From NCBI GenBank assembly GCA_022711395.1, contig JAKLFA010000002.1, positions 3,864 to 67,863 of the forward strand: DNA of 64,000 bases, written 5' to 3'. Of the stretch, positions 1 through 64,000 are shown piece after piece. Positions within the stretch are counted from its first letter, which is position 1; each line of letters starts with the position of its first letter. The translations under genes and the position numbers were made by a program. Source of the DNA: Candidatus Omnitrophota bacterium. GTDB taxonomy: Bacteria; Omnitrophota; Gorgyraeia; Zapsychrales; JANLHA01. A model generated the notes under the pieces. That model was not told where the DNA came from and searched no databases. It worked only from the letters and a program-made list of their open reading frames with translations.

Positions 1-370
1 AACGGGTCGGACCCGAGCAGAAAAGGGTATTTTTGGGCGTTCGGATTTTGCGAATCGAGCTGCCGGGCGACTTCGTGGATGGTCCGCCGGGCCGCTTTAT
101 TGTCCCTGGCGACGGATTCATTGGCCTGCCGGACCGCGATCTGATGCTGCGCCTGGCGGTCCAGCCCGCTTGACCGGGAACGCAGGTCTTTTTCAAACGT
201 TGCGATCAGTTTATTAAGGACCAGGATAGACGCCGCATTGTAGGATTCATCCGAGACGTAAGCCCTTAACGAATAGGTCCTGAACCATACCGCGATCACG
301 GCTGAGATCAAAAAAACGATGGTCCAGCCGAAGGTTTTTTTCAAGATATCGATCGTGCGAGAATTCATAG
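1..370 (-). CDS. hypothetical membrane-anchored protein, N-terminal part (gene continues beyond window start)
   Basis: Minus-strand ORF with ATG (rc) at 368-370 reads MNSRTIDILKKTFGWTIVFLISAVIAVW... to the window edge without a stop. Hydrophobic N-terminal helix; no recognisable domain. Confidence 0.35.
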
Positions 371-380
371 AAGGCCATTA

Positions 381-1157
381 TCAATTTGATTTTTCACCCT
401 GAGCATGGAGGTATTCTAGCAGATATTGATAGATCCTGTTAGAAGGAATTGCGAAACTTGAATGGTCGCGGGAACCTTCATCAGCGGTCATCAGGCCGAT
501 CAGGTCGCCCTGGTCATTGAAGAGGGGCCCGCCGCTGTCTCCTTGATAAAGATTGACCGTGGTCTGGATCAGGCCCGTGCGCCGGATCCCGGAAGGCTGA
601 ACGGTCCTTTCAATGCCGAGGCCGATGATCTTGCCTCCGGAGACCGTTTCTTTTAAGAGAGGGGAATTTCCGATGGTGATCACATCCTGCCCCAGCCTTA
701 TGGAATCAGAGTTGGCGATGTCCACAAAGGGAAGAAGTTCAGGCGTGTCGATCTTTAAAAGGGCCAGGTCCATGGCGTTGACGAATTTAATGATTTTCGC
801 CGGGAAGGTCTGTCCATCATCCAGGTTGACCTGAACGCGATTGGCGCGGTAGACCGTGTGGGCGTTGGTCACGATGATGCCGCTGGGATGGATGATGACC
901 CCTGACCCGCCGCGTTCATACTGGGCCACAGGCCTCCGGTTGATGATGACCAGCCGCCCGGTTTCGGGATTGATCCCGGCGACCGCCTGGGACGGTTCGA
1001 AGACATCTGTATTGATCGCGTGCACTTCGACGATCGCTTGCTGGGTTTCCATCATCTGCATCAGGATATTGAACGGCTGGGCCCGGGCTGGCGTATTGAA
1101 CAGAGCTCCCCACATGAGGGCCGTTAAAAGGGATATTAAAAAATAAGGGTTTCGCAT
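381..1157 (-). CDS. trypsin-like serine protease (S1C / HtrA-like catalytic domain, no PDZ)
   Basis: Signal peptide MRNPYFLISLLTALMWGALFNTPARA. Motifs GSGVIIHPSGIIVTNAHTV and GDSGGPLFN typical of the DegP/HtrA chymotrypsin fold. ATG at 1157 preferred over the upstream GTG of the six-frame ORF. Confidence 0.75.
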   Translation of the reverse strand: MRNPYFLISLLTALMWGALFNTPARAQPFNILMQMMETQQAIVEVHAINTDVFEPSQAVAGINPETGRLVIINRRPVAQYERGGSGVIIHPSGIIVTNAHTVYRANRVQVNLDDGQTFPAKIIKFVNAMDLALLKIDTPELLPFVDIANSDSIRLGQDVITIGNSPLLKETVSGGKIIGLGIERTVQPSGIRRTGLIQTTVNLYQGDSGGPLFNDQGDLIGLMTADEGSRDHSSFAIPSNRIYQYLLEYLHAQGEKSN

Positions 1158-1278
1158 GAGCGCTCTCACCACTTTAAGTTAGACTGGATTTATTATACAG
1201 GAGTTCATTGGGATTGCCAGCCGCTTTGATGGTGTTTGAGGTGAAGATTTTTCAAGGCCTAAAAAAGCCACTTTCTCA

Positions 1279-1307
1279 TTGCTGGGCATGAATGGGCTTC
1301 CTATAAT
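1279..1307 (+). promoter_or_regulatory. candidate sigma-70 promoter (TTGCTG-N17-TATAAT) upstream of ybjQ-like gene
   Basis: TTGCTG at 1279-1284, 17-nt spacer, TATAAT at 1302-1307. RBS AGGAGG at 1327-1332 precedes ATG 1337. Confidence 0.4.
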
Positions 1308-1336
1308 AAAAGCGATCCATTAAACAGGAGGAACGA

Positions 1337-1651
1337 ATGATCATCACGAACATCGAAACGGTTCCAGGGCGCACGATCGTGGAACATTATGGGATCGTCC
1401 AGGGAAGCACAGTGCGGGCCAAGCATGTGGGGGTGGATTGTGTGGCCGGCTGCCAGAACACCTTCGGCGGTGAGCTGAAGGGGTATTCCCAGCTTTTGGA
1501 GGAAAGCCGCAATGAGGCCATGGATCGCATGATAAAGCAGGCCCAGCAATTGGGGGCCAACGCGATCGTCAATGTCCGTTTCGGCACTTCCATGATCACG
1601 CAAGGGGCGTCCGAGATCCTGGCTTACGGGACAGCGGTCCGTTTGGAATAA
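1337..1651 (+). CDS. YbjQ/UPF0145 family protein
   Basis: 104-aa protein of typical family size with the VNVRFGTS...AYGTAVRL signature of YbjQ-like (heavy-metal-binding/UPF0145) proteins. Confidence 0.8.
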   Translation: MIITNIETVPGRTIVEHYGIVQGSTVRAKHVGVDCVAGCQNTFGGELKGYSQLLEESRNEAMDRMIKQAQQLGANAIVNVRFGTSMITQGASEILAYGTAVRLE

Positions 1652-1673
1652 ACGTTGCAAGGAGGCTTAAGCC

Positions 1674-2132
1674 ATGGCGGATTTCCTTTTTTTTGTCGTT
1701 TTTGTGACCGCGGTCTTTTTCATCGGCCAGCATATCCAGAAAAAACATTTTGCCAGTCTGGAAGCCCGGGAACAGGCTCTTTTATACCTGCCGGCAGTGG
1801 TCGGGCGGAAGGTATTTAATGATGACGATGTCGAAAGGGCCTGGCTGGTGCACGGGACCGTGGTCGTTTCAGGGGATTATTTTAAAATGATGCTGGCAGG
1901 GCTCATCAAATTTTTTGGCGGCCGTATCAGCGCTTATGAAAGCCTGCTGGACCGTTCCCGGCGGGAGGCTCTTTTGCGTATGAAGGAAGCCGCCGCCTCG
2001 GAGGGGGCCCATATGGTCGTCAATGTCCGTTTTGAGACCTCCAAGATCGATGGCGGCAATCCCAGCCAGCAGACGACGGGGATGTTCGAGATGCTCACGT
2101 ATGGGACGGCCATCCGGCTGAAAGCGCAATGA
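1674..2132 (+). CDS. membrane-anchored UPF0145 (YbjQ-like) domain protein
   Basis: N-terminal TM helix (FLFFVVFVTAVFFIG) followed by a YbjQ-like domain (HMVVNVRFETS...LTYGTAIRL). Tandem paralog of the preceding gene. Confidence 0.6.
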   Translation: MADFLFFVVFVTAVFFIGQHIQKKHFASLEAREQALLYLPAVVGRKVFNDDDVERAWLVHGTVVVSGDYFKMMLAGLIKFFGGRISAYESLLDRSRREALLRMKEAAASEGAHMVVNVRFETSKIDGGNPSQQTTGMFEMLTYGTAIRLKAQ

Positions 2133-2983
2133 GATTTGTCGCGCGCGAACTCACGGAAAACGTCAATATTTCTCCCGGGGGGGAAGGGAAGTCTTTTATC
2201 AGAGGCATCCTTATTCTCTGTGCGGTCTTTTTTGCTGTTTATTTTGCCCTGATCGTCATGGTGGACGCGCTGATCTCCTATGTTCCGGAGAAGGTGGACC
2301 GCGCTCTGGCCGGGATCTTTTCTCCGTATATTCAGACTCCGTCCGAATGGGAAACGGACCGCCAACGGATAGAAGGCGTCTTGAGTTCCATGCTTGAACG
2401 CTACGATGGCCCTGTTTATGATTTTCGGGTCGATATCCTGGACCATGATGAGATGAACGCCCTGGCCTTTCCCGGCGGCAATATCGTGCTTACCAGCAAA
2501 CTTGTGGAATCGCTGGAAAGCGAGAACGAACTGGCCATGATTCTGGGGCACGAGCTTTCCCATTACCGCCAGCACGATCATCTGCGCGGCCTGGGGAGGA
2601 TGATCGTTTTTATGGGGCTCATGACGGTCTGGTCAGCGGGAACCAACAGCAATCCGCTGGGGCAGTATGTGGTCAACAGCATCGGGACGTTTGATCTGAA
2701 ATATTCCCGGAAACAGGAACGACTGGCCGATGAATATGGATTGAAATTTCTGGTCACCCGTTATCAGCATGCTGGCGGGGCCGTGTGCGTCTTTGAAAAA
2801 TTACAGGAAGAATATGCCGCCCAGGAGAAAATCCCGTTTCTGCAGTTTTTTTCGTCGCATCCTTTGATCGGGGAGCGCATCAGGCATCTGAATGAGCTGA
2901 TCGGATCGCGGGGCTACGAGGTGCGCCAGCAGCTGCCATTGACATTTGACCTTCCTGAACGTTCAGAGCTTCCGCCGTCATGA
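2129..2983 (+). CDS. M48 family zinc metallopeptidase
   Basis: HELSH (HExxH) motif within ...MILGHELSHYRQHDH..., N-terminal TM helix, and an M48-like core (NALAFPGGNIVLTSKL). Confidence 0.7.
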   Translation: MRFVARELTENVNISPGGEGKSFIRGILILCAVFFAVYFALIVMVDALISYVPEKVDRALAGIFSPYIQTPSEWETDRQRIEGVLSSMLERYDGPVYDFRVDILDHDEMNALAFPGGNIVLTSKLVESLESENELAMILGHELSHYRQHDHLRGLGRMIVFMGLMTVWSAGTNSNPLGQYVVNSIGTFDLKYSRKQERLADEYGLKFLVTRYQHAGGAVCVFEKLQEEYAAQEKIPFLQFFSSHPLIGERIRHLNELIGSRGYEVRQQLPLTFDLPERSELPPS

Positions 2984-3540
2984 GCGCGATCCTATTCCTG
3001 AAAGAACGGTGGTTATGGGCCAAATGTTTTTTACCGGTGGCTTTTTCCCATAAGCCGTTATGCGGACGTTTTGAACATGACGTGATCCGGCTGAAGGGTT
3101 TTTATTTTTGCCGGAGCTGTGTTTTTTTATATGCGGGAGTTTTTGTTTTTGGGCTGGTTTTGTGGAGGGCGCCCTGGGTATTGGCCGAATGGTGGCAGCC
3201 GATGAGCGGGATCCTGCTGGCCGTGGCAGGGTTGTCTTTTCCTTTATGGAACGTTCGTTTGAACAGGCTCCTGCGGGATCTTTTGAGGTTCCTGCTGGGA
3301 GGATGCCTGGCCTTTGCGGTTGCCTTGTTCGTGCGCGGGGAAACGGTCGCGGCCGGGGTTTTCGGACTGGTCCTTTTGGCCATGCGCATCGGTTACACGC
3401 CGTTTCACAAACGGCTGAATTCAAGCGCCTGTGACGGGTGCGAGGAGTTGGAACGCGAACATCTCTGCAGCGGTTTCGCGCGGAAGGCCCGGTGCATGAA
3501 AGAATATGAAGATGGGCTTTTGCAGAAGGGAAATTTTTAA
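2980..3540 (+). CDS. hypothetical polytopic membrane protein with C-terminal Cys cluster
   Basis: Multiple hydrophobic helices; C-terminal CDGCEELEREHLC. No family recognised. Confidence 0.35.
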   Translation: MSAILFLKERWLWAKCFLPVAFSHKPLCGRFEHDVIRLKGFYFCRSCVFLYAGVFVFGLVLWRAPWVLAEWWQPMSGILLAVAGLSFPLWNVRLNRLLRDLLRFLLGGCLAFAVALFVRGETVAAGVFGLVLLAMRIGYTPFHKRLNSSACDGCEELEREHLCSGFARKARCMKEYEDGLLQKGNF

Positions 3541-3613
3541 TTTTCAGGCTTTACAGGTTATGTAAAGTTTGATATAACTAAGCGCGTGGTTTTAAAAGGC
3601 TGATGCCTTAAAA

Positions 3614-3647
3614 CGCACTTGGTTTCCTGAAGTGCGCTTTATTTTTT
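3614..3647 (+). terminator. rho-independent terminator candidate
   Basis: Stem CGCACTT / AAGTGCG with a 9-nt loop, followed by CTTTATTTTTT. Confidence 0.55.
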
Positions 3648-3678
3648 GAATTCTAAAACTAATCACTTATATATTTCT

Positions 3679-3754
3679 GGGCCATTAGCTCATCTGGTAG
3701 AGCAACTGACTCTTAATCAGTGGGTGGCTGGTTCGATTCCAGCATGGCCCACCA
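3679..3754 (+). tRNA. tRNA-Lys (anticodon CTT)
   Basis: Cloverleaf folds by hand: acceptor GGGCCAT/ATGGCCC, D-arm GCTC-ATCTGGTA-GAGC, anticodon stem ACTGA/TCAGT with loop CTCTTAA (CTT), T-arm GCTGG-TTCGATT-CCAGC, discriminator A and encoded CCA. Confidence 0.9.
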
Positions 3755-3801
3755 TTTTTTCTCCCCATGAAGCAAGTCCAGGTCTTATTAAGGAGTAAAG
3801 G

Positions 3802-4632
3802 GTGACTAAGCACAACATCGATGTGGCTGAATTTGAAAAGATCGCGCTGACGATGCGCAAAGAGATCCTGGAGGCCGTGCACCGCGCCCAATGCGGCCAT
3901 CCCGGCGGATCATTGTCAGCGGTGGAGATCTTCGTTTCTTTATACGGGTATAAAATGAGGCATCGCCCTCAGGACCCCGATTGGGAAGACCGCGACCGGC
4001 TGATCATTTCTAAAGGGCACTGCTCGCCGGTGGCCTATGTGGCCCTGGCCAATTACGGCTATTTTCCGAAAGATGAACTTTTGCGTTACCGGATGTATGG
4101 AAGCATGCTGCAGGGGCATGTGCATTCCAAGGTCCCGGGGATCGAGTTCAATACCGGGTCCCTCGGGCATGGGCTGTCGGTCGCTAATGGCATGGCCCTG
4201 GGCGCGCGCCTGTTGGGTAAGGACCTGAACGTTTTTTGCATCCTGGGTGACGGTGAGATCCAGGAGGGCTCGATCTGGGAAGCGGCCATGTCCGCGTCCC
4301 ATCACAAACTGGACCATGTCTGCGCTATTGTGGATTACAACAAAGTGCAGGAGAACGGGCCCACCAATGAGATCAAGAACCTGGAGCCGTTGGCCCTGAA
4401 ATGGGAAAGTTTCGGATGGAATGTGATCGAAGCGGACGGCCATGATGTTCGCGCCCTGATCGCCGCCCTGGACGCCTTTGAAAAGACGGAAGGACGCCCG
4501 ACGGTGATCATCGCCCACACGGTCAAGGGCAAGGGGGTTTCGTTTATGGAGGGGAATTTCCGCTGGCATGGGAAGGCCCCTAAAGCTGAGGAACTCAAGA
4601 AAGCGGTGGCTGAACTTGAGCATAAGGGATAA
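3802..4632 (+). CDS. transketolase, N-terminal (thiamine-diphosphate-binding) subunit
   Basis: GTG start after RBS AAGGAG. HRAQCGHPGGSLS and GDGEIQEGSIWEA motifs of the TPP-binding half of split transketolases. Confidence 0.9.
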   Translation: MTKHNIDVAEFEKIALTMRKEILEAVHRAQCGHPGGSLSAVEIFVSLYGYKMRHRPQDPDWEDRDRLIISKGHCSPVAYVALANYGYFPKDELLRYRMYGSMLQGHVHSKVPGIEFNTGSLGHGLSVANGMALGARLLGKDLNVFCILGDGEIQEGSIWEAAMSASHHKLDHVCAIVDYNKVQENGPTNEIKNLEPLALKWESFGWNVIEADGHDVRALIAALDAFEKTEGRPTVIIAHTVKGKGVSFMEGNFRWHGKAPKAEELKKAVAELEHKG

Positions 4633-4662
4633 CATAGTTTAGAGACGTTTAAAGAGGGTCTG

Positions 4663-5604
4663 ATGAGCGAAAAAGTTCCAACACGGGATGGGTTCGGCAA
4701 AGCGGTCGTAGAGCTTGGGAAAAAAGATAAACGGATCGTGGTCCTTTCGGGGGACCTGGAGGACGCCACGCGCGCCGAGTATTTTAAGTTCGAGTTTCCG
4801 GACCGATTTTTTAATTTGGGAATCACGGAACAGGATGTGGTCGCCACGGCCGCGGGGATGGCGAAAATGGGCTTTGTGCCCTTTGCCTGTTCGTTCGCGG
4901 TCTTTTTGACCAACCGGGCCTACGACATGATCCGCCTGGATGTCTGTTATAACCAGACCAACGTCAAAGTGGTCTGCTCTCACGGAGGCGTTACCGTCGG
5001 TGAGGATGGGGCGTCGGCCCAATGCCTGGAGGATTTCGCGATCATGCGCGTTCTGCCGAATATGAGGGTCATTTGTCCCGCGGATGTGCATGAGGCGGTC
5101 AAGGCCACTGAAGAGATGGTGAAGATCGACGGGCCTTTTTATATGCGCACGTCCAGGGCTCCGCTTCCAGTGCTGACCAAAGAGAGCGATCCGTTTGAGA
5201 TCGGCAAGGCCAAGGTGCTTAAAGCGGGAAATGATGTTTCGATCATCGCCTGCGGGGTCATGGTCTCTGAGGCGCTGAAGGCGTCGGAGTCATTAGAGGG
5301 CAAGGGGATCAAGACACGGGTGATCAATATGCACACGATCAAACCCATTGATGAGGACGCGATCCTGAAAGCGGCCCGCGAGACGGGCGCGGTCGTGACC
5401 GCCGAAGAGCATCAGGTCTTTGGGGGGTTGGGCAGCGCGGTGGCCGAGGTCCTGGCCCAAAAATACCCGGTTCCCCAGGAAATGGTCGCGGTCATGGACG
5501 CGTTCGGCCTGACGGGAAGCCCCGACCAGTTGATGAAACATTTCCATCTGACAGCTGACGATATTGTGACTGCCGTTGAACGGGTGTTGAAAAGAAAGCG
5601 GTAA
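4663..5604 (+). CDS. transketolase, C-terminal (pyrimidine-binding + C-terminal domain) subunit
   Basis: FNLGITEQDVVATAAGMA and CSHGGVTVGEDGASAQ motifs. Adjacent to the N-terminal subunit gene, forming a split tkt pair. Confidence 0.9.
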   Translation: MSEKVPTRDGFGKAVVELGKKDKRIVVLSGDLEDATRAEYFKFEFPDRFFNLGITEQDVVATAAGMAKMGFVPFACSFAVFLTNRAYDMIRLDVCYNQTNVKVVCSHGGVTVGEDGASAQCLEDFAIMRVLPNMRVICPADVHEAVKATEEMVKIDGPFYMRTSRAPLPVLTKESDPFEIGKAKVLKAGNDVSIIACGVMVSEALKASESLEGKGIKTRVINMHTIKPIDEDAILKAARETGAVVTAEEHQVFGGLGSAVAEVLAQKYPVPQEMVAVMDAFGLTGSPDQLMKHFHLTADDIVTAVERVLKRKR

Positions 5605-5618
5605 GCTTTTAATCAATC

Positions 5619-6221
5619 ATGAAAGAACGTTCATCTGATTACATTCTGACAATCCTGATCGTTTTCTTCGCGCTGGCGCTGTTTTCTTTTGCCGGCTATC
5701 TTCTCCTTTCCAGTAAAACCGTTTATAGCGATTATTACAACGACACCTTTGAGTTCTCAATGAAATACCCGCAAGGCTGGACCATGAGCGAGAGCAGGGA
5801 GATCCCGGCGATCGTTGTGATGGTCGCGACCCCTTTGCGGGATGCGCTGGACACCTTCCAGGAAAATGTCAGCGTTACCGTCACGGACCTTAAGCGCAAA
5901 CCCGGCGTGACCCTGGACCAGTTCACGAAGATCACGCTTGAACAGACCATGGGGATGTTCAAGGACGGGATCTATGTGGAATCCTCCAGGATGGACCGCC
6001 TCGGCGGAAAGCCGGGATACCGGTTCATCTGGGGCATGCGTCCTCCCAAAGGCATGGAAACGGAAGCGGGTTCCACGCTGAAGTATTTCCACATCTGGGC
6101 CTTCTATAAGGATTTTGCCTATATGTTCACCTACGCGGGGCAGGAGAGCCAGTTCGATCTTTATCTTCCTCAGGTGAAGGCCATGGTCCGGTCGATCAAG
6201 TTCGGCAAACGCAATCCATAA
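5619..6221 (+). CDS. hypothetical protein with N-terminal membrane anchor
   Basis: TM helix ILTILIVFFALALFSFAGYLLL followed by a soluble domain; no family recognised. Confidence 0.35.
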   Translation: MKERSSDYILTILIVFFALALFSFAGYLLLSSKTVYSDYYNDTFEFSMKYPQGWTMSESREIPAIVVMVATPLRDALDTFQENVSVTVTDLKRKPGVTLDQFTKITLEQTMGMFKDGIYVESSRMDRLGGKPGYRFIWGMRPPKGMETEAGSTLKYFHIWAFYKDFAYMFTYAGQESQFDLYLPQVKAMVRSIKFGKRNP

Positions 6222-6265
6222 ACAGCCCGGCTTTTTTAGAAAAGCAAAACACGTTCGAGCCATCC

Positions 6266-7357
6266 TTGTTCTCTATGAATGACACACTGATCACATTGAA
6301 AGACAGCCTTGGCCTGAAGCGGGAAGAGCCGCGCTGCCCTGTGTTCGGCCTTTGCGGGGGATGCCAATTTCAGGACATTTCCTATGAAGATGAGCTTGCT
6401 GTAAAAGAGCGCTACATCCGCGGGCTTTTTACGGATTCCGGCCTGGCCGAAGCCGGGATGGTCCGCCCCGTTGTTGCTTCACCGTCGGTCTATCATTACC
6501 GCTGCCGCATGGACCTGAAGCTGCTCAGGATAAAGTCAGGGGAAATGTTCATGGGCTTCAGTCCCGTCGAAGGCCATCGGGTCGTGGAAGTGGAGAAATG
6601 CCCCATCGCGATGGAGGCGATATCTTCTTTTCTGCCGGAGCTGCGGCGCCAGTCCATGCGGAAGATGCCGTTGAAATACCGCAACGCCAATTTGACCGTC
6701 AAGACCGGAGCTGACGGACGCGTGGCTTGGGGAGGGATCGGCCGCAGGTCGTTGCGCATGCAACCGGCGGAGTATCTCTGGGCTGAACTTTTTGGAAAGA
6801 GGATTTTCTATTCGCTGGAGACGTTCTTTCAGGCGAACCTGTCGATCCTGCCGGACCTGATGCGAACGATACGCGGGCTGGCTTGTTTTCAGGGGTCCGC
6901 CCCTGTCTTCTTAGACCTTTACGGAGGGGTGGGGTTATTTAGCATCGGCCTGGCGGACTTGTGTTCAAGGATCGTTCTGATCGAGGAGAATGTCCATTCG
7001 ATCGCCTGCGCGCGTCATAATATGGATTTTAACAGGGTCACGAACATCGAGCTTTTCGAAGGAAAAATGGAGGACGTTTTTCAGCGATGTTTTATGGGCG
7101 TCGACCCCAAAAAATCGGTGGCCATGATCGATCCGCCGCGGGCAGGGCTGGCGGCATCCGTCTCAAAACATCTGGCTTCCGCGGAACCGTTTCAGACGCT
7201 GTTGTATCTTTCGTGCGATCCGTCTTCACTTCTGCGCGACTTGAAGATCATCCTCGGGGCCGGGCGTTACGTTCTTTCGAGCGTGGTCCCTTTCGATTTT
7301 TTTCCGCGGACACGCCATTTGGAAACGCTGGCCGTCCTGACACCCGCCTCCGCCTGA
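6266..7357 (+). CDS. RlmD/TrmA-family RNA (uracil-5)-methyltransferase, SAM-dependent
   Basis: N-terminal Fe-S Cys motif CPVFGLCGGCQFQ. SAM-binding DLYGGVGLFS; catalytic region IDPPRAGL. Confidence 0.75.
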   Translation: MFSMNDTLITLKDSLGLKREEPRCPVFGLCGGCQFQDISYEDELAVKERYIRGLFTDSGLAEAGMVRPVVASPSVYHYRCRMDLKLLRIKSGEMFMGFSPVEGHRVVEVEKCPIAMEAISSFLPELRRQSMRKMPLKYRNANLTVKTGADGRVAWGGIGRRSLRMQPAEYLWAELFGKRIFYSLETFFQANLSILPDLMRTIRGLACFQGSAPVFLDLYGGVGLFSIGLADLCSRIVLIEENVHSIACARHNMDFNRVTNIELFEGKMEDVFQRCFMGVDPKKSVAMIDPPRAGLAASVSKHLASAEPFQTLLYLSCDPSSLLRDLKIILGAGRYVLSSVVPFDFFPRTRHLETLAVLTPASA

Positions 7358-7422
7358 CAAGAAAAGTAAGGTTTTTAGAACAGAAATTGCAAAGCCATTT
7401 CAAACCACGTATACTACTGAGT

Positions 7423-9507
7423 ATGGCGCCCATACCGATCCTGTTCAAAAAGCACAATCTGATCAAAGACGTCCCGATCTTCAGCGCGCTCAGCTGGTTC
7501 GATATCCAACGGATCTCCGCCAAGGCAAAGCTCATCAATTACACAAAAGGGGAATGCATCTATCAGCGGGGGGACCCTGCCGACGGGTTTTACTGTCTGA
7601 TCTCCGGGCGCGTGCAGGCCTATATCCTGGACGCTAACGGGAACAAAAAGGACGTGGAGTTCTTCCGCCGGGGCATGTATTTCGGCATCATCTCATCGCT
7701 GACGGGAAAGCCGCATTCCATGACATTTGAAACGCTCAATGATTCCACGATCCTGCGGATCCCTTATGATGATTTCCACGCGATCTTAAAGACCATCCCG
7801 CAGATCGCGCTGGCCTTCAGCCAGAGCCTGTCGCAGCGGTTGCAGGCCCGCTCATCCCAGCGTGTGGAAGGGGCGAGTTCGATCATCTCGGTCTATGGCG
7901 CTGCCCGGGGAGCGGGAAGTTCCACCTACGCTTTTCATCTGGCGGTCTCTCTCAAAGCGCAGACAAGTAAGGACGTGCTCTTGGTGACGGTCAGCTCCCG
8001 CGCCGGAAAGGCGACCGATCACACCGCTCAGACGGACAGCTCTCCCAAGTGGATCGTGGACGGGGTCGACCTTTCATCGGCTTTGGAAGACCCGGTCAGG
8101 CTCAAGAGTTCGATCATCACATCCACGCTGGGCATCGGCCTGCTGAAAGTGGCGATGGATGCCGACGATGAAAGCCTGCTGCCTCAGATCAGCGATTTTG
8201 TCACGACCCTTGTCCTGGATTATGAGTTCGTGGTGGTGGATCTGCCCAATCAAATGGACACGCTGGTCTTAAAAACGCTCACGCAATCTGATTATGTGCA
8301 TTTGATCAGCCGGGATCGAGAAGAGGAACTGCGCATGATCCGTAAAGTGATCGATGATCTTGAGGAAGCCTTGAAGGAAAAATTTGACCCCCAGAAAGTG
8401 CGGGTCCTGATCAGCGGGGAACCCGCCAGCCGCGGGATGCCGGGCGCGCGGATCAAGGAAATCATTGACTATGACGTCTATCAAAGGCTTTCACATATCG
8501 CAGAAAATGAACTGAGCCAGGAAGGCCAGTTCGACCGGGCCGTGCAGGTCAAGTTCCCTTCCCGGGCCAGTTTTTTCCTGAAAGAAGTGACGCGGATCTC
8601 ACGCGAGCTGGGTGGAGTGCGCGTCGGGCTGGTCTTAGGGGGCGGCGCGGCCCTGGGGGTCGCCCATATCGGGGTCCTGAAAGTGCTGGAGCGGGAGAGG
8701 ATCCCCGTTGATATCCTTGCCGGTTCCAGCATGGGGGCGCTGGTCGCCAGCCTCTGGGCCTGCGGGTATGACGCTCAAAGCCTCGCGGCGATCGCCCGTG
8801 AATTCAAGGACCAGAAATCCATGCTCAAGCTTTTTGATCCGGTCGTCCCCATTTCCGGGGTGATCGGCGGCCGGCTCATTAAACGCTGGCTGCACCGTTA
8901 TCTGGGTGAGAAATGTTTTGATGATACCTGGCTTCCGCTGAAGATCGTGGCCTATGACCTGATGTCCCGCCAGGAGCTGATCTATGATTCGGGAGAGCTT
9001 CTGGAATCGGTGCGCCGCAGCATCTCGATCCCCGGGATCCTTGAGCCGGTCATTGAAGATGAACGGGTGATCATTGACGGAGGGGTCCTCAATCCTGTTC
9101 CCACCAATGTCCTGAAAAAAGAGGGAGTGCAGAAGATCATCGCGGTCAACGTCCTGCAGTCTCCGGATGAGGTGGTGCGCGGGATCGAGCTGCGCCGGCA
9201 GGTCTTTCAGGAACAGAAGCAGCCGCGTTTTTACAAAGAGCCGATCCATTTTTTGAAATACCGTCTGGCCCGCGGGGCCAGCACGATGTTCAAGCCCACC
9301 ATTTCGGATATTATGGTGAGGACCCTTTTGGCGTCGGAATATGAAATGGCGGAACGCGCTTCGCGCTTCGCGGATGTCGTGATCCATCCGGACCTGGCGG
9401 GCATCAACTGGTATGAGCTTTACCGAGTCGAGGATCTGATGGAGCGGGGAGAGAAGGCGGCAGAGGGAGCCCTGCCGCGCATTCACGCGTTGATCCAGCA
9501 GGCGTGA
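7423..9507 (+). CDS. cyclic-nucleotide-binding domain / patatin-like phospholipase fusion protein
   Basis: ATG at 7423 chosen because the longer ORF (7087) overlaps the upstream gene. N-terminal cNMP-binding domain (GECIYQRGDPADGFYCLISGRV). C-terminal patatin domain with GGGAALGVAHIGV (GxGxxG) and GSSMG (GxSxG). Confidence 0.75.
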   Translation: MAPIPILFKKHNLIKDVPIFSALSWFDIQRISAKAKLINYTKGECIYQRGDPADGFYCLISGRVQAYILDANGNKKDVEFFRRGMYFGIISSLTGKPHSMTFETLNDSTILRIPYDDFHAILKTIPQIALAFSQSLSQRLQARSSQRVEGASSIISVYGAARGAGSSTYAFHLAVSLKAQTSKDVLLVTVSSRAGKATDHTAQTDSSPKWIVDGVDLSSALEDPVRLKSSIITSTLGIGLLKVAMDADDESLLPQISDFVTTLVLDYEFVVVDLPNQMDTLVLKTLTQSDYVHLISRDREEELRMIRKVIDDLEEALKEKFDPQKVRVLISGEPASRGMPGARIKEIIDYDVYQRLSHIAENELSQEGQFDRAVQVKFPSRASFFLKEVTRISRELGGVRVGLVLGGGAALGVAHIGVLKVLERERIPVDILAGSSMGALVASLWACGYDAQSLAAIAREFKDQKSMLKLFDPVVPISGVIGGRLIKRWLHRYLGEKCFDDTWLPLKIVAYDLMSRQELIYDSGELLESVRRSISIPGILEPVIEDERVIIDGGVLNPVPTNVLKKEGVQKIIAVNVLQSPDEVVRGIELRRQVFQEQKQPRFYKEPIHFLKYRLARGASTMFKPTISDIMVRTLLASEYEMAERASRFADVVIHPDLAGINWYELYRVEDLMERGEKAAEGALPRIHALIQQA

Positions 9508-9542
9508 GCGTTCAATAATCAAGCAGAGGCGAGATTGGCGGG

Positions 9543-10667
9543 ATGATAGAAAAAAATTCAGAGCAGTTCTCCATACGTGAAGCGGGCGGGGCCTGTGTCC
9601 TGGACGGAAAGGGCGCGCGGTATATTGATTTTTATCTCAATGGCGGAAGCCTTATCCTGGGCCACGCTCACCGTAATGTCGTTTTGGCCGTCAAAAAATA
9701 CGCGGAACGCGGTATCGGGTTTGGGGTCCAGGGCCGGGAGGCCGGTTATCTGCGTTCGGCTTTGCTGCAGAAATTCAGCTCGCTTGCGGAGATTCATTTT
9801 GCCCCGTCCGAAACGGAGGCGCTTTTACGGGCCTGCGCCCTGGCCTGCCGCGCGACTGGCCGCGCGCGTGTTGTCCTTGCGGGCTGCGCACGGACAGCCG
9901 CCCAGCTGCGGGCGCTTTGGCCCGGCGGGGAATTGACCGTGGTTAGCCCCGGCGACCGTGACGCGCTCAAGAAGGCGTTTTTTGGGAGCGGCAAAAGGAT
10001 CGCCGCGCTTGTGCTGGAGCCTCTTCAGACGGACGGCGCGCTGGGTTTGATCTCGCCCGATTTTGCGCGGGCCGCCGTTGAGCTCAGGAAAAAATATCAG
10101 TGCCTTCTGATCTGCGATGAGCGCAAAAGCGCTTTGCATTCCGCCTTGGGATCAGCGTCCCTGGAACTTTCGATCGGACCGGATCTGATCTGCTTCGGAG
10201 GGGTTCTGGGAGGAGGATTTGACCTTGGGGCGTATGGGCTGTTTTCTGACGCGCGGATCGCTCACCATTTTGAACAATGTGAGGAAGGACGGATCGCTCC
10301 GCTGATCTTTCGGGCGGGATTGATGAATCTTCGACTTCTCAATGAAGGTCTTTACGCGGCCCTTGAGGACCGGGTGAAAACTTTGACCGATGAGCTGGCG
10401 GCTGTTTGCCGAGGGCAGGCTGGTGCTGCGGTCCGCGTTGAAAGGATCTATCACATGTTCAAGGTCCATTTTTCGCGGCCGCGAAAAGGGGCGCCTTCCC
10501 ACGGACAAGATGAGGAGCTGCGAAAATTCTTGTTTGAACGCGGCATCTACAGCGGCCCGGAGGCCGGAGGAGTGTTTTCGATCAGCAGCGCGCACACCAA
10601 AAAGCAGATCGGGTGTTTAAAAGACGCGCTGATCGGATTTTTGACTACAATAGCGCAGGGGTCATGA
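9543..10667 (+). CDS. class-III aminotransferase-fold protein, glutamate-1-semialdehyde aminomutase (HemL)-like, catalytic Lys apparently absent
   Basis: GGSLILGHAHRNVVLAVKKYAERGIGFG resembles HemL. The region corresponding to the HemL PLP-lysine motif (…LGK(I/V)IGGG…) reads LICFGGVLGGGFDLGAYG, i.e. K replaced by G. Confidence 0.6.
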   Translation: MIEKNSEQFSIREAGGACVLDGKGARYIDFYLNGGSLILGHAHRNVVLAVKKYAERGIGFGVQGREAGYLRSALLQKFSSLAEIHFAPSETEALLRACALACRATGRARVVLAGCARTAAQLRALWPGGELTVVSPGDRDALKKAFFGSGKRIAALVLEPLQTDGALGLISPDFARAAVELRKKYQCLLICDERKSALHSALGSASLELSIGPDLICFGGVLGGGFDLGAYGLFSDARIAHHFEQCEEGRIAPLIFRAGLMNLRLLNEGLYAALEDRVKTLTDELAAVCRGQAGAAVRVERIYHMFKVHFSRPRKGAPSHGQDEELRKFLFERGIYSGPEAGGVFSISSAHTKKQIGCLKDALIGFLTTIAQGS

Positions 10668-10783
10668 TGACGCCAGGACGCTCAGGCGCTGGGAACGTGA
10701 AAATGGCAAGCGGGGAAAAATTTTTGGTTTTGGGTTTTGAGGGGTTTAAAGGTTTATAGTGTCACAGTGTCTTAGTGTCTGGT
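10668..10783 (+). repeat. degenerate family-B palindromic element upstream of cupin gene
   Basis: GACGCTCAGGCGCTGGGAACGTGAAAATGG ... TTTTTGGTTTTGGGTTTTGAGGGGTTTAAAGGTTTAT + AGTGTCACAGTGTCTTAGTGTCT, followed by TTTTTTATAAGAAAGGAAtcttgtATG. Confidence 0.75.
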
Positions 10784-10812
10784 TTATGTTTTTTATAAGA
10801 AAGGAATCTTGT

Positions 10813-11166
10813 ATGTATGAAAATGATACGTTCGTCGAGCGGCCGTGGGGCCGTTATTTCAAACTTTATCAGGAGGCCGGCGTGTGGGTCAAACGGGTGG
10901 AGGTGTCCGCCGGCGGACGCCTGAGCCTTCAAAGGCATCACAAGCGGTCGGAAAAGTGGGTCGTTGTGCGCGGTCGTGGGGAAGCGATCGTGGACAATGT
11001 CCGCTATATGCTGGGGCCGGGTTCCATTTTGGACATCCCGGTCAGCAGTGAGCACCGTATCGCCAATATCGGCCAGGATTCGCTGGTTTTTATCGAGGTC
11101 GCCACCGGCGAGTATTTAGGGGAAGACGATATTACGCGCATTCAGGATGATTACGCGCGGGAATGA
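10813..11166 (+). CDS. cupin-domain protein (mannose-6-phosphate isomerase type II C-terminal cupin-like)
   Basis: ERPWGRYF...GGRLSLQRHHKRSEKWVVVRG cupin signature. ATG 10813 with RBS AAGGAA; the longer ORF start at 10759 lies inside a repeat element. Confidence 0.7.
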   Translation: MYENDTFVERPWGRYFKLYQEAGVWVKRVEVSAGGRLSLQRHHKRSEKWVVVRGRGEAIVDNVRYMLGPGSILDIPVSSEHRIANIGQDSLVFIEVATGEYLGEDDITRIQDDYARE

Positions 11167-11202
11167 CAGAGGAAAATAGTTTTTAAGGTTTGCGCGCCTT
11201 GT

Positions 11203-12594
11203 TTAGATCTTGCGCAAATGGCTGGGGAGGATGTTAAGCTGTTTTCGGTATTTGGTGATGGTCCGGCGCGCGACCTTGATGCCGCGCTTTTTGAGCTCGT
11301 CGATGATCTCCTGGTCGGAAAGGGGATGCCTTTTGTCTTCGTGCTCGATCAAATCCTGCAGTTCCTCTTTGATGCTGCGGTTGGAGACCGCCTGCCCTCC
11401 GTGGGCGTCCACGCGCCCCACGCTTTGAGAAAAGAAATATTTTAACGGGATCACCCCTTGCGGAGTGTCCATGTATTTATTGTGGATGGCCCGGCAGATC
11501 GTCGATTCATTGCGGTCCAGGGCCGATGCCACATCCCGCAGAGTCATGGGTTTGAGGGACATGTGCCCGTGTTCAAAGAAATCCTTCTGCTGTTCCAGGA
11601 TGAACTCCGCGATGCGCTTGATCGTGCTGCCGCGCTGTTCGATGCTGCGGATGAATTGCAAGGCCTCGGTCAGTTTCTCTTTAATAAAAGCGCGTTCCTT
11701 GTCGCTTAAGTTCTCGCGGTTCAGCAGCTCCCGGTAGAGCGAGTTGATGCGCAGACGCGGCAGGCCGCGTTCGTTGACTTCCACGATCAGCCGTTCATTG
11801 TCCTCCTGGTCCTTGCGCACGACGATATCCGGGCGGACGTAATGGTTGGTTGGCAGGGGCCTGTGGTTGCGGGCCGGCCTGGGATCAAGGGCCGTGATCA
11901 ACTGCGCGCTGCTGCGCACGCAGTCGACGGAAACGCCCAGCGAGCGGGCGATGTCCTGGAACCGCTTGTGCCCCAGGTCATCCAAATGCTGGTCGATGAT
12001 CTTTAAGGAAAGCTGCGCGTGTCCGTTAAAATGGAATTTGGCCTGGGTCATCAGGCATTCCTTCAGGTCGCGCGAAGCGATGCCTACGGGTTCATAGCCC
12101 TGGATGACCTTTAGGACCTCCAGCACCGGATCGATATCGGCAAGGCCCAGCATCTCCGCGATCTCTTCGCAGCTGACGGTCAGATAACCGTCGTCATCCA
12201 GGTCTCCGATGATCAATTCGCCGATCTTGATCTTCAGCGGGTCGGAAAAATCGGAATGGAGCTGCTGCAGGAGTTTGGTTTCCAGGCTTTCGTGGGACTT
12301 GATCGGCCGCTCGGTCTGCTCTTCCGTGCTCTGGCTGAAAAAATGGTATTCCCCGGATTCTAAGAGCTGGTCGATCTCGTTTTGAAGGCTTGCTTCAAGC
12401 GGAGATTCCGCCCTGGCGTCTTTAAGGTCCTCGGTTTCCGTGGGATCGGCCTCCAGTAAGGGATTCTTTTCCAATTCCTGTTCAATGGTCTGTTCCAGTT
12501 CTGCCATCGGCAGAAGCAAGACCTCGATGCTTTGCTGCATGAGGGGAGCCAGGATCTGTTTTTGAACTTGGATTTGTGTTTGTTTTAAGTTCAT
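11203..12594 (-). CDS. rpoN: RNA polymerase sigma-54 factor
   Basis: 463 aa. C-terminal RpoN box ARRTITKYR, an HTH and the sigma-54 core-binding region; acidic N-terminal region. Confidence 0.95.
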   Translation of the reverse strand: MNLKQTQIQVQKQILAPLMQQSIEVLLLPMAELEQTIEQELEKNPLLEADPTETEDLKDARAESPLEASLQNEIDQLLESGEYHFFSQSTEEQTERPIKSHESLETKLLQQLHSDFSDPLKIKIGELIIGDLDDDGYLTVSCEEIAEMLGLADIDPVLEVLKVIQGYEPVGIASRDLKECLMTQAKFHFNGHAQLSLKIIDQHLDDLGHKRFQDIARSLGVSVDCVRSSAQLITALDPRPARNHRPLPTNHYVRPDIVVRKDQEDNERLIVEVNERGLPRLRINSLYRELLNRENLSDKERAFIKEKLTEALQFIRSIEQRGSTIKRIAEFILEQQKDFFEHGHMSLKPMTLRDVASALDRNESTICRAIHNKYMDTPQGVIPLKYFFSQSVGRVDAHGGQAVSNRSIKEELQDLIEHEDKRHPLSDQEIIDELKKRGIKVARRTITKYRKQLNILPSHLRKI

Positions 12595-12931
12595 TTTTGG
12601 TATGCCATTTATTCAAGGGAAGCTAACGTGAAAAAAGTATATCACAGTGAAAGAATGTTTTGCAAATAAAACACCGCAAAAATTTTAAGATTTTTAAAAA
12701 ATTTTGTCAATTTTTTGAACATGTATTGGGGTGATAATTAACAACACATTTATAAATTCTTTTGGTATAATAACTTGCAAATCTTACTAGGACAGTCCTG
12801 GACAGGTATGTTTATTCAAATAAACATTGGTAAAAACCTTGAACATCCCTGAAGTTTTAAAGACCGTTCAAATCAAGGAGATTATTGAAAGAATCCGGCC
12901 ATTCGCGCTGATTTTTAAGAAAAGACGTGTT

Positions 12932-12946
12932 TGGCACGTGTCTTGC
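12932..12946 (+). promoter_or_regulatory. sigma-54 (-24/-12) promoter TGGCAC-N5-TTGC
   Basis: TGGCACgtgtcTTGCT at 12932-12947, about 95 nt upstream of the HTH gene (13039) that heads the EPS export operon. rpoN is encoded divergently immediately upstream. Confidence 0.6.
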
Positions 12947-13038
12947 TTTCACTACCTTACATGCTTGAGTGCGGGCAGCATTTTAAACAGCGAAGCAATT
13001 TCATTCAGGCTTGACACTCAGAATAAGGAGGAAGGCGA

Positions 13039-13230
13039 ATGTCTTCAAAGCAGCGAATGACCATTACGGAAGTGGCTGACATTATCGGGGTCACGACCAA
13101 AACGCTGGCGCGTTGGGAAAAGACCGGCAAGATCCGCAAAGCGAAAAGGGATTGGCGCGGGTGGAGGGTTTACAACTCGGAAGAGGTCAACGCGATCCAG
13201 CAATTCCACGAAACGTTGTTTGAAATCTGA
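13039..13230 (+). CDS. small helix-turn-helix DNA-binding protein (MerR/excisionase-type HTH)
   Basis: RBS AAGGAGGA; MTITEVADIIGVTTKTLARWEKTGKI is a MerR-superfamily HTH. Confidence 0.65.
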   Translation: MSSKQRMTITEVADIIGVTTKTLARWEKTGKIRKAKRDWRGWRVYNSEEVNAIQQFHETLFEI

Positions 13231-13245
13231 ACTAAGGGAGTTTTT

Positions 13246-14301
13246 ATGAAGACCCAAACAATATTTCCGACGGTAAGATCGGTGCGGGCGGCGCGGGGGG
13301 CAGGAGTGGAGCGGGCGGCAGAAAGAATAGGGGTTGCGCGGAGAGGAGAGTTTGCGCTGGCGGCGTTGGCGCTGCGAATCGTGCGGGCGGCACTGGCCGC
13401 GGGTGTCTTTCTGATTTTCGTTCAGCCGTTGCACGCGCAGAACTTCGCCAACTGGACGCCGGAGCAGGCGGTCCAGTCAGAACAGGCCCAGCCGGCTTTG
13501 AAAACGGGACTGGATTCCAGTGCGGAGCCGCTTAAAGACGCCCAGGGCGCGCCTTCTTTGAAAGAGCAGCCGCAAATTCCTGCCGCGGCGACCTTCAGCG
13601 AAGAGGACTTAAAAGGCTTGAGCCCCGAAGAACTGCAGGCCTTGATGGGCACCGGCCTGATCCCTCAGCCCCAGGCGCTCCCGGCCGCGGAGGCCAGCGG
13701 CTACACGCTTGGCCCGACGGACGTCATTACGATCACTGTCATGCGGCATCCGGAAGTGAGCGGCGAATACCCGATCAATAATGAAGGAAAGATCCAGTAT
13801 GAATTCGTGGGGGACATCCTCGTCAGCGGCCTTAACAAGGAAGAGGCCGAAGAGGTGATCTCCAGACACCTGTCCGAATATATTGTCTCGCCAGAGGTCA
13901 CGGTCAAGATCGCCCAGTATAACAGCAAGATCGTCTATGTCGTCGGTGAGGTGGCCGCTCCGGGCAAGATCTTCATGCGCGGGGACACCATCACCGTTCG
14001 CGAGGCGCTGATGCAGGCGGGGCTGCCGCGTTTAGGCGGCATCACGAAAAAGAGCCACTTGATCACCCCCTCCGACAGCGGAAAGCCCAAGAAAAAATAT
14101 ATCGATGTCTACGCCCTTTTGTATCAAGGCGACCTGCGGGAGAACGACACCATGTATCCGGGGGACGTGCTGTATATCCCCCCGACCTTCCTGACCAAGG
14201 TCATGAGGACGATCTCGCCGGTGGCCGCTCCGATCGGGCAGGCCGCGGGGGCCACAACGGGCGTCAATGTCATCAGCAACCCGACGAGGACGGGATATTA
14301 A
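13246..14301 (+). CDS. polysaccharide export protein (Wza/GumB-type, PEP-CTERM-locus-associated)
   Basis: Poly_export domain (LGPTDVITITVMRHPEVSGEYPINNEGKIQYEFVGDILVSG) plus an SLBB-like region. Positioned first in the EPS gene block. Confidence 0.85.
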   Translation: MKTQTIFPTVRSVRAARGAGVERAAERIGVARRGEFALAALALRIVRAALAAGVFLIFVQPLHAQNFANWTPEQAVQSEQAQPALKTGLDSSAEPLKDAQGAPSLKEQPQIPAAATFSEEDLKGLSPEELQALMGTGLIPQPQALPAAEASGYTLGPTDVITITVMRHPEVSGEYPINNEGKIQYEFVGDILVSGLNKEEAEEVISRHLSEYIVSPEVTVKIAQYNSKIVYVVGEVAAPGKIFMRGDTITVREALMQAGLPRLGGITKKSHLITPSDSGKPKKKYIDVYALLYQGDLRENDTMYPGDVLYIPPTFLTKVMRTISPVAAPIGQAAGATTGVNVISNPTRTGY

Positions 14302-14310
14302 TAAAGAGAA

Positions 14311-14540
14311 GACACAGGACACATGACACACGACACACGAAAACCTTAAAAACAGAAAAAAGACACAGGACACATGACACATGACACACGACACACGAAA
14401 ACCTTAAAAACAGAAAAAAGACACAGGACACATGACACATGACACAGGACACACGAAAACCTTAAAAACAGAAAAAAGACACAGGACACATGACACATGA
14501 CACAGGACACAGGACACAGGACACATGACACATGACACAT
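14311..14540 (+). repeat. higher-order tandem array: 4 units of ~58 bp, each (GACACAN)x4-5 + AAAACCTTAAAAACAGAAAAAA (family A)
   Basis: Direct reading of the sequence. An inverted partner TTTTAAGATTTTCGTGTGTCATGTGTCTTT lies at 14683-14711. No unique spacers, so not CRISPR. Confidence 0.9.
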
Positions 14541-14727
14541 GGGAAAACAGAAACAAAAACCGGGGATTAATACGCGTCTGAGGTGAGAGGACGCTTAAAA
14601 TAGCATGAAGCAGGATTTGGCAGTTCGTTCCTTATAATTTTAATGATTTTGATTTGTATTTTTTCGTATGCTTTGTTTTTATTTTAAGATTTTCGTGTGT
14701 CATGTGTCTTTAATTTGAGGAACCCAA

Positions 14728-15546
14728 ATGTATCTCAATTTTTATGGCTTTAAAGAGGTCCCGTTCAATCTGACGCCCAACGCGCATTTCTTTTTTGAAA
14801 GCGACAAGCACACGGAAGCGCTCTCGGTGCTTCTCTACGCCGTCAATCAGCGCAAAGGCTTTGTGGTCATGACCGGCGAGATCGGTTCCGGCAAGACGAC
14901 CGTCTGCCGCACGCTTTTAAACCATCTGGACACCTCGGTCGAAAGCGCCCTGATCACCAATACCCATATCAGCGGCAAGGACCTTCTGGCCACGATCCTG
15001 GAGGACCTGGGCGTTGAGTATCAACCCGGGTCCAAGGCGCGCCTTTTGAGCCAGCTCAATCACTACTTGATCTGCAAGCTCAAAGAGGACAAGAACGTGG
15101 TCCTGATCATTGATGAGGCCCAGAACCTGACCCCGTCGGTCTTGGAAGAGATCCGCATGCTTTCGAACCTCGAGACCGAGCAGGAAAAGCTGATCCAGAT
15201 CATCATCCTCGGCCAGCCTGAACTGCGTAAAAAGCTCGCCCTGCCGCGGCTGGAACAGCTGCGCCAGCGCATCGCGGTCTATTATCATCTGGACCCGCTG
15301 ACCACGGAGGAGGCGCTCAACTATATCCGCCACCGCCTGCGCGTGGCCAGTGATTCGGACAACCCGTATTTTTCTGACGAGGCGCTCAAGCTGATCGTTG
15401 AATTTTCCAAAGGCGTGCCGCGTTTGATCAACCAGCTCTGCGACAGCGCGCTTCTGATCGGCTACGTGCGGGACAAACGTTTGATCGACGAGGAGATCAT
15501 GAGGGAAGTCATCGCCGATTCTCCGATGGTGAGGATCGCGGCGTAA
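14728..15546 (+). CDS. ExeA-like AAA ATPase (PEP-CTERM-locus putative secretion ATPase)
   Basis: Walker A GEIGSGKTT. ExeA/GspA-like architecture; positioned next to the chain-length determinant as in described PEP-CTERM loci. Confidence 0.85.
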   Translation: MYLNFYGFKEVPFNLTPNAHFFFESDKHTEALSVLLYAVNQRKGFVVMTGEIGSGKTTVCRTLLNHLDTSVESALITNTHISGKDLLATILEDLGVEYQPGSKARLLSQLNHYLICKLKEDKNVVLIIDEAQNLTPSVLEEIRMLSNLETEQEKLIQIIILGQPELRKKLALPRLEQLRQRIAVYYHLDPLTTEEALNYIRHRLRVASDSDNPYFSDEALKLIVEFSKGVPRLINQLCDSALLIGYVRDKRLIDEEIMREVIADSPMVRIAA

Positions 15547-15557
15547 ATTGAATACAA

Positions 15558-15706
15558 GGCACTAAGGCACTAGGACACTACGGCACTGCGAACGTGAAAG
15601 AGAGAAAAGTAAAAACCTCAAGGACAAAAGTGAAGATGAAAAAGATTTTTATTTTACCGGGTTTAAGGTTTTTAGTGTCTTAGTGTCATAGTGCCCTAGT
15701 GTCTCG
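15558..15706 (+). repeat. family-B palindromic element (GGCACTAA/GACACTAC octamer arm ... inverted TAGTGTCTTAGTGTCATAGTGCC arm)
   Basis: Left arm at 15558-15600 including AACGTGAAAG; right arm at 15660-15706 preceded by GGTTTAAGGTTTTT. Followed by TTTTTTTAAGAAAGGAAcgatATG of the next gene. Confidence 0.85.
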
Positions 15707-15730
15707 ATATTTTTTTAAGAAAGGAACGAT

Positions 15731-17002
15731 ATGCCCGAAACAACCGACAGCAACGTCCAGGTCCTCAATTATGTGCGCATGTTCCTGCGGCGCAAAGAAT
15801 TTTTGATCGTCGGTGCCATCTTGGGGCTGGCGTTAGGTCTGTGCGCCGGCAATGTCATGCCGCCGCAATACCGCTCCTCGACCGTCATCCTGGTCGAAGA
15901 GGGCAAGAGCGATAACCCGCTCTTTGACAAGCTCGCGGTCTCGACCACCGTCCAGGACCGGCTCTCCAATATCAAGGAATCCATGCTCGGCTGGTATAGC
16001 ATGGTGGAGCTCGTCAAACGCCTCAACCTGCACGCCGACATCCGCAGCGCCCAGGAATTCGAAAGCCTGGTCCTGGGGATCCGCGACCGGATCTCGATCA
16101 TGCTCAAAGGCCATAACGTGCTGTATTTATCCTACGTCGGAAAAGACCCGCGCGAGACCCAGGCGGTCGTTGAGAACATCACCGACATCTTCATCACGCG
16201 CAACAAGGAGATCCAGAACCGGGAGACGGAGGACGCCATCAAGTTCATCGAAGAACAGCTGAAAGTTTATAAGGGGAAGATCAAGTCCGCCGAGATCGCC
16301 GAACTTCAGGACAAGCTGGACGAGCTTTTGATCGACTCGACCGACAAACACCCCCTGGTCAAACAGCTCAGGGAGCGCATCGACCTTAAGATGAAAGAGC
16401 TTGAAAAAGAAAAACTGGAGTTCACCAAGGCCGATGACCTGGTCAAGGAATCCAACAAAAAGATCATCGAGAACATCCAGAAGGCCTTGAGCAACATTGA
16501 GGGCGAAGTCGCCAAAGACGAGAACAAGGACCTCTATAAGTTCGTGCTCGCCGACAAGATCGGGGACGTGGTCGCGCGTGACGCCGAGGTCAATGAAAGC
16601 ATCTATAACGTCCTTCTGCAGCGTTTGGAGACCGCCAAGATCACCCAGAGCCTGCAGACCTCCAAGGAGGGGACGCGCTACACGATCGTCGACCCGCCGC
16701 GGGTGCCGCTGGCGCCGTTTAAGCCGAACAAGGGGATGCTCGCCGGAGGGGCGGCGGCCGCGGGGTTATTGCTGGGCGCGGGGATCGTCTTTCTGATGGA
16801 GTTTTTTGACAAGTCGTTCATTGATGTGGAAGACGCCAAGGAGTTCTTCGGGACGCCGCTCTTGGGCGCGATCTCGCGCATCACCACCAAGGAGGAGATC
16901 TCTTACCAGAAGGAATTTGTGCGGTGGGTGTATGTGGTGGCGATCATCGCGTCAGTGGTCATTGTCCTGTCGTCGATGACGGTGGGGAATTTGCTAAAAT
17001 AA
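15731..17002 (+). CDS. polysaccharide chain-length determinant protein (Wzz/GumC-like)
   Basis: N-terminal TM helix, long coiled-coil periplasmic region, C-terminal TM helix (GAGIVFLMEFFD). Confidence 0.8.
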   Translation: MPETTDSNVQVLNYVRMFLRRKEFLIVGAILGLALGLCAGNVMPPQYRSSTVILVEEGKSDNPLFDKLAVSTTVQDRLSNIKESMLGWYSMVELVKRLNLHADIRSAQEFESLVLGIRDRISIMLKGHNVLYLSYVGKDPRETQAVVENITDIFITRNKEIQNRETEDAIKFIEEQLKVYKGKIKSAEIAELQDKLDELLIDSTDKHPLVKQLRERIDLKMKELEKEKLEFTKADDLVKESNKKIIENIQKALSNIEGEVAKDENKDLYKFVLADKIGDVVARDAEVNESIYNVLLQRLETAKITQSLQTSKEGTRYTIVDPPRVPLAPFKPNKGMLAGGAAAAGLLLGAGIVFLMEFFDKSFIDVEDAKEFFGTPLLGAISRITTKEEISYQKEFVRWVYVVAIIASVVIVLSSMTVGNLLK

Positions 17003-17018
17003 GGCACTGGGGGAAAAT

Positions 17019-17645
17019 ATGAGCGAAATGTTCCAAAAATACAAGCATGTTGACACCATGAAAAAGGCCCAGGACGAGAAGGCCGCGCAGCAAAAGAAAA
17101 AGGACGGGGAGAGCGTGATCCACGCGGCAGTGGCCGGAGGCCTTCCCCAGGCGCCCGACGCGCCTTTAAAGCCGGCGGGGCGTTCGCGCGCGCTGGTGAT
17201 CGTCGCGCTGGTTTTGGCGGTGGCGGCATTCGGGCTCTCGTTTAAGTTGGCGCTGGACATGGCCAGGGCCCAGAGCGACATCAATGAGGTCCAGGTCGTG
17301 ATCGATGACCGTTCGGAAGAGGCCGGCAGCTGGATGGAGCACACCTCCGCCGTGGAGGACGAATTCCGCCGGGCTTTCAAAAAGGACCGTGAGCGGATGG
17401 ACGCGCTTGAAAAGGCCGATCAAAGCGCCGTCGAGGCTTTGGCCGCCCTTAAGGATGCTGCGCGCGCCTCTGACATCGAAAAGCTTTCCAAAGAACTGAA
17501 GGACCAGAAGGACGGCGTCCTCCGGCTGCAGCAGCGGATCGACAATCTGGTGGCGGAAAACAAAAAGCTGGCGGACCAGCTGGAAGCGATGAGGCCGGCT
17601 GAACCGGGTAAAAAAGTGGATGTGAGGATATTGGAGAATAAATAG
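17019..17645 (+). CDS. hypothetical coiled-coil protein with one TM helix
   Basis: TM helix ALVIVALVLAVAAFGLSF followed by a charged coiled-coil region. Located between the chain-length-determinant and kinase genes. Confidence 0.4.
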   Translation: MSEMFQKYKHVDTMKKAQDEKAAQQKKKDGESVIHAAVAGGLPQAPDAPLKPAGRSRALVIVALVLAVAAFGLSFKLALDMARAQSDINEVQVVIDDRSEEAGSWMEHTSAVEDEFRRAFKKDRERMDALEKADQSAVEALAALKDAARASDIEKLSKELKDQKDGVLRLQQRIDNLVAENKKLADQLEAMRPAEPGKKVDVRILENK

Positions 17646-17697
17646 GACACCAGGCACCAGACACACGACACAAGGGGTCCCATGTGTCCTGTGTCGG
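17645..17697 (+). repeat. family-A mini-palindrome (GACACCAGGCACCAGACACACGACACAAGG / CATGTGTCCTGTGTCGG)
   Basis: Inverted heptamer arms around the loop GGTCC, sitting between a stop and the next RBS. Confidence 0.7.
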
Positions 17698-17714
17698 TTA
17701 ACAAAGGAAATCAA

Positions 17715-18503
17715 ATGGGTAAGATCACCGACGCATTAAAGAAGGCCGCTGAGGAACGTGTCGGCCATATTGAAAAGCTCAACCGCGTGCGCGCCACGCG
17801 TTTGTTCGTGGCCCAGCGCACCATGGAGTCGCAGATCGACCCCCGGGTCGTCGCCTTTTTTGACCCCAAGGCCGCCATCAGCGAGCAGTACAAGATCCTG
17901 CGGACCAATATTTTGGCCTTGAACAAAGGCAATCCGCCCCGGACCCTGGTCGTGACCAGTTCCACGCAAGGGGAGGGAAAGACCATCACCTGCCTGAACC
18001 TGGCGGTGGCGATGGTGCATTCCAACCGCAAGACCCGGGTGCTTTTGATCGACGCGGATATGCGCCGCGGCCGCACGGCCGAATACCTGGGCGTCAAAGC
18101 GGAGGTGGGGCTTTCGGAAGTCCTCAAGGGCGAGGCGGAACTTGAGCAGGCGCTGTATCACGTGGAGGCGATCGAGAACCTGACCGTCCTTTCGTCGGGC
18201 GCGGTCCCGGACCACCCGGTGGAGCTTGTGGATTCGACCGCTATGCGCGACCTTTTGAAGACCGCCGCCACCCAGTTCGATATGGTGATCATCGACACGC
18301 CCCCGATCATTTCGGTCACCGACGCCGGCATTGTCGGCTCGATCGCCGACGGGGTCCTCATGGTCGTGCGCGCCGGCAAGACCCAGCGGGGCCTGGTCAA
18401 CCGGGCGGAAGAACTTCTATATCAGTCGCACGCCAAAGTGCTGGGACGGGTCCTGACCAACATCGAATACCATGTGCCGGAGTATATATATAGGTACTTA
18501 TAA
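17715..18503 (+). CDS. CpsD/CapB-type P-loop ATPase (EPS tyrosine autokinase family)
   Basis: Walker A TSSTQGEGKTIT, Walker A' LLIDADMRRG, Walker B VIIDTPP. ATG 17715 after RBS AAAGGAAA; the longer ORF start lies inside a repeat. Confidence 0.85.
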   Translation: MGKITDALKKAAEERVGHIEKLNRVRATRLFVAQRTMESQIDPRVVAFFDPKAAISEQYKILRTNILALNKGNPPRTLVVTSSTQGEGKTITCLNLAVAMVHSNRKTRVLLIDADMRRGRTAEYLGVKAEVGLSEVLKGEAELEQALYHVEAIENLTVLSSGAVPDHPVELVDSTAMRDLLKTAATQFDMVIIDTPPIISVTDAGIVGSIADGVLMVVRAGKTQRGLVNRAEELLYQSHAKVLGRVLTNIEYHVPEYIYRYL

Positions 18504-18820
18504 CGGCACTAAGGCACCAAGTCACTAAGGCACCAAGTCACTAAGGCACTAAGGCACTAAGGCACTATGACACTAAAAAATCAGGCACTAAGACACTACG
18601 ACACTCAGGCACTAGCAACATCTAGTGGCACGATGTTTTGGTTTAGGGTTTTAGTGTCACAGTGTCTTAGTGTCACAGTGTCTTGTTTTAAGGTTTTAGT
18701 GTCACAGTGTCTTAGTGTCACAGTGTCTTGTTTTAAGGTTTTAGTGTCATAGTGCCGTAGTGTCATGGTGTCTTGGTTTAAGGTTTATAGTGTCTCAGTG
18801 TCCTAGTGTCTTAGTGTCTA
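18504..18820 (+). repeat. large family-B palindromic element with a 4 x ~46-bp higher-order array
   Basis: Left arm: tandem octamers GGCACTAA/GGCACCAA/GTCACTAA up to ~18612. Loop contains TGGCACGATG. Right arm: four units [TGTTTTAAGGTTTT + AGTGTCACAGTGTCTTAGTGTCACAGTGTCT]. Confidence 0.9.
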
Positions 18821-18826
18821 TTAATT

Positions 18827-19543
18827 ATGCCCAATAAAACATCCATTAAGAGCAAGCGTCATCAGCCTCCGGGCTTTGAGATCCTGTATGAAGACCGGGA
18901 CGTCATCGTCGGCAGCAAGGAGTTCAATGTTTTGACCGTGAAGGCCAAATGGAACCGTGAGCAGACCGTCCACGCGGCCTTGAACCGCTATGTGCGCAAG
19001 GGCAACTCCCGCTCGCACAAATGCGTTTTTGTCGTCCACCGGCTGGACCAGCACACCTCGGGTGTCCTGATCTTCGCCAAGAGCCCGCAGGCCCAGGAAT
19101 TTTTGAAGGGCGACTGGAAAAATACCGAAAAGACCTATTACGCCGTGGTGCACGGCCGGCTGGCCGAAAAGAAAGGGACGTTCTCAAGTTATCTGGCGGA
19201 AGACGAGGATTATGTGGTCGCCTCCGTCCAGGACCCAAAAAAGGGGAAGCTCGCCCGGACCGCCTATGAAGTGGCCAGGGAAGCGAACAATCTTTCGATG
19301 GTGAAGATCCGTCTATTGACCGGCCGCAAGAACCAGATCCGCGTGCACTTCGCTGAAGCCGGCCATCCGGTCGTGGGGGACGCCAAATACGGCCGAAAGA
19401 GCAGCCATAAGCGACTGGCGCTGCACGCTCAGTCGATCAGCTTCACGCATCCGTTCAGCAAAGAGCGGATCACCGTCGAGTCGCCGCTGCCGCAGTATAT
19501 GGAGAATTTGTTAGCGAAAGAAACCAGGACGCCAAGGCGCTAA
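18827..19543 (+). CDS. RluA-family pseudouridine synthase
   Basis: VVHRLDQHTSGVLIFAKS catalytic motif. Confidence 0.85.
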   Translation: MPNKTSIKSKRHQPPGFEILYEDRDVIVGSKEFNVLTVKAKWNREQTVHAALNRYVRKGNSRSHKCVFVVHRLDQHTSGVLIFAKSPQAQEFLKGDWKNTEKTYYAVVHGRLAEKKGTFSSYLAEDEDYVVASVQDPKKGKLARTAYEVAREANNLSMVKIRLLTGRKNQIRVHFAEAGHPVVGDAKYGRKSSHKRLALHAQSISFTHPFSKERITVESPLPQYMENLLAKETRTPRR

Positions 19544-19573
19544 GGCGCGATCGTGCCTTGAAGAAAGGTTTTT

Positions 19574-20548
19574 ATGTCCACCTATCTTGTAACAGGCTGC
19601 GCGGGGTTCATCGGCGCCAAAACGGCCGAAATGCTCCTTCAAAAAGGGCACACGGTCATAGGCGTTGATAATCTTAATGACTATTACGATGTCCGCCTCA
19701 AAGAACACCGTTTAGGTTTACTCCGTGCTCCAGGTTCATTCACCTTCCATAAAATGGACATCGAAGACGAGGCTGCGGTGGGGCGCCTGTTCAAGAAATA
19801 CGCCTTTGACGCGGTCATTAACCTGGCGGCCCGGGCCGGCGCGCGCTACAGCATCGAGAATCCCTATATCTACAGCACCACCAATATCCATGCCGCGTTG
19901 AACCTTTTGGAAGCTTGCCGGAATTTTAAGGTCAAAAAATTTGTCCTGGCCTCATCGTCCTCGTTATACGCCGGCCAGAAAATGCCTTTTAAGGAAACAT
20001 TGCCGGTCAACGAACCGATCTCTCCTTACGCGGCCAGCAAAAAGGCCGCCGAGGTCATGGCCTACACCTATCATTATCTTTACGGGACCGACATAAGCAT
20101 TTTACGTTATTTCACCGTTTACGGCCCGGCGGGCCGGCCGGACATGAGCCCGTTCCGTTTCACGCGCTGGATCGTCGAAGGGGAGGCCATTCAGCTTTTT
20201 GGCGACGGGGAGCAGTCGCGGGATTTTACCTATGTGGATGATATCGCATCCGGCACCATCAAGGCCTTAAAAAGGGTCGGCTTTGAGGTCATCAACCTCG
20301 GCGGCGGGAAAAAACCCGTGACCATCAACTCGATGATCGCGCTGATGGAAAAATACACCGGCAAACAGGCCAGGGTCAAGCATCTGCCCGCCCATAAGGC
20401 TGATGTGGATTCGACCTGGGCGGATATTTCCAAAGCTAAAAAGCTCCTGAATTGGGAGCCGAAGGTGGAATTTGAAGAAGGCATCCGGCGCACCGTCGAA
20501 TGGTATTTGGCGAATCGCGCCTGGGCGGGGAGCATTCAAAGCAAATAG
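19574..20548 (+). CDS. NAD-dependent epimerase/dehydratase (UDP-glucuronate 4-epimerase-like SDR)
   Basis: GCAGFIGAKTAEMLL Rossmann motif and YAASKKAAE (YxxxK). Confidence 0.8.
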   Translation: MSTYLVTGCAGFIGAKTAEMLLQKGHTVIGVDNLNDYYDVRLKEHRLGLLRAPGSFTFHKMDIEDEAAVGRLFKKYAFDAVINLAARAGARYSIENPYIYSTTNIHAALNLLEACRNFKVKKFVLASSSSLYAGQKMPFKETLPVNEPISPYAASKKAAEVMAYTYHYLYGTDISILRYFTVYGPAGRPDMSPFRFTRWIVEGEAIQLFGDGEQSRDFTYVDDIASGTIKALKRVGFEVINLGGGKKPVTINSMIALMEKYTGKQARVKHLPAHKADVDSTWADISKAKKLLNWEPKVEFEEGIRRTVEWYLANRAWAGSIQSK

Positions 20549-20550
20549 CG

Positions 20551-21750
20551 ATGAAAAAACTTCTGATCGTTGTTCAGCGATTTCCGGTCCTTTCCGAGAC
20601 CTTTATTGAAGACCACGTCCTTGGCTTCGCGCAAAGGAGCAGCTTTGATGTTTCGCTTCTGATCCTCGAGGGCGCGCTGCCGCCGGAGGATGTCCCGGAT
20701 CCGCTCAAAAGCCTGGCCAGGGTCTTTAGGGTCACGCGCCCCAAGACGGAGTTTAAAAAAACAGCGGCTCTTTTAAAAATCATTTTCCGTTTCTTTCATA
20801 AGTGGCCGCTCCTTTTAAAAGCGGTGTCGATCCCCGGCCCCGGGGCCTGGGAGCGGCTCTTTATCCTTGAGCATGTCTTAAGCGGCGGCTATGACCTGAT
20901 GCATTGCCATTTCGGCACGGCCGCCAACACGGTCCTGTTTTTAAAGGACCTGTTCCCGTCGATGAAACTGGTGGTGAGCTTTTTGGGGTATGATATCCAC
21001 AAATACCCGCATGAGCATGGCGCCGGTGTTTACGCGGGGCTGTTTTTACGGATGGACAGGGCGGTGGTGAACACGCGTTTTTCGAAAGACAAGCTCATCG
21101 CGCTGGGCTGCCCGCCGGAAAAGGTCTCGCTTATCCCGCTGGGGTTTGACCTGGCGCAGACGCCTTTTAAGGTCCGTCCGGCGCCGTCCGGCGGAAGGAT
21201 CAAGTTCGTCTGCGTGGGCCGCCTGGTCGAAAAAAAAGGCCACAGCGATCTTTTAAAGGCCTTTGACCAGGTCCTTGATCAATACCCCTTTGCCGAGCTC
21301 CATCTGGTGGGCGACGGGCCGCTGGCGAAAGACCTGGAAAGCGAGGCGCGGCAGCTGGGGGTCCTGGACGCGGTCTTTTTTTACGGGGCGCTTTCCAGAA
21401 AAAAGGCCCACCGGATCTGTGATGAATGCCATATCTTTGTGATCGCCTGCCGCACGGCCGCTGATCAGAACATGGAAGGCCAGTGCCTGGTTTTGCAGGA
21501 GGCGCAGGCGATGGGGCTGCCGGTCATCTCAACGCGGCACAACGGGATCCCCGAGGGTGTTTTAGACGGGGAGAGCGGTTTTCTGGTCGCGGAACGGGAC
21601 GTGTCGGCGCTTGCCAGCAAGATGTGCTATCTGGCCGGCCATCCGAAGCTTTGGCCGGACATGGGCGAAAAAGGGCGCCGGTTCGTGGAGTCCAAATACA
21701 AGCTTTCGGACATGCTCACGGCGCTGGAGAAGATGGCCTATGAGGCGTAA
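20551..21750 (+). CDS. glycosyltransferase family 4
   Basis: GT-B fold with EX7E region QEAQAMGLPVISTRHNGIPEGVLDGESGFLV. ATG at 20551 immediately after the upstream stop. Confidence 0.8.
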   Translation: MKKLLIVVQRFPVLSETFIEDHVLGFAQRSSFDVSLLILEGALPPEDVPDPLKSLARVFRVTRPKTEFKKTAALLKIIFRFFHKWPLLLKAVSIPGPGAWERLFILEHVLSGGYDLMHCHFGTAANTVLFLKDLFPSMKLVVSFLGYDIHKYPHEHGAGVYAGLFLRMDRAVVNTRFSKDKLIALGCPPEKVSLIPLGFDLAQTPFKVRPAPSGGRIKFVCVGRLVEKKGHSDLLKAFDQVLDQYPFAELHLVGDGPLAKDLESEARQLGVLDAVFFYGALSRKKAHRICDECHIFVIACRTAADQNMEGQCLVLQEAQAMGLPVISTRHNGIPEGVLDGESGFLVAERDVSALASKMCYLAGHPKLWPDMGEKGRRFVESKYKLSDMLTALEKMAYEA

Positions 21751-21760
21751 GGAGAAAAAG

Positions 21761-22588
21761 ATGCCCGGTTTCTGCTGCCTGCTTGTTCTCACAGGCTTTC
21801 TTGCGGCGGGGCCGGCCTTCGCGCAAGGCCCGGCGGAGGGTCCGGCATCGCAGATCAGCGCGCGCATCGAGAGGCTTCAAGCGCGATATCAGATATCATT
21901 TAAATACGCGGATTTTCCGAAGATGCCGGATATCTTGAAATTCAAAGAGATCTCTGCCGCTGAAGAGGGGCAGAGGGGACTGTCCCCTTTGGGTTTCGGC
22001 GAATACAGGCTTTTGGATGAATATCTGGCGCTCTTTGAGGAAGAGATCAGCAAATACCCGGCCGGGTTCTTTAAGGACCAGGATGTGCGCGGCATCGGGT
22101 TTGTGCGGGCGCTGTTTTTTAAGGGCAAGTCCGCCCAGGGTCTTTATAACCACGGCGCGCGCGTGATGTTCTTTGATATTTCGCGGTTTCGCCGCAACAA
22201 GGCCCAGCAAAGGCACAGCATCCATCATGAGATCTTTCATATGATGATGGAGAAAAAAGGCTACCCGCTTTTTTATGAACAGTGGGCGGCTTTGAACACG
22301 CCCGGTTTTGTTTACGGAAAACAGAGCAAGCCCTTAACAGAGGTGAATCCCTACAATACCACGGCCCCGAACCAGCTGGGGTTTGTCTCCTATTACGCCA
22401 TGGAATCTGCGGCCGAAGACCAGGCCGAGGTCTTCGCCTGCCTGATGCAGGAGAAACACCGTAAGATCATTGAAGGCTGGGCGCTTAAAGATGAGGCCAT
22501 GGCCAAAAAGGTCCAGATGATCAAGGACTTCGCCCAATACTACCATCCGGAAATGGGGGAGAAATACTGGAGGACGGATAACAGATAG
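21761..22588 (+). CDS. secreted hypothetical protein with HExxH-like motif
   Basis: RBS AAGGAG; signal peptide MPGFCCLLVLTGFLAAGPAFA; IHHEIFHM motif. The C-terminal codons overlap a family-C repeat. Confidence 0.4.
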   Translation: MPGFCCLLVLTGFLAAGPAFAQGPAEGPASQISARIERLQARYQISFKYADFPKMPDILKFKEISAAEEGQRGLSPLGFGEYRLLDEYLALFEEEISKYPAGFFKDQDVRGIGFVRALFFKGKSAQGLYNHGARVMFFDISRFRRNKAQQRHSIHHEIFHMMMEKKGYPLFYEQWAALNTPGFVYGKQSKPLTEVNPYNTTAPNQLGFVSYYAMESAAEDQAEVFACLMQEKHRKIIEGWALKDEAMAKKVQMIKDFAQYYHPEMGEKYWRTDNR

Positions 22589-22672
22589 CGCGACCGGAGG
22601 GAGTCCTGAACGTAGTGAAGGAGAGAGCGGACAACCGAGAACGGAGAGCGGATCATGGATTTTAAGGTTTTA
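22569..22672 (+). repeat. family-C element (GGAGRACGG / GGACGGATAA heptamers + GGATTTTAAGGTTTT core)
   Basis: Direct reading of the sequence. Overlaps the stop of the upstream gene and marks the left edge of the AbiE/nuclease island. Confidence 0.7.
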
Positions 22673-22749
22673 GTAGCTTGTTTTTCAATAAAAATGTGGT
22701 ATGCTATTTCTGTATAAAAGTTATACGTTAGTACCTTAATATATTACTT

Positions 22750-23550
22750 ATGGCAAATAAAAATACAATAAGTGCTTTAAGTCAAAAAGAGGCCGAAATT
22801 GCCGCCCGCCTGTCCTATGAAAAAAAGGATATCGTAACGGCACAGGAATTGGACTCATTTTTGCCCGATGATTTTCAGTACCGGAAACAGCTGGTTTATG
22901 ATCTGAAAAAGAAGGGAATGTTGCGCCCCATTAAAAGGGGTGTTTATATCTTTGTCCCCCTGGAGTCTCTGGCGACTGGGCGCCGTGTCAGCGAGTTTTT
23001 GGTCCCGCCTGTTTTTTTCCCGGAGGATAATTACTATATCGGGTATTCCACGATGTTTAATTATTATCATTTCACGGAGCAGCAGTTTCAGGCCGTGTAT
23101 GTTTTGAATACCACCCGCTGCATGGAACGTGTCATTGCCGGAGTCACGTTCAAATTTGTCAAAACGCCGTTGAACCGGTTTTATGGACTGGAAAAGATCA
23201 GGATCAAGGACAAGGATGTCGTTGTGAGTTCTAAGGAAAGGACACTGGTTGATCTCGTGTATTTTAACCGTCCGGTCGGAGGGATCCGATCCGCGGCTGA
23301 AATTTTAAAGCGTTTTGTTGTTGAAAAAAAATGCGACATCAAAAAGCTGATCGAATGTGCCCTCCGGTTTCCGGGGATCAAGACCCGAAAGATCATTGGA
23401 TTGAGCCTTGAGCAGGCGGGCGTTTCCGAAAGGCTGCTGAAGCCCCTTGAGCGGACCATCGAGGATAGCGCTGTGATCTCATTGTCTGAATCCCGCCGGG
23501 GAACGATCAACGCGAAATGGAAAGTCATTATTCATGCTCCACAGGGATAA
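22750..23550 (+). CDS. AbiEi-family antitoxin/transcriptional regulator-like protein (type IV TA)
   Basis: N-terminal wHTH with MLRPIKRGVYIF signature. Immediately upstream of, and overlapping, an AbiEii gene. Confidence 0.6.
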   Translation: MANKNTISALSQKEAEIAARLSYEKKDIVTAQELDSFLPDDFQYRKQLVYDLKKKGMLRPIKRGVYIFVPLESLATGRRVSEFLVPPVFFPEDNYYIGYSTMFNYYHFTEQQFQAVYVLNTTRCMERVIAGVTFKFVKTPLNRFYGLEKIRIKDKDVVVSSKERTLVDLVYFNRPVGGIRSAAEILKRFVVEKKCDIKKLIECALRFPGIKTRKIIGLSLEQAGVSERLLKPLERTIEDSAVISLSESRRGTINAKWKVIIHAPQG

Positions 23551-24433
23551 AGAAGCATTTGCTGAATTGATCGATCGTGCCGCCTCAGCGGCAGGGTTTT
23601 ATGCGCTTTTGATGGAAAAGGATTATTATTTGACGCTGATCCTTTCAAGGGTCCATGAGCTTTCAGACGATCTGGTGTTTAAAGGAGGGACGTGCCTCAA
23701 TAAGATCTACTATTCGTATTACCGGTTAAGCGAGGACCTGGATTTCAGCATGGTGCTGCCTCAGTATGAGGCCACGCGCACCCAGCGCCGTCAGTGCATA
23801 GGGCCGGTCAAAGACAAGATCGAGTCATTCGCTCAAAGTTTTGATATGCGGATCGAAGGGGCGGATCAAGCCGGGCGCAACGAATCCAGGCAATATGTTT
23901 ATTATTTTGTGTATGATTCGGCGCTGATCCCTTCCCGGCAGATGATCAAGGTTGAGATCGGCTTGAGATTTAACCCGATCCTTCCGGCTGAAGTGGGGGA
24001 AGTGAAGCATAAATTTTTGCACCCGTTTACCGGGGAGCCGCTGTTTGACGGCGGAACGGTCCGCTCTCTGTCTCTTAAGGAGGCTGTGAGCGAAAAGCTC
24101 AGGGCCGCGGCCTTGAGGGAGCCGATCGCGCCGAGGGATTTTTATGATCTGGATTTTGTGATACGGCAGGGCTTTGATCTGGGGGACCCGCAAGTGTTAA
24201 AACTGTTTGCCGCGAAGGTCAAAGAGGACGGGGGCGATCCTGATCCGGAAAAGTACCGGCTCAATCTCGGCCGCCCGGAGCGGGAGATCCATGACATGCG
24301 CTCGCGCATTGAGAATGAGCTGTTTGATGTTTTAACGGCCGGCGAAAGGAAAAATTTTGACCTGGACGCCGCGCTTAAGAGGATCAATCTTGCGATGGAT
24401 GACGGAGAACGGAGAACGGAGAATGGAGAATAG
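23534..24433 (+). CDS. AbiEii/AbiGii-family nucleotidyltransferase toxin
   Basis: LVFKGGTCLNKIYYSYYRLSEDLDFS motif (DUF1814). Confidence 0.8.
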   Translation: MLHRDKEAFAELIDRAASAAGFYALLMEKDYYLTLILSRVHELSDDLVFKGGTCLNKIYYSYYRLSEDLDFSMVLPQYEATRTQRRQCIGPVKDKIESFAQSFDMRIEGADQAGRNESRQYVYYFVYDSALIPSRQMIKVEIGLRFNPILPAEVGEVKHKFLHPFTGEPLFDGGTVRSLSLKEAVSEKLRAAALREPIAPRDFYDLDFVIRQGFDLGDPQVLKLFAAKVKEDGGDPDPEKYRLNLGRPEREIHDMRSRIENELFDVLTAGERKNFDLDAALKRINLAMDDGERRTENGE

Positions 24434-24552
24434 AGGACGGATAATTGATAACGGATAGCGGAGAGAAGATACAAGGAGAACGGGAAACAGAGAACAGATA
24501 ACGGATTTTAAGGTTTTGATTTTTCCGCTTTCCGTCATCTGTTCTCTATCAT
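24401..24552 (+). repeat. family-C palindromic element
   Basis: GGAGAACGGAGAACGGAGAATGGAGAATAG ... GGATTTTAAGGTTTTGATTTTTCCGCTTTCCGTCATCTGTTCTCTATC. The first part encodes the C-terminus ...DDGERRTENGE* of the AbiEii protein. Confidence 0.85.
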
Positions 24553-24620
24553 AAAAGTGTACGTCACCGCTATCGTCAGCAAATATTGCATTAATTTATC
24601 AAATATGTTAAACTATCGTT

Positions 24621-25259
24621 ATGAAATATGAAGAATTCGTTAAATATGTGCGTGATTTGCCGGTTATTGAATCAGAGCTCTTTATTGCCACTGAGCCAAA
24701 TCCTGATGCGCTTAAGGTTCAGTTTAGCCGGTGGGTTGCTACGGGTAAACTGATCCAATTGCGGCGCGGTGTCTATGTGCTGCCTGCGCATTATTGTGAT
24801 AAGCCGGGCAATGCGTTTTATGCGGCCAATATTTTGAAAAAGCCATCCTATATCAGTCTCGAAAAGGCATTGGAATTTTATGGTCTGATTCCGGAGGCGG
24901 TCAGGGTTTTTACATCCGTGACGAGCAAACGGGCGGGGCATTTTGAAAATGATCTCGGAGAATTTGATTACCGGCATATTCATCCGGATTTGTTTTGGGG
25001 ATATCAGCCGGTGAAGCTGGAAGGTCAGAATGTTCTGATGGCGCGTCCCGAAAAGGCTGTTCTGGATTTGATGTACCTTAACGCGGTGGATGTTTCTTCG
25101 GAATTTTTTGACGGATTACGTCTGCAGAATATCGAAAGCCTGAACGCTGCGCAGCTGGCTGATGATGCCAGGCGTTTTGGTAAGTCGGTGATGGTCAAAC
25201 GGGCGAATGTGCTGGCCGAATATCTTAAAGGCCTCCAGCAGGGAGAAAGGCGTTTATGA
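24621..25259 (+). CDS. AbiEi-family antitoxin-like protein (second copy)
   Basis: LIQLRRGVYVLP signature; overlaps the downstream AbiEii gene. Confidence 0.65.
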   Translation: MKYEEFVKYVRDLPVIESELFIATEPNPDALKVQFSRWVATGKLIQLRRGVYVLPAHYCDKPGNAFYAANILKKPSYISLEKALEFYGLIPEAVRVFTSVTSKRAGHFENDLGEFDYRHIHPDLFWGYQPVKLEGQNVLMARPEKAVLDLMYLNAVDVSSEFFDGLRLQNIESLNAAQLADDARRFGKSVMVKRANVLAEYLKGLQQGERRL

Positions 25260-26059
25260 AGGATTATGCTGTTTCATTAGCTGTTTCGCAACAAGGCATG
25301 GATCAAAAGCGCAATATTCTACGTGAATATATCCAATCGTATGCGTTGTCCTTGCTGCAAAAGAGCGGGGTTTTTCAGGCATGGGCGTTTGTCGGAGGGA
25401 CAGCATTGAGATTTTTGTATGATCTTCCGCGTTTCTCAGAGGACCTGGATTTTTCGTTGGAGAAGCCCTTTGAGAAGGATTTTGAGGATGTCCTTAAGTT
25501 TTTAAAAGACGAATTAAACGCTGCAGGATACAACGTGGAGGTGTCTTGCCGCGTTCAGAAAACGGTTCAATCAGCGATGGTGAGGTTTTCCGGTTTGCTT
25601 TACGAAACGGGGATCTCACCGTTGAAAGATCAAAAAATGTCGATTAAGATCGAGATCGATACCCATCCTCCTGACGGCGCCGCTTGTGTCACAAAGCTGA
25701 TCAACCGCTATATGCCGATCTCATTTTTATCTTATGATATTCCATCGTTGTTTTCCGGAAAAATTCATGCCCTGTTAAGCCGTCCGTATACAAAGGGAAG
25801 GGATTTTTATGATGTGTGTTGGTATGTTTCAAAATTCAAGGATTTGACGCCTAATATGATTTTTCTGTGTAATGCTTTGAAACAGACAGGGTGGGAAAGG
25901 GATCTTCCAACAGCGCGGGATTGGAAGAATTATGTTGCGGATGCTGTTGAACAGGTGGATTGGGCGGTTATTTCTAAAGATGTCACGCCTTTTTTGGAAC
26001 GTTCCGGGGATATGGATGTCTTTACAAAAGAACAGATTTTGATAATGCTGAAGGGGTAA
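25256..26059 (+). CDS. AbiEii-family nucleotidyltransferase toxin (second copy)
   Basis: FVGGTALRFLYDLPRFSEDLDFS motif. Confidence 0.8.
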   Translation: MKDYAVSLAVSQQGMDQKRNILREYIQSYALSLLQKSGVFQAWAFVGGTALRFLYDLPRFSEDLDFSLEKPFEKDFEDVLKFLKDELNAAGYNVEVSCRVQKTVQSAMVRFSGLLYETGISPLKDQKMSIKIEIDTHPPDGAACVTKLINRYMPISFLSYDIPSLFSGKIHALLSRPYTKGRDFYDVCWYVSKFKDLTPNMIFLCNALKQTGWERDLPTARDWKNYVADAVEQVDWAVISKDVTPFLERSGDMDVFTKEQILIMLKG

Positions 26060-26112
26060 GTGTTAGCCGAAATCAACCTCCGAGGTTAGGATGGCAGGAA
26101 TGCAAATCATGA

Positions 26113-26153
26113 AGAGCGGATTTTAAGGTTTTGATTTTTCCGTAATCCGTACT
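26113..26153 (+). repeat. family-C mini element (AGAGCGGATTTTAAGGTTTTGATTTTTCCGTAATCCG)
   Basis: Shares the GATTTTAAGGTTTTGATTTTTCCG core with 24500-24530. Confidence 0.7.
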
Positions 26154-26170
26154 CCTATATTAAGGGCCAA

Positions 26171-27073
26171 ATGGACAAACGCCTTAAAAACATCATTTCC
26201 CGTTTGGAGATCTTTGAGACTGAGATCAAGGACAACGATATCCGTCTCAAAAAACTCCAGTACGCCTGGGAGATCGGCCGCGACGCCTGTCAGTACAAGA
26301 AGGAGACCGGCACGCCGATCAATGAGATCGGCCGCGAATGCGGGATCATGGAATCGACCATGCAGAGGTTTGTGAGGTTTTATCAGTTCTATCCTAAAGG
26401 GTATAAAGAGTCGATCAGCGGAAAGCCTTTGATGTGGGGACACTATATGGCGGTCATGTATGTGCGCGATCAAAAGGAACGGGACTGGTATCTTAAGGAA
26501 GCGGCCCTCAATGAATGGAGCACGCATGAGATACGCCGCCGGGTGCGCAACAATTTTTACGAAAGCGCGGCCGAGGCCTCGCAGGCATCTTCATCCGTCA
26601 ATGGGCAGACGCTTTCGGCAGTGGAGCAGCAGCTCTATACCTACGCGGCGAAGGTCTTAAAGGTCGTGGACGGCGATACGCTCAACGTGGAAGTGGATGT
26701 TGGCTTCTCGATGCGGTATGAGACCAAGCTTCGCCTGCGCGGCATCAACTGCGCGGAGCGCGGAACCAAGAAGGGCGAAGCTGCCAAGAAGTTCGTTGAA
26801 GACGAACTTCTTGGCAAGACACTAAGTCACTATGACACTGAGTCACTAAGCAGTGCCTCGGATTCTAGTGGTTTGGAAGTTCAGTGTCCTAGTGCCTTAG
26901 TGTCTCAGTGTCCAGGTATTGTAATAAGATCGTACAAAAGTGAAAAGTACGGCCGCTTTCTCGCTGATGTTTGGTATCTGAAAGGCGAGACAAACAGCGA
27001 GGCCATCTTAAAAAATGGAAAGCTGTTAAATCAGGTTCTTTTAGATAAGGGTTATGCTCAAAAGGTGGAGTGA
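26171..27073 (+). CDS. DUF1016_N (YhcG-like N-terminal domain) fused to staphylococcal-nuclease-like (SNase/thermonuclease) domain; carries an in-frame repeat insertion
   Basis: N-terminal YAWEIGRD...WGHYMAVMYV...WYLKEAALNEWSTHEIRRRV pattern. SNase motifs LKVVDGDTLNVEV, LRLRGINCAE and EKYGRFLADVWY. Insertion at ~26817-26916 encodes LSHYDTESLSSASDSSGLEVQCPSALVSQCPG. Confidence 0.6.
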   Translation: MDKRLKNIISRLEIFETEIKDNDIRLKKLQYAWEIGRDACQYKKETGTPINEIGRECGIMESTMQRFVRFYQFYPKGYKESISGKPLMWGHYMAVMYVRDQKERDWYLKEAALNEWSTHEIRRRVRNNFYESAAEASQASSSVNGQTLSAVEQQLYTYAAKVLKVVDGDTLNVEVDVGFSMRYETKLRLRGINCAERGTKKGEAAKKFVEDELLGKTLSHYDTESLSSASDSSGLEVQCPSALVSQCPGIVIRSYKSEKYGRFLADVWYLKGETNSEAILKNGKLLNQVLLDKGYAQKVE

Positions 27074-27111
27074 GTATTTGTCGAAGTCCTGCGTAGCTAA
27101 ACACGATAAGT

Positions 27112-27216
27112 ATTTAGCGAAGCATGGAGCGAAACCGATCCGGAAGTGATTTTGAAGAAGGGGAAGATGCTTAATCAAGTTCTTTTAGATAAGGGTTATG
27201 CTCAAAAGGTGGAATG
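27112..27216 (+). pseudogene. duplicated 3' fragment of an SNase-type nuclease gene
   Basis: Encodes ...TDPEVILKKGKMLNQVLLDKGYAQKVE*. Its 3' half is near-identical to the end of the intact gene (27005-27073) and its 5' half is near-identical to the fragment at 30297-30390. Confidence 0.5.
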
Positions 27217-27354
27217 AGGGTTTGGTTTTTCTTTTTCCGTTGTCTGTATGATGTACGTCATGTTTATGTGCGTTTATTTGAATAATGTTGTGGAATGCCA
27301 GAGCAAAGATTAGTCCCAGTATTTCTATCTGGTTGATTAGATAAAGGAGCGCGA

Positions 27355-28356
27355 ATGAATCAACACACTCAAACATGTTTTGAGACGTCTTATGATAAGA
27401 CATTAACGATCGTAATACCGGTTTTTAATGAGCAGGACGTCTTGCCTGAATTTTATCGAAGAATTTCAAATGTATTGAATTCTATAAGTATGTATTCAGA
27501 GATTCTCTTTATAAATGATGGAAGCTGGGATTCATCATTAAATGTTTTAAATCAGCTGAAGACTAATGATCAAAGAGTAGCTATTATTGATTTGAGCCGG
27601 AATTTTGGTAAGGAAATAGCGCTGACAGCGGGTCTCGATTATGCTGCTGGAGATATAGTTGTTGTTATTGATGCCGACTTGCAAGACCCGCCCGAACTCA
27701 TTCCAGATTTAATCAATGGAATAAAGTCCGGGTATGATGTTGTTTATGCACAAAGACATTCGAGGGCGGGAGAAACGTCTTTAAAGAAGTTTACCGCTGC
27801 GGTTTTTTATCGAATTATTCAAAAGTTAGGAAGAACAACTTTGCCTGCCGACACCGGAGACTTTAGGGCGCTTAGCCGAAGAGCGGTCAATGCATTAAAG
27901 GAGATACGGGAGCAACATCGCTTTATGAAGGGGCTATTTTCATGGATAGGATTTCCACAGAAGTCTATTGGGTATGAGAGAGATGCCAGATATGCTGGAA
28001 ATACAAAGTTTAATTATTGGAGGCTCTGGAATTTTTCATTGGAAGGTATTACGTCTCATTCTTCTGCGCCTTTAAAAGTAGCAACATATATCGGTTTTCT
28101 AATCGCGCTAGCGGCATTCTTGTATGCGATATTTGTTCTTGTAAAGACGCTATTATTTGGAGACCCTGTTAAAGGTTATCCATCTCTTGCAATCCTGATT
28201 TTATTCCTTGGAGGTGTGCAATTGATTTTTATTGGAATGATCGGAGAATATTTGGGAAGAACTTATAACGAAAGCAAGCGCAGGCCGCTTTATTTTATCA
28301 ACAAATTTTATTCTTCTTCATTATTTAATAAGGTTCAAGCTGAAAAGCATTCTTAA
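27355..28356 (+). CDS. glycosyltransferase family 2, polyprenyl-phosphate glycosyltransferase (GtrB/ArnC-like)
   Basis: LTIVIPVFNE, DGSWDSS, VVVIDADLQD and two C-terminal TM helices. Confidence 0.85.
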   Translation: MNQHTQTCFETSYDKTLTIVIPVFNEQDVLPEFYRRISNVLNSISMYSEILFINDGSWDSSLNVLNQLKTNDQRVAIIDLSRNFGKEIALTAGLDYAAGDIVVVIDADLQDPPELIPDLINGIKSGYDVVYAQRHSRAGETSLKKFTAAVFYRIIQKLGRTTLPADTGDFRALSRRAVNALKEIREQHRFMKGLFSWIGFPQKSIGYERDARYAGNTKFNYWRLWNFSLEGITSHSSAPLKVATYIGFLIALAAFLYAIFVLVKTLLFGDPVKGYPSLAILILFLGGVQLIFIGMIGEYLGRTYNESKRRPLYFINKFYSSSLFNKVQAEKHS

Positions 28357-28444
28357 GTCCATATACCGTTTGGCTTATGATGATGTTTATTTTTTGTGGA
28401 TAAAGAAGTTGGATTGGGAATCATTCTAAATAGAAAGGGAAGCG

Positions 28445-30046
28445 ATGAAATGGCGCGTAAGAACGAATTATGATTTTTTGATAGTGTCTTTTTTTGTCAT
28501 TTTATTATTTTTTATTTTGTTGCCAAGCATATTTAACGCGCCCTCTCCTGATTCGGGTACTTTTTTATATATGGGGCAGCAGATTCTGGATGGCGCTGTC
28601 TTATATCGCGATCTTTGGGATCATAAACCTCCGATGGTCTACTTTATAAATGCTTTGGGCCTTCTAATAGGTCGAGGGAGCCTTCAGGGCGTTGTGTTCT
28701 TAGAGTTCATGATGATATCTGCTTCTTTGTATTTCGTTTTTTATATTCTAAAAAAATGTTTTAATAGGCTGTCCGCCATTTGTGGCTTATTTGTTTTCTT
28801 AATTGAATATATAACGTATTTTGAAGGCGGAAATTTTACTGAAGAATATGCCCTATTTTTTCAATTTTTTATTTTATACCTTTTTTTAAAGCATAAAAAA
28901 GATCAATATGTTGGATGGCGGGGATACTGCATGGGTTTGTTTATTGGTTTTTGTTTTCTGCTTCGACAGAATTTGATAGGCATTGGTCTGGGCATTGGAA
29001 TATATTTGATGGTTAAAAACATCATTTATAAAAGATGGAACCTTTTGTTTTTTGATGTTGTCAATTTGATATTAGGCTCTGTGACGATATTGGCGCTGAC
29101 CCTTTTTTATTTTTATATCAATGCTTCTATAAAAGGCTTTTTTGATACGGCATTTATGTACAATTTTCTTTACACTTCTTCTTCAGCGATAACAAAAATC
29201 CGTACCGCCATGGCTGGATGCTTTAATTATATCTGGATGCCATATGTGTTTGCTGGATGGATTGCGGGGATTTATTATTTGACGAAAAAAATCGAAATTT
29301 TAAACAATTCTGTCGCTTTGCTTTTTGTTGGCGTAATCAGCTTTCCGATTGAAATTTTTTTCTGCAGTCTACAGCCGATACGATATGGCCATTATTATAT
29401 GGCGTGGATACCTGTAACCACTATTTTGGTAGGTTTTTTAGCTTTTATTTTAATAAAATTTTCTGAGGAGGCGACACGACAGAAAAATGCGACCGGACCG
29501 TTCAAAGATTCTCATCAGTTTCAAGCAGTGGTGATTATTCTATTGATGTTGATTGGTTTGGATAAGTCGACAGTGCTTATAAAAGAGTTGCTTTATAAAT
29601 ATAGGCATTTGGGAACTAATTCGAAACAAATTGTTGATTACATCCGGCAAACAACCTCAGAAGACGAATATGTGTTAATGTGGGGAAATGAAAGCTTTGC
29701 GTATTTTTTAAGTAAAAGAAAATCGCCTTCACGCTATTTTTTTCAATACGCTTTATTTACTGAGAAGTATTCAGATGGTGCCAGGGCGAATGAATTTATT
29801 GAAGATATCAAGGAGCATGCTCCAGTGTTGATTATCGACACACACAATTATAAAACACCACCAATTGATCCAACTGAAAGACATCAGTGGTTTTTGGAAA
29901 ATGATGTTGATGGCTCTTTGCAACGGTTGTCCCAAATGTTGAATCCGTTTTACGATTATGTCATAAAAAATTATAGAGTGGCCGGTGTGGTAGATGGCTG
30001 GACTGTTTATCAACTTATAAAAAGAACGAATCATGAAAATCATTAA
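28445..30046 (+). CDS. polytopic membrane protein, probable GT-C fold glycosyltransferase (ArnT/PMT-like) partner of the GtrB-like GT2
   Basis: >10 predicted TM helices, early loop YRDLWDHKPPMVYF, large C-terminal soluble domain. Synteny with the GtrB-like gene. Confidence 0.55.
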   Translation: MKWRVRTNYDFLIVSFFVILLFFILLPSIFNAPSPDSGTFLYMGQQILDGAVLYRDLWDHKPPMVYFINALGLLIGRGSLQGVVFLEFMMISASLYFVFYILKKCFNRLSAICGLFVFLIEYITYFEGGNFTEEYALFFQFFILYLFLKHKKDQYVGWRGYCMGLFIGFCFLLRQNLIGIGLGIGIYLMVKNIIYKRWNLLFFDVVNLILGSVTILALTLFYFYINASIKGFFDTAFMYNFLYTSSSAITKIRTAMAGCFNYIWMPYVFAGWIAGIYYLTKKIEILNNSVALLFVGVISFPIEIFFCSLQPIRYGHYYMAWIPVTTILVGFLAFILIKFSEEATRQKNATGPFKDSHQFQAVVIILLMLIGLDKSTVLIKELLYKYRHLGTNSKQIVDYIRQTTSEDEYVLMWGNESFAYFLSKRKSPSRYFFQYALFTEKYSDGARANEFIEDIKEHAPVLIIDTHNYKTPPIDPTERHQWFLENDVDGSLQRLSQMLNPFYDYVIKNYRVAGVVDGWTVYQLIKRTNHENH

Positions 30047-30269
30047 AGGGATTGTTTTGAGCAGTTAATGGGAGGTGTCCATTTTTGATTTTGAAAAATT
30101 TAGCCCAGGATAAAAGTTAACAGGCGTGATTCGTTATATGATGGCCAATTCGTTTTTGTTTGGGAATGAAACGTACGAAAAAAAGTTGAGTTCATGGATA
30201 AGGGAACACCATCAGGATTGGATGGGGCTGGCAAGATCGCTAAAACTGTTGAGTCGCATTTAGAGTTTT

Positions 30270-30390
30270 TTAAAGTCCAAATTGGTGGAATTCCATAAGG
30301 GCGAGACCGATCCGGAAGTGATTTTGAAGAAGGGGAAATTATTAAACCAAGTTTTAATTGATAAAGGACTTGCAGTGAAAGTGGAGTAAG
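30270..30390 (+). pseudogene. SNase-type nuclease 3' gene fragment (second orphan copy)
   Basis: Encodes ...KGETDPEVILKKGKLLNQVLIDKGLAVKVE*, homologous to the C-terminus of the 26171 gene, with no upstream SNase-like catalytic region. Confidence 0.5.
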
Positions 30391-30400
30391 GTTCTTTGAA

Positions 30401-31258
30401 ATGACAGAATATATTGAAGATATCAATAATGTTTCCGGTTTCACAAAAGTAAAGTGGTTTATCAAGCGCTTATTGCGGCCGATCTTCCTGATGTTTTATA
30501 TTCCTTGGCTGAGATGGGAGACCTTTGTTTATAATGTCCGATGCCGTAAGGGGGCGGATACTGCCCATCAGGGCCGGAAGAAAAATTTATATTTCACAAA
30601 GGCCAGCGCTAAGCATAAACATCTTGTCGCAAAGGTTATTGAGAAATTTGGGCATGAAGATTTTGACTATATTATTGTTGTTTGGGATGGGTCCCGCTTT
30701 GAAGAAGACATTTTTAAGCGCTGCAGGATTATTTATGAGGGCGGTTTGAATTTTAAGTTTATCAAAAAGTATCTTACACCGGATGTGGTTGAACAATACA
30801 GATACCTTTTTTTCTGGGATGACGATATTGATATCGGAACATTTGATTGTAAGAATTTTTTAGACATATTTGAGCGGAATAATTTGCAGCTGGCACAGCC
30901 CTCGTTGACGCCGGAATCATATTTTACATTCCAGCTGACATTGAAAAATCCGAATCAGCGAGTCGGCCGGTATACTGATTTTGTAGAAGTGATGGTGCCG
31001 GTGATGCCCAGCGATTATTGGAAAAGGTACTGGGAAATGATAGAAGAAAGTTATAATCATTGGGGTATGGGATATGATTCATATGTAAGGTCTGTTTGTA
31101 AATTAAAGAATATGGGAATTGTTGATCAGGAGTCCGTGACCCATGTCAAGCCTGTTGTCGGCGAGACACCCGAACGCAGGGGCGGATATGAACGGCTTAA
31201 GCATAAATTTAACCGATATATGCTGGCAAAAATCGTTTCGTATGGAAGCCTGCGATAG
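30401..31258 (+). CDS. hypothetical protein, possibly nucleotide-diphospho-sugar transferase-like
   Basis: DxD-containing FWDDDIDIG region; no confident family. Confidence 0.3.
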   Translation: MTEYIEDINNVSGFTKVKWFIKRLLRPIFLMFYIPWLRWETFVYNVRCRKGADTAHQGRKKNLYFTKASAKHKHLVAKVIEKFGHEDFDYIIVVWDGSRFEEDIFKRCRIIYEGGLNFKFIKKYLTPDVVEQYRYLFFWDDDIDIGTFDCKNFLDIFERNNLQLAQPSLTPESYFTFQLTLKNPNQRVGRYTDFVEVMVPVMPSDYWKRYWEMIEESYNHWGMGYDSYVRSVCKLKNMGIVDQESVTHVKPVVGETPERRGGYERLKHKFNRYMLAKIVSYGSLR

Positions 31259-31266
31259 GAGGGGAT

Positions 31267-31971
31267 ATGGAAGTTTTGGTTAAAAAATTAAGAGAAATGT
31301 TTCCGACGTTACTTCGTTATAAAGAAACCGAGCGGATCGTTGAGACGTTTAGGAGGGTCATTCAAAATAAGGGCAGTTCGATTCTTGAGGTTGGCTGTGG
31401 GTATGGGGTCAATTTGCAGGCTCTCAAGAAAGCGGGATTCAGCAATCTGATTGGTGTAGACATCAACAAACACATTGTTGATAGCGTGAAGTCATTGGGA
31501 CTTGAATGTATTCATGCCGAAGACTTTGATAAGAGTAAACAATATGATGCAATCCTTATGTCGCATATTATCGAGCATTTTATGCCGGATGACCTTTTAC
31601 CATTTATGGATTCTTATTTGGATGCGCTCAAGCCCAGCGGGCATCTTGTCATCGTGACCCCGCTGATGTGGCACGGGTTTTATTATGATTTTGACCATGT
31701 TAAATCATACTCTCCGAGAGGTTTGTTATACGTGTTTGGAATCAATAATGAACAGGTCCAATATTACAGCAGAAATAAGCTGATCATGGAAGGCTTGCCT
31801 TATATTGGGAAGACCCCGTATCAGATCGCCTGGTATAAAAGTTTTCTTTTAAGGTCTAAAAATATTTTTGAGCGGGCTTTTCAGTTTGTTCTGAATGTTT
31901 TGTTTTTTGTGAGTAAGGGATATATCGGGCAGGCAAATTGGTGGATGGGCGTGTTTAAAAAAATAAGCTGA
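31267..31971 (+). CDS. class I SAM-dependent methyltransferase
   Basis: ILEVGCGYGVNL motif I. Confidence 0.75.
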   Translation: MEVLVKKLREMFPTLLRYKETERIVETFRRVIQNKGSSILEVGCGYGVNLQALKKAGFSNLIGVDINKHIVDSVKSLGLECIHAEDFDKSKQYDAILMSHIIEHFMPDDLLPFMDSYLDALKPSGHLVIVTPLMWHGFYYDFDHVKSYSPRGLLYVFGINNEQVQYYSRNKLIMEGLPYIGKTPYQIAWYKSFLLRSKNIFERAFQFVLNVLFFVSKGYIGQANWWMGVFKKIS

Positions 31972-32069
31972 ACTAGATGATCATTGGGGGAAAGCAGTCA
32001 GAACTGATTTGCTTTACAACTTAAAATATCAATTTTAAGTTTCAAATGGCGTTAAGAGGTGGTCTGTAT

Positions 32070-33281
32070 ATGAGTAAAAAAAGTAAAGTTTTGTATATAG
32101 ATTTTGGTCCTGGTTTCGGGGGATCGGTGGTTAATTTATCACAACTACTTACAGTTTCTGATGAATTAAACGTAGAGCCCTATTTACTAATTGATCATGA
32201 CGATCAAAAATCTAAAGAAATTTTACAGCCTTTTACGAAGGACTTCTACTATGTTAAGAGAGGTTTTAACTTTAAATTTGGCGATAAATTTATTTTTGAA
32301 TCCAAGGTGCCATGGCTGAAGAAGGTTCTAATTTTATTTAAACTCATAATACAAATTTTTCTTAATATTCCATTTTATGTTAAGAGTATTCGCTTCGGGC
32401 TGAAAATAAAGCCGGACTTTATATATTGCAACAACATAGTTTCAATCGATGAAGTGATTATCTCATGGTTTTTAAAATCGAAAGTTATATGTCATGCGCA
32501 AAGAGATTTTTATAATTCAAGCATAACACGCTTGGCCTTTGGATTTGTAGATCAATTTGTGGCGATTTCACAGTATGTTAAACGAAATTTACTTCAGGCA
32601 GGAGTTAAAGAAGAGAAAATAGTTGTTATTTATAACGGAGTTAGCATCAAAGATGCGGATAAAATGGTTTTTCAAGATTTCGATCACGTGAAAGAAAAAT
32701 TTAACTTTAATGGTTTGAAGGTGGGGCTTTTTGGTTGTCTTTTAAAATGGAAAGGACAGGATGTATTGATTGATGCTGTTAATATTTTTATGAGCAGAAA
32801 CCGCTCATCACCGGTTAAATTTTATATTATTGGTGATTCTCCTGGTGGGGACAACTCATATGAGAATTTTTTAAAGAATAAGGTGCGTGAGAATGGGTTG
32901 GCCGAATCCGTAGAATTTTCGGGTTATATTAAAAATGTGTTGTCGGTTATGAAGTTTATGGATGTTGTATTGCACACATCTATTAATCCAGAGCCTTTCG
33001 GGCGGGTTGTGATTGAAGCCATGTCGGTAGGGCGCCCTGTCATCGCGACAAACCGTGGGGGTCCAGTTGAGATTATTCAAAATGGAAAGACGGGATTGCT
33101 TATTGAACCAGGAAATCCAGAGGCTCTATGTGAGGCGTTAGAAAGTCTTTTATTTAACGAATCATATCGTTTGTATTTAGGAAGAAATGCTCAGGACAAT
33201 GTAAGATTGCGATTCAACTTTGAAATGTCTATATTGAGATTTAGAAAAATATTCACACTGGTGGAGCATGACAAAATCTAG
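32070..33281 (+). CDS. glycosyltransferase family 4
   Basis: EPFGRVVIEAMSVGRPVIATNRGGPVEIIQNGKTGLL (EX7E region). Confidence 0.8.
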   Translation: MSKKSKVLYIDFGPGFGGSVVNLSQLLTVSDELNVEPYLLIDHDDQKSKEILQPFTKDFYYVKRGFNFKFGDKFIFESKVPWLKKVLILFKLIIQIFLNIPFYVKSIRFGLKIKPDFIYCNNIVSIDEVIISWFLKSKVICHAQRDFYNSSITRLAFGFVDQFVAISQYVKRNLLQAGVKEEKIVVIYNGVSIKDADKMVFQDFDHVKEKFNFNGLKVGLFGCLLKWKGQDVLIDAVNIFMSRNRSSPVKFYIIGDSPGGDNSYENFLKNKVRENGLAESVEFSGYIKNVLSVMKFMDVVLHTSINPEPFGRVVIEAMSVGRPVIATNRGGPVEIIQNGKTGLLIEPGNPEALCEALESLLFNESYRLYLGRNAQDNVRLRFNFEMSILRFRKIFTLVEHDKI

Positions 33282-34779
33282 ATTGTTAGTAGCCGGGTCC
33301 CTTTTGGGGATTATTAATTTTTTTGCCACGACCTTGGTGTCGTTGTTTATGATGCCGTTTTTGATCCGTATTTTGGGTGATCGGATGTATGGGTTGTGGC
33401 TGCTTTTCGGTTCATACTTTGGCTTTTACGGTCTTTTGGATTTAGGGTTAGGGACGGCTGTTCAGCGCTATGTGTCGCGTGCCATCGGGCAGGATGACTA
33501 TGAGGAGGCAAACAGGGTCTTTAACAGTTCGCTCATAGTATTTAGCCTGATCGGATTGGTCGCCATTGTGCTCTCTTTGGGGATCGCGATTTTAGGCCCA
33601 CTCTGGTTCAAAGATCCTTTTGAGCTGAGACTGTTTCGCATTATTATCATGATGACGGGGTTCGGTCTGGCACTTAGCTTTCCGATGCGGTCATTCTGGG
33701 CACTGTTTTCCAGCCATTTGCGCTATGACTTGAGCATTTATATTGATTTGGCTAAGCTGGCAGTCCGCACAGCGCTGATCGTTTTTTTCTTAAGCCGTGG
33801 AGGTGGACTGCTGACATTTGCAGTGATCATGTTTTTGACGGACGTGGCTGTTTATGGGGTCAATGCGTTTGTTTCACTCAAAGTTGCACCGTATATACGG
33901 TTCAGGAAACACTATATTCAGTTCAGTCAAATCAGGCATTTGTTTGGATACAGCATTTATTCATTTATTTTGCAGGTGTCAGGAAACATAAAATTCAATA
34001 TCGATAATTTTGTGATAGCAGGATTTGTGGGCCTTAGTTCGGTAACTTTATACTCGGTGGCATCCCGGCTGATCGGCTATTATATGCAGTTTTTGAATAA
34101 TGCGGTCGGGATCGTGACTCCGGTCTTCAGCCAGTATGAGGGTCAGAATAATTATGAAGCGATCCGGGAGAAGCTCTTTTTTATGACCAAAATCAGTGGT
34201 TATATCGCTTGCCTGATCGGGTCTTTGCTTGTAATTTTTGGCAGGGCCTTTATTGAGCGATGGGTGGGCTCGGAATATTCTTCGGCCTATAATATTATAA
34301 TGGTTCTTTTAGCTCCGATTTTGCTGTCACTTATTCAGGCGCCATCGACTCAGGTTTTGTATGGCATATCAAAACATAAATTTTTGGCGATCGCCGGCCT
34401 GGTTGAAGCGTTGTGCAATTTAACTTTGAGTCTGATTTTTGTGCGTTATTACGGTGTCATAGGAGTGGCACTTGGCACGGCGATTCCGCTCTTTATTTTT
34501 ACTGTTTTTATTAAGCCGGTATATTTATCGCGTGTTCTTAAGATTTCATTGTGGGATTATATAAGAGAGAATTTAAGGATTTTGATTGTGTCTTTTGCGG
34601 TTGTTTTTAGTATGTTGCTTGTACTAAACCGTTTTCTTGTGGCGGAATATTTAAGGATAGTGATCCTTGGGACTGTGTATAGCTTGATTTTTTGTTTGAT
34701 TGTATTTATTCTTGGATTTTCTAAAGAAGAACATAAATATCTGATAGGAATTGGTAAGAAAATTTTAAAGCTGTCATGA
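33268..34779 (+). CDS. polysaccharide flippase (Wzx / MOP superfamily)
   Basis: About 14 TM helices with MOP-type topology, in a polysaccharide locus. Confidence 0.8.
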   Translation: MTKSRLLVAGSLLGIINFFATTLVSLFMMPFLIRILGDRMYGLWLLFGSYFGFYGLLDLGLGTAVQRYVSRAIGQDDYEEANRVFNSSLIVFSLIGLVAIVLSLGIAILGPLWFKDPFELRLFRIIIMMTGFGLALSFPMRSFWALFSSHLRYDLSIYIDLAKLAVRTALIVFFLSRGGGLLTFAVIMFLTDVAVYGVNAFVSLKVAPYIRFRKHYIQFSQIRHLFGYSIYSFILQVSGNIKFNIDNFVIAGFVGLSSVTLYSVASRLIGYYMQFLNNAVGIVTPVFSQYEGQNNYEAIREKLFFMTKISGYIACLIGSLLVIFGRAFIERWVGSEYSSAYNIIMVLLAPILLSLIQAPSTQVLYGISKHKFLAIAGLVEALCNLTLSLIFVRYYGVIGVALGTAIPLFIFTVFIKPVYLSRVLKISLWDYIRENLRILIVSFAVVFSMLLVLNRFLVAEYLRIVILGTVYSLIFCLIVFILGFSKEEHKYLIGIGKKILKLS

Positions 34780-34831
34780 GGGCTTTATCGAATTTAGAAG
34801 AAACAATGTCGATATATATTAGAGGTTTTTT

Positions 34832-35311
34832 ATGAGTGATATCGTGATCGAAAAGGCACGGGAAGAAGACAAGGCTGATATTTTCAGGCTGCTTAAGATG
34901 GCTAATATGCATAATATTCCATCGCCTGAAATGCCCGAGCTGACGTATGAAAATTATTATGTAGCCAAGGTGGACGGCAAAGTCGTTGGTTTTTGCGGAT
35001 ATAAGATACTTTCTAAAACTGAGGCTAAGACCGAGTTAATGGTGGTTGATCCGGTTTGCCGGGGTCTTGGCATTGGCTATCGGCTTCAGGAGTATCGCAT
35101 GCGCGATATGTTTGCCAGAGGTATCAAGACGCTTACTACCAATACTGATCTGCCGGAAACGATCGCTTGGTATAAGAAGAATTTCGGATACCAGGAGGTG
35201 GGGGCGCTGAAAAAATTTCATGAATTTGGGGATCCCAATATTGACACATGGACAACATTGCAGGTTGATCTGGATAAGTGGCAAAAGACTCAAGAAAGGG
35301 GCCAGACATGA
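34832..35311 (+). CDS. GNAT family N-acetyltransferase
   Basis: VVDPVCRGLGIGYRL acetyl-CoA-binding motif. Confidence 0.8.
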   Translation: MSDIVIEKAREEDKADIFRLLKMANMHNIPSPEMPELTYENYYVAKVDGKVVGFCGYKILSKTEAKTELMVVDPVCRGLGIGYRLQEYRMRDMFARGIKTLTTNTDLPETIAWYKKNFGYQEVGALKKFHEFGDPNIDTWTTLQVDLDKWQKTQERGQT

Positions 35312-36201
35312 GCGAGACCTATGATATGGGAATTCCGCATCCTGCCACACCATACCCCAAGCTGATGATTAATGCTGCGATCACGGGTATGGTTCCTAAA
35401 AAGTCTGACACACCGCATATTCCGATCACTGTTGAGGAGATTGTTGAAGATTCTATTAAATGCTGTCGGGCTGGGGCTTCGATTATTCATCTTCACGCTA
35501 GGGATGAAAATGGGGAGCCGACGTATCAAAAAGAACTCTATGCTCGGATGATTAAAGCCATCCGGCAGGAATGCCCTGATTTGATCATTTGCGCGACCAC
35601 CAGCGGCAGGGTGCATAATACGTTGGAGAAAAGATCCGATGTTTTGGATCTGGAAGGGGAACTAAAGCCGGACATGGCCAGCTTAACAATGGGTTCTTTG
35701 AATTTTCCAAAGCAGGCCTCAGTAAATACCCCGGATATGATCCAAAGCCTTGCTTTGAAAATGAAAGAAAGGGGCATCATTCCTGAGATCGAAATTTTTG
35801 AGCTGGGGATGATCAATGCCGTTAAGGTGCTTATCAAAAATGGAATTCTCACTGCGCCTTTTTATGCCAATTTATTGCTTGGGTCATTGTATTCTGTTCC
35901 AGCCACAGTATCTGATCTGGGGCATATGGTCCAGAGCCTGCCTCAGGATGTCACATGGGCTGCTACGGGAATCGGGAAATTTCAGTTAAAAATTAATATA
36001 GCATCGGTCCTGATGGGAGGCCATGTCAGGGTCGGATTGGAAGACAACATTTTTTATGATAATGATAAACGAGTGCTGGCAACGAATGAGATGCTTATAC
36101 AGCGTGTTGTGCGGATAGCCTCTGAATTGGGCAGAGAAGTGGCGAGCCCTCAAGAAGCACGAGAGATTTTAGGGTTTACTAGGAGAGCCAAATACGAATG
36201 A
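35308..36201 (+). CDS. 3-keto-5-aminohexanoate cleavage enzyme family (BKACE/DUF849) protein
   Basis: KLMINAAITGMVP...IHLHARDENGEPT pattern typical of BKACE. ATG 35308 after AAAGGGG. Confidence 0.65.
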   Translation: MSETYDMGIPHPATPYPKLMINAAITGMVPKKSDTPHIPITVEEIVEDSIKCCRAGASIIHLHARDENGEPTYQKELYARMIKAIRQECPDLIICATTSGRVHNTLEKRSDVLDLEGELKPDMASLTMGSLNFPKQASVNTPDMIQSLALKMKERGIIPEIEIFELGMINAVKVLIKNGILTAPFYANLLLGSLYSVPATVSDLGHMVQSLPQDVTWAATGIGKFQLKINIASVLMGGHVRVGLEDNIFYDNDKRVLATNEMLIQRVVRIASELGREVASPQEAREILGFTRRAKYE

Positions 36202-36208
36202 AAGCAAT

Positions 36209-37513
36209 ATGAAAAAAGCAATAATCATTCAACGTATGCGCGTGGAGAAAGAGGAGGGATTCTTTAAGACAAGGGTTGTTTTTGATCTAAAGGTTCCTAA
36301 GCAGGTTGGATTATCTTCAAACACGTTAATATTTGAATATGATATTGATGATGTTAAGGCAAATGGTGATGCGGCAATTTTTTCGTTGCTTCCTGTTGCC
36401 TTTTGGACAAATGTTGATATTGTGATCGGAGATGCAATTTCCAGGAGTCCTTTTCTACAGAAAAATGTTGGCAAAATTTGTGCAGTCTGGAACAAATTGT
36501 TTGATTATAAAAGGGAAGTAAACATTGCGGGCGGACGATTGTTCGAATCTGGACGAACCCCAAGTTTAAAAAGCGGGTTGCTTTTTTCAGGGGGTGTTGA
36601 CTCTTTGGCTTCATATATTGACAAGTCATCAGAGATTGAATATCTGCTTTTTTGTTTTGGTGCTGATATTTTTGATTTTAATAAGTTCAATGAAGTCAAA
36701 AAAAGAATTGATGATTTGAACATGGTTCTAAACAAAAAAACACTTTTTTACAGCACAAATATTCGAAGAATAACCGATGTTCCTTGGGGACAAATTCTTC
36801 ATGCATGCGCGTTGCTTGGGCCGGCTTTAGTTTTTTCGGCGCGGATTCAGAAAATTATAATTTCATCGACTGATTTTCAAGATATTGCGGAGAATCACGC
36901 GTGGGGATCTTCTCCATTGACCGATAAATATATTTCATCTTCAAATATTTCAGTCGAGCATTATGGAACTCATTTGTCACGTCTTGAAAAGATTAAGAAA
37001 ATTTCACATTATCCTGCTTACCTGGGGATTTGTCGGGTTTGTTATCAGGAATCAAAACAATATAATTGCGGTTTTTGTGAAAAATGTTTGCGAACAATGG
37101 TAACGCTGATTTTGCTAAGAATACCAGCGAATCAAGTTCCTTTTCCTTCGGATGCTTATTCATTGGATCATATTTTAAGCTGTATGAGCAGGTTGAAAAA
37201 GTGTAAGCCAGGGGCCTTGGCTTACTGGGTGGAAATTTTAGAGGACGTAAAAAACAAAAAGTTTGACCTCTCTGATCAAGAAAGATTGTTAATAGAGCAA
37301 AAATTATCTGATTTTTTAGGGGATTTTTATTATGAGTATCAGGAGCGTCATAATAATTTAAAATTTTATAAAAAATTTTTGAATAGGACAAAAACGAGAA
37401 GACTGGAAGCTTTTTTTCATCTCCCTGCCGACAGTTTGCAGTTTTTAAATTTATGGGAGCGTTTTTTAAGGGCCAAGTATTATTATTTAAAGAATAAAAT
37501 TCGAAGGGCGTAA
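36209..37513 (+). CDS. PP-loop ATP pyrophosphatase superfamily protein (QueC/asparagine-synthetase-like) with C-terminal Cys cluster
   Basis: SGGVDS PP-loop (LLFSGGVDSLAS). CRVCYQESKQYNCGFCEKC Cys4 cluster. Confidence 0.5.
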   Translation: MKKAIIIQRMRVEKEEGFFKTRVVFDLKVPKQVGLSSNTLIFEYDIDDVKANGDAAIFSLLPVAFWTNVDIVIGDAISRSPFLQKNVGKICAVWNKLFDYKREVNIAGGRLFESGRTPSLKSGLLFSGGVDSLASYIDKSSEIEYLLFCFGADIFDFNKFNEVKKRIDDLNMVLNKKTLFYSTNIRRITDVPWGQILHACALLGPALVFSARIQKIIISSTDFQDIAENHAWGSSPLTDKYISSSNISVEHYGTHLSRLEKIKKISHYPAYLGICRVCYQESKQYNCGFCEKCLRTMVTLILLRIPANQVPFPSDAYSLDHILSCMSRLKKCKPGALAYWVEILEDVKNKKFDLSDQERLLIEQKLSDFLGDFYYEYQERHNNLKFYKKFLNRTKTRRLEAFFHLPADSLQFLNLWERFLRAKYYYLKNKIRRA

Positions 37514-38371
37514 ATGAATTTGAATAATTTGTTGTCAGAATTTTCAGGGAAAAGCGTATATCATATGCTCAATCCCGGGAATAGGGGGGATGCGTTGCTT
37601 AATCAGGGCTCCAAATATTTATTTGCAGCACATGGTGTCCACACAACAGAAATTTGGCATCCAGATAATGTAACTGGGCAGTATTTGTTTATAAATGGTG
37701 CAGGTGGTTTTTGTAAGCAGCATCATGATAATGTTTTTAGGGTTTTATTTTATTTACATAAATTCGAGTTCATTTTTATTTTGCCAGCGAGTTTTGATAC
37801 TAGGTGTAATGAAGTTTCTAGTTTTTTAAAACACACAGAAGTTCAGAAAAAAGTTGTCATTTTTTGTCGAGAAAAATATAGTTATGAAGCAGTTTCTAAA
37901 ATCTATCCATCTAATAGGATTTTCTTGGATCAGGACCTCGCATTTTGCTTTAATTGGAGCGTTATTCAAAAAAAGAAAGGGCGGGGTCGTTTAAATGCAT
38001 TTCGAACCGATCCAGAGGGGCTGGGGGGGCGGAATATCCCGAAGAATAATTGGGATATATCAATAGATAGTTGGTTGTATCCGCATCATAATTGGCGATT
38101 TTTTTACTTAATTAGGAATTTAAATTGTCGTATAAAATCGAAGATTTTAGGCCATGTTGAACGGCAAAGATGTGATCGATTTATAAAGGATATTAATCGA
38201 TATGAAGAAATTCACACAGATAGAGCACACGTAGCTATTACGGTAGCCATGTTAGGAAAAAGAGTTTACATCTATCCTAATAACTATCATAAGCTTTTGG
38301 GACTCTATGAGAGATCTTTATGTAATCTAAAGAATGTGAAATTTGTGAATTCAGAACTTTTTGACAGATGA
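37514..38371 (+). CDS. putative polysaccharide pyruvyl transferase family protein
   Basis: N-terminal LNPGNRGDALLNQGS and C-terminal IHTDRAHVAITVAMLGKRVYIYPNNYHK resemble PS_pyruv_trans. Confidence 0.5.
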   Translation: MNLNNLLSEFSGKSVYHMLNPGNRGDALLNQGSKYLFAAHGVHTTEIWHPDNVTGQYLFINGAGGFCKQHHDNVFRVLFYLHKFEFIFILPASFDTRCNEVSSFLKHTEVQKKVVIFCREKYSYEAVSKIYPSNRIFLDQDLAFCFNWSVIQKKKGRGRLNAFRTDPEGLGGRNIPKNNWDISIDSWLYPHHNWRFFYLIRNLNCRIKSKILGHVERQRCDRFIKDINRYEEIHTDRAHVAITVAMLGKRVYIYPNNYHKLLGLYERSLCNLKNVKFVNSELFDR

Positions 38372-38503
38372 TTGCCCAGGCTTTTGATGAGACTATAAGG
38401 TGATTGTTGCGGGTCATAAAACAGCTAATTTTATAACCCCAAGCAAAAAAGTTGAAGATATAATGTTGGAATTTTTAAAAAAAGTTCTTCAAGGGAAGGT
38501 AAG

Positions 38504-39817
38504 ATGGAATTTTTAATTGCTGGTTTGTTGGGAGTTATTGTTCTCACGGCTATTATCCAAAAGCCTTTTTTTGGACTCTATCTATTTACGGTTATGCTTT
38601 ATATCAAGCCTGCAATCTTTGGAGCCATTTTTGCGTCTATGAGGGTTACGCTTTTGGTGGGAGCGCTAACATTTTTTGCCCTATTTTTTCATAGCCGTAA
38701 AAATGGCGGCCTTCGCTTTTTTGATGATGTTCAGTCAAAATGGTTAGTGGCTTTTGGGGTTGTTATGTGCCTGTCTTTGGCTACATCGATCTGGAAGTCG
38801 AACACAGTGGGTTTTATAGGAAATTTTTTGAAGATTTATATCGCTTATTTTTTGATCACTAACCTTTTGGATGCTCTTAAAAGATTTCGTGCGATTGTTT
38901 GGGCAATGGTCCTCTCGATGTTGTATATAGGAGTGACATCTATAAAGAGTTATTACGGTTCTGGTGGAGGAGACGGGCGGATGTTTGGGGCCTATAGTGG
39001 GGCATTGTTTGGCGACCCCAATGACATGGCTTTAGGTTTTACAATGCTGATCCCGTTTTTATATTTTGACCTCTTTCGGGGCAGAGGAATTTTGAGAAAG
39101 ATCATACAGCTTGGGATCATGGGGGTGTTTTTTTGGTCGATTGTTTTGACCCAATCCCGTGGGGGAACCATCGGTTTGATGGTCATGTTTTTTGTTCTCT
39201 GGTTAAAAAATAAGCGTAAGGTATTGGTGGCTGTCCTTGGTATTCTTATTTTGTCGGCCGGCTGGCAGATCGCTCCACAATCATACCGGGACAGGATCTT
39301 GAGCATACAGACTGCAGCGGATGATGATAATGCCGCCATCAGCCGTATGGATGCGTGGAAGGCTGGAGTGAATATGATGAAAAGCCGTGTGTTTGGCGTA
39401 GGGGGAGGCAACTTTGGAGAAGGGTTTGTGCTCTACAGGCCTTCGGATGCGGTGGATGTGCAGGGTGTACGAAGGGCCTCCCATAATATGTTTATACAAG
39501 TTGGTGGGGAGACTGGTTTACCCGGGCTCATAATCTTTCTTTTTATGCTCGGGGAGACTTTTAAGGGACTTAATAGAACCAAAAGAGGGATGACGGAGGA
39601 TGGAGGATGGAAGATAGAGAGAAATAAAGAAATTGTCCTATTGGCGGATGCCACGTTTGTGAGCCTTGTTGGATATTGCGCGTCAGGGTTCTTTTTGTCG
39701 CAGGGGTATAACTTTGTGCTGTATTATTTGGTCGCGTTTTCAGTTGTCTTGGAACATATTTCTAATCAAGAAAATGAAATAGGGAAAATAGAAAAGGGAA
39801 AGAAAAAAGAGGCGTAG
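38504..39817 (+). CDS. O-antigen ligase/polymerase-like membrane protein (Wzy_C domain)
   Basis: Multiple TM helices, LTQSRGGTIGLMVM motif, periplasmic loop. The C-terminal part carries repeat-derived inserts (GMTEDGGWKIERNKE; ENEIGKIEKGKKKEA*). Confidence 0.7.
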   Translation: MEFLIAGLLGVIVLTAIIQKPFFGLYLFTVMLYIKPAIFGAIFASMRVTLLVGALTFFALFFHSRKNGGLRFFDDVQSKWLVAFGVVMCLSLATSIWKSNTVGFIGNFLKIYIAYFLITNLLDALKRFRAIVWAMVLSMLYIGVTSIKSYYGSGGGDGRMFGAYSGALFGDPNDMALGFTMLIPFLYFDLFRGRGILRKIIQLGIMGVFFWSIVLTQSRGGTIGLMVMFFVLWLKNKRKVLVAVLGILILSAGWQIAPQSYRDRILSIQTAADDDNAAISRMDAWKAGVNMMKSRVFGVGGGNFGEGFVLYRPSDAVDVQGVRRASHNMFIQVGGETGLPGLIIFLFMLGETFKGLNRTKRGMTEDGGWKIERNKEIVLLADATFVSLVGYCASGFFLSQGYNFVLYYLVAFSVVLEHISNQENEIGKIEKGKKKEA

Positions 39818-39880
39818 AGAAACACATAGAAATACAATGGATATACAATGGAAAAACAATTGTGTTTCTATGTATTTCAA
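39818..39880 (+). repeat. intergenic hairpin GAAACACATAGAAATACAATGG ... CAATTGTGTTTCTATGTATTTC
   Basis: Imperfect inverted repeat between ORFs; possible terminator or regulatory hairpin. Confidence 0.5.
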
Positions 39881-39926
39881 CGTATTTGCAAATGTTTTAA
39901 TGTATTTCAAATGAAGGCTGTTAGTT

Positions 39927-41096
39927 ATGTCTAATAAGATAAATATTCTTTTCGTTCTTCCGAATTTTGATACGGGAGGATCCGAGAAGCTGGTGGTGGA
40001 TCTAGCCAGCCATCTCAATCCCGAGCGTTTCAGTCCGGTGATCTGTGTCTTTTTTTCGGGTGTGTATGAAGCAAAGGTTAAGGAGCTCGGGATCCCGTTT
40101 TATTGTGTGCATGAGGGCGGAAAGATTCGCTCCAGGATCGGGAGCATCAAATTTTTGAACAAAATCATTTCTGACCACAAGATAGACATAGTCAATACTC
40201 ATCACACAAGTCCTTTAGTCCAGGGGTTGTTGTCTTTTAAGGTTTTTAATCGGGTTCGAATTATTCATACCGAACACACGCGGCTGGATTGTTATGACTT
40301 TATCAAGCCGAGGCACATCGCGCTTTTAAAATTCTGTTTGCGGTGCGTTGATAGGGTATTAGGAATATCTGAAGGGGTATGTGCATATTTCCGTAATGAA
40401 CTTGGTATCCCGGACCGCAAAATTATGAAGATATTGAATGGGGTAGACGTTAATAACTTCAGGATAATGGACAATGGAAAAGGGAGGATGGAAAAGCGCC
40501 AAGAACTCGGGATCGGTGAGAATGATATAGTTATTGGGACTTTTGCGAACTTCAGAAAACAAAAGAATCATGGGCTTTTGCTCAAGGCGGTGAAATTGCT
40601 GCGAGATAAAGGGATTAATAATATTAAGGTTGTGTTTGCCGGGGATGGCCCTGAGCGACAAAATATCGAACAAATGATCCAGGACCTGTGTCTTGTGTCC
40701 TGTGTCCTGTGTCTTGGCGCACGCCAAGACATTCCCGAGCTGATGAATATGCTCGATATTTACTGCCTGCCGTCACATTTTGAAGGCTTGCCGATCAGTC
40801 TGATCGAAGCTTTTGCCGCTGGAAAGCAGGTCGTGGCAACGGATGTGGATGGGAATAGGGACGTGGTTCGTGAAATGGGCACTGGAATTCTTGTGAAACC
40901 AGACGATCCTGAAATGCTGGCTGAAGCAATTTTAAAGATAATGGAGGGCGGAGTGCGGAACACGGATGATTCAAAGGGTCCGTCTTCCGTTCTCCGTTCT
41001 CCGTTCTCCTTTGAGAGCATGATAAAAAATTACGAAGATCTATTTCAAAGTTTTGTCAGGAAAGAATGGGAAGAAAGAAATGAAAAGATTCGTTAA
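39927..41096 (+). CDS. glycosyltransferase family 4 with two in-frame repeat insertions
   Basis: GT4 motifs (SHFEGLPISLIEAFAAGKQVVATDVDGNRD). Insert 1 at 40683-40716 is a family-A reverse array encoding LCLVSCVLCLG. Insert 2 at 40941-41010 is a family-C palindrome encoding GGVRNTDDSKGPSSVLRSPFSF. Confidence 0.8.
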   Translation: MSNKINILFVLPNFDTGGSEKLVVDLASHLNPERFSPVICVFFSGVYEAKVKELGIPFYCVHEGGKIRSRIGSIKFLNKIISDHKIDIVNTHHTSPLVQGLLSFKVFNRVRIIHTEHTRLDCYDFIKPRHIALLKFCLRCVDRVLGISEGVCAYFRNELGIPDRKIMKILNGVDVNNFRIMDNGKGRMEKRQELGIGENDIVIGTFANFRKQKNHGLLLKAVKLLRDKGINNIKVVFAGDGPERQNIEQMIQDLCLVSCVLCLGARQDIPELMNMLDIYCLPSHFEGLPISLIEAFAAGKQVVATDVDGNRDVVREMGTGILVKPDDPEMLAEAILKIMEGGVRNTDDSKGPSSVLRSPFSFESMIKNYEDLFQSFVRKEWEERNEKIR

Positions 41097-41664
41097 GTTA
41101 TTACTTAATTTTTTAGCTTGGTTGTTTTTGCTGCCGATCTTTATTGTGTATTTTATTCAAAAACAATTCACGCAAAGTGAAAAATTTTACTATGGTTGCG
41201 CTCAGTTTGTCAGTCTTTTTCCCGGGACTCTAGGGAATTATATAAGGAAGGAATATTATAAATTTACGTTGAAAAAATGTTCTGACACCTGCTGTATCTG
41301 TTTCGGAACCGTGATCTCGCACCCCGGGGCTGAGATCGGCGAAAACGTCTATATCGGGCTGAATTGTATGATCGCAACCGTAACCATTGGTGATGATACG
41401 ATGATTGGAAGCGGGGTGGATATTCTGGATGGGACCAAACAGCACTCTTTCGAAAGGTTGGATGTTCCCATGCGGCTTCAGGAGCGCAAAGTCGAGCGTG
41501 TGACCATCGGCCGGGACTGCTGGCTGGGAAACCGTTCGGTGATTATGGCGAATGTGGGTGAGGGTTCTGTGATAGGGGCGGGCAGTGTGGTGACAAAAGA
41601 TATTGAGCCGTTTTCTGTGGCGGTGGGTTATCCGGCTAGGACTGTTAGGAAGCGAAATGAATAA
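41080..41664 (+). CDS. hexapeptide-repeat (left-handed beta-helix) acetyltransferase with N-terminal TM
   Basis: Hexapeptide repeats (IGENVYIGLNCMIATVTIGDDTMIGSGVDI). Confidence 0.75.
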   Translation: MKRFVKLLLNFLAWLFLLPIFIVYFIQKQFTQSEKFYYGCAQFVSLFPGTLGNYIRKEYYKFTLKKCSDTCCICFGTVISHPGAEIGENVYIGLNCMIATVTIGDDTMIGSGVDILDGTKQHSFERLDVPMRLQERKVERVTIGRDCWLGNRSVIMANVGEGSVIGAGSVVTKDIEPFSVAVGYPARTVRKRNE

Positions 41665-42820
41665 TATCGCCTTAGAAAAGAAGACAATTTTATTTTTGTT
41701 TCCTGGGCCGGTTTATAGACCTGATTTGCCTGATTTTCAAGAGTGTTTTGACGGCTTATCAACTTGGTATGACGGGCTCATTCTTACCCGAACATGGGAA
41801 GCTCAATTTGAAGACATTTCTTTTCTAACCTTTAAATTTAAGGCTTTATCGAAAGTGCCTGCTGGTTTTTTTGGTCGTATCAAAATGATGATTTTTTTTA
41901 TGAAGGAGGCTCTTGGGTTCAATAAATTAAAAAAAATTAACGTAATTGTTTGTTATGAGCCGATGTTTACTGGTGTGATTGGTGCATTGTTGAAGTTGTT
42001 TCTTCATTCTCCCCTCATTGTTGAAGTAAATAGTGAGCATTATGCTGGTGCAATACATGCGTTTTATGGGCGAGGGATTTTTCAGAATTTAAAAGCACTG
42101 ATTTTGATGTGCTTAAGCAATTTTTCACTTTTTGCTGCAGATGGGATTAAAGTTTTAACTGAGAAAGCTAAGGAGAATTTACCTGATCGGTTCAAGAATA
42201 AAGAAATTTTTGTTTTTCATGGGTTTGTCCCAACGCAATATTTCAATGAGGGTGACAAAACAGAAGAAAGGTACATTCTTTTTGTTGGTTATCCATTTTA
42301 TTTAAAAGGTGTGGATATTTTGATAAATGCATTTAAAAAGATTTCTGATAAGTTCCCTGATGTTCGTTTACGTTTGATTGGACATCAAATTGAAGAAGAT
42401 GCAAGAAAAAATTTTTTGAAATTGGAAAAAATTGATTTTTATCCGGGGCTTTATTACGATCAGCTAAAAACACATTTTTTGCATTGTTATTGTTTTGTTT
42501 TGCCATCGAGAACAGAGGGCATGGGAAGGGTTTTGATTGAAGCTATGGCTGCTGGTAAGGCGGTGATTGGTTCTAAAGTGGGAGGCATTCCTGATGTCAT
42601 TGAGGACAAAAGAAATGGATTTTTATTTGAGGCTGGGGATGAGAATGATTTGGCTCAAAAATTAGAGGAGCTTTTTCTTGATCCTGAATTGGCAAGAAGG
42701 ATGGGCAGAGAGGGATTGGCAATTCTTCAGAGTAGATTTTCTTCAAATAAATATTTTGAGTATTTTTGTGGGATGATAGAAGAAGTTATTAAAAAACAGG
42801 GATTGGAAAATGGAATTTAA
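41657..42820 (+). CDS. glycosyltransferase family 4
   Basis: EGMGRVLIEAMAAGKAVIGSKVGGIPDVIEDKRNGFLF. Confidence 0.8.
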   Translation: MNNIALEKKTILFLFPGPVYRPDLPDFQECFDGLSTWYDGLILTRTWEAQFEDISFLTFKFKALSKVPAGFFGRIKMMIFFMKEALGFNKLKKINVIVCYEPMFTGVIGALLKLFLHSPLIVEVNSEHYAGAIHAFYGRGIFQNLKALILMCLSNFSLFAADGIKVLTEKAKENLPDRFKNKEIFVFHGFVPTQYFNEGDKTEERYILFVGYPFYLKGVDILINAFKKISDKFPDVRLRLIGHQIEEDARKNFLKLEKIDFYPGLYYDQLKTHFLHCYCFVLPSRTEGMGRVLIEAMAAGKAVIGSKVGGIPDVIEDKRNGFLFEAGDENDLAQKLEELFLDPELARRMGREGLAILQSRFSSNKYFEYFCGMIEEVIKKQGLENGI

Positions 42821-43739
42821 AAGACTGTTGGCTTTTTTAAGGCACGGGCCTAGGAGTAGATTTAATAAATGGAAATTTGACTATTTTGCGTGTAAGGTTG
42901 TTAAATCGCCTGCGATCACGAGTCTTGATGGAAGGCTTGCTCTGGTAAGTCTAATATCAAGTAGAGATTTTTATATGTATTTGGTGGCGGTGAAATCTGT
43001 TGTTAGGTTTATAAAGACAAGCAAGATATTTGTAATTAACGATGGATCTTTAAGGGCTTGGCAAATTGCGCAACTAAAGAGGCAAATCAAAGATGTTGTT
43101 ATTGCTCATATTTCGGATATTAAAAATGATTATTGCCCAAAAGGGGCTTGTTGGGAACGATTGTTGTTTATTGCAGATTTATTGAATAGCTATTATGTTT
43201 TTGAGCTGGACTCGGATATTCTTGCACTTAAAAGTATTGAGGAAGTGATACATGCTATTAATAAAAATCAGGGATTTATGTTGACTGATAAGGAGGATAT
43301 TGAAATTATCAGTTTGAATGACGCAGTTTATAAGTCAAAGGGGAAGAGTTCTGAGCATATTCAAGATTTTGTTGAGCAGAATTTAGATGTTTTGTGCGAA
43401 GAGTGTCATTTTTATATTCATGGTAGTGGTGGTTTTATAGGCTATCCGAGAGGGGCATTTGATAGAGGTAGAGTTGAAGGTATTTCACAAAAAATGTTTA
43501 ATCGCTGCGGAAAGAGATGGGCTGAATGGGGAACCGAAAAGATTACATCGTCACTGTTGTTTGCCAATATGGAAAGCAAGGTTATTTTGCCTTTTCCAAA
43601 ATATGCTGTTTACTTTGATAGAAAAGAGGTTTGCTATGCCAACTCAACAGTCTTACATTTTGTCGGACAGTGTCGATATAAGAATAATTTTTATATACAG
43701 CTGGTACGCTCGATATTAAAACAATGGAATGGAAAATGA
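42810..43739 (+). CDS. hypothetical protein (possible glycosyltransferase-like)
   Basis: No confident motifs; DxD-like LDSDIL. Located within the glycosyltransferase block. Confidence 0.3.
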   Translation: MEFKRLLAFLRHGPRSRFNKWKFDYFACKVVKSPAITSLDGRLALVSLISSRDFYMYLVAVKSVVRFIKTSKIFVINDGSLRAWQIAQLKRQIKDVVIAHISDIKNDYCPKGACWERLLFIADLLNSYYVFELDSDILALKSIEEVIHAINKNQGFMLTDKEDIEIISLNDAVYKSKGKSSEHIQDFVEQNLDVLCEECHFYIHGSGGFIGYPRGAFDRGRVEGISQKMFNRCGKRWAEWGTEKITSSLLFANMESKVILPFPKYAVYFDRKEVCYANSTVLHFVGQCRYKNNFYIQLVRSILKQWNGK

Positions 43740-44739
43740 CAAAATGAAAAGTTCAGTTTTGGTTGTGTTGGCAGATAAAAACTATTTTAATCAAGCAAAA
43801 CAACTGTTTTCTGCTGCCTATTGGAAGGCTGGCTGGAAGGGGGATTATCTGCTGTTGGCACATGAGGCTTCGCCAGATGATGTGTTTTGGTTTTTAAATA
43901 AGGGGATCCTCGTTATGCACTGTAAAGAGAATCCGGCTTCTAGCGGTAAAAAAATAGATGCAATTTTGGCTAGTAAATTTTACATGTTTACCGATTTTTT
44001 TAAGCAGTGGCAACATGTGATTTATTTAGATACTGACATAATTATTAAGGGTCCGCTTGATGGGTTATTGGATTTGAAGGGGTTCGGGGCGTGCCCGAGT
44101 TTAGGGCAGGTATTTAAAGACAACTTGATTAATTATGACAAAATTGATTCGAATGTCCTGCAGGAGTTAAAAATGAATTTCGATTTTAACAAAAATACAT
44201 TTAACGCCGGAGTAATGTCATTTGATACTAAGATTATTAGTGACGGGATGTTTGAGGATTTGTTAGGCCTTTTTAAGAAGTATTTAAATTTTGTGCATTA
44301 TAGTGATCAGTCCGTGCTGAATTTTTATTTTTACAATAAATGGATAGCATTGCTTCCGGTTTACAATAGGACTATTGAAAAAAGTGAATATCCAACTGTT
44401 GATCCGAGTTCAATTGATGGAATTGTGATTCATACGGTTTCCTTGGGAGATGGCCCTTGGAATGAGGATAATATTTTTTATCCAGAATGGAAAGAGAACT
44501 TTGATAGGGCTGATGAGATGGATCTCTCAAAGATTCCAGATGTTCCACCCTGGCCGCTAAAAAAAATTAAAGAACATTCAGGACGAATTATAAAAAAACA
44601 TTTTTATGGGGGGCCGCGTCAGTTTTTGAAAAAAGCGGTTAGACTTTTACAGAAAGATCCGGTCAGGTTTTTTTCTAAAATCAAACAATTCTTTAATTAC
44701 CATAGATTGGGCGGTTTGGAGGATACGTCACATAAATAA
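43729..44739 (+). CDS. glycosyltransferase family 8-like
   Basis: VVLADKNY..., DTDIII (DxD) and NAGVMSFD motifs reminiscent of GT8. Confidence 0.5.
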   Translation: MENDKMKSSVLVVLADKNYFNQAKQLFSAAYWKAGWKGDYLLLAHEASPDDVFWFLNKGILVMHCKENPASSGKKIDAILASKFYMFTDFFKQWQHVIYLDTDIIIKGPLDGLLDLKGFGACPSLGQVFKDNLINYDKIDSNVLQELKMNFDFNKNTFNAGVMSFDTKIISDGMFEDLLGLFKKYLNFVHYSDQSVLNFYFYNKWIALLPVYNRTIEKSEYPTVDPSSIDGIVIHTVSLGDGPWNEDNIFYPEWKENFDRADEMDLSKIPDVPPWPLKKIKEHSGRIIKKHFYGGPRQFLKKAVRLLQKDPVRFFSKIKQFFNYHRLGGLEDTSHK

Positions 44740-44785
44740 TATGTGGAGGAATCTTTTTAGAAAAACAATTTTGTGAAAATTTATT

Positions 44786-45994
44786 ATGGCTAATGATTCA
44801 AAAAATCTTAGAGTGCTGCATCTTCGAAGTTCGGGGGGATTCTACGGTGCTGAGGCGGTGATTGTCAATCTCGCCAAGGAGCAGTTGCGTCAGAATGTGG
44901 ATGTGTGTGTTGGCGTGCTTGTTCGCTCGGATGTGGAGGATGTTGAGCATAGCCCGTTGGCGCTACGTTGCAAGGAAGAGGGGATCCCTGTCCGTCTGTT
45001 TCCCTGCCGGGGAAAATTTGATAAACAGACCATTCAGAATATCCGGGAGCGCCTGCAAAAAGACAAAGTCGGGATTCTCCACACCCATGATTACAAGGCG
45101 TCTCTGTTTGGATTATTCGCGAGTAAAAATTTACCGATCAAGCGGGTTGTGACCAACCATCTTTGGACCAAGGCGAATTTTAAATTGCGCTGTTATGAGG
45201 TGATGGAAGGGATCTTATGCAATTGGTTTGATCAGGTGATCGCGGTCTCAGATACGATTTATAAAGACGTCAGACCGTTTTTGTTAAGAAAGAATAAACA
45301 CAAGCTGGCGGTAATTCTCAACGGCATCAATTGCGCAAACTTTTCGCGACAGACACATGACACAGGACACAGGACACAAGATCAAGAAAAAAATATTTTT
45401 ACGATCGGAATGGTTGGGAGGTTGAGTGTTGAAAAGGGACACATCTATTTGCTGAAGGCGTTTGAAAAATTAATAAGAATGACACATGACACACGACACA
45501 CGACACAGGGTGGAGTTAAGAGCCTGCGGCTTTTGATCATAGGTGATGGGCCGTTGCATGAGAGGTTGGTGCAGTTAGTACATCGGACTAAGATCCTGCG
45601 CGGAAAGGTTCGGTTCTTACCTGCGCAGAAAGATATCAAAAAGTTCTACGACCAAATGGATGTATTGGTTCTGCCGTCATTAAGTGAAGGGCTGCCCATG
45701 ACATTGTTGGAAGGCATGGCGATGGAGCTGCCGGTTGTGGCCACACGTGTTGGCGGTGTGCCGGATGTGATCAAGGACGGATTTAATGGGCTTCTTGTTG
45801 ATCCGGCGGAGGTTGAGCAATTAACAGAAGCGATTAAGAAAATAATAAATATGACACATGACATACGACACATGACACAGGGGGAGGCAAGAGAATTGAA
45901 GGAATTGACGACAAATGCCAGAGAAACAGTCGAGTTGCATTTTTCAACCCAGCGTATGGCGGCGGAATATTTGAACGTATATAAAAATTTATAA
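44786..45994 (+). CDS. glycosyltransferase family 4 with three in-frame family-A repeat insertions
   Basis: GT4 core (SLSEGLPMTLLEGMAMELPVVATRVGGVPDVIKDGFNGLLV). Inserts at 45350-45382 (RQTHDTGHRTQD), 45480-45508 (MTHDTRHTTQG) and 45852-45880 (MTHDIRHMTQG). Confidence 0.8.
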   Translation: MANDSKNLRVLHLRSSGGFYGAEAVIVNLAKEQLRQNVDVCVGVLVRSDVEDVEHSPLALRCKEEGIPVRLFPCRGKFDKQTIQNIRERLQKDKVGILHTHDYKASLFGLFASKNLPIKRVVTNHLWTKANFKLRCYEVMEGILCNWFDQVIAVSDTIYKDVRPFLLRKNKHKLAVILNGINCANFSRQTHDTGHRTQDQEKNIFTIGMVGRLSVEKGHIYLLKAFEKLIRMTHDTRHTTQGGVKSLRLLIIGDGPLHERLVQLVHRTKILRGKVRFLPAQKDIKKFYDQMDVLVLPSLSEGLPMTLLEGMAMELPVVATRVGGVPDVIKDGFNGLLVDPAEVEQLTEAIKKIINMTHDIRHMTQGEARELKELTTNARETVELHFSTQRMAAEYLNVYKNL

Positions 45995-45995
45995 C

Positions 45996-46130
45996 GGACA
46001 CACGACACATGACACACGACACACGGTATACGACACAGGACACAGGACACAGGACACAGGTTAGAACCCTTGTGCCTTGTGTCTTGTGTCTGTGTGTCTG
46101 GTTTTTGTGTCTTGTGTCTTGTGTCTGCCT
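45996..46130 (+). repeat. family-A palindromic element (GACACAN heptamers / inverted CTTGTGTC array) spanning stop-to-start
   Basis: Direct reading of the sequence. The right arm encodes the Cys/Leu/Val-rich N-terminus of the next ORF. Confidence 0.85.
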
Positions 46131-48963
46131 TTTGGGATGCAGCAAGCTAGAACCTAAAGAAGAAGCGTCTGAATCCAAAAAGGCAATACCGTATGATGCA
46201 AAGAAGGGGATGTTTAGTGATTTTGAAGGATCGGATCCGGTGTCGTGGGGTGGGGTCTCTACGGAGATAGTGCAAGGCGGGGAATGTGGGGAATTGGAAA
46301 ATGGAAAAGGGAATATGGAAAATGGAAAAGTCAAAACCGACAATCATTCAAATCCCTTTTCTATCGTCCATTCTCCATCTTCCAGTACAAATAAATGTTT
46401 AAAAGTGACCTACCCCAAAGGGGATTTTCCAGGCCTTAGCGCTAAGCGTCTGCCGTCGGACTGGTCGAATTTCGGCATATTGGTCATGGATGTTTTTAAT
46501 CCTTCCGAGGAGGTTGTTCCTTTCGGGATCCTTATTAAGGACAAGCCCGGCGGCCACAGCTATCCCAACCGGTTGGACAAGCAGTTTGCGTTTAAACCTG
46601 GTAAAAACAAGTTTATTTTTAATATCACAGGGCTCAAAACCAATGACGGCAAGCGCCAGATGGACCTGTCGCAGATCATGGAATTGATCGTGTTCTTGTC
46701 TCAACCAAAAGAACCGGTCACTCTGTATTTTGATAACATCCGTTTGGAACATGCCGCGGGTTCAGAGATCGAGGGGATGAAGCGTTTTGATCTTGGCACA
46801 CAGGGTTCTGAAGTCTGGCCGGGCTTTTTGCAGGTCACGGACAAGACACATTATAGTGAAGAGGCCGGTTACGGCTGGTCGTATTTAGGCCAGGCGGATG
46901 CTCAGGACAGAGGGCAGTATCCGGATGCTTTGTTTCGGGACTGGATCCGCACGGCAACGCCGTTTAAAGTGGATGTCAAGAACGGCCAGCATGTGGTGTA
47001 TGTGATGCTGGAGGATCCTGGGGCGTGGGAATATTATCAAAATTTTAAAGAGCGCCGGTTTTATGCTGAAGATGTTCTTGTCGGTGAAGACAAGATGACT
47101 CCCGAACAATTTTTTAGCGATCATTATTATCGGCACATGAACCATGAGGACTTTCCCGGACAGGATGTGTTTGAGGAGTATGTGCAGAAGCGTTTTGTCT
47201 GGAAGCGTTTTGTCATCGATGTTGCGGATCGTCAATTGACATTAAAATGCGAGCCGAATACCGCTTATGCCTGCACGATCAGCGCGATCATCACCGCGCC
47301 TCTTGAGCAGGATGATAAAGTTCAGCAATATTTGAAACTTCTCGATCGTCAGCGCAAAGAGTTTTTTGATGGACAGTATGTCGAAAAGGTCCCGCAGTTT
47401 GATTCTCTGGATGAAAAGCTGGTGAAACAATATCAAAGCCTCGGGTTCATCCCGTTTGTCAAAAATTATGATCAGATGTTATATCCTGCAGAACCTCCGA
47501 AAAAGAGTCAAGCGGTTGATCGAATTCAGATCTTCGCGGCACAGGGAGAAAAAGAGCCTTTTGTGATTGGGATCTATCCGCTGCAGGCTGGTGGGCAGTT
47601 GCATGTTGACATAACAGATTTGGTTTTAAATGATGGTGTAAAGATTCCAAGCGATGCAATTTTGATCCGTTGGGTGCAGTACCGTCTAAAACGGATGTAT
47701 AGTGGCAGAGTTTATAGTGTGGTCGGAGATATGTTACGAACTAATAGCCAGGTTGTTTTAAAGAAGGGGCAGACAAGGTATTTTTGGTTTACGGTGAACG
47801 TTTCTAAAGATGCTCGTCCGGGAGATTATAAAGGGTCTGTCATTATTCGTGAGAATAACGTCGAGGTAAAGAGAATCAGCGTGGAGTTGAAAGTTCTTCC
47901 ATTTGGGCTTGATGACCCCGACATTGCGATCGGGTTGTTTTACACGCTGCCTCCGCAGTTCAATTGGTATGAGGAAACACAAAACCAGCGGTGGACTGAG
48001 GTTGAAAGGCAACTTCAGGATATGCGTGACCATGGGATGAACACATTGGCTTTAAGTATTATGCCGGGTGTTAAGGCTATTAATGACAGCGGTGATGCGG
48101 AGTTGGACTTTGCCTTTTTTGATGACTTCCTGCACGCGTATAAGCATTTTGGTTTCGACAGGCCGGTCTCAGGCTATGGGCTGATTAGTGTTTTTCATCA
48201 GATCCGTCAAAAGACCGAAGGTAATCCGAAGCTTTTTGCAAAAGCCATGGAGAATGCGTTCGGCCAGATCCAGTGGCACGCACAGCAAATTGCTGGGGTG
48301 GATATGGTGGCAGGGTTGGCGGATGAGCTTTCTAATACGGGAGGTGCTGGAATCGATTCAATTATTCCAGCAGCGGAGGTATTAAAGAATGCGGGTATAA
48401 GGGCGACAGGATTTTTTAACAATCCAAAAGATATCAAAGTGTTTGATTATTTTTCTGATGTAACGGTAAGCAATGATATACATATTGATCAGGATTTTCT
48501 TTCTAGGGTGGAGAAATCAGGGGCGAATCTTTGGTTTTATAACACGGGCCATGACCGGTTTAGCTTCGGTTTGCATTTGTGGAAGACGAAGGCAAAGGGC
48601 AAGGTGCAGTGGCATTATCAATTGCCGTCTGTGGATCCTTATTTTGACCTGGATGGTAGGGAAGGAGATACATGCGCATCTTATCCATCACCTGCGGGCC
48701 CGATCAATACGGTGTGGTTTGAGCTGGCGCGGGAAGGGATCGATGATTACCGGTATCTTAAAATCCTTGAAAAGATGATGGAAGAGAGAAAAGGGAAGAT
48801 GGATGCGGATGCGACGATAGAGCGTGCTGAAAAGTTTTTAGAAGCGTTGAGGAAAGATATTCCCGTTGAGTTGGATAAGCGTAAAGAAATCCCGGATGAA
48901 TTTTATGATGTGACGCGAAAAACAGCGGCGGACCTTATAACGGAACTATTAAGGACGCCATGA
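46009..48963 (+). CDS. large secreted protein, probable lipoprotein (possible glycoside-hydrolase-like); true start uncertain (GTG/TTG within 46060-46080 plausible)
   Basis: The N-terminal hydrophobic stretch ending in LLGC|S resembles a lipobox. In-frame family-C insert at 46279-46384 (GELENGKGNMENGKVKTDNHSNPFSIVHSPSS). About 900-aa soluble region with no confident family. Confidence 0.45.
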   Translation: MTHDTRYTTQDTGHRTQVRTLVPCVLCLCVWFLCLVSCVCLLGCSKLEPKEEASESKKAIPYDAKKGMFSDFEGSDPVSWGGVSTEIVQGGECGELENGKGNMENGKVKTDNHSNPFSIVHSPSSSTNKCLKVTYPKGDFPGLSAKRLPSDWSNFGILVMDVFNPSEEVVPFGILIKDKPGGHSYPNRLDKQFAFKPGKNKFIFNITGLKTNDGKRQMDLSQIMELIVFLSQPKEPVTLYFDNIRLEHAAGSEIEGMKRFDLGTQGSEVWPGFLQVTDKTHYSEEAGYGWSYLGQADAQDRGQYPDALFRDWIRTATPFKVDVKNGQHVVYVMLEDPGAWEYYQNFKERRFYAEDVLVGEDKMTPEQFFSDHYYRHMNHEDFPGQDVFEEYVQKRFVWKRFVIDVADRQLTLKCEPNTAYACTISAIITAPLEQDDKVQQYLKLLDRQRKEFFDGQYVEKVPQFDSLDEKLVKQYQSLGFIPFVKNYDQMLYPAEPPKKSQAVDRIQIFAAQGEKEPFVIGIYPLQAGGQLHVDITDLVLNDGVKIPSDAILIRWVQYRLKRMYSGRVYSVVGDMLRTNSQVVLKKGQTRYFWFTVNVSKDARPGDYKGSVIIRENNVEVKRISVELKVLPFGLDDPDIAIGLFYTLPPQFNWYEETQNQRWTEVERQLQDMRDHGMNTLALSIMPGVKAINDSGDAELDFAFFDDFLHAYKHFGFDRPVSGYGLISVFHQIRQKTEGNPKLFAKAMENAFGQIQWHAQQIAGVDMVAGLADELSNTGGAGIDSIIPAAEVLKNAGIRATGFFNNPKDIKVFDYFSDVTVSNDIHIDQDFLSRVEKSGANLWFYNTGHDRFSFGLHLWKTKAKGKVQWHYQLPSVDPYFDLDGREGDTCASYPSPAGPINTVWFELAREGIDDYRYLKILEKMMEERKGKMDADATIERAEKFLEALRKDIPVELDKRKEIPDEFYDVTRKTAADLITELLRTP

Positions 48964-50387
48964 AAATCCTATTTCTTACCAAAGAACTTCCTTATCCCAT
49001 CAATTCCGGCGCGCGGATGCGTAGCTGGCATTATGTCCGTGGCCTAAGCCGGGCGGGCTATGTCCACATGGTATGTTTTGGCAGGCTTGAGGACAATCGT
49101 GAAGGCGCCAAGACGCTGAGGGAAATGGGCGTGGATGTGATCTTTGAAGATAAAGGTGGCAGACGCCTTTATCCGGTTCTGTCGCGGCTTGTGGGCCTGT
49201 TTTCACCATTGCCGTACGCGGTTTGGGTCCGCAGGTCTTCTGCAATGAAGGAGAAAATTCGCCGGATCATTCTTGAGTCGAGCTGTGAAGTCGCCGCTTG
49301 TGACGGTATCCATCAGGCCTTGAACATCCCGCTGGATGTGAACTGCCGAAAGATCCTGGATGAACATAATGTTGAGTCGACGCTCGTTGGCCGTTATGCG
49401 GCAGCCGAATCCAATCCGGTCAAAAAAACGTACGCGTTTTTAGAATGGCTGAAATTCCGCGCCTTTGAGAACCGGATGTGGAAAAAATTTGATGAGATCC
49501 ACGTCTGTTCTTCGGTTGATAAACATGAGGTGGAGAAGCGGACTGGGCACAAGAATGTGCATGTTGTGCCTAACGGCGTTACTATCGAGTCACTAAGGCA
49601 CTATGACACTAAGGCACTAAAAAATACCGACACTGAGGCGCCAAGACACTGTGACACTAAAACATCAGGTGTTGCTAGTGCCATAGTGTCTCAGTGTCTA
49701 GTGTCACCAAGCGGAGATAAGCCGTTCCGTTTGGTTTATAGCGGTTTGATGGGTTGGAAACCTAACGAAGATGCGGCGCTTTACTTCGGGCACAATATTT
49801 GGCCTGAAATAAAAAAGGCACTAAGGCACTGCGACACTAAGGCACTAAAAAATCAAGGCACTGGGGCACTAAGACACTGTGACACTAAAACTTCCGATGG
49901 TTCTAGTGCCATAGTGTCTGAGTGTCATAGTGTCTCAATTGAGTGGTTTATAGTTGGAAGAGGGCCTACTCAAAAAGTAAAAGAATTGGCTGAGAATGAT
50001 GAGTCGATCACCGTCACCGGCGAGGTCGCGGACGTGAAGCCGTTGGTGGAGTCTGCGGATATCGTGATCGTGCCCTTGCGGATCGGAAGCGGGACCCGGC
50101 TGAAGATTTTGGAAGCTATGGCCATGAGTAAGCCCGTTGTCTCGACCTCGATCGGGTGTGAAGGCCTGGATGTCACCAGTGGTGAAAATATTGTGATCGC
50201 TGATATGCCGGAGGATTTTGCGAGTACGGTTTTAAAATTAATGAACGATCCTCAAGAGCGCGCGCGTATTGCCGAGAATGGGCGCAGGTTGGCGGAAGAG
50301 AAGTATGATTGGGAGATTATTGAAAAAAGTTTAGCGGAATTAATCATGACACTCAGGCACAAAGACACTGAGGCACTGAGAACGTGA
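48960..50387 (+). CDS. glycosyltransferase family 4 with two complete in-frame family-B palindromic insertions and a repeat-derived C-terminal tail
   Basis: GT4 core (PLRIGSGTRLKILEAMAMSKPVVSTSIGCEGLDV). Inserts at 49591-49708 and 49817-49936 each encode ~RHYDTKALKN...RHCDTKTS...SAIVSQC.... Tail ...LRHKDTEALRT* at 50347+. Confidence 0.8.
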   Translation: MKILFLTKELPYPINSGARMRSWHYVRGLSRAGYVHMVCFGRLEDNREGAKTLREMGVDVIFEDKGGRRLYPVLSRLVGLFSPLPYAVWVRRSSAMKEKIRRIILESSCEVAACDGIHQALNIPLDVNCRKILDEHNVESTLVGRYAAAESNPVKKTYAFLEWLKFRAFENRMWKKFDEIHVCSSVDKHEVEKRTGHKNVHVVPNGVTIESLRHYDTKALKNTDTEAPRHCDTKTSGVASAIVSQCLVSPSGDKPFRLVYSGLMGWKPNEDAALYFGHNIWPEIKKALRHCDTKALKNQGTGALRHCDTKTSDGSSAIVSECHSVSIEWFIVGRGPTQKVKELAENDESITVTGEVADVKPLVESADIVIVPLRIGSGTRLKILEAMAMSKPVVSTSIGCEGLDVTSGENIVIADMPEDFASTVLKLMNDPQERARIAENGRRLAEEKYDWEIIEKSLAELIMTLRHKDTEALRT

Positions 50388-50468
50388 AAACGTGAAAAGT
50401 GAAAATGGGGAAAGACATTTTGGTTTTGGGGTTTTTAGTGCCATAGTGTCTTAGTGTCACAGTGTCTT
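50347..50468 (+). repeat. family-B palindromic element bridging two genes
   Basis: Left arm GACACTCAGGCACAAAGACACTGAGGCACTGAG + AACGTGAAAACGTGAAAAGTGAAAATGG. Right arm TTTTGGTTTTGGGGTTTTT + AGTGCCATAGTGTCTTAGTGTCACAGTGTCT. Confidence 0.85.
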
Positions 50469-50483
50469 TCAAAAAGGATTTTT

Positions 50484-51671
50484 ATGACTTTCTTTTTCTA
50501 TTTATTTTTATTTCTCATTTTCTACACCTACATCGGTTATCCGGTCTTGATCGCTTTTGTTTCGCAGTTCTTTCGGGAAGATGGAAAAGGGAAGATGGAA
50601 AGGGGAAAATCCAAAGCAGAGGATAATTCGCAGCCATTCTCCATCATCCATTCTCCATTTTCGGTTTCAATAATTATTCCTGCCTATAACGAGGAAGAAG
50701 CGATCGCGCAGAAGCTCGAGGAGGTCCTAGCGTTTGATTATCCCAAAGACAAGCTGGATGTCATGGTTGTTTCGGATTGTTCAGTTGACCGGACGGATGA
50801 AATTGTGCGTGGGTTTGAATCCCGCGGTGTGCGATTGCTCCGCATGGAAAAGCGCGGCGGCAAGATCGCCGGCTACAAGGCGGCAGTGGCGCAGGCTGCG
50901 GGCGAAATTCTGGTTTTTTCGGATGCGACCAGCCGTATGGAACCCGGCGGTTTAAAAAAGCTGCTCCGTCCGTTTGCTGATCCTGACGTGGGTGTTGTCG
51001 CCGGGCGGCTGGTATATATCGACCCTAAAAAGGCAGACATTGCCAAAGGGGAACAGACCTATTGGAGCTATGAAGGCCGGATCAAGGATTGGGAAGAAAA
51101 GATCTTTTCGCTCACGTCTGTTTCAGGGACGTTTTACGGGGTCCGTAAAGAATTGTTTCCTTTAGAAATGGCCAATGACCTGGCTGATGATCTGATCGTG
51201 GTCTTGAATTGTGTTCTGCACGGCAAGCGCGCGGTGCTTGAAAAGGAGGCCGTCTGCCGTGAATACGCGATCCACGCGGATTCCGCGGAAGTGAATAAGC
51301 GTTCGCGGATCACGGTGCAGAACCTGCGCGGCTTATTCAGTATGCCGCGGATGATGGATCCGTTCAAATTTGGCTGGTATGCGGTGTTGATCATTTCGCA
51401 TAAGTTATTGCGCGCTCTGGTGCCGGTTTTTTTGGTCGGGGTCTTGATCAGCAATATTTTTATTGTCGAGCAATGGTGGATGTTTCGTTTGATTCTGGTG
51501 GCGCAGATCGGGTTTTATATGCTGGGGGCGCTGGCCAGCGTCTGGCAGGACAAGCGGCCCAGATGGCTGAATATCATTTATTATTTTTGCGTGAGCAATC
51601 TGGCGATTCTGTGGGGTATTATCCGGTTTTTGCGCGGCGAGCGCATGGCGACGTGGGAAACCGCGCGTTAA
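50484..51671 (+). CDS. membrane glycosyltransferase family 2 with an in-frame family-C insertion
   Basis: GT2 motifs (IIPAYNEEEAI, VVSDCSVDRT, VFSDATS). Insert at 50577-50663 encodes EDGKGKMERGKSKAEDNSQPFSIIHSPFSVS. Start at 50484 chosen because it lies just after the repeat. Confidence 0.8.
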   Translation: MTFFFYLFLFLIFYTYIGYPVLIAFVSQFFREDGKGKMERGKSKAEDNSQPFSIIHSPFSVSIIIPAYNEEEAIAQKLEEVLAFDYPKDKLDVMVVSDCSVDRTDEIVRGFESRGVRLLRMEKRGGKIAGYKAAVAQAAGEILVFSDATSRMEPGGLKKLLRPFADPDVGVVAGRLVYIDPKKADIAKGEQTYWSYEGRIKDWEEKIFSLTSVSGTFYGVRKELFPLEMANDLADDLIVVLNCVLHGKRAVLEKEAVCREYAIHADSAEVNKRSRITVQNLRGLFSMPRMMDPFKFGWYAVLIISHKLLRALVPVFLVGVLISNIFIVEQWWMFRLILVAQIGFYMLGALASVWQDKRPRWLNIIYYFCVSNLAILWGIIRFLRGERMATWETAR

Positions 51672-51696
51672 AACCAGCGTAAAGCGCGCCTTCCCA

Positions 51697-51726
51697 ACTG
51701 CGTAGGTTACAACCTACGCAGTTGTT
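51697..51726 (+). repeat. perfect 14-bp inverted repeat CAACTGCGTAGGTT-ac-AACCTACGCAGTTG
   Basis: Direct reading of the sequence. Intergenic, upstream of the third AbiE pair. Confidence 0.8.
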
Positions 51727-51882
51727 AAGCTGTGTCTTGTTCTTGATTTCCATCCATTTGTGTGGCATTCTGATTTGTCCCTGGTTTTTCCGCAAATAAC
51801 CGCATATGCCATAAAGTTTTTTTCGTTCACCATTGACAAAACCAGTAAGTTAGCGCTATACTAACATACTGGAGGCAATAAA

Positions 51883-52509
51883 ATGATGGAAAATCTGCGC
51901 CAATTGGCTGTGACAGAAGAATTTGATTATAATTTTCTTCTTCACGCCCTTTCTGAATACAAGAATCCCCGCGTTAAGATCAATGATCTGCTCAAAAAGG
52001 GCGATATCATCCGGGTCAAGAAGGGACTGTATGTTTTTGGGAACCGCTGGGCCCGCCAGCCGTATTTCAAAGAAACCCTGGCCAATCTGATCTATGGGCC
52101 GTCCTATATTTCGCTTGAATACGCGCTTTCTTTTTACGGGCTGATACCGGAGCGGGTTGAGACGTTGACCAGCGTGACCAATAAGCGGAAAAAAATTTTC
52201 CATACGCCGCTCGGAATTTTTTCCTACCGCTATATCCATCTTGATTTTTTCAGCGTAGGCACGACACTGCGGGTTTTGGACCGTTATCATACGATCCTCA
52301 TCGCGACCCCGGAGAAGGCATTGTGCGATATGCTGTATTTTTATGATCCGGCCCAGAGCCTGGAACAGTTGCGGATGTATCTTTTTGAAAATCTGCGGAT
52401 CGATGATGCTGCCGTAAAAAAGTTCAGTCTGAGCCGCGCCCGGGCGATCGCTTCAGTCTATGGAGGACGCGTGCGCCTGTTTGAACAGCTTCTGAAAGGA
52501 ATGAAATGA
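51883..52509 (+). CDS. AbiEi-family antitoxin-like protein (third copy)
   Basis: IIRVKKGLYVFG signature; overlaps the downstream AbiEii gene. Confidence 0.65.
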   Translation: MMENLRQLAVTEEFDYNFLLHALSEYKNPRVKINDLLKKGDIIRVKKGLYVFGNRWARQPYFKETLANLIYGPSYISLEYALSFYGLIPERVETLTSVTNKRKKIFHTPLGIFSYRYIHLDFFSVGTTLRVLDRYHTILIATPEKALCDMLYFYDPAQSLEQLRMYLFENLRIDDAAVKKFSLSRARAIASVYGGRVRLFEQLLKGMK

Positions 52510-53372
52510 ACGACGCGCTGAAAGTCATGCTTGATCGGTATCAATGCCGGAGCTGGGAGGATTATGAGAACGCCTTGAAGGAAATGATCCAGCAGATCGC
52601 TCTGTTGGGGCTGTGGCGGTCGAAATTTTTTGAAAAGGCTGCCTTTTATGGCGGCTCAGCCTTGCGGATCCTCTACGGGCTGGACCGGTTTTCAGAGGAC
52701 TTGGATTTTTCCTTATTGAAGAGAAACACGGGATTTTCTCTGGCGGAATATACCGGAGCGGTTGAGCATGAATTGCGGAGTTTCGGTTTTGCGGTCACTG
52801 TTGAGAAGAAGATAAAGTCGGTGGAGACTTGTATCGAGTCGGCGTTCATTAAGGCCGGGACGATTCAGAACATGCTTGTCATTGACACGCCGCGGGAGGT
52901 TGTGGGGCAGGTCCATAAGCGCAAAGAGCTTAAGGTCAAATTTGAGGTCGATGTGGATCCTCCGCCGGGATTTGCGGTCGAGGCGAAGTTTCTGTTTCAG
53001 CCGCTGCCGTTTTCCGTTAATGCCTATGCTCCGGCCGATCTGTTCGCCGGCAAGATCCAAGCGTGTTTATGCCGGTCCTGGAAGAACAGAGTGAAGGGCA
53101 GGGATTGGTATGACCTGGTGTGGCATGTCTCACGTGATATCCCGGTCCATTTAGAACATCTTGAGCAGCGTCTGAGACAGTCCGGGGATTTAGAGGCCGG
53201 GGTATTTTTGACAGGAGCAGATTTAGAGCGTATGCTTCTGGAGAAGATCGGGCAGGTTGATTTTGATCTGGCCCGGCAGGATGTGAAGAATTTTCTCAAA
53301 GACCCGGCGCCGCTGAGCCTTTGGAGTAAAGAGTATTTTCAGGCAGTCTGTGCGAAGATCAGGTGTGTTTAG
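52506..53372 (+). CDS. AbiEii-family nucleotidyltransferase toxin (third copy)
   Basis: FYGGSALRILYGLDRFSEDLDFS. Confidence 0.8.
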   Translation: MNDALKVMLDRYQCRSWEDYENALKEMIQQIALLGLWRSKFFEKAAFYGGSALRILYGLDRFSEDLDFSLLKRNTGFSLAEYTGAVEHELRSFGFAVTVEKKIKSVETCIESAFIKAGTIQNMLVIDTPREVVGQVHKRKELKVKFEVDVDPPPGFAVEAKFLFQPLPFSVNAYAPADLFAGKIQACLCRSWKNRVKGRDWYDLVWHVSRDIPVHLEHLEQRLRQSGDLEAGVFLTGADLERMLLEKIGQVDFDLARQDVKNFLKDPAPLSLWSKEYFQAVCAKIRCV

Positions 53373-53415
53373 AACGCCGCAGTGTCATGGTGTCTTAAAT
53401 AATGAAAGGTTCTCT

Positions 53416-54420
53416 ATGAAAATTCTAGTCATCGGTTCTGAAGGGTTCATCGGCCGCTACATGGTCAGGGATCTAAAGGCTGCAGGACATGAGGTGGCGG
53501 GGTTCGATCTGGTTCCCGAGGACGCGGGCAGGTCGGGGTATGTGTTCCATCAAGGAAGCATCCTTTCCCGTGAGGAATTAATGAAGGCGGCCCGTGGCGC
53601 GGAGATGGTCGTTAATCTCGCGGCCAAGCACCATGACTTCGGCGTGTCGCGCGAAGAATTTTTTCTGATCAATGAAACCGGCACCCAGGTGATGCTGGAT
53701 GTGATGGCGGAGCTGGGGATCAAACGGCTGGTCTTTTACAGTTCGGTCGCGGTTTACGGGGATGTGACGGAGTTCAGCCATGAGGGGATGGGGGAGCATC
53801 CGGTCAATGATTACGGCCGCTCCAAGCTTGCCGGAGAGGCGCTGATCAAGCAGTGGGCCGTGAAAGACGCGAGCCGGGAGGTCTTGATCATGAGGCCTGT
53901 GGTTGTTTTCGGGCCCCATAATTTTGCCAATATGTTCAGGCTTATTGACAGCATTTATCACCGGCGGTTTCTGCTCGTCGGGAAAGGCGATAATATCAAG
54001 TCCGTCTGCTATGTGGAAAATCTCGTTGCCGCGACTCTTTTTATGATGCAGAAGCTCCGCCCCGGGATCGAGGTCGTCAATTATTCGGATGAGCCGCATA
54101 AAACATCTAGAGAGATCGCCAACATCATCCGCTCTGAGCTGGGCAAGAAGCCTTTGAAGGCGCATCTGCCGCTGGGGCTCATCACCGCGCTGGCGTCTCC
54201 GATCGATCTGGTGGCGAAGGCCGCGAAGGTGAATTTCCCGATCACGGCCAGCCGGATCAAAAAGTTCGCCTCCCCGACCACGCATGGCTCACAAAAAGTC
54301 CGCGCGCTGGGCTTTAAGCAGAAGTTTTCGATCGAAGGCGGTTTGCGCGCCATGGTGCGGTGGTATTTGGAGGAAGGCATCAACGAGCGCAAGCGTTCCG
54401 CCTCCGGCCCCCGGGCTTAA
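53416..54420 (+). CDS. NAD-dependent epimerase/dehydratase family protein
   Basis: ILVIGSEGFIGRYM Rossmann motif and YGRSKLAGE (YxxxK). Confidence 0.8.
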   Translation: MKILVIGSEGFIGRYMVRDLKAAGHEVAGFDLVPEDAGRSGYVFHQGSILSREELMKAARGAEMVVNLAAKHHDFGVSREEFFLINETGTQVMLDVMAELGIKRLVFYSSVAVYGDVTEFSHEGMGEHPVNDYGRSKLAGEALIKQWAVKDASREVLIMRPVVVFGPHNFANMFRLIDSIYHRRFLLVGKGDNIKSVCYVENLVAATLFMMQKLRPGIEVVNYSDEPHKTSREIANIIRSELGKKPLKAHLPLGLITALASPIDLVAKAAKVNFPITASRIKKFASPTTHGSQKVRALGFKQKFSIEGGLRAMVRWYLEEGINERKRSASGPRA

Positions 54421-54443
54421 ATAAAGGGGTCTGTCACCTTTAT
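54421..54443 (+). repeat. 23-bp motif ATAAAGGGGTCTGTCACCTTTAT (copy 1 of 2; copy 2 at 55396-55418)
   Basis: Exact duplicate located directly after two different stop codons. Self-complementary ends ATAAAGG/CCTTTAT. Confidence 0.7.
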
Positions 54444-54621
54444 TACTAAGTGTGTCCCGCCTTGTCCCATCTTGTCCATGGTTGTCTTATTGATTTTTTT
54501 AATTTCAACGGATATACTTTGTTCTAAATTTTAATTCCTGTCACATTTGTATGGATTCGATCTGCAGATCGCGGGCTGCTTGAGGCATCTGTGTCTGCGC
54601 AACTTGGAAAGGAGCAGTAGA

Positions 54622-55329
54622 ATGGGGAAGAAAGTTTTAGGTTTGATCGCGGTATTTGTGCTGGCGGGGGCCGTTTCCGCATCGGCGGCGGTTATCAACA
54701 TCCCGGTCACGGCTGCAGGGGATGGGACGTCATGGAGGTATTGGGGATGGTTTGGAAGTGGTAGCGGGTTTTCAGCAGACGCAAATCCTAATGAGGCGCG
54801 GCATTCATACTGGCCGGGCGATGGAAATGAAAGCGCTTCATATTTACAGTTCCAGCTCAGTGATTTCACCGGAACGGCGGAGCAGATCTCATCAGCCTCA
54901 TTTAATTTTAATGTTCTTGGGTTTATCGATGGCGGGCAGGATAATCGTGATACAAAGGGAAATATTTATCATGCCTCAAATTCAAGTTCGGCTAACGGCA
55001 ACGCATCACAGAAGTTGGGCGGCGATCAATTTGTCGGATCTGTTACTGGTTCAACAGCCATGGGTTGGAATTCTTTTGATATTACCTCTTATTTAAAAAA
55101 TGACGTGACTAGTGATTATAATTGGGTTGCGTTCAGCATTTCAAGCCCGGGTTATGCGGGTTTCAGTTTTTCCTCTGCCGAAAGCGGCAATGCGGCGTAT
55201 TTGCGCATCGTCACGGCAGATGCCACCAATGGCGGCGGGACGACCAATGCGGTTCCGGAGCCTATGACCATGTCGTTGTTCGGTCTGGGCGGCGCGGCGT
55301 TGGCGTTTGTCAGACGGCGCATTTTATAA
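54622..55329 (+). CDS. PEP-CTERM sorting-domain protein (secreted, Gly/Ser-rich)
   Basis: RBS AAAGGAG; signal peptide MGKKVLGLIAVFVLAGAVSASAA. C-terminal VPEPMTMSLFGLGGAALAFVRRRIL is PEP + TM + basic cluster. Confidence 0.9.
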   Translation: MGKKVLGLIAVFVLAGAVSASAAVINIPVTAAGDGTSWRYWGWFGSGSGFSADANPNEARHSYWPGDGNESASYLQFQLSDFTGTAEQISSASFNFNVLGFIDGGQDNRDTKGNIYHASNSSSANGNASQKLGGDQFVGSVTGSTAMGWNSFDITSYLKNDVTSDYNWVAFSISSPGYAGFSFSSAESGNAAYLRIVTADATNGGGTTNAVPEPMTMSLFGLGGAALAFVRRRIL

Positions 55330-55337
55330 GATTGCTC

Positions 55338-55395
55338 AAAAAATCATGGAGGAGGGGAGACGGAGGAATAAATATCCGTTTTCTCTCCTCTTTTT
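55338..55395 (+). terminator. family-C-like hairpin + T-run, probable rho-independent terminator
   Basis: GGAGGAGGGGAGACGGAGGAATAAATATCCGTTTTCTCTCCTC followed by TTTTTTGTTTTT. Confidence 0.5.
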
Positions 55396-55425
55396 TGTTT
55401 TTATAAAGGGGTCTGTCACCTTTAT

Positions 55426-57180
55426 CTATGGTTTGTAGACGGTGATGATCTCGTCCGTGTAGAATATCGGAATGCGGAGGCTTTGAAGAAAGTAGTTCGC
55501 CCTGTCGTTCTCCAGGATGATGAATTTTATTTCGAGATCGTGAAGGGCCGTTTTTGTTAATGCCCTGGTTCTTTCATGACTGTAGGCATCTGTGATGGCC
55601 TCGAAAGGATACGAGTAAAGGAAAAGATGTTTAAGGGCGGGGTTTAAAATGTCGTGATACGCCGAAAACGGCGTCCTGGAAAGATAGCCGCCCATCATTT
55701 TTTTATTGTGCAGCGTCTGATAATAGAGGGCCCTGGGTGTGTTATGGGGCAGATAGATCACGCCATAATCTTCCGTGTCCTGCCGCATGGTTTCAAAAAA
55801 AGGCGAACCCGGAAAGGATGTCATGAGATAAGGCAGGGACGCGTATTCAGCCAGGACAGCAAAGAGAAGAGCGATAAAAACAGTTTTCTGTTTGTGGCCG
55901 GCCGGAACGGAGAGGCGCAGGGCTTTTATCCCGAAGGCGGAGAGCAGGGACAGGCAGAACATGAGCATGATGAGGAACCGCGCCGGCATCCCTGTGAACT
56001 TGAAAAAGAAAAGGTTGTCGTAGAGGATCTTATACGGGAGCGTGATAGAGGTGTGAACGCCGCCTTTGAGGTGCGGGTTGATCCCTAAAGAAAGGATCAA
56101 GAAAACGGCGCTGCAGATCGTAAGGAACGTGATCAGGCGGTCTTTTTTCCGCAGGCGGACAAAGGCGATGGCCGACAGCAAGAGGACGCTGTAGCCGATG
56201 TAGTTGCTGTTTTCGGCTGTGTTGCCCGTAAACTGGGAGGTGATGTCAGCAAACGCCTTGAAGCGGCCCAGGTTTTGGATGGCGCCGGGAATAAAATAGC
56301 TCAGGATATCGGCTGAAAATATTTGAGGGTCGTGAGCGCCGATAAATTGTGTTGTGAGGGCCGCTCTCAACAAAATGAAAAAGATCGGGGAAAGTATGAT
56401 CAGCGTCCCGGTGAAGATCAGGGCTGTTTTCAGGGCGGCTTTCGCCAACAGTGATCTGTCGGTGAACAAAATAAAAATAAGGTATAACAGAACGAAAATG
56501 GTGCAGAAAACGAGGTAGTACCAGTTGCAGAACGAGGTCAGGATAAGAAAGAGCGCGGCGAAGACCATGTCCGATCTGTTTTCAGCATTGATGGATTTTA
56601 AAAAGAACAGCGCGAAAAAAGGAATGAACTGCGTGCTGACCAGGCTCAGATGGCCCAGGCTGTGGCCCATTCTGTAAGGGCAGAAAACGAAGATGCATCC
56701 CGCCAGGAAAGCGGCCGGTTTATCTTTTGTGAGATAGAGAGCCAGAAGATACATGCCGAGGCCGGACAGGACAAACGATACCAGGAACATGGTGTTATAC
56801 GCGGCAAAGAGATTGAACATCCGCTGAAGAGGGATGGAAAGCCCGCTGTTAAAAAAGCTCATATCGTTAAACGCCAGAGTAACGCCTTTCGGATAGAACA
56901 GATAGTCTGTTTGGAAAGGGCTGCCGACATGCTCAGTCAGCGTTTTATTCATCCACCACATGTTCCAGGCATGCTGCCAGCTGTCGCCTTTATTGCCGAT
57001 CAAGTGCGTGGAAAAGTGTGCCGCCAGAGGGAAGGTCATCAGGAGTGTGAGGGCCAGAAACAGGACCGAAACAAGGGCCAGTTCTTTCATTTTTGCCAGC
57101 GCGGTATTGGGGGGCGTGTTATGAATGTTCATAACATTTTGAATTATAGCACTATTTTTCCCTTTCCATTTGCTTTTCAT
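55426..57180 (-). CDS. large polytopic membrane protein (possible GT-C-type glycosyltransferase/YfhO-like)
   Basis: 584 aa, >12 TM helices; no confident motif. Confidence 0.4.
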   Translation of the reverse strand: MKSKWKGKNSAIIQNVMNIHNTPPNTALAKMKELALVSVLFLALTLLMTFPLAAHFSTHLIGNKGDSWQHAWNMWWMNKTLTEHVGSPFQTDYLFYPKGVTLAFNDMSFFNSGLSIPLQRMFNLFAAYNTMFLVSFVLSGLGMYLLALYLTKDKPAAFLAGCIFVFCPYRMGHSLGHLSLVSTQFIPFFALFFLKSINAENRSDMVFAALFLILTSFCNWYYLVFCTIFVLLYLIFILFTDRSLLAKAALKTALIFTGTLIILSPIFFILLRAALTTQFIGAHDPQIFSADILSYFIPGAIQNLGRFKAFADITSQFTGNTAENSNYIGYSVLLLSAIAFVRLRKKDRLITFLTICSAVFLILSLGINPHLKGGVHTSITLPYKILYDNLFFFKFTGMPARFLIMLMFCLSLLSAFGIKALRLSVPAGHKQKTVFIALLFAVLAEYASLPYLMTSFPGSPFFETMRQDTEDYGVIYLPHNTPRALYYQTLHNKKMMGGYLSRTPFSAYHDILNPALKHLFLYSYPFEAITDAYSHERTRALTKTALHDLEIKFIILENDRANYFLQSLRIPIFYTDEIITVYKP

Positions 57181-57204
57181 CTGGTTTTCATTTAATCTTA
57201 GTCT

Positions 57205-58431
57205 ATGTTAAAAAAGATCCTGGTCACTGGTGGCGCTGGTTTTATCGGTTCACACACGGTTGTGGAACTGGCCAATGCCGGTTATGAGCCGGTGATCGTG
57301 GATAATTTCAGCAATTCCAGCCGCGGCGTCCTTAAAAACCTCAAAAAGATCCTCGCCCGTGAAGTCACCTGTTATGATGGCGACTGCTGTGACCGTTTGT
57401 TTCTTGAACAGGTTTTTACCAAAGAGAAAAATATTCAGGGAGCGATCCATTTCGCGGCGCTCAAGGCGGTGGGGGAGTCGGTCAAAGAGCCGCTCTTGTA
57501 TTACCGTAACAATATCGATTCGCTGCTCGTCTTGCTGGACGTGATGAAGGAGTATGGCGCACAGCTGTTCGTGTTTTCTTCATCGGCGACTGTTTACGGC
57601 GCGGCGGACCGGCTGCCGGTCACCGAAGAAACTCCGCTTAAGCCTGCGGAATGCCCGTATGGCGTGACCAAGCAGGTGGGAGAGCAGATCGTGCGGGACG
57701 CGGTCACAGCCGGTTACGGCTTAAAGGCGGTTTCTTTGAGGTATTTCAATCCGATCGGCGCGCACGAAACCGCCCTGATCGGAGAACTTCCGATCGGCGT
57801 GCCCAAAAACCTGGTTCCCTATGTCACCCAGGTCGCTGCCGGCCTGTTGCCGGAGCTGACCGTGCACGGCAATGATTATTCGACACCGGACGGGACTCCT
57901 ATCCGTGATTATATCCATGTCCTTGATTTGAGTGCGGCCCATGTCGCGGCGTTGAAATATTTAACTAAGACACTAGGACACTATGACACTAAGGCACTAA
58001 GAAACAAAAACGCTGAGGCACTAAGACACTGTGACACTAAAAAATCAGATGTTACGAGTGCCATAGCTCTGCGGAATTCGCAGAATTCCTCAGAATTAGT
58101 CCCCGGAGGGATGTCTGAGTGTCATAGTGCCGATGGTTTGAGTGCCTTAGTGCCTGAGTGTCTCAGTGCCTCAGTTGGTTATGATGTCTTCAATCTCGGC
58201 ACCGGCAAAGGCAACAGCGTGATGGAAGTGATCTCGACATTTGAAAAGGCCACCGGCGTGAAGCTCAAATATAAGATCGGCCCGCGCCGTCCCGGGGACA
58301 TTGAATCGATCTATGCGGACGCTTCCAAAGCGGAAAAATTACTGGGCTGGAAAGCAAACCGCTCTTTGTCCGACTCATTGAAGAGCGCGTGGGAGTGGCA
58401 GAAGAATATCAGCATAAAGGGTAAAGCGTAA
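57205..58431 (+). CDS. galE: UDP-glucose 4-epimerase with ~70-aa in-frame family-B palindromic insertion
   Basis: Classic GalE N-terminus MLKKILVTGGAGFIGSHTVVEL, the YGVTK (YxxxK) motif and C-terminal FNLGTGKGNSVMEV. Insertion at 57966-58173, between ...AAHVAALKYL and GYDVFNLG, encodes TKTLGHYDTKALRNKNAEALRHCDTKKSDVTSAIALRNSQNSSELVPGGMSECHSADGLSALVPECLSASV. Confidence 0.85.
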   Translation: MLKKILVTGGAGFIGSHTVVELANAGYEPVIVDNFSNSSRGVLKNLKKILAREVTCYDGDCCDRLFLEQVFTKEKNIQGAIHFAALKAVGESVKEPLLYYRNNIDSLLVLLDVMKEYGAQLFVFSSSATVYGAADRLPVTEETPLKPAECPYGVTKQVGEQIVRDAVTAGYGLKAVSLRYFNPIGAHETALIGELPIGVPKNLVPYVTQVAAGLLPELTVHGNDYSTPDGTPIRDYIHVLDLSAAHVAALKYLTKTLGHYDTKALRNKNAEALRHCDTKKSDVTSAIALRNSQNSSELVPGGMSECHSADGLSALVPECLSASVGYDVFNLGTGKGNSVMEVISTFEKATGVKLKYKIGPRRPGDIESIYADASKAEKLLGWKANRSLSDSLKSAWEWQKNISIKGKA

Positions 58432-58445
58432 AGGGCAGGCAAACG

Positions 58446-58787
58446 ATGAAGATCGTTGATAAAAAACTTTCTCGCGAAGATCTGGATCTGATGGCAAAGG
58501 ACATGTTCGGTGATCTGGTCAAAGCCGTCGTCGATGTCGAACGCCAGGTCATTGCGTTAAACGCTGAATTGCATTCAGATCTGGAAGCCCTTCTGCTGGA
58601 GGATGGTTCAGCGCAAAAAAATCTGTGGGGGATCAATCTTTATCCTGCGATGGAAGGAGAGGATTTCATTGAATTTGATTCCATGATCAATATGCGGCCT
58701 TCACAGGGGAATATGAGCCGTGGGGTGGATGATCGGGGCATTCAAAAAAATATCATTGAGATCGTTATGAAACGGATATCAGGATGA
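58446..58787 (+). CDS. hypothetical protein
   Basis: 113-aa ORF immediately after galE; no confident family. Confidence 0.3.
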   Translation: MKIVDKKLSREDLDLMAKDMFGDLVKAVVDVERQVIALNAELHSDLEALLLEDGSAQKNLWGINLYPAMEGEDFIEFDSMINMRPSQGNMSRGVDDRGIQKNIIEIVMKRISG

Positions 58788-59116
58788 TCATTCAGCATAA
58801 AAATTTGAGCGAAGGCCGGTGGCAGAATTTTTCGCTGATGGAGCAGCTGGCCAATATCGGCAGTGAGGTCAGCCGGGCTTTAAATTGGCGCGGTAAAAAT
58901 AATTCTGAATACGCTCAAAAGGCTTCTGGACGGGCCCTGGAACTGCTCGATCTGACTCTTGACCAAAAACAGACATTTGTTCGATACAGAGAATTGTGCC
59001 GGTTAAGAGAAGCATTGGTCGATTATTTTTATGGGGAGAACCAGTTCGCTTCGAGCGAGAGCTTGTGGCGTAAATATTTTGATCATTTTAATTTTGCGTC
59101 AAGAAAAGAAAGATAG
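58784..59116 (+). CDS. hypothetical protein
   Basis: 110-aa ORF translationally coupled to the upstream ORF. Confidence 0.3.
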   Translation: MIIQHKNLSEGRWQNFSLMEQLANIGSEVSRALNWRGKNNSEYAQKASGRALELLDLTLDQKQTFVRYRELCRLREALVDYFYGENQFASSESLWRKYFDHFNFASRKER

Positions 59117-59121
59117 ACCCT

Positions 59122-60042
59122 ATGAAAAAGCATTATCCGTTTTTTCTTTCATTTTTCCTGGTTTTACTGGCATACGTGCCGACGTTCGACTGGATGCGGA
59201 TCCGGTGGTTTTCGGCCAGTTCGTATTACAGCCACGGGGTCCTTGTTCCGTTCGTCGTGGCGTATCTGATCTGGCAGAAGTGGCCGGAAATATTGGAGAC
59301 ACTAAGGCACTGTGACACTAAGACACTGAAAGACACGGAGACGCCACGACACTCAGACACGATGACACTAAAAAACAAAGGCGCTGAGGCGCCAGATGTT
59401 GCAAGTGTCACAGTGTCACAGTGCCCTAGTGCCTTAGGATTACCGTTAATCGTGATAGGGTTATTGGCCCATATCTTCAGTTCCGTGATGCGGGTGGGGT
59501 TCATTTCCGGCTTTTCCATGTGGGTGGTCCTGGCCGGGCTGATCCTGCATTTTTACGGGATGAAAATGTTCAAGACCGTGCTGTTTCCGCTGGTGTTTCT
59601 GCTTTTTATGATCCCGTTGCCTGAACTCATTGTGGTCAATGTTTCGTTCCGGATGAAGATGTTCGCCGCCGGGATCGCGGAGAAGGTCATTAACGCCATG
59701 GGTATTTTGGCGATCAGGGAGGGCAGCGTGATCCGCATGCCCAATGCCTTTGTGGTGGTGGATGATGTCTGTTCGGGCCTGCGCAGCCTGATCTCTCTGA
59801 CGGCGCTGGGAAGTATTTTTGCCTACTGGTTCAAGGGCCCGATGTGGAAGCGCTGGCTGGTGTTTGCCATGACCGCTCCGATCGCGGTGGCCACAAACGT
59901 CTGCCGGGTGGTGCTTTTGTCTTTTGTCGCCGAAGTCTGGGGGCATGAGGCGGCCAGCGGCTTTGTGCACGATCTTTCGGGGTTTAGCGTATTCGCCCTG
60001 GCGTTTCTGATGCTGTTGGCGTTCGGGAAGATGATTGAATGA
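59122..60042 (+). CDS. xrtA: exosortase (EpsH/XrtA-type) with in-frame family-B palindromic insertion
   Basis: N-terminal ...SYYSHGVLVPFVVAYLIW and DDVCSGLRSL (active-site Cys region). Multiple TM helices. Insertion at 59297-59438 encodes ETLRHCDTKTLKDTETPRHSDTMTLKNKGAEAPDVASVTVSQCPSALG. Assignment to the A subtype is inferred from the EpsI gene nearby. Confidence 0.8.
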   Translation: MKKHYPFFLSFFLVLLAYVPTFDWMRIRWFSASSYYSHGVLVPFVVAYLIWQKWPEILETLRHCDTKTLKDTETPRHSDTMTLKNKGAEAPDVASVTVSQCPSALGLPLIVIGLLAHIFSSVMRVGFISGFSMWVVLAGLILHFYGMKMFKTVLFPLVFLLFMIPLPELIVVNVSFRMKMFAAGIAEKVINAMGILAIREGSVIRMPNAFVVVDDVCSGLRSLISLTALGSIFAYWFKGPMWKRWLVFAMTAPIAVATNVCRVVLLSFVAEVWGHEAASGFVHDLSGFSVFALAFLMLLAFGKMIE

Positions 60043-60048
60043 AAACCA

Positions 60049-60097
60049 TGACACTAAGGCACTAAGGCACTAAGGCACTGAGACACTAAGGCACTAA
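60049..60097 (+). repeat. family-B left arm (GACACTAAGGCACTAAGGCACTAAGGCACTGAGACACTAAGGCACTAA)
   Basis: Forms the left half of a giant palindrome whose right half is at 60512-60647; the four-helix-bundle gene lies in the loop. Confidence 0.85.
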
Positions 60098-60147
60098 AAG
60101 AAATCATCCCAAAAGTAATCCCCTAGAGAAATAACACGGAGGATGAA

Positions 60148-60507
60148 ATGGGTGAGCAGGTAGGATATAAAAAACTTTTTGTATGGCAGAAGGCAGATCA
60201 ATTTGCATTTGAGATTTATGGTGCGAGCGAGGGTTTTCCGAGGAAGGAAATGTTTGGTCTGACATCACAGTTGAGGAGAGCGGCTTTATCGATTCCAACA
60301 AATTTGGCAGAAGGTCAGGGCCGGCAGGGCAGGAAAGAGTTCCGGCAATTTGTGAATATTGCATTGGGTTCTGCGACAGAGGTTGAGTATTTGTTAGATT
60401 TTGCGTGTCGTTTAAAGTATTTGGATGAAAAGGCGAGTATCCGATTGCAGGGTCTTCGCAGGGAAGTTAGTTCGCTGTTGTGGAAGTTATTACAAAGTTT
60501 GTCTTAA
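60148..60507 (+). CDS. four-helix-bundle protein (23S rRNA intervening-sequence protein family, TIGR02436-like)
   Basis: 119 aa with ...KADQFAFEIYGASEGFPRKEMFGLTSQLRRAALSIPTNLAEGQGR...ALGSATEVEYLLDFA..., characteristic of this family. Confidence 0.8.
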   Translation: MGEQVGYKKLFVWQKADQFAFEIYGASEGFPRKEMFGLTSQLRRAALSIPTNLAEGQGRQGRKEFRQFVNIALGSATEVEYLLDFACRLKYLDEKASIRLQGLRREVSSLLWKLLQSLS

Positions 60508-60511
60508 TCGG

Positions 60512-60647
60512 TTTTTAGTGTTTTTAGTGCCGTAGTGTCTTAGTGTCACAGTGTCTTGTTTTAGGTTTTCAGTGCCATAGTGCCTTAGTGTCATAGTGTC
60601 TTGTTTTAGGTTTTCAGTGCCATAGTGCCTTAGTGTCCTAGTGTCTT
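60512..60647 (+). repeat. family-B right arm, 2 x [AGTGCCATAGTGCCTTAGTGTCATAGTGTCT + TGTTTTAGGTTTTC]
   Basis: Reverse complement of the octamer array at 60049-60097. Ends 15 bp before the RBS region of epsI. Confidence 0.85.
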
Positions 60648-60665
60648 TTACAGTAAGGATTTTCC

Positions 60666-61304
60666 ATGAAAAAACATTTCTTTTTTATTCTCATTATTAC
60701 GTTGACTATTGTCGCAGGCGCGGTGTCCTGGTCGATGTTTTTGCGGACGCATGATGCGCAGGACACGGTGGATGTGTTCGATTTTCCCATGGTCATAGGA
60801 GAATGGGAATCTGAAAACATCCCGATCTCGGACAATGATTACGCGGTCCTTGAGACGCGCAACGCCTTTGTCCGCATCTACCGCAAGCCCACCGGCGAAG
60901 AGGTGATGCTTTACGTGATCTATTCCCAGACCAACCGCCGCGTGGCGCATCCTCCGGAGATCTGCTACACCGGCGGAGGGTCCACCATTGTGAGCAAATT
61001 CCCTGAAAAGATCGCGACGGACGCTGTCACGGACGGTTCCATCACCGCTAACCGGCTTCTCATTGATTATCCCAATTATCAGCAGATCATGTATTACTGG
61101 TTCAAGGTCGGCAATAGTTACACGGCCAGTTACTGGGCCGGCCAGGCGATGATCGCCTGGAAAAACATGACCGGCCAGTCGTCCAGCAGCGCGTTGATCC
61201 GTTTGACCTCAGTGGTTGAGGATGATGACCAGCAGCGCGCTGTTGATATCATCCGCGGGTTTGCCGCGGAGATCCTGCCGCTTCTTAATCAATACATTCC
61301 ATAA
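60666..61304 (+). CDS. epsI: EpsI-family protein (exosortase-associated)
   Basis: N-terminal TM helix. ...VIGEWES...VIYSQTNRRVAHPPEICYTGGGS matches the EpsI signature (HxPExC...G). Confidence 0.75.
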   Translation: MKKHFFFILIITLTIVAGAVSWSMFLRTHDAQDTVDVFDFPMVIGEWESENIPISDNDYAVLETRNAFVRIYRKPTGEEVMLYVIYSQTNRRVAHPPEICYTGGGSTIVSKFPEKIATDAVTDGSITANRLLIDYPNYQQIMYYWFKVGNSYTASYWAGQAMIAWKNMTGQSSSSALIRLTSVVEDDDQQRAVDIIRGFAAEILPLLNQYIP

Positions 61305-61308
61305 AGCG

Positions 61309-61505
61309 GGCACTAAGGCACTAAGGCACTAAGGCACTAAGGCACTAAGGCACTAAGGCACTAAGGCACTAAGGCACTAAGGCACTAAGGCACTAAGGCA
61401 CTAAGGCACTAAGGCACTAAGGCATTGGTATCTTAGTGACTAGGTTTTAAGGGTTTAAGGTTTTTAGTGTCTCAGTGTCATAGTGTCCTAGTGTCTTGTT
61501 TTAAG
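61309..61505 (+). repeat. (GGCACTAA) x ~14.5 perfect tandem octamer array followed by inverted family-B arm
   Basis: 61309-61424 is a pure 8-mer array. It is followed by GGTTTTAAGGGTTTAAGGTTTTTAGTGTCTCAGTGTCATAGTGTCCTAGTGTCTTGTTTTAAG. Confidence 0.95.
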
Positions 61506-61716
61506 CCCGCAACACTTTGTTTATCACCTTAAACACGTATCCGCAACGTTTCCCAGCAATGACAATAATTGTGTCCTATGTTGTCATAGTATATCCAGGT
61601 CTGTCATGATTTATCCATGTAATTTTTGTTGAAATATGTTAGGTGTTAAGGCTTTTTTCGACTTAAAAAAGCTGCTTTTTTGTTTTTTGGAAACGCTTTC
61701 TTGAAAGCGCTTTTTT

Positions 61717-61731
61717 TGGCACGCCTATTGC
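61717..61731 (+). promoter_or_regulatory. sigma-54 (-24/-12) promoter TGGCAC-N5-TTGC
   Basis: TTGGCACgcctaTTGCTA, ~55 nt upstream of the sugar transferase ATG (61784). Confidence 0.6.
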
Positions 61732-61783
61732 TATAACTGTAATACTTGCCGTGAGGCATCAGCTTTGAGAGAGGAAAAAAACG

Positions 61784-62629
61784 ATGTTCAGAACAAGAAA
61801 AAAAGTTAAAAATTTTGCGTCACTTTTGATATTAATCATTGCGGGGCTGTTTGTTACAACAACCGCCTGGGCTGCTGTCACGGTCATGACCGCTGATCAG
61901 GAAAAGAACGGTGTCTATCACTCGGAAGACAGAGGCGTTGCCGGCCCTTCAGATGGAGTGAAATCCCGCGCCCCGGAACCTTCGACCCTGGCGCTGTTCG
62001 CCAGCGGGCTGATGGGGATGATCGTTTCATTTGTCCGTAAGACCTATCATGTGACCAAGCGCATTCTGGATATCGCGGCCGGTGTTTTGGGGTTGGTCGT
62101 TCTTTCTCCGTTGTTTTTGCTCACCGCGGTCCTTATTAAATTGACGTCCAAGGGGCCGATCTTTTACACCCAGGTCCGGGTGGGAAAAGACGGCGTCCCG
62201 TTTAAAATGTATAAATTCCGCACGATGCGCACGGATGCCGAAATGGGCACCGGTGCTGTCTGGGCCAAAGAAAATGATGACCGTATCATTCCGGTCGGAC
62301 GATTTTTACGCAAGGCCCATATTGATGAAATCCCTCAATTTTTAAATATTTTAAAAGGCGATATGTCTTTGATCGGCCCGCGCCCTGAACGGCCGGAATT
62401 CGTGAAGAAGCTTTCGCTGCAGATCCCGGATTATGAAAAGCGCCTGCGCGTGAAGCCCGGTCTGACCGGTTTGGCGCAGGTTTGGCACCGTTATGATGAA
62501 ACGCTTGCGGATGTTCGCAAAAAGGTCAAATATGACCTGATGTATATTAAGAAGGTTTGTCTTTGGACGGACCTCAGGATCTTTTTCAGGACCTTCCGGG
62601 TCGTTGTGACCGGTGAAGGGGCGCATTGA
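61784..62629 (+). CDS. polyprenyl-phosphate sugar phosphotransferase (bacterial sugar transferase, EPS priming enzyme) with an N-terminal signal-peptide + PEP-CTERM-like module
   Basis: C-terminal Bac_transf domain (FKMYKFRTM, DEIPQF, LIGPRPERPEF). The N-terminal 86 aa comprise signal peptide MFRTRKKVKNFASLLILIIAGLFVTTTAWA and APEPSTLALFASGLMGMIVSFVRK. Confidence 0.8.
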   Translation: MFRTRKKVKNFASLLILIIAGLFVTTTAWAAVTVMTADQEKNGVYHSEDRGVAGPSDGVKSRAPEPSTLALFASGLMGMIVSFVRKTYHVTKRILDIAAGVLGLVVLSPLFLLTAVLIKLTSKGPIFYTQVRVGKDGVPFKMYKFRTMRTDAEMGTGAVWAKENDDRIIPVGRFLRKAHIDEIPQFLNILKGDMSLIGPRPERPEFVKKLSLQIPDYEKRLRVKPGLTGLAQVWHRYDETLADVRKKVKYDLMYIKKVCLWTDLRIFFRTFRVVVTGEGAH

Positions 62630-62801
62630 TCTTTAAAGATTTCTCCGGCACGCCCCGGGGGAGAATCATCGCGCGCTTTTAATCTCCTTTGGGCGTGTGA
62701 ATGATGGGACGTGTTTTGCCACAAACATTTTGTGGTCGGCCATGTGCGTCACCCGGGGTCGGAGAAAGTTATTTTGGTGGAACAATAAATTAAGGAAAGA
62801 T

Positions 62802-63416
62802 ATGAAAAATTTTCGCAAATTCAAGGCTAATCGTAAAACGGCGATCATGACCGTCATCGGTCTGATAGCGGCGCTTCTGCTGATTCAGACCGGGGCGAGC
62901 GCGTTGCCGATCTTCAATTCCGACAACGGACATTATTATGACATTGTGGTCAGCCAGGACACGATCTCATGGATCAACGCGAATGCGGCGGCTGAAGCCT
63001 CTGTTTATGAAGGAAAGGCCGGGCATTTGGCCACGATCACATCCCAGGAAGAGCAGGATTGGATCTCCAACAATTTTTTCCCCAGCAATGCGTGGCTGGG
63101 AGGGTTTCAGAACGTGGGATCTCTGGATTATGATGAACCCAACGGCGGTTGGGAATGGGTGACCGGCGAGCCTTTTTCTTACAGGAATTGGCAGGACGGA
63201 AGGCCTGATAATGAGAATGAGGGAGAGGATTATTTATCGAGCGGGGATGATGATCAGGGATGGGATGACCGCAGCGATGACGATAATGAGATGGACTCTT
63301 ATATAGTGGAATATGAAAGCGACCCGGCCGTAACTGCCACACCGGAACCGATGAGCTTGGTTCTGTTGGGGGGAGGGTTGTTCGGTTTGGCAGGGTTGAA
63401 AAGGAGAAAAGCATAA
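62802..63416 (+). CDS. PEP-CTERM protein with C-type-lectin-like domain
   Basis: Signal peptide. CTLD-like GHLATITSQEEQDWIS...AWLGGF...GGWEWVTGEPFSYRNWQDGRPDN. C-terminal TPEPMSLVLLGGGLFGLAGLKRRKA. Confidence 0.85.
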   Translation: MKNFRKFKANRKTAIMTVIGLIAALLLIQTGASALPIFNSDNGHYYDIVVSQDTISWINANAAAEASVYEGKAGHLATITSQEEQDWISNNFFPSNAWLGGFQNVGSLDYDEPNGGWEWVTGEPFSYRNWQDGRPDNENEGEDYLSSGDDDQGWDDRSDDDNEMDSYIVEYESDPAVTATPEPMSLVLLGGGLFGLAGLKRRKA

Positions 63417-63418
63417 CA

Positions 63419-64000
63419 TGAAAAAATTTATTACGACAGCTTTGGTGATGTTGGGCGTTGCGGCGTTCCCGTTGCAGGCGCATGCTTTGTTCACCAACAT
63501 CGGGTTTGAGACCGGGGATTTTACCGGATGGACGATTCCCGCAGGGTATGGCGTTCCCAGTGACCGTTCGGTTGAGTTCGGTTCTGACGCCGGGGCAGGA
63601 TACGGCACGTATTTCGCCAAGATCCAGGCGAGTGACGCTGACACCTGGATCGCGATCGTGCAGACCGCGACCCTGGAGGCCGGGACCAAGATCGATGGGG
63701 CGTTCAAGTTTGATTATTTAGATGAAGGGGCCCCTCATCTTGATGAAGCGATCGTTCAGATCCAGCATGCCGGATGGGCGAATCCCTTAGAGCCGTATTA
63801 TGTGGCTGGTGAAAGCACTGATGGTTGGCTGTATTGGTCATGGACAGCTCCGGAGGACGGAAGCTACACGCTGTCTTACGCGGTCAAGAACGTCGGGGAT
63901 GAAGATGTTCCAAGTTATGGATTTTTTGATACCAAACAGACGGCCCCGAATGCTGTTCCGGAACCGATGAGCTTGACGCTGATGGCCGGCGGCCTGGCAG
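63419..64000 (+). CDS. PEP-CTERM protein (3' end truncated by window edge)
   Basis: RBS AAAGGAG; signal peptide MKKFITTALVMLGVAAFPLQAHA. ...NAVPEPMSLTLMAGGLA reaches the window end. Confidence 0.8.

Follow-up and report, generated by a model that had tools for sequence, protein, structure and literature searches.

A PEP-CTERM-type sorting module ahead of a PglC-like priming transferase encoded beside an exosortase

Exosortase substrates and priming transferases

Exosortases were reportedly named in 2006 for their constant presence in exopolysaccharide loci, and to our knowledge the link between protein sorting and polysaccharide synthesis, like any acceptor for PEP-CTERM proteins, is still unknown. 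Canonical substrates of these enzymes, such as PepA of Zoogloea and Aquincola, combine a signal peptide and a functional N-terminal passenger with a terminal module in which a PEP motif abuts a transmembrane (TM) helix and a basic cluster. This module sits at the extreme C-terminus, with a median of 3 residues after it and fewer than 10 in 87% of cases, while long-tailed examples are perhaps non-functional, as suggested by Haft 2006 (PMC1569441). Sigma-54 control has been reported both for PEP-CTERM genes (Haft 2006, PMC1569441) and for pepA (PMC9850573). Tripartite signals made of a motif, a TM helix and basic residues are also those of archaeosortase ArtA (PGF-CTERM) and of sortases (LPXTG), and a Cys/Arg/His enzyme removes the C-terminal helix of such signals (10.1101/2023.06.07.544157). 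In the ArtA and sortase systems the helix thus removed has no known further function. Partners of sorting systems have also been revealed by Rosetta-stone fusions, EpsH with a CAAX protease, or exosortase with EpsI in XrtD and XrtW, which join an enzyme to accessory domains.

On the side of the polysaccharide, the published classes of monotopic phosphoglycosyl transferases (PGTs) are small, large and bifunctional, the small ones (SmPGTs) being defined as the catalytic core only (PMC11626204). PglC of Campylobacter is of this kind and starts at its re-entrant membrane helix. The priming PGTs of exopolysaccharide loci that contain an exosortase are known from the EpsB_2 type (TIGR03013), TIGR03025 and WbaP/WcaJ; EpsB_2-type enzymes are large, about 443 aa at full length, and their link to the exosortase is one of genomic co-occurrence only.

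The protein described here, which we call PEP-PGT, carries a covalent tag. It shares its role and its catalytic domain with these priming enzymes, and it joins a substrate signal to a glycan-priming enzyme where the earlier Rosetta-stone fusions brought in accessory domains. It has the signal peptide, the PEP motif against a TM helix and the basic cluster of canonical substrates, together with their exosortase neighbourhood and, judging from its promoter sequence, their sigma-54-dependent expression; in contrast to them, its passenger is vestigial and 195 residues of enzyme come after the module. This places it outside the small, large and bifunctional classes (PMC11626204). A literature search found no paper that pairs PEP-CTERM with a phosphoglycosyl or priming transferase in this way (Haft et al. 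2012 may mention it), and the tagged architecture seems to be undescribed. With it, the monotopic PGT superfamily gains a fourth class of architecture. The features of the gene, which lies near the end of the 64-kb stretch of Omnitrophota DNA that we analysed (the window), are these:

61784..62629, + strand: PEP-PGT open reading frame (ORF), 281 aa, priming sugar transferase gene
61784..61873, + strand: Sec-type signal peptide, codons 1-30, with an n-region of charge +5, a hydrophobic core and a predicted cleavage site AWA↓A
61874..61960, + strand: presumed periplasmic spacer, codons 31-59, variable and predicted to be disordered
61961..62041, + strand: PEP-CTERM module, codons 60-86, comprising KSRAPEPST, a TM helix and a basic cluster
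62042..62146, + strand: presumed cytoplasmic junction (TYHVTKR) and re-entrant membrane helix of the PGT, codons 87-121
62147..62629, + strand: PglC-like catalytic domain of a monotopic PGT, codons 122-281 plus stop
62324-62329, + strand: Asp181-Glu182 dyad, within the catalytic domain

The tagged transferase and its conservation

Read from its N-terminus, PEP-PGT consists of a signal peptide, a variable spacer of about 30 aa, a PEP-CTERM module, a basic junction of 8 residues and a small monotopic PGT of the PglC type. By inspection, the signal peptide has n-, h- and c-regions. The first, MFRTRKKVKNF, holds five K/R and zero acidic residues; the hydrophobic core peaks at Kyte-Doolittle (KD) window centres 15-25; the c-region reads TTAWA↓A, and A30, at position -1, is at least 90% conserved among 75 homologues. 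The spacer has a median length of about 31 aa among homologues, and the pLDDT of the AF2 model falls below 50 at residues 40-61. The module itself is matched by PF07589 (PEP-CTERM; Pfam) over residues 63-86 with 23.3 bits, for a gathering threshold of 20.7, and with 25.8 bits when residues 1-86 are taken alone; TIGR02595 (PEP_CTERM; NCBIfam) gives 18.0 bits for a cut-off of 16. P64-E65-P66 abuts the hydrophobic residues 69-83, followed by R85 and K86 and, a little further, by K92 and R93, which is the order expected of PEP-CTERM: motif, hydrophobic helix of ~14-20 residues, basic residues.

What comes next is an enzyme. PF02397 (Bac_transf; Pfam) matches residues 92-275 with 231 bits. TIGR03025 is reached with 304.9 bits (cut-off 295.55), aligned only at profile positions 250-444, its catalytic core, so that PEP-PGT lacks that family's N-terminal half; TIGR03013 (EpsB_2), matched only at positions 250-442, the catalytic portion, stays at 264.9 bits, under its cut-off of 393.35, and PEP-PGT is no member of it. 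The PDB sequence matches are WbaP (8t53, E=1.8e-32) and PglC (8g1n, E=1.1e-29), the sequence alignment to PglC setting query residue 90 against residue 9 of its chain. Foldseek aligns the model to PglC 8e37_A with E=4e-12 and a TM score of 0.80 normalised to the target. With PglC and other PF02397 SmPGTs, at 34-35% identity, PEP-PGT shares the core, the Asp-Glu dyad and the Ser-Pro break of the re-entrant helix, placed by AF2 at residue 107/108 (Ser108-Pro109). In a 75-sequence alignment K92, R93, D96, P109 and D181-E182 never vary, with S108 conserved to 90% or more. PEP-PGT thus has the fold and the catalytic signature of a small monotopic PGT, but it is not the core alone: where PglC begins, it has 86 residues more, with two further hydrophobic helices.

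Three hydrophobic segments stand out (KD window centres 15-25, 74-78 and 100-114), and the charges around them number five positive and no negative at residues 1-11, four and five in the loop 31-63, four and none at the junction 84-93. A predicted topology with the N-terminus inside, the loop outside and the C-terminus inside fits this distribution. AF2 places a helix at residues 2-41 and draws residues 66-106 as one unbroken helix; we gave the latter no weight, since AF2 takes no account of the membrane, and the geometry of the embedded protein cannot be so. The preliminary description had announced a complete signal peptide and PEP-CTERM-like module at the N-terminus, fused in frame to a Bac_transf domain with a membrane helix of its own. 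Both parts are borne out, the former by profile scores and inspection (signal peptide, spacer, then PEP, TM helix and basic cluster), the latter by the PF02397 match and by the re-entrant helix seen in AF2 and in the PglC alignment.

That description had also advised looking for a missed stop or frameshift, and comparing homologues. The ORF, free of both, is identical in four independent assemblies. Of the 120 best homologues, with identities of 58-100%, 118 keep a P[ED]P motif, and P64, E65 and P66 are invariant in the alignment of 75. By mean information content KSRAPEPST (3.82 bits) is as conserved as the catalytic domain (3.66), against 1.23 bits for the spacer. The codons of R-A-P-E-P vary synonymously (21 loci), with every synonymous codon in use, which rules out a conservation of the motif at the level of DNA. 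A chance PEP in some generic TM region is ruled out as well, by the profile cut-offs, the invariance and this synonymous turnover. The suggestion that the fusion might be recent fails, since it is a fixed trait of 28 or more species-level genomes whose proteins are 52-86% identical. More than 200 protein clusters have the architecture. Our genome scan used two strict peptide patterns, and for this reason its near-exclusive Omnitrophota result tells little of other phyla; the wider spread is known from profile search. An internal PEP-CTERM is not necessarily degenerate, as PEP-PGT shows.

The locus, its long-form relatives and the promoter

The neighbours of the gene are those of a sorting system:

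54622..55329, + strand: canonical PEP-CTERM protein with a CBM96 domain, within the PEP-PGT locus
59122..60042, + strand: exosortase (EpsH family), the presumed partner (PF09721, 206.5 bits; TIGR02602, 166 bits for a cut-off of 105.55)
60666..61304, + strand: EpsI, exosortase-associated (TIGR02914, 108.7 bits; PF11984, 124 bits)
62802..63416, + strand: canonical PEP-CTERM protein with a C-type lectin domain (Lectin_C, 34.7 bits), PEP-CTERM at its extreme C-terminus, first of three substrate genes after the PGT
63418..64000, + strand: second canonical PEP-CTERM gene, running past the window end (203 aa in locus L001, at 11635-12246, where TIGR02595 gives 18.5 bits)

C217, R262 and H283 of the exosortase are invariant among 26 orthologues, and the protein has a lineage-specific insertion of 38 aa at residues ~61-98. 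The general models TIGR02602 and TIGR04178 pass, while no named Xrt subtype reaches its cut-off, the best being XrtD with 175 bits against 400. The exosortase gene lies 1.7 kb upstream of PEP-PGT, and four canonical PEP-CTERM genes are found within 10 kb. An exosortase occurs within 8 kb of PEP-PGT in all 27 informative GTDB species-level loci, and the order exosortase, EpsI, PEP-PGT is adjacent and colinear in 25 of them. At least one canonical PEP-CTERM gene is present in the flanks of 28/28 loci, mostly directly after the PGT (55 canonical ORFs, a count taken over the locus of the window and two of the long-form loci as well), and the canonical tails share with the PGT module the pattern PEP-S/T-x-L-L/F-G-x-G. 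PEP-PGT is the only Bac_transf protein of the locus: neither tblastn in the 64-kb window nor the Pfam annotation of the locus gave a second priming transferase. The best explanation is that we see a Wzx/Wzy-type exopolysaccharide locus, with PEP-PGT as its priming enzyme.

Longer fusions exist too, in at least 21 clusters (452-513 aa), one of them from an Elusimicrobiota metagenome-assembled genome. In these a passenger of about 215 aa precedes the PEP-CTERM module; canonical, free-standing PEP-CTERM proteins match this passenger at 55-59% identity. Its AF2 model is beta-rich (pLDDT 78.6), with no PDB match in Foldseek at E<=0.001; the genes of 277-298 aa that follow the long-form fusions have no NCBIfam match. 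Long forms also sit in exosortase or PEP-CTERM loci, and in the Elusimicrobiota one (L033) a search with phmmer and with a profile of 26 exosortases gave no exosortase within 10 kb. For the wider family, sequence comparison supports an origin by fusion from a PEP-CTERM gene.

Expression, finally, seems to follow the rule of the substrates. The relevant features are:

61572..61615, + strand: phased TGTC/TATC repeats with a 10-nt period, read from the sequence
61694..61716, + strand: terminator-like hairpin and T-run (consensus scan)
61717-61732, + strand: sigma-54 (-24/-12) promoter TGGCACGCCTATTGCT, exact consensus
11203-12594, - strand: rpoN, the sigma-54 gene

The consensus, TGGCAC-N5-TTGCW with GG at -24 and GC at -12, has two exact matches in the 64 kb, for 0.06 expected. 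The preliminary description had given PEP-PGT its own sigma-54 promoter at 61717, and this holds well beyond the window, since 27 of 28 loci have such a promoter, with at most one mismatch, ahead of the PGT. This parallels the sigma-54 control of PEP-CTERM genes and of pepA (PMC1569441, PMC9850573). The hairpin and T-run would close the upstream exosortase-epsI unit. The phased repeats, 100-145 nt upstream of the promoter, are a probable enhancer, that is, a site for the activator; among 27 orthologous loci, 11 have a strict form of the pattern 112-135 nt before the promoter, for 0.01 expected. No gene for such an activator (bEBP) was found in the 64-kb window, and pairs of HK and bEBP genes are present in a related locus, L038.

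What the exosortase may do with its neighbour

From what the data show, namely how the protein is built and conserved, the constant gene order around it, its promoter, its PglC fold and a module homologous to those of genuine substrates, we lean, with some reserve, towards seeing PEP-PGT as a genuine client of the adjacent exosortase, its catalytic part riding on the C-terminal remnant that is normally discarded. A small PglC-like PGT would have permanently acquired a functional sorting module ahead of its core. Transcribed by sigma-54 RNA polymerase from its own promoter, the protein would be inserted by the Sec system and lose residues 1-30 to signal peptidase. This would give a type-I membrane protein whose disordered stub of ~33 residues extends into the periplasm, while the invariant KSRAPEPST lies on the periplasmic surface of the inner membrane. 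A single TM helix would cross the membrane, followed by the basic R-K-T-Y junction, and the re-entrant helix and catalytic domain would be on the cytoplasmic face. The exosortase-EpsI pair encoded just upstream would recognise the PEP/TM module, and the exosortase would most probably cleave at the PEP motif, as is thought for ordinary substrates. The part usually thrown away, TM helix and tail, is here the enzyme, so that processing would remove the stub. It would leave, position or license the TM-anchored PGT at the exosortase, and initiation of the exopolysaccharide would be tied spatially, and perhaps also in its activity, to the sorting of those PEP-CTERM proteins whose genes lie just downstream.

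The more specific proposal, that the exosortase directly processes the priming PGT and so licenses or positions exopolysaccharide initiation, we put forward tentatively, as something rather doubtful as yet. Processing or anchoring by the exosortase is a hypothesis, argued from conservation, synteny and homology to genuine substrates. In its strongest form the proposal goes further: the PGT held at the exosortase might supply the lipid-linked glycan that is the long-sought acceptor for PEP-CTERM proteins. If direct processing is true, PEP-PGT would be the first known example of a C-terminal sorting signal whose 'discarded' remnant is an enzyme. Exosortase and exopolysaccharide biosynthesis, whose link has been inferred since 2006 from gene neighbourhood only, would for the first time be connected physically and mechanistically. 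Be that as it may, a sorting signal set covalently on the enzyme that starts the polysaccharide, in a large conserved family, is a clue of the Rosetta-stone type, suggesting that sorting and polysaccharide synthesis meet at the inner membrane. It is also a simple experimental handle, a single small protein that can be traced by size, location and activity in the presence or absence of its exosortase.

Several facts count against PEP-PGT being a client. The defining extreme-C-terminal position of PEP-CTERM is violated. The flanks of the motif, R-A-PEP-S-T in the PGT versus V-V-PEP-A-S-M in neighbouring canonical tails, differ, and recognition of the module could therefore differ or be lost. With a passenger of only ~30 variable residues in the window's protein, cleavage would release nothing obviously useful. 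The Elusimicrobiota locus without a nearby exosortase and the want of an activator gene in the window count on the same side.

Cleavage, docking and gating are indistinguishable by computation. A rival reading is docking without cleavage, which we hold unlikely but worth keeping in mind. The module would then occupy the substrate groove of the exosortase as a pseudo-substrate, cleaved slowly or never, and serve either to tether exosortase, EpsI and PGT into a stable complex or to gate the exosortase by competition. The constant R62-A63 and S67-T68 around PEP differ from the flanks in the canonical tails of the same loci, and nothing conserved in the stub would be there to deliver. A lasting structural role is suggested by the unusual conservation (3.2 bits) of the TM helix and the F-V-R-R-T-Y junction. 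Yet the signal-peptidase site is conserved too, and the folded passenger of the long forms is homologous to free-standing, presumably released, PEP-CTERM proteins, so that cleavage is arguably retained in at least part of the family.

Or the module might have been exapted and now act, outside any dealing with the exosortase, only as a membrane anchor and topology determinant (two helices, or one after signal cleavage). Extra N-terminal TM helices are also found in large PGTs (PMC11626204), and the long-tailed PEP-CTERM instances suspected by Haft 2006 of being non-functional would point the same way (PMC1569441). A mere anchor, however, has no need of an invariant periplasmic P-E-P whose codons change synonymously only, nor of a KSRAPEPST block more conserved than the helix itself, and strict exosortase-epsI-PGT synteny is not expected of a generic anchor; we find this explanation distinctly unlikely.

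Much harder to believe is that the gene makes two products in stoichiometric amounts, the PGT and the spacer, the latter as a short peptide delivered by the exosortase. Many related loci do encode, downstream of the PGT, mini PEP-CTERM proteins (87-127 aa) that have low-complexity passengers only, and the long forms have real passengers, but in the short family no part of the protein is less conserved than the spacer, which is also predicted to be disordered. As to an artefact or recent accident, in which a frameshift, a missed stop or a chimeric assembly had fused the transferase to a mini PEP-CTERM ORF, we found no point in its favour and give it practically no credence: it is refuted by the four assemblies with the same ORF and by the orthologous loci of 28 species-level genomes, with the protein clusters behind them.

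A priming transferase with a PEP-CTERM module at its N-terminus

The open reading frame 61784-62629 (+) encodes, as the preliminary description had quoted, 281 residues, with a PEP-CTERM module ahead of a phosphoglycosyl transferase (PGT), hence PEP-PGT in what follows. The architecture described there (signal peptide, PEP, helix and basic residues, then Bac_transf) is confirmed. Profile searches match the PEP-CTERM and Bac_transf domains without overlap: PF07589 (PEP-CTERM) at residues 63-86, with 23.3 bits for a gathering threshold of 20.7, and PF02397 (Bac_transf) at residues 92-275, with 231 bits. Among the NCBIfam models, TIGR02595 (PEP_CTERM) gives 18.0 bits (cut-off 16) and TIGR03025 304.9 bits (cut-off 295.55), the latter aligned over positions 250-444 only, which in the large exopolysaccharide (EPS) priming transferases form the catalytic core; the score for the XrtA-associated TIGR03013 is under its cut-off. 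Of the solved structures, WbaP is matched in its C-terminal domain (8t53, E=1.8e-32) and PglC over its full length (8g1n, E=1.1e-29), with residue 9 of PglC falling on residue 90 of PEP-PGT. An AlphaFold2 model (pLDDT 76) compares with PglC (8e37_A) at a TM-score of 0.80, normalised to PglC. Both the Asp181-Glu182 dyad and Pro109, at the Ser-Pro break of the re-entrant helix, are invariant in the homologues. From profiles, structure matches and invariant residues together it follows that PEP-PGT is a PglC-type small monotopic PGT with 86 residues added at its N-terminus. It is the sole Bac_transf protein of the 64-kb window.

Features of PEP-PGT (window 61784-62629, + strand), by residue
1-11: basic start, five K/R and no acidic residue
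12-27: hydrophobic core
28-30: A-W-A, A30 conserved in at least 90%
31-59: spacer of low conservation, net charge about -1, predicted disorder (pLDDT <50 at 40-61)
60-68: conserved KSRAPEPST motif
69-83: hydrophobic helix
85-93: junction R-K-T-Y-H-V-T-K-R
94-121: re-entrant helix of the PGT, from the AlphaFold2 model and the structure matches

The re-entrant helix of PglC must begin and finish on the cytoplasmic face. Taken with the charge pattern, this requirement leads to a single self-consistent topology, in which the N-terminus would be inside, the spacer outside, the PEP at the outer face of the inner membrane, and the junction and catalytic domain inside again; the signal peptide is presumably cleaved. 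The AlphaFold2 model draws one straight helix over residues 66-106, which is impossible in a membrane and was left out of this reasoning. A PEP-CTERM protein before processing has the same topology (Haft 2006, figure 4 legend, PMC1569441), but in PEP-PGT the cytoplasmic 'tail' runs on into an enzyme.

How does this protein fit known classes? Its catalytic part is a member of PF02397 and works like PglC, yet the N-terminal extension places it outside the definition of the 'small' PGTs, and the 'large' and 'bifunctional' classes do not accommodate it either (PMC11626204). The tag is recognised by the PEP-CTERM models and has all the compositional features expected of them, while its position departs from the definition. 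It varies two known kinds, in that a PEP-CTERM signal stands inside a protein and a monotopic PGT has a new type of N-terminus. In the literature searched, which leaves Haft et al. 2012 outside, we found no paper that connects a phosphoglycosyl or priming transferase with PEP-CTERM in this manner.

Conservation, locus and promoter

An artefact is next to inconceivable, the identical 281-residue product being present in four independent assemblies, one of them a 516-kb contig. The 120 best matches in a search of 5.8 billion proteins are 58-100% identical to PEP-PGT, mostly about 280 residues long (range 219-336) and, where labelled, mostly Candidatus Omnitrophota. In 118 of them P[ED]P, helix and basic residues stand at the same place, so that the proposal of a recent fusion was wrong: the architecture persists down to 58% identity. 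KSRAPEPST reaches a column conservation of 3.82 bits over 118 sequences, the catalytic domain 3.66, the helix 3.25 and the junction 3.22, against 1.23 for the spacer. Across 21 loci R-A-P-E-P is written with six different codons for Arg, four for Ala and for each Pro, and two for Glu, hence selection acts on the amino acids. The motif is not there by chance. Rare long-tailed PEP-CTERM cases, being more variable, 'may represent non-functional examples' (Haft 2006, PMC1569441); the present family is the opposite, with stronger conservation than canonical PEP-CTERM tails. The architecture is widespread among the Omnitrophota metagenome-assembled genomes (MAGs) found here and occurs in at least one Elusimicrobiota MAG.

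Domain annotation makes the window a complete Wzx/Wzy-type exopolysaccharide locus, with genes for export and chain length (Poly_export, Wzz/GNVR, a tyrosine-kinase-like ATPase), assembly (Wzx flippase, Wzy polymerase, at least nine glycosyltransferases) and modification (pyruvyl-, methyl- and acetyl-transferases, sugar-nucleotide enzymes). At its end follow, in order, an exosortase (59122-60042), a small four-helix-bundle gene, EpsI (60666-61304), PEP-PGT and three canonical PEP-CTERM genes, whose products are a C-type lectin, a protein of 203 aa and one that is PepA-like. The locus also holds three AbiEii-type nucleotidyltransferase toxin genes (23534-24433, 25256-26059, 52506-53372), each with a small unannotated ORF on its 5' side. 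In an 806-aa protein of the window (7087-9507), a patatin phospholipase is joined to domains for cyclic-nucleotide binding and for a ParA-like ATPase.

When each GTDB species was scanned by pattern in a single genome, 28 PEP-PGT loci emerged, labelled Omnitrophota (18, one as 'Omnitrophica'), 'uncultured Planctomycetales' (8), 'bacterium' (1) and 'Lysobacterales' (1). Upstream sequence is available for 27 loci, and in 25 of them exosortase, EpsI and PGT are colinear and adjacent; in the remaining two the exosortase lies at most 8 kb from the PGT. Cys217, Arg262 and His283, the proposed catalytic residues (Haft 2006, PMC1569441), are invariant in these exosortases, and no named subtype among the NCBIfam models fits that of the window. 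At least one canonical PEP-CTERM gene flanks the PGT in all 28 loci, mostly directly 3' of it. The 55 canonical ORFs, which include the window's own locus and two long-form loci (where PEP-PGT has a larger N-terminal passenger), have the tail consensus VVPEPASMLLLGSGLLGLAGLRRKKK, to be compared with KSRAPEPSTLALFGSGLLGMIVSFVRKTY for the PGT module: PEP, the next S/T and the L-(L/F)-G-x-G helix start are common, while the residues flanking PEP differ. These downstream substrates change between genomes, the PGT being the sole constant PEP-bearing protein.

Shortly 3' of PEP-PGT, several loci encode mini PEP-CTERM proteins of 87-127 aa, with a lipoprotein-type signal (..YGC), a spacer rich in Gly and Ser, and NPEPAxMLLLG..KKK, which could in principle be anchored in the membrane at both ends (L009 11008-11286, L010 5714-6013, L024 11711-11974, L025 11704-11976, L027 13753-14055, L028 14448-14744, L029 10707-11039, L031 2263-2532). 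In L001, the longer sequence containing the window's locus, a cluster 3' of the PEP-CTERM genes (13265-20846, 7-15 kb past the window end) encodes an MMPL/RND-like transporter, ThiF, LolA-like (TP_0789/DUF1329), DUF1302, PilZ, FeeM (N-acyl amino-acid synthase) and AMP-binding/PP-binding/acyltransferase proteins, a hint that the system includes a lipid or acyl component.

The sigma-54 promoter previously assigned to the PGT gene itself stands: TGGCACGCCTATTGCT at 61717-61732 is the exact -24/-12 consensus, directly preceded by a terminator-like hairpin with a T-run. The window holds two exact consensus sites for 0.06 expected; the second (12932-12947) precedes, within 12932-14301, a 63-aa MerR/HTH_17-like ORF (13039-13230) and the Poly_export gene and export operon, and rpoN (11203-12594) diverges from it. 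Within 400 nt 5' of the PGT, a promoter with at most one mismatch is found at 27 of the 28 short-form (about 280-aa) loci, for a scaled chance estimate below 0.01 per locus. At 100-145 nt 5' of this promoter, both in the window (61572-61615) and in the orthologous loci L005-L031, TGTC repeats recur in phase every 10-11 nt; 11 of 27 loci show the strict pattern, for 0.01 in shuffles. Still farther 5', a AACATGTGTT-like box is conserved in many of these orthologous loci. The repeats are probably an activator-binding site, and the layout is like that described for Proteobacteria, where an activator site and a sigma-54 site precede PEP-CTERM genes (Haft 2006, PMC1569441). No gene for the activator was found within the 64-kb window.

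Inverted repeats are scattered through this locus. Octamer arrays GGCACTAA/GACACTAA, each followed 20-450 nt on by the reverse-complement array TTAGTGTC/TTAGTGCC, make long imperfect inverted repeats at 15556-15704, 18505-18819, 49815-49935, 57964-58175, 59296-59423, 60052-60097 with 60515-60647, and 61309-61497 (with 14.5 perfect copies at 61309-61424). The array at 59296-59423 lies inside the exosortase ORF, adding 38 residues, LETLRHCDTKTLKDTETPRHSDTMTLKNKGAEAPDVASVTVSQCPS (residues ~61-98), absent from most of 26 aligned orthologues, whose consensus is gapped there; the catalytic Cys/Arg/His are intact. Between exosortase and epsI lies a PF05635 gene (60148-60507) for a four-helix-bundle '23S rRNA intervening-sequence protein'; the forward and reverse arrays on its two sides (60052-60647) bring to mind the stem of such an intervening sequence in rRNA. 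In the more distant locus L034, whose exosortase matches the window's clearly, at a lower score, the same position (1820-2173) is also taken by a PF05635 gene. A second family, built on the heptamer GACACAC/GACACAT, occupies 14311-14541 and 45352-46134, and after the Poly_export gene has a 58-nt higher-order unit (3.5 copies, 98% match).

Possible roles of the module

We propose that Sec inserts PEP-PGT and that removal of the signal peptide would leave the PGT as a type-I membrane protein, with a short stub in the periplasm. Its PEP-helix module would be recognised by the adjacent exosortase/EpsI, and the exosortase would probably cut at the motif, as is believed for ordinary substrates (10.1101/2023.06.07.544157). 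The membrane-retained product, elsewhere a waste helix, would here be the priming enzyme. In the short family, selection bears only on signal peptide, motif and helix, the passenger having decayed to a variable spacer, so that the encounter with the exosortase is itself what is selected. We lean, by a modest degree, towards a coupling of EPS initiation to protein sorting, through positioning, licensing or both. Processing or anchoring of the enzyme by the exosortase, as suggested in the preliminary description, is a plausible proposal, now much better supported. Docking without cleavage, the module being an exosortase-bound signal, is a minority prospect, favoured by the distinctive R-A...S-T flanks and by the strong conservation of helix and junction. 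Somewhat less probable is a mere exapted anchor, which leaves unexplained both the invariant periplasmic PEP and the exosortase-EpsI-PGT synteny. Delivery of the spacer peptide as the point of the fusion is very improbable. PEP-PGT does not as yet amount to a new mechanism, but it gives an unusually direct clue, well suited to experiment, to the old question why exosortases occupy polysaccharide loci.

Long-form relatives and origin of the fusion

A profile of PEP-PGT residues 58-132, run against 1.84 billion representatives, retrieved 250 proteins at E<=1e-10, short form included. Longer members, of 372-485 aa, have a real N-terminal domain, then PEP-CTERM, then the PGT: PF07589 passes its threshold in P0133, P0140 and P0142, a PKD domain is present in P0156, and P0196 comes from an Elusimicrobiota MAG. 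P0142 has at least 21 fused relatives (452-513 aa), while its residues 5-273 are 55-59% identical to five free-standing proteins (267-277 aa) that have a canonical PEP-CTERM at the extreme C-terminus. By this identity, genuine exosortase substrates are homologues of the fusions' N-terminal module. Evidently a PEP-CTERM gene was joined to the PGT gene behind it, a joining that is workable because the signal helix ends in the cytoplasm, where the re-entrant helix starts. The long-form PGT domain has its nearest relatives among short-form PEP-PGTs (motif in 91 of 94 short matches), hence the fused enzymes group together. Long-form genes also lie in exosortase or PEP-CTERM neighbourhoods; no sigma-54 promoter was found upstream of them, nor, at one locus, an exosortase within 10 kb. 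Behind them comes a conserved gene pair, encoding a 280-298-aa protein without Pfam or NCBIfam match and a TPR protein (L033 13021-15308, L034 11589-13365, L036 5600-7322, L037 13554-15301). Finally, P0171, a 2500-aa protein from the representative search, has 11 P[ED]P motifs and matches the profile's PEP-CTERM part nine separate times; it may be a read-through of PEP-CTERM genes in tandem or the product of a recoded genome.
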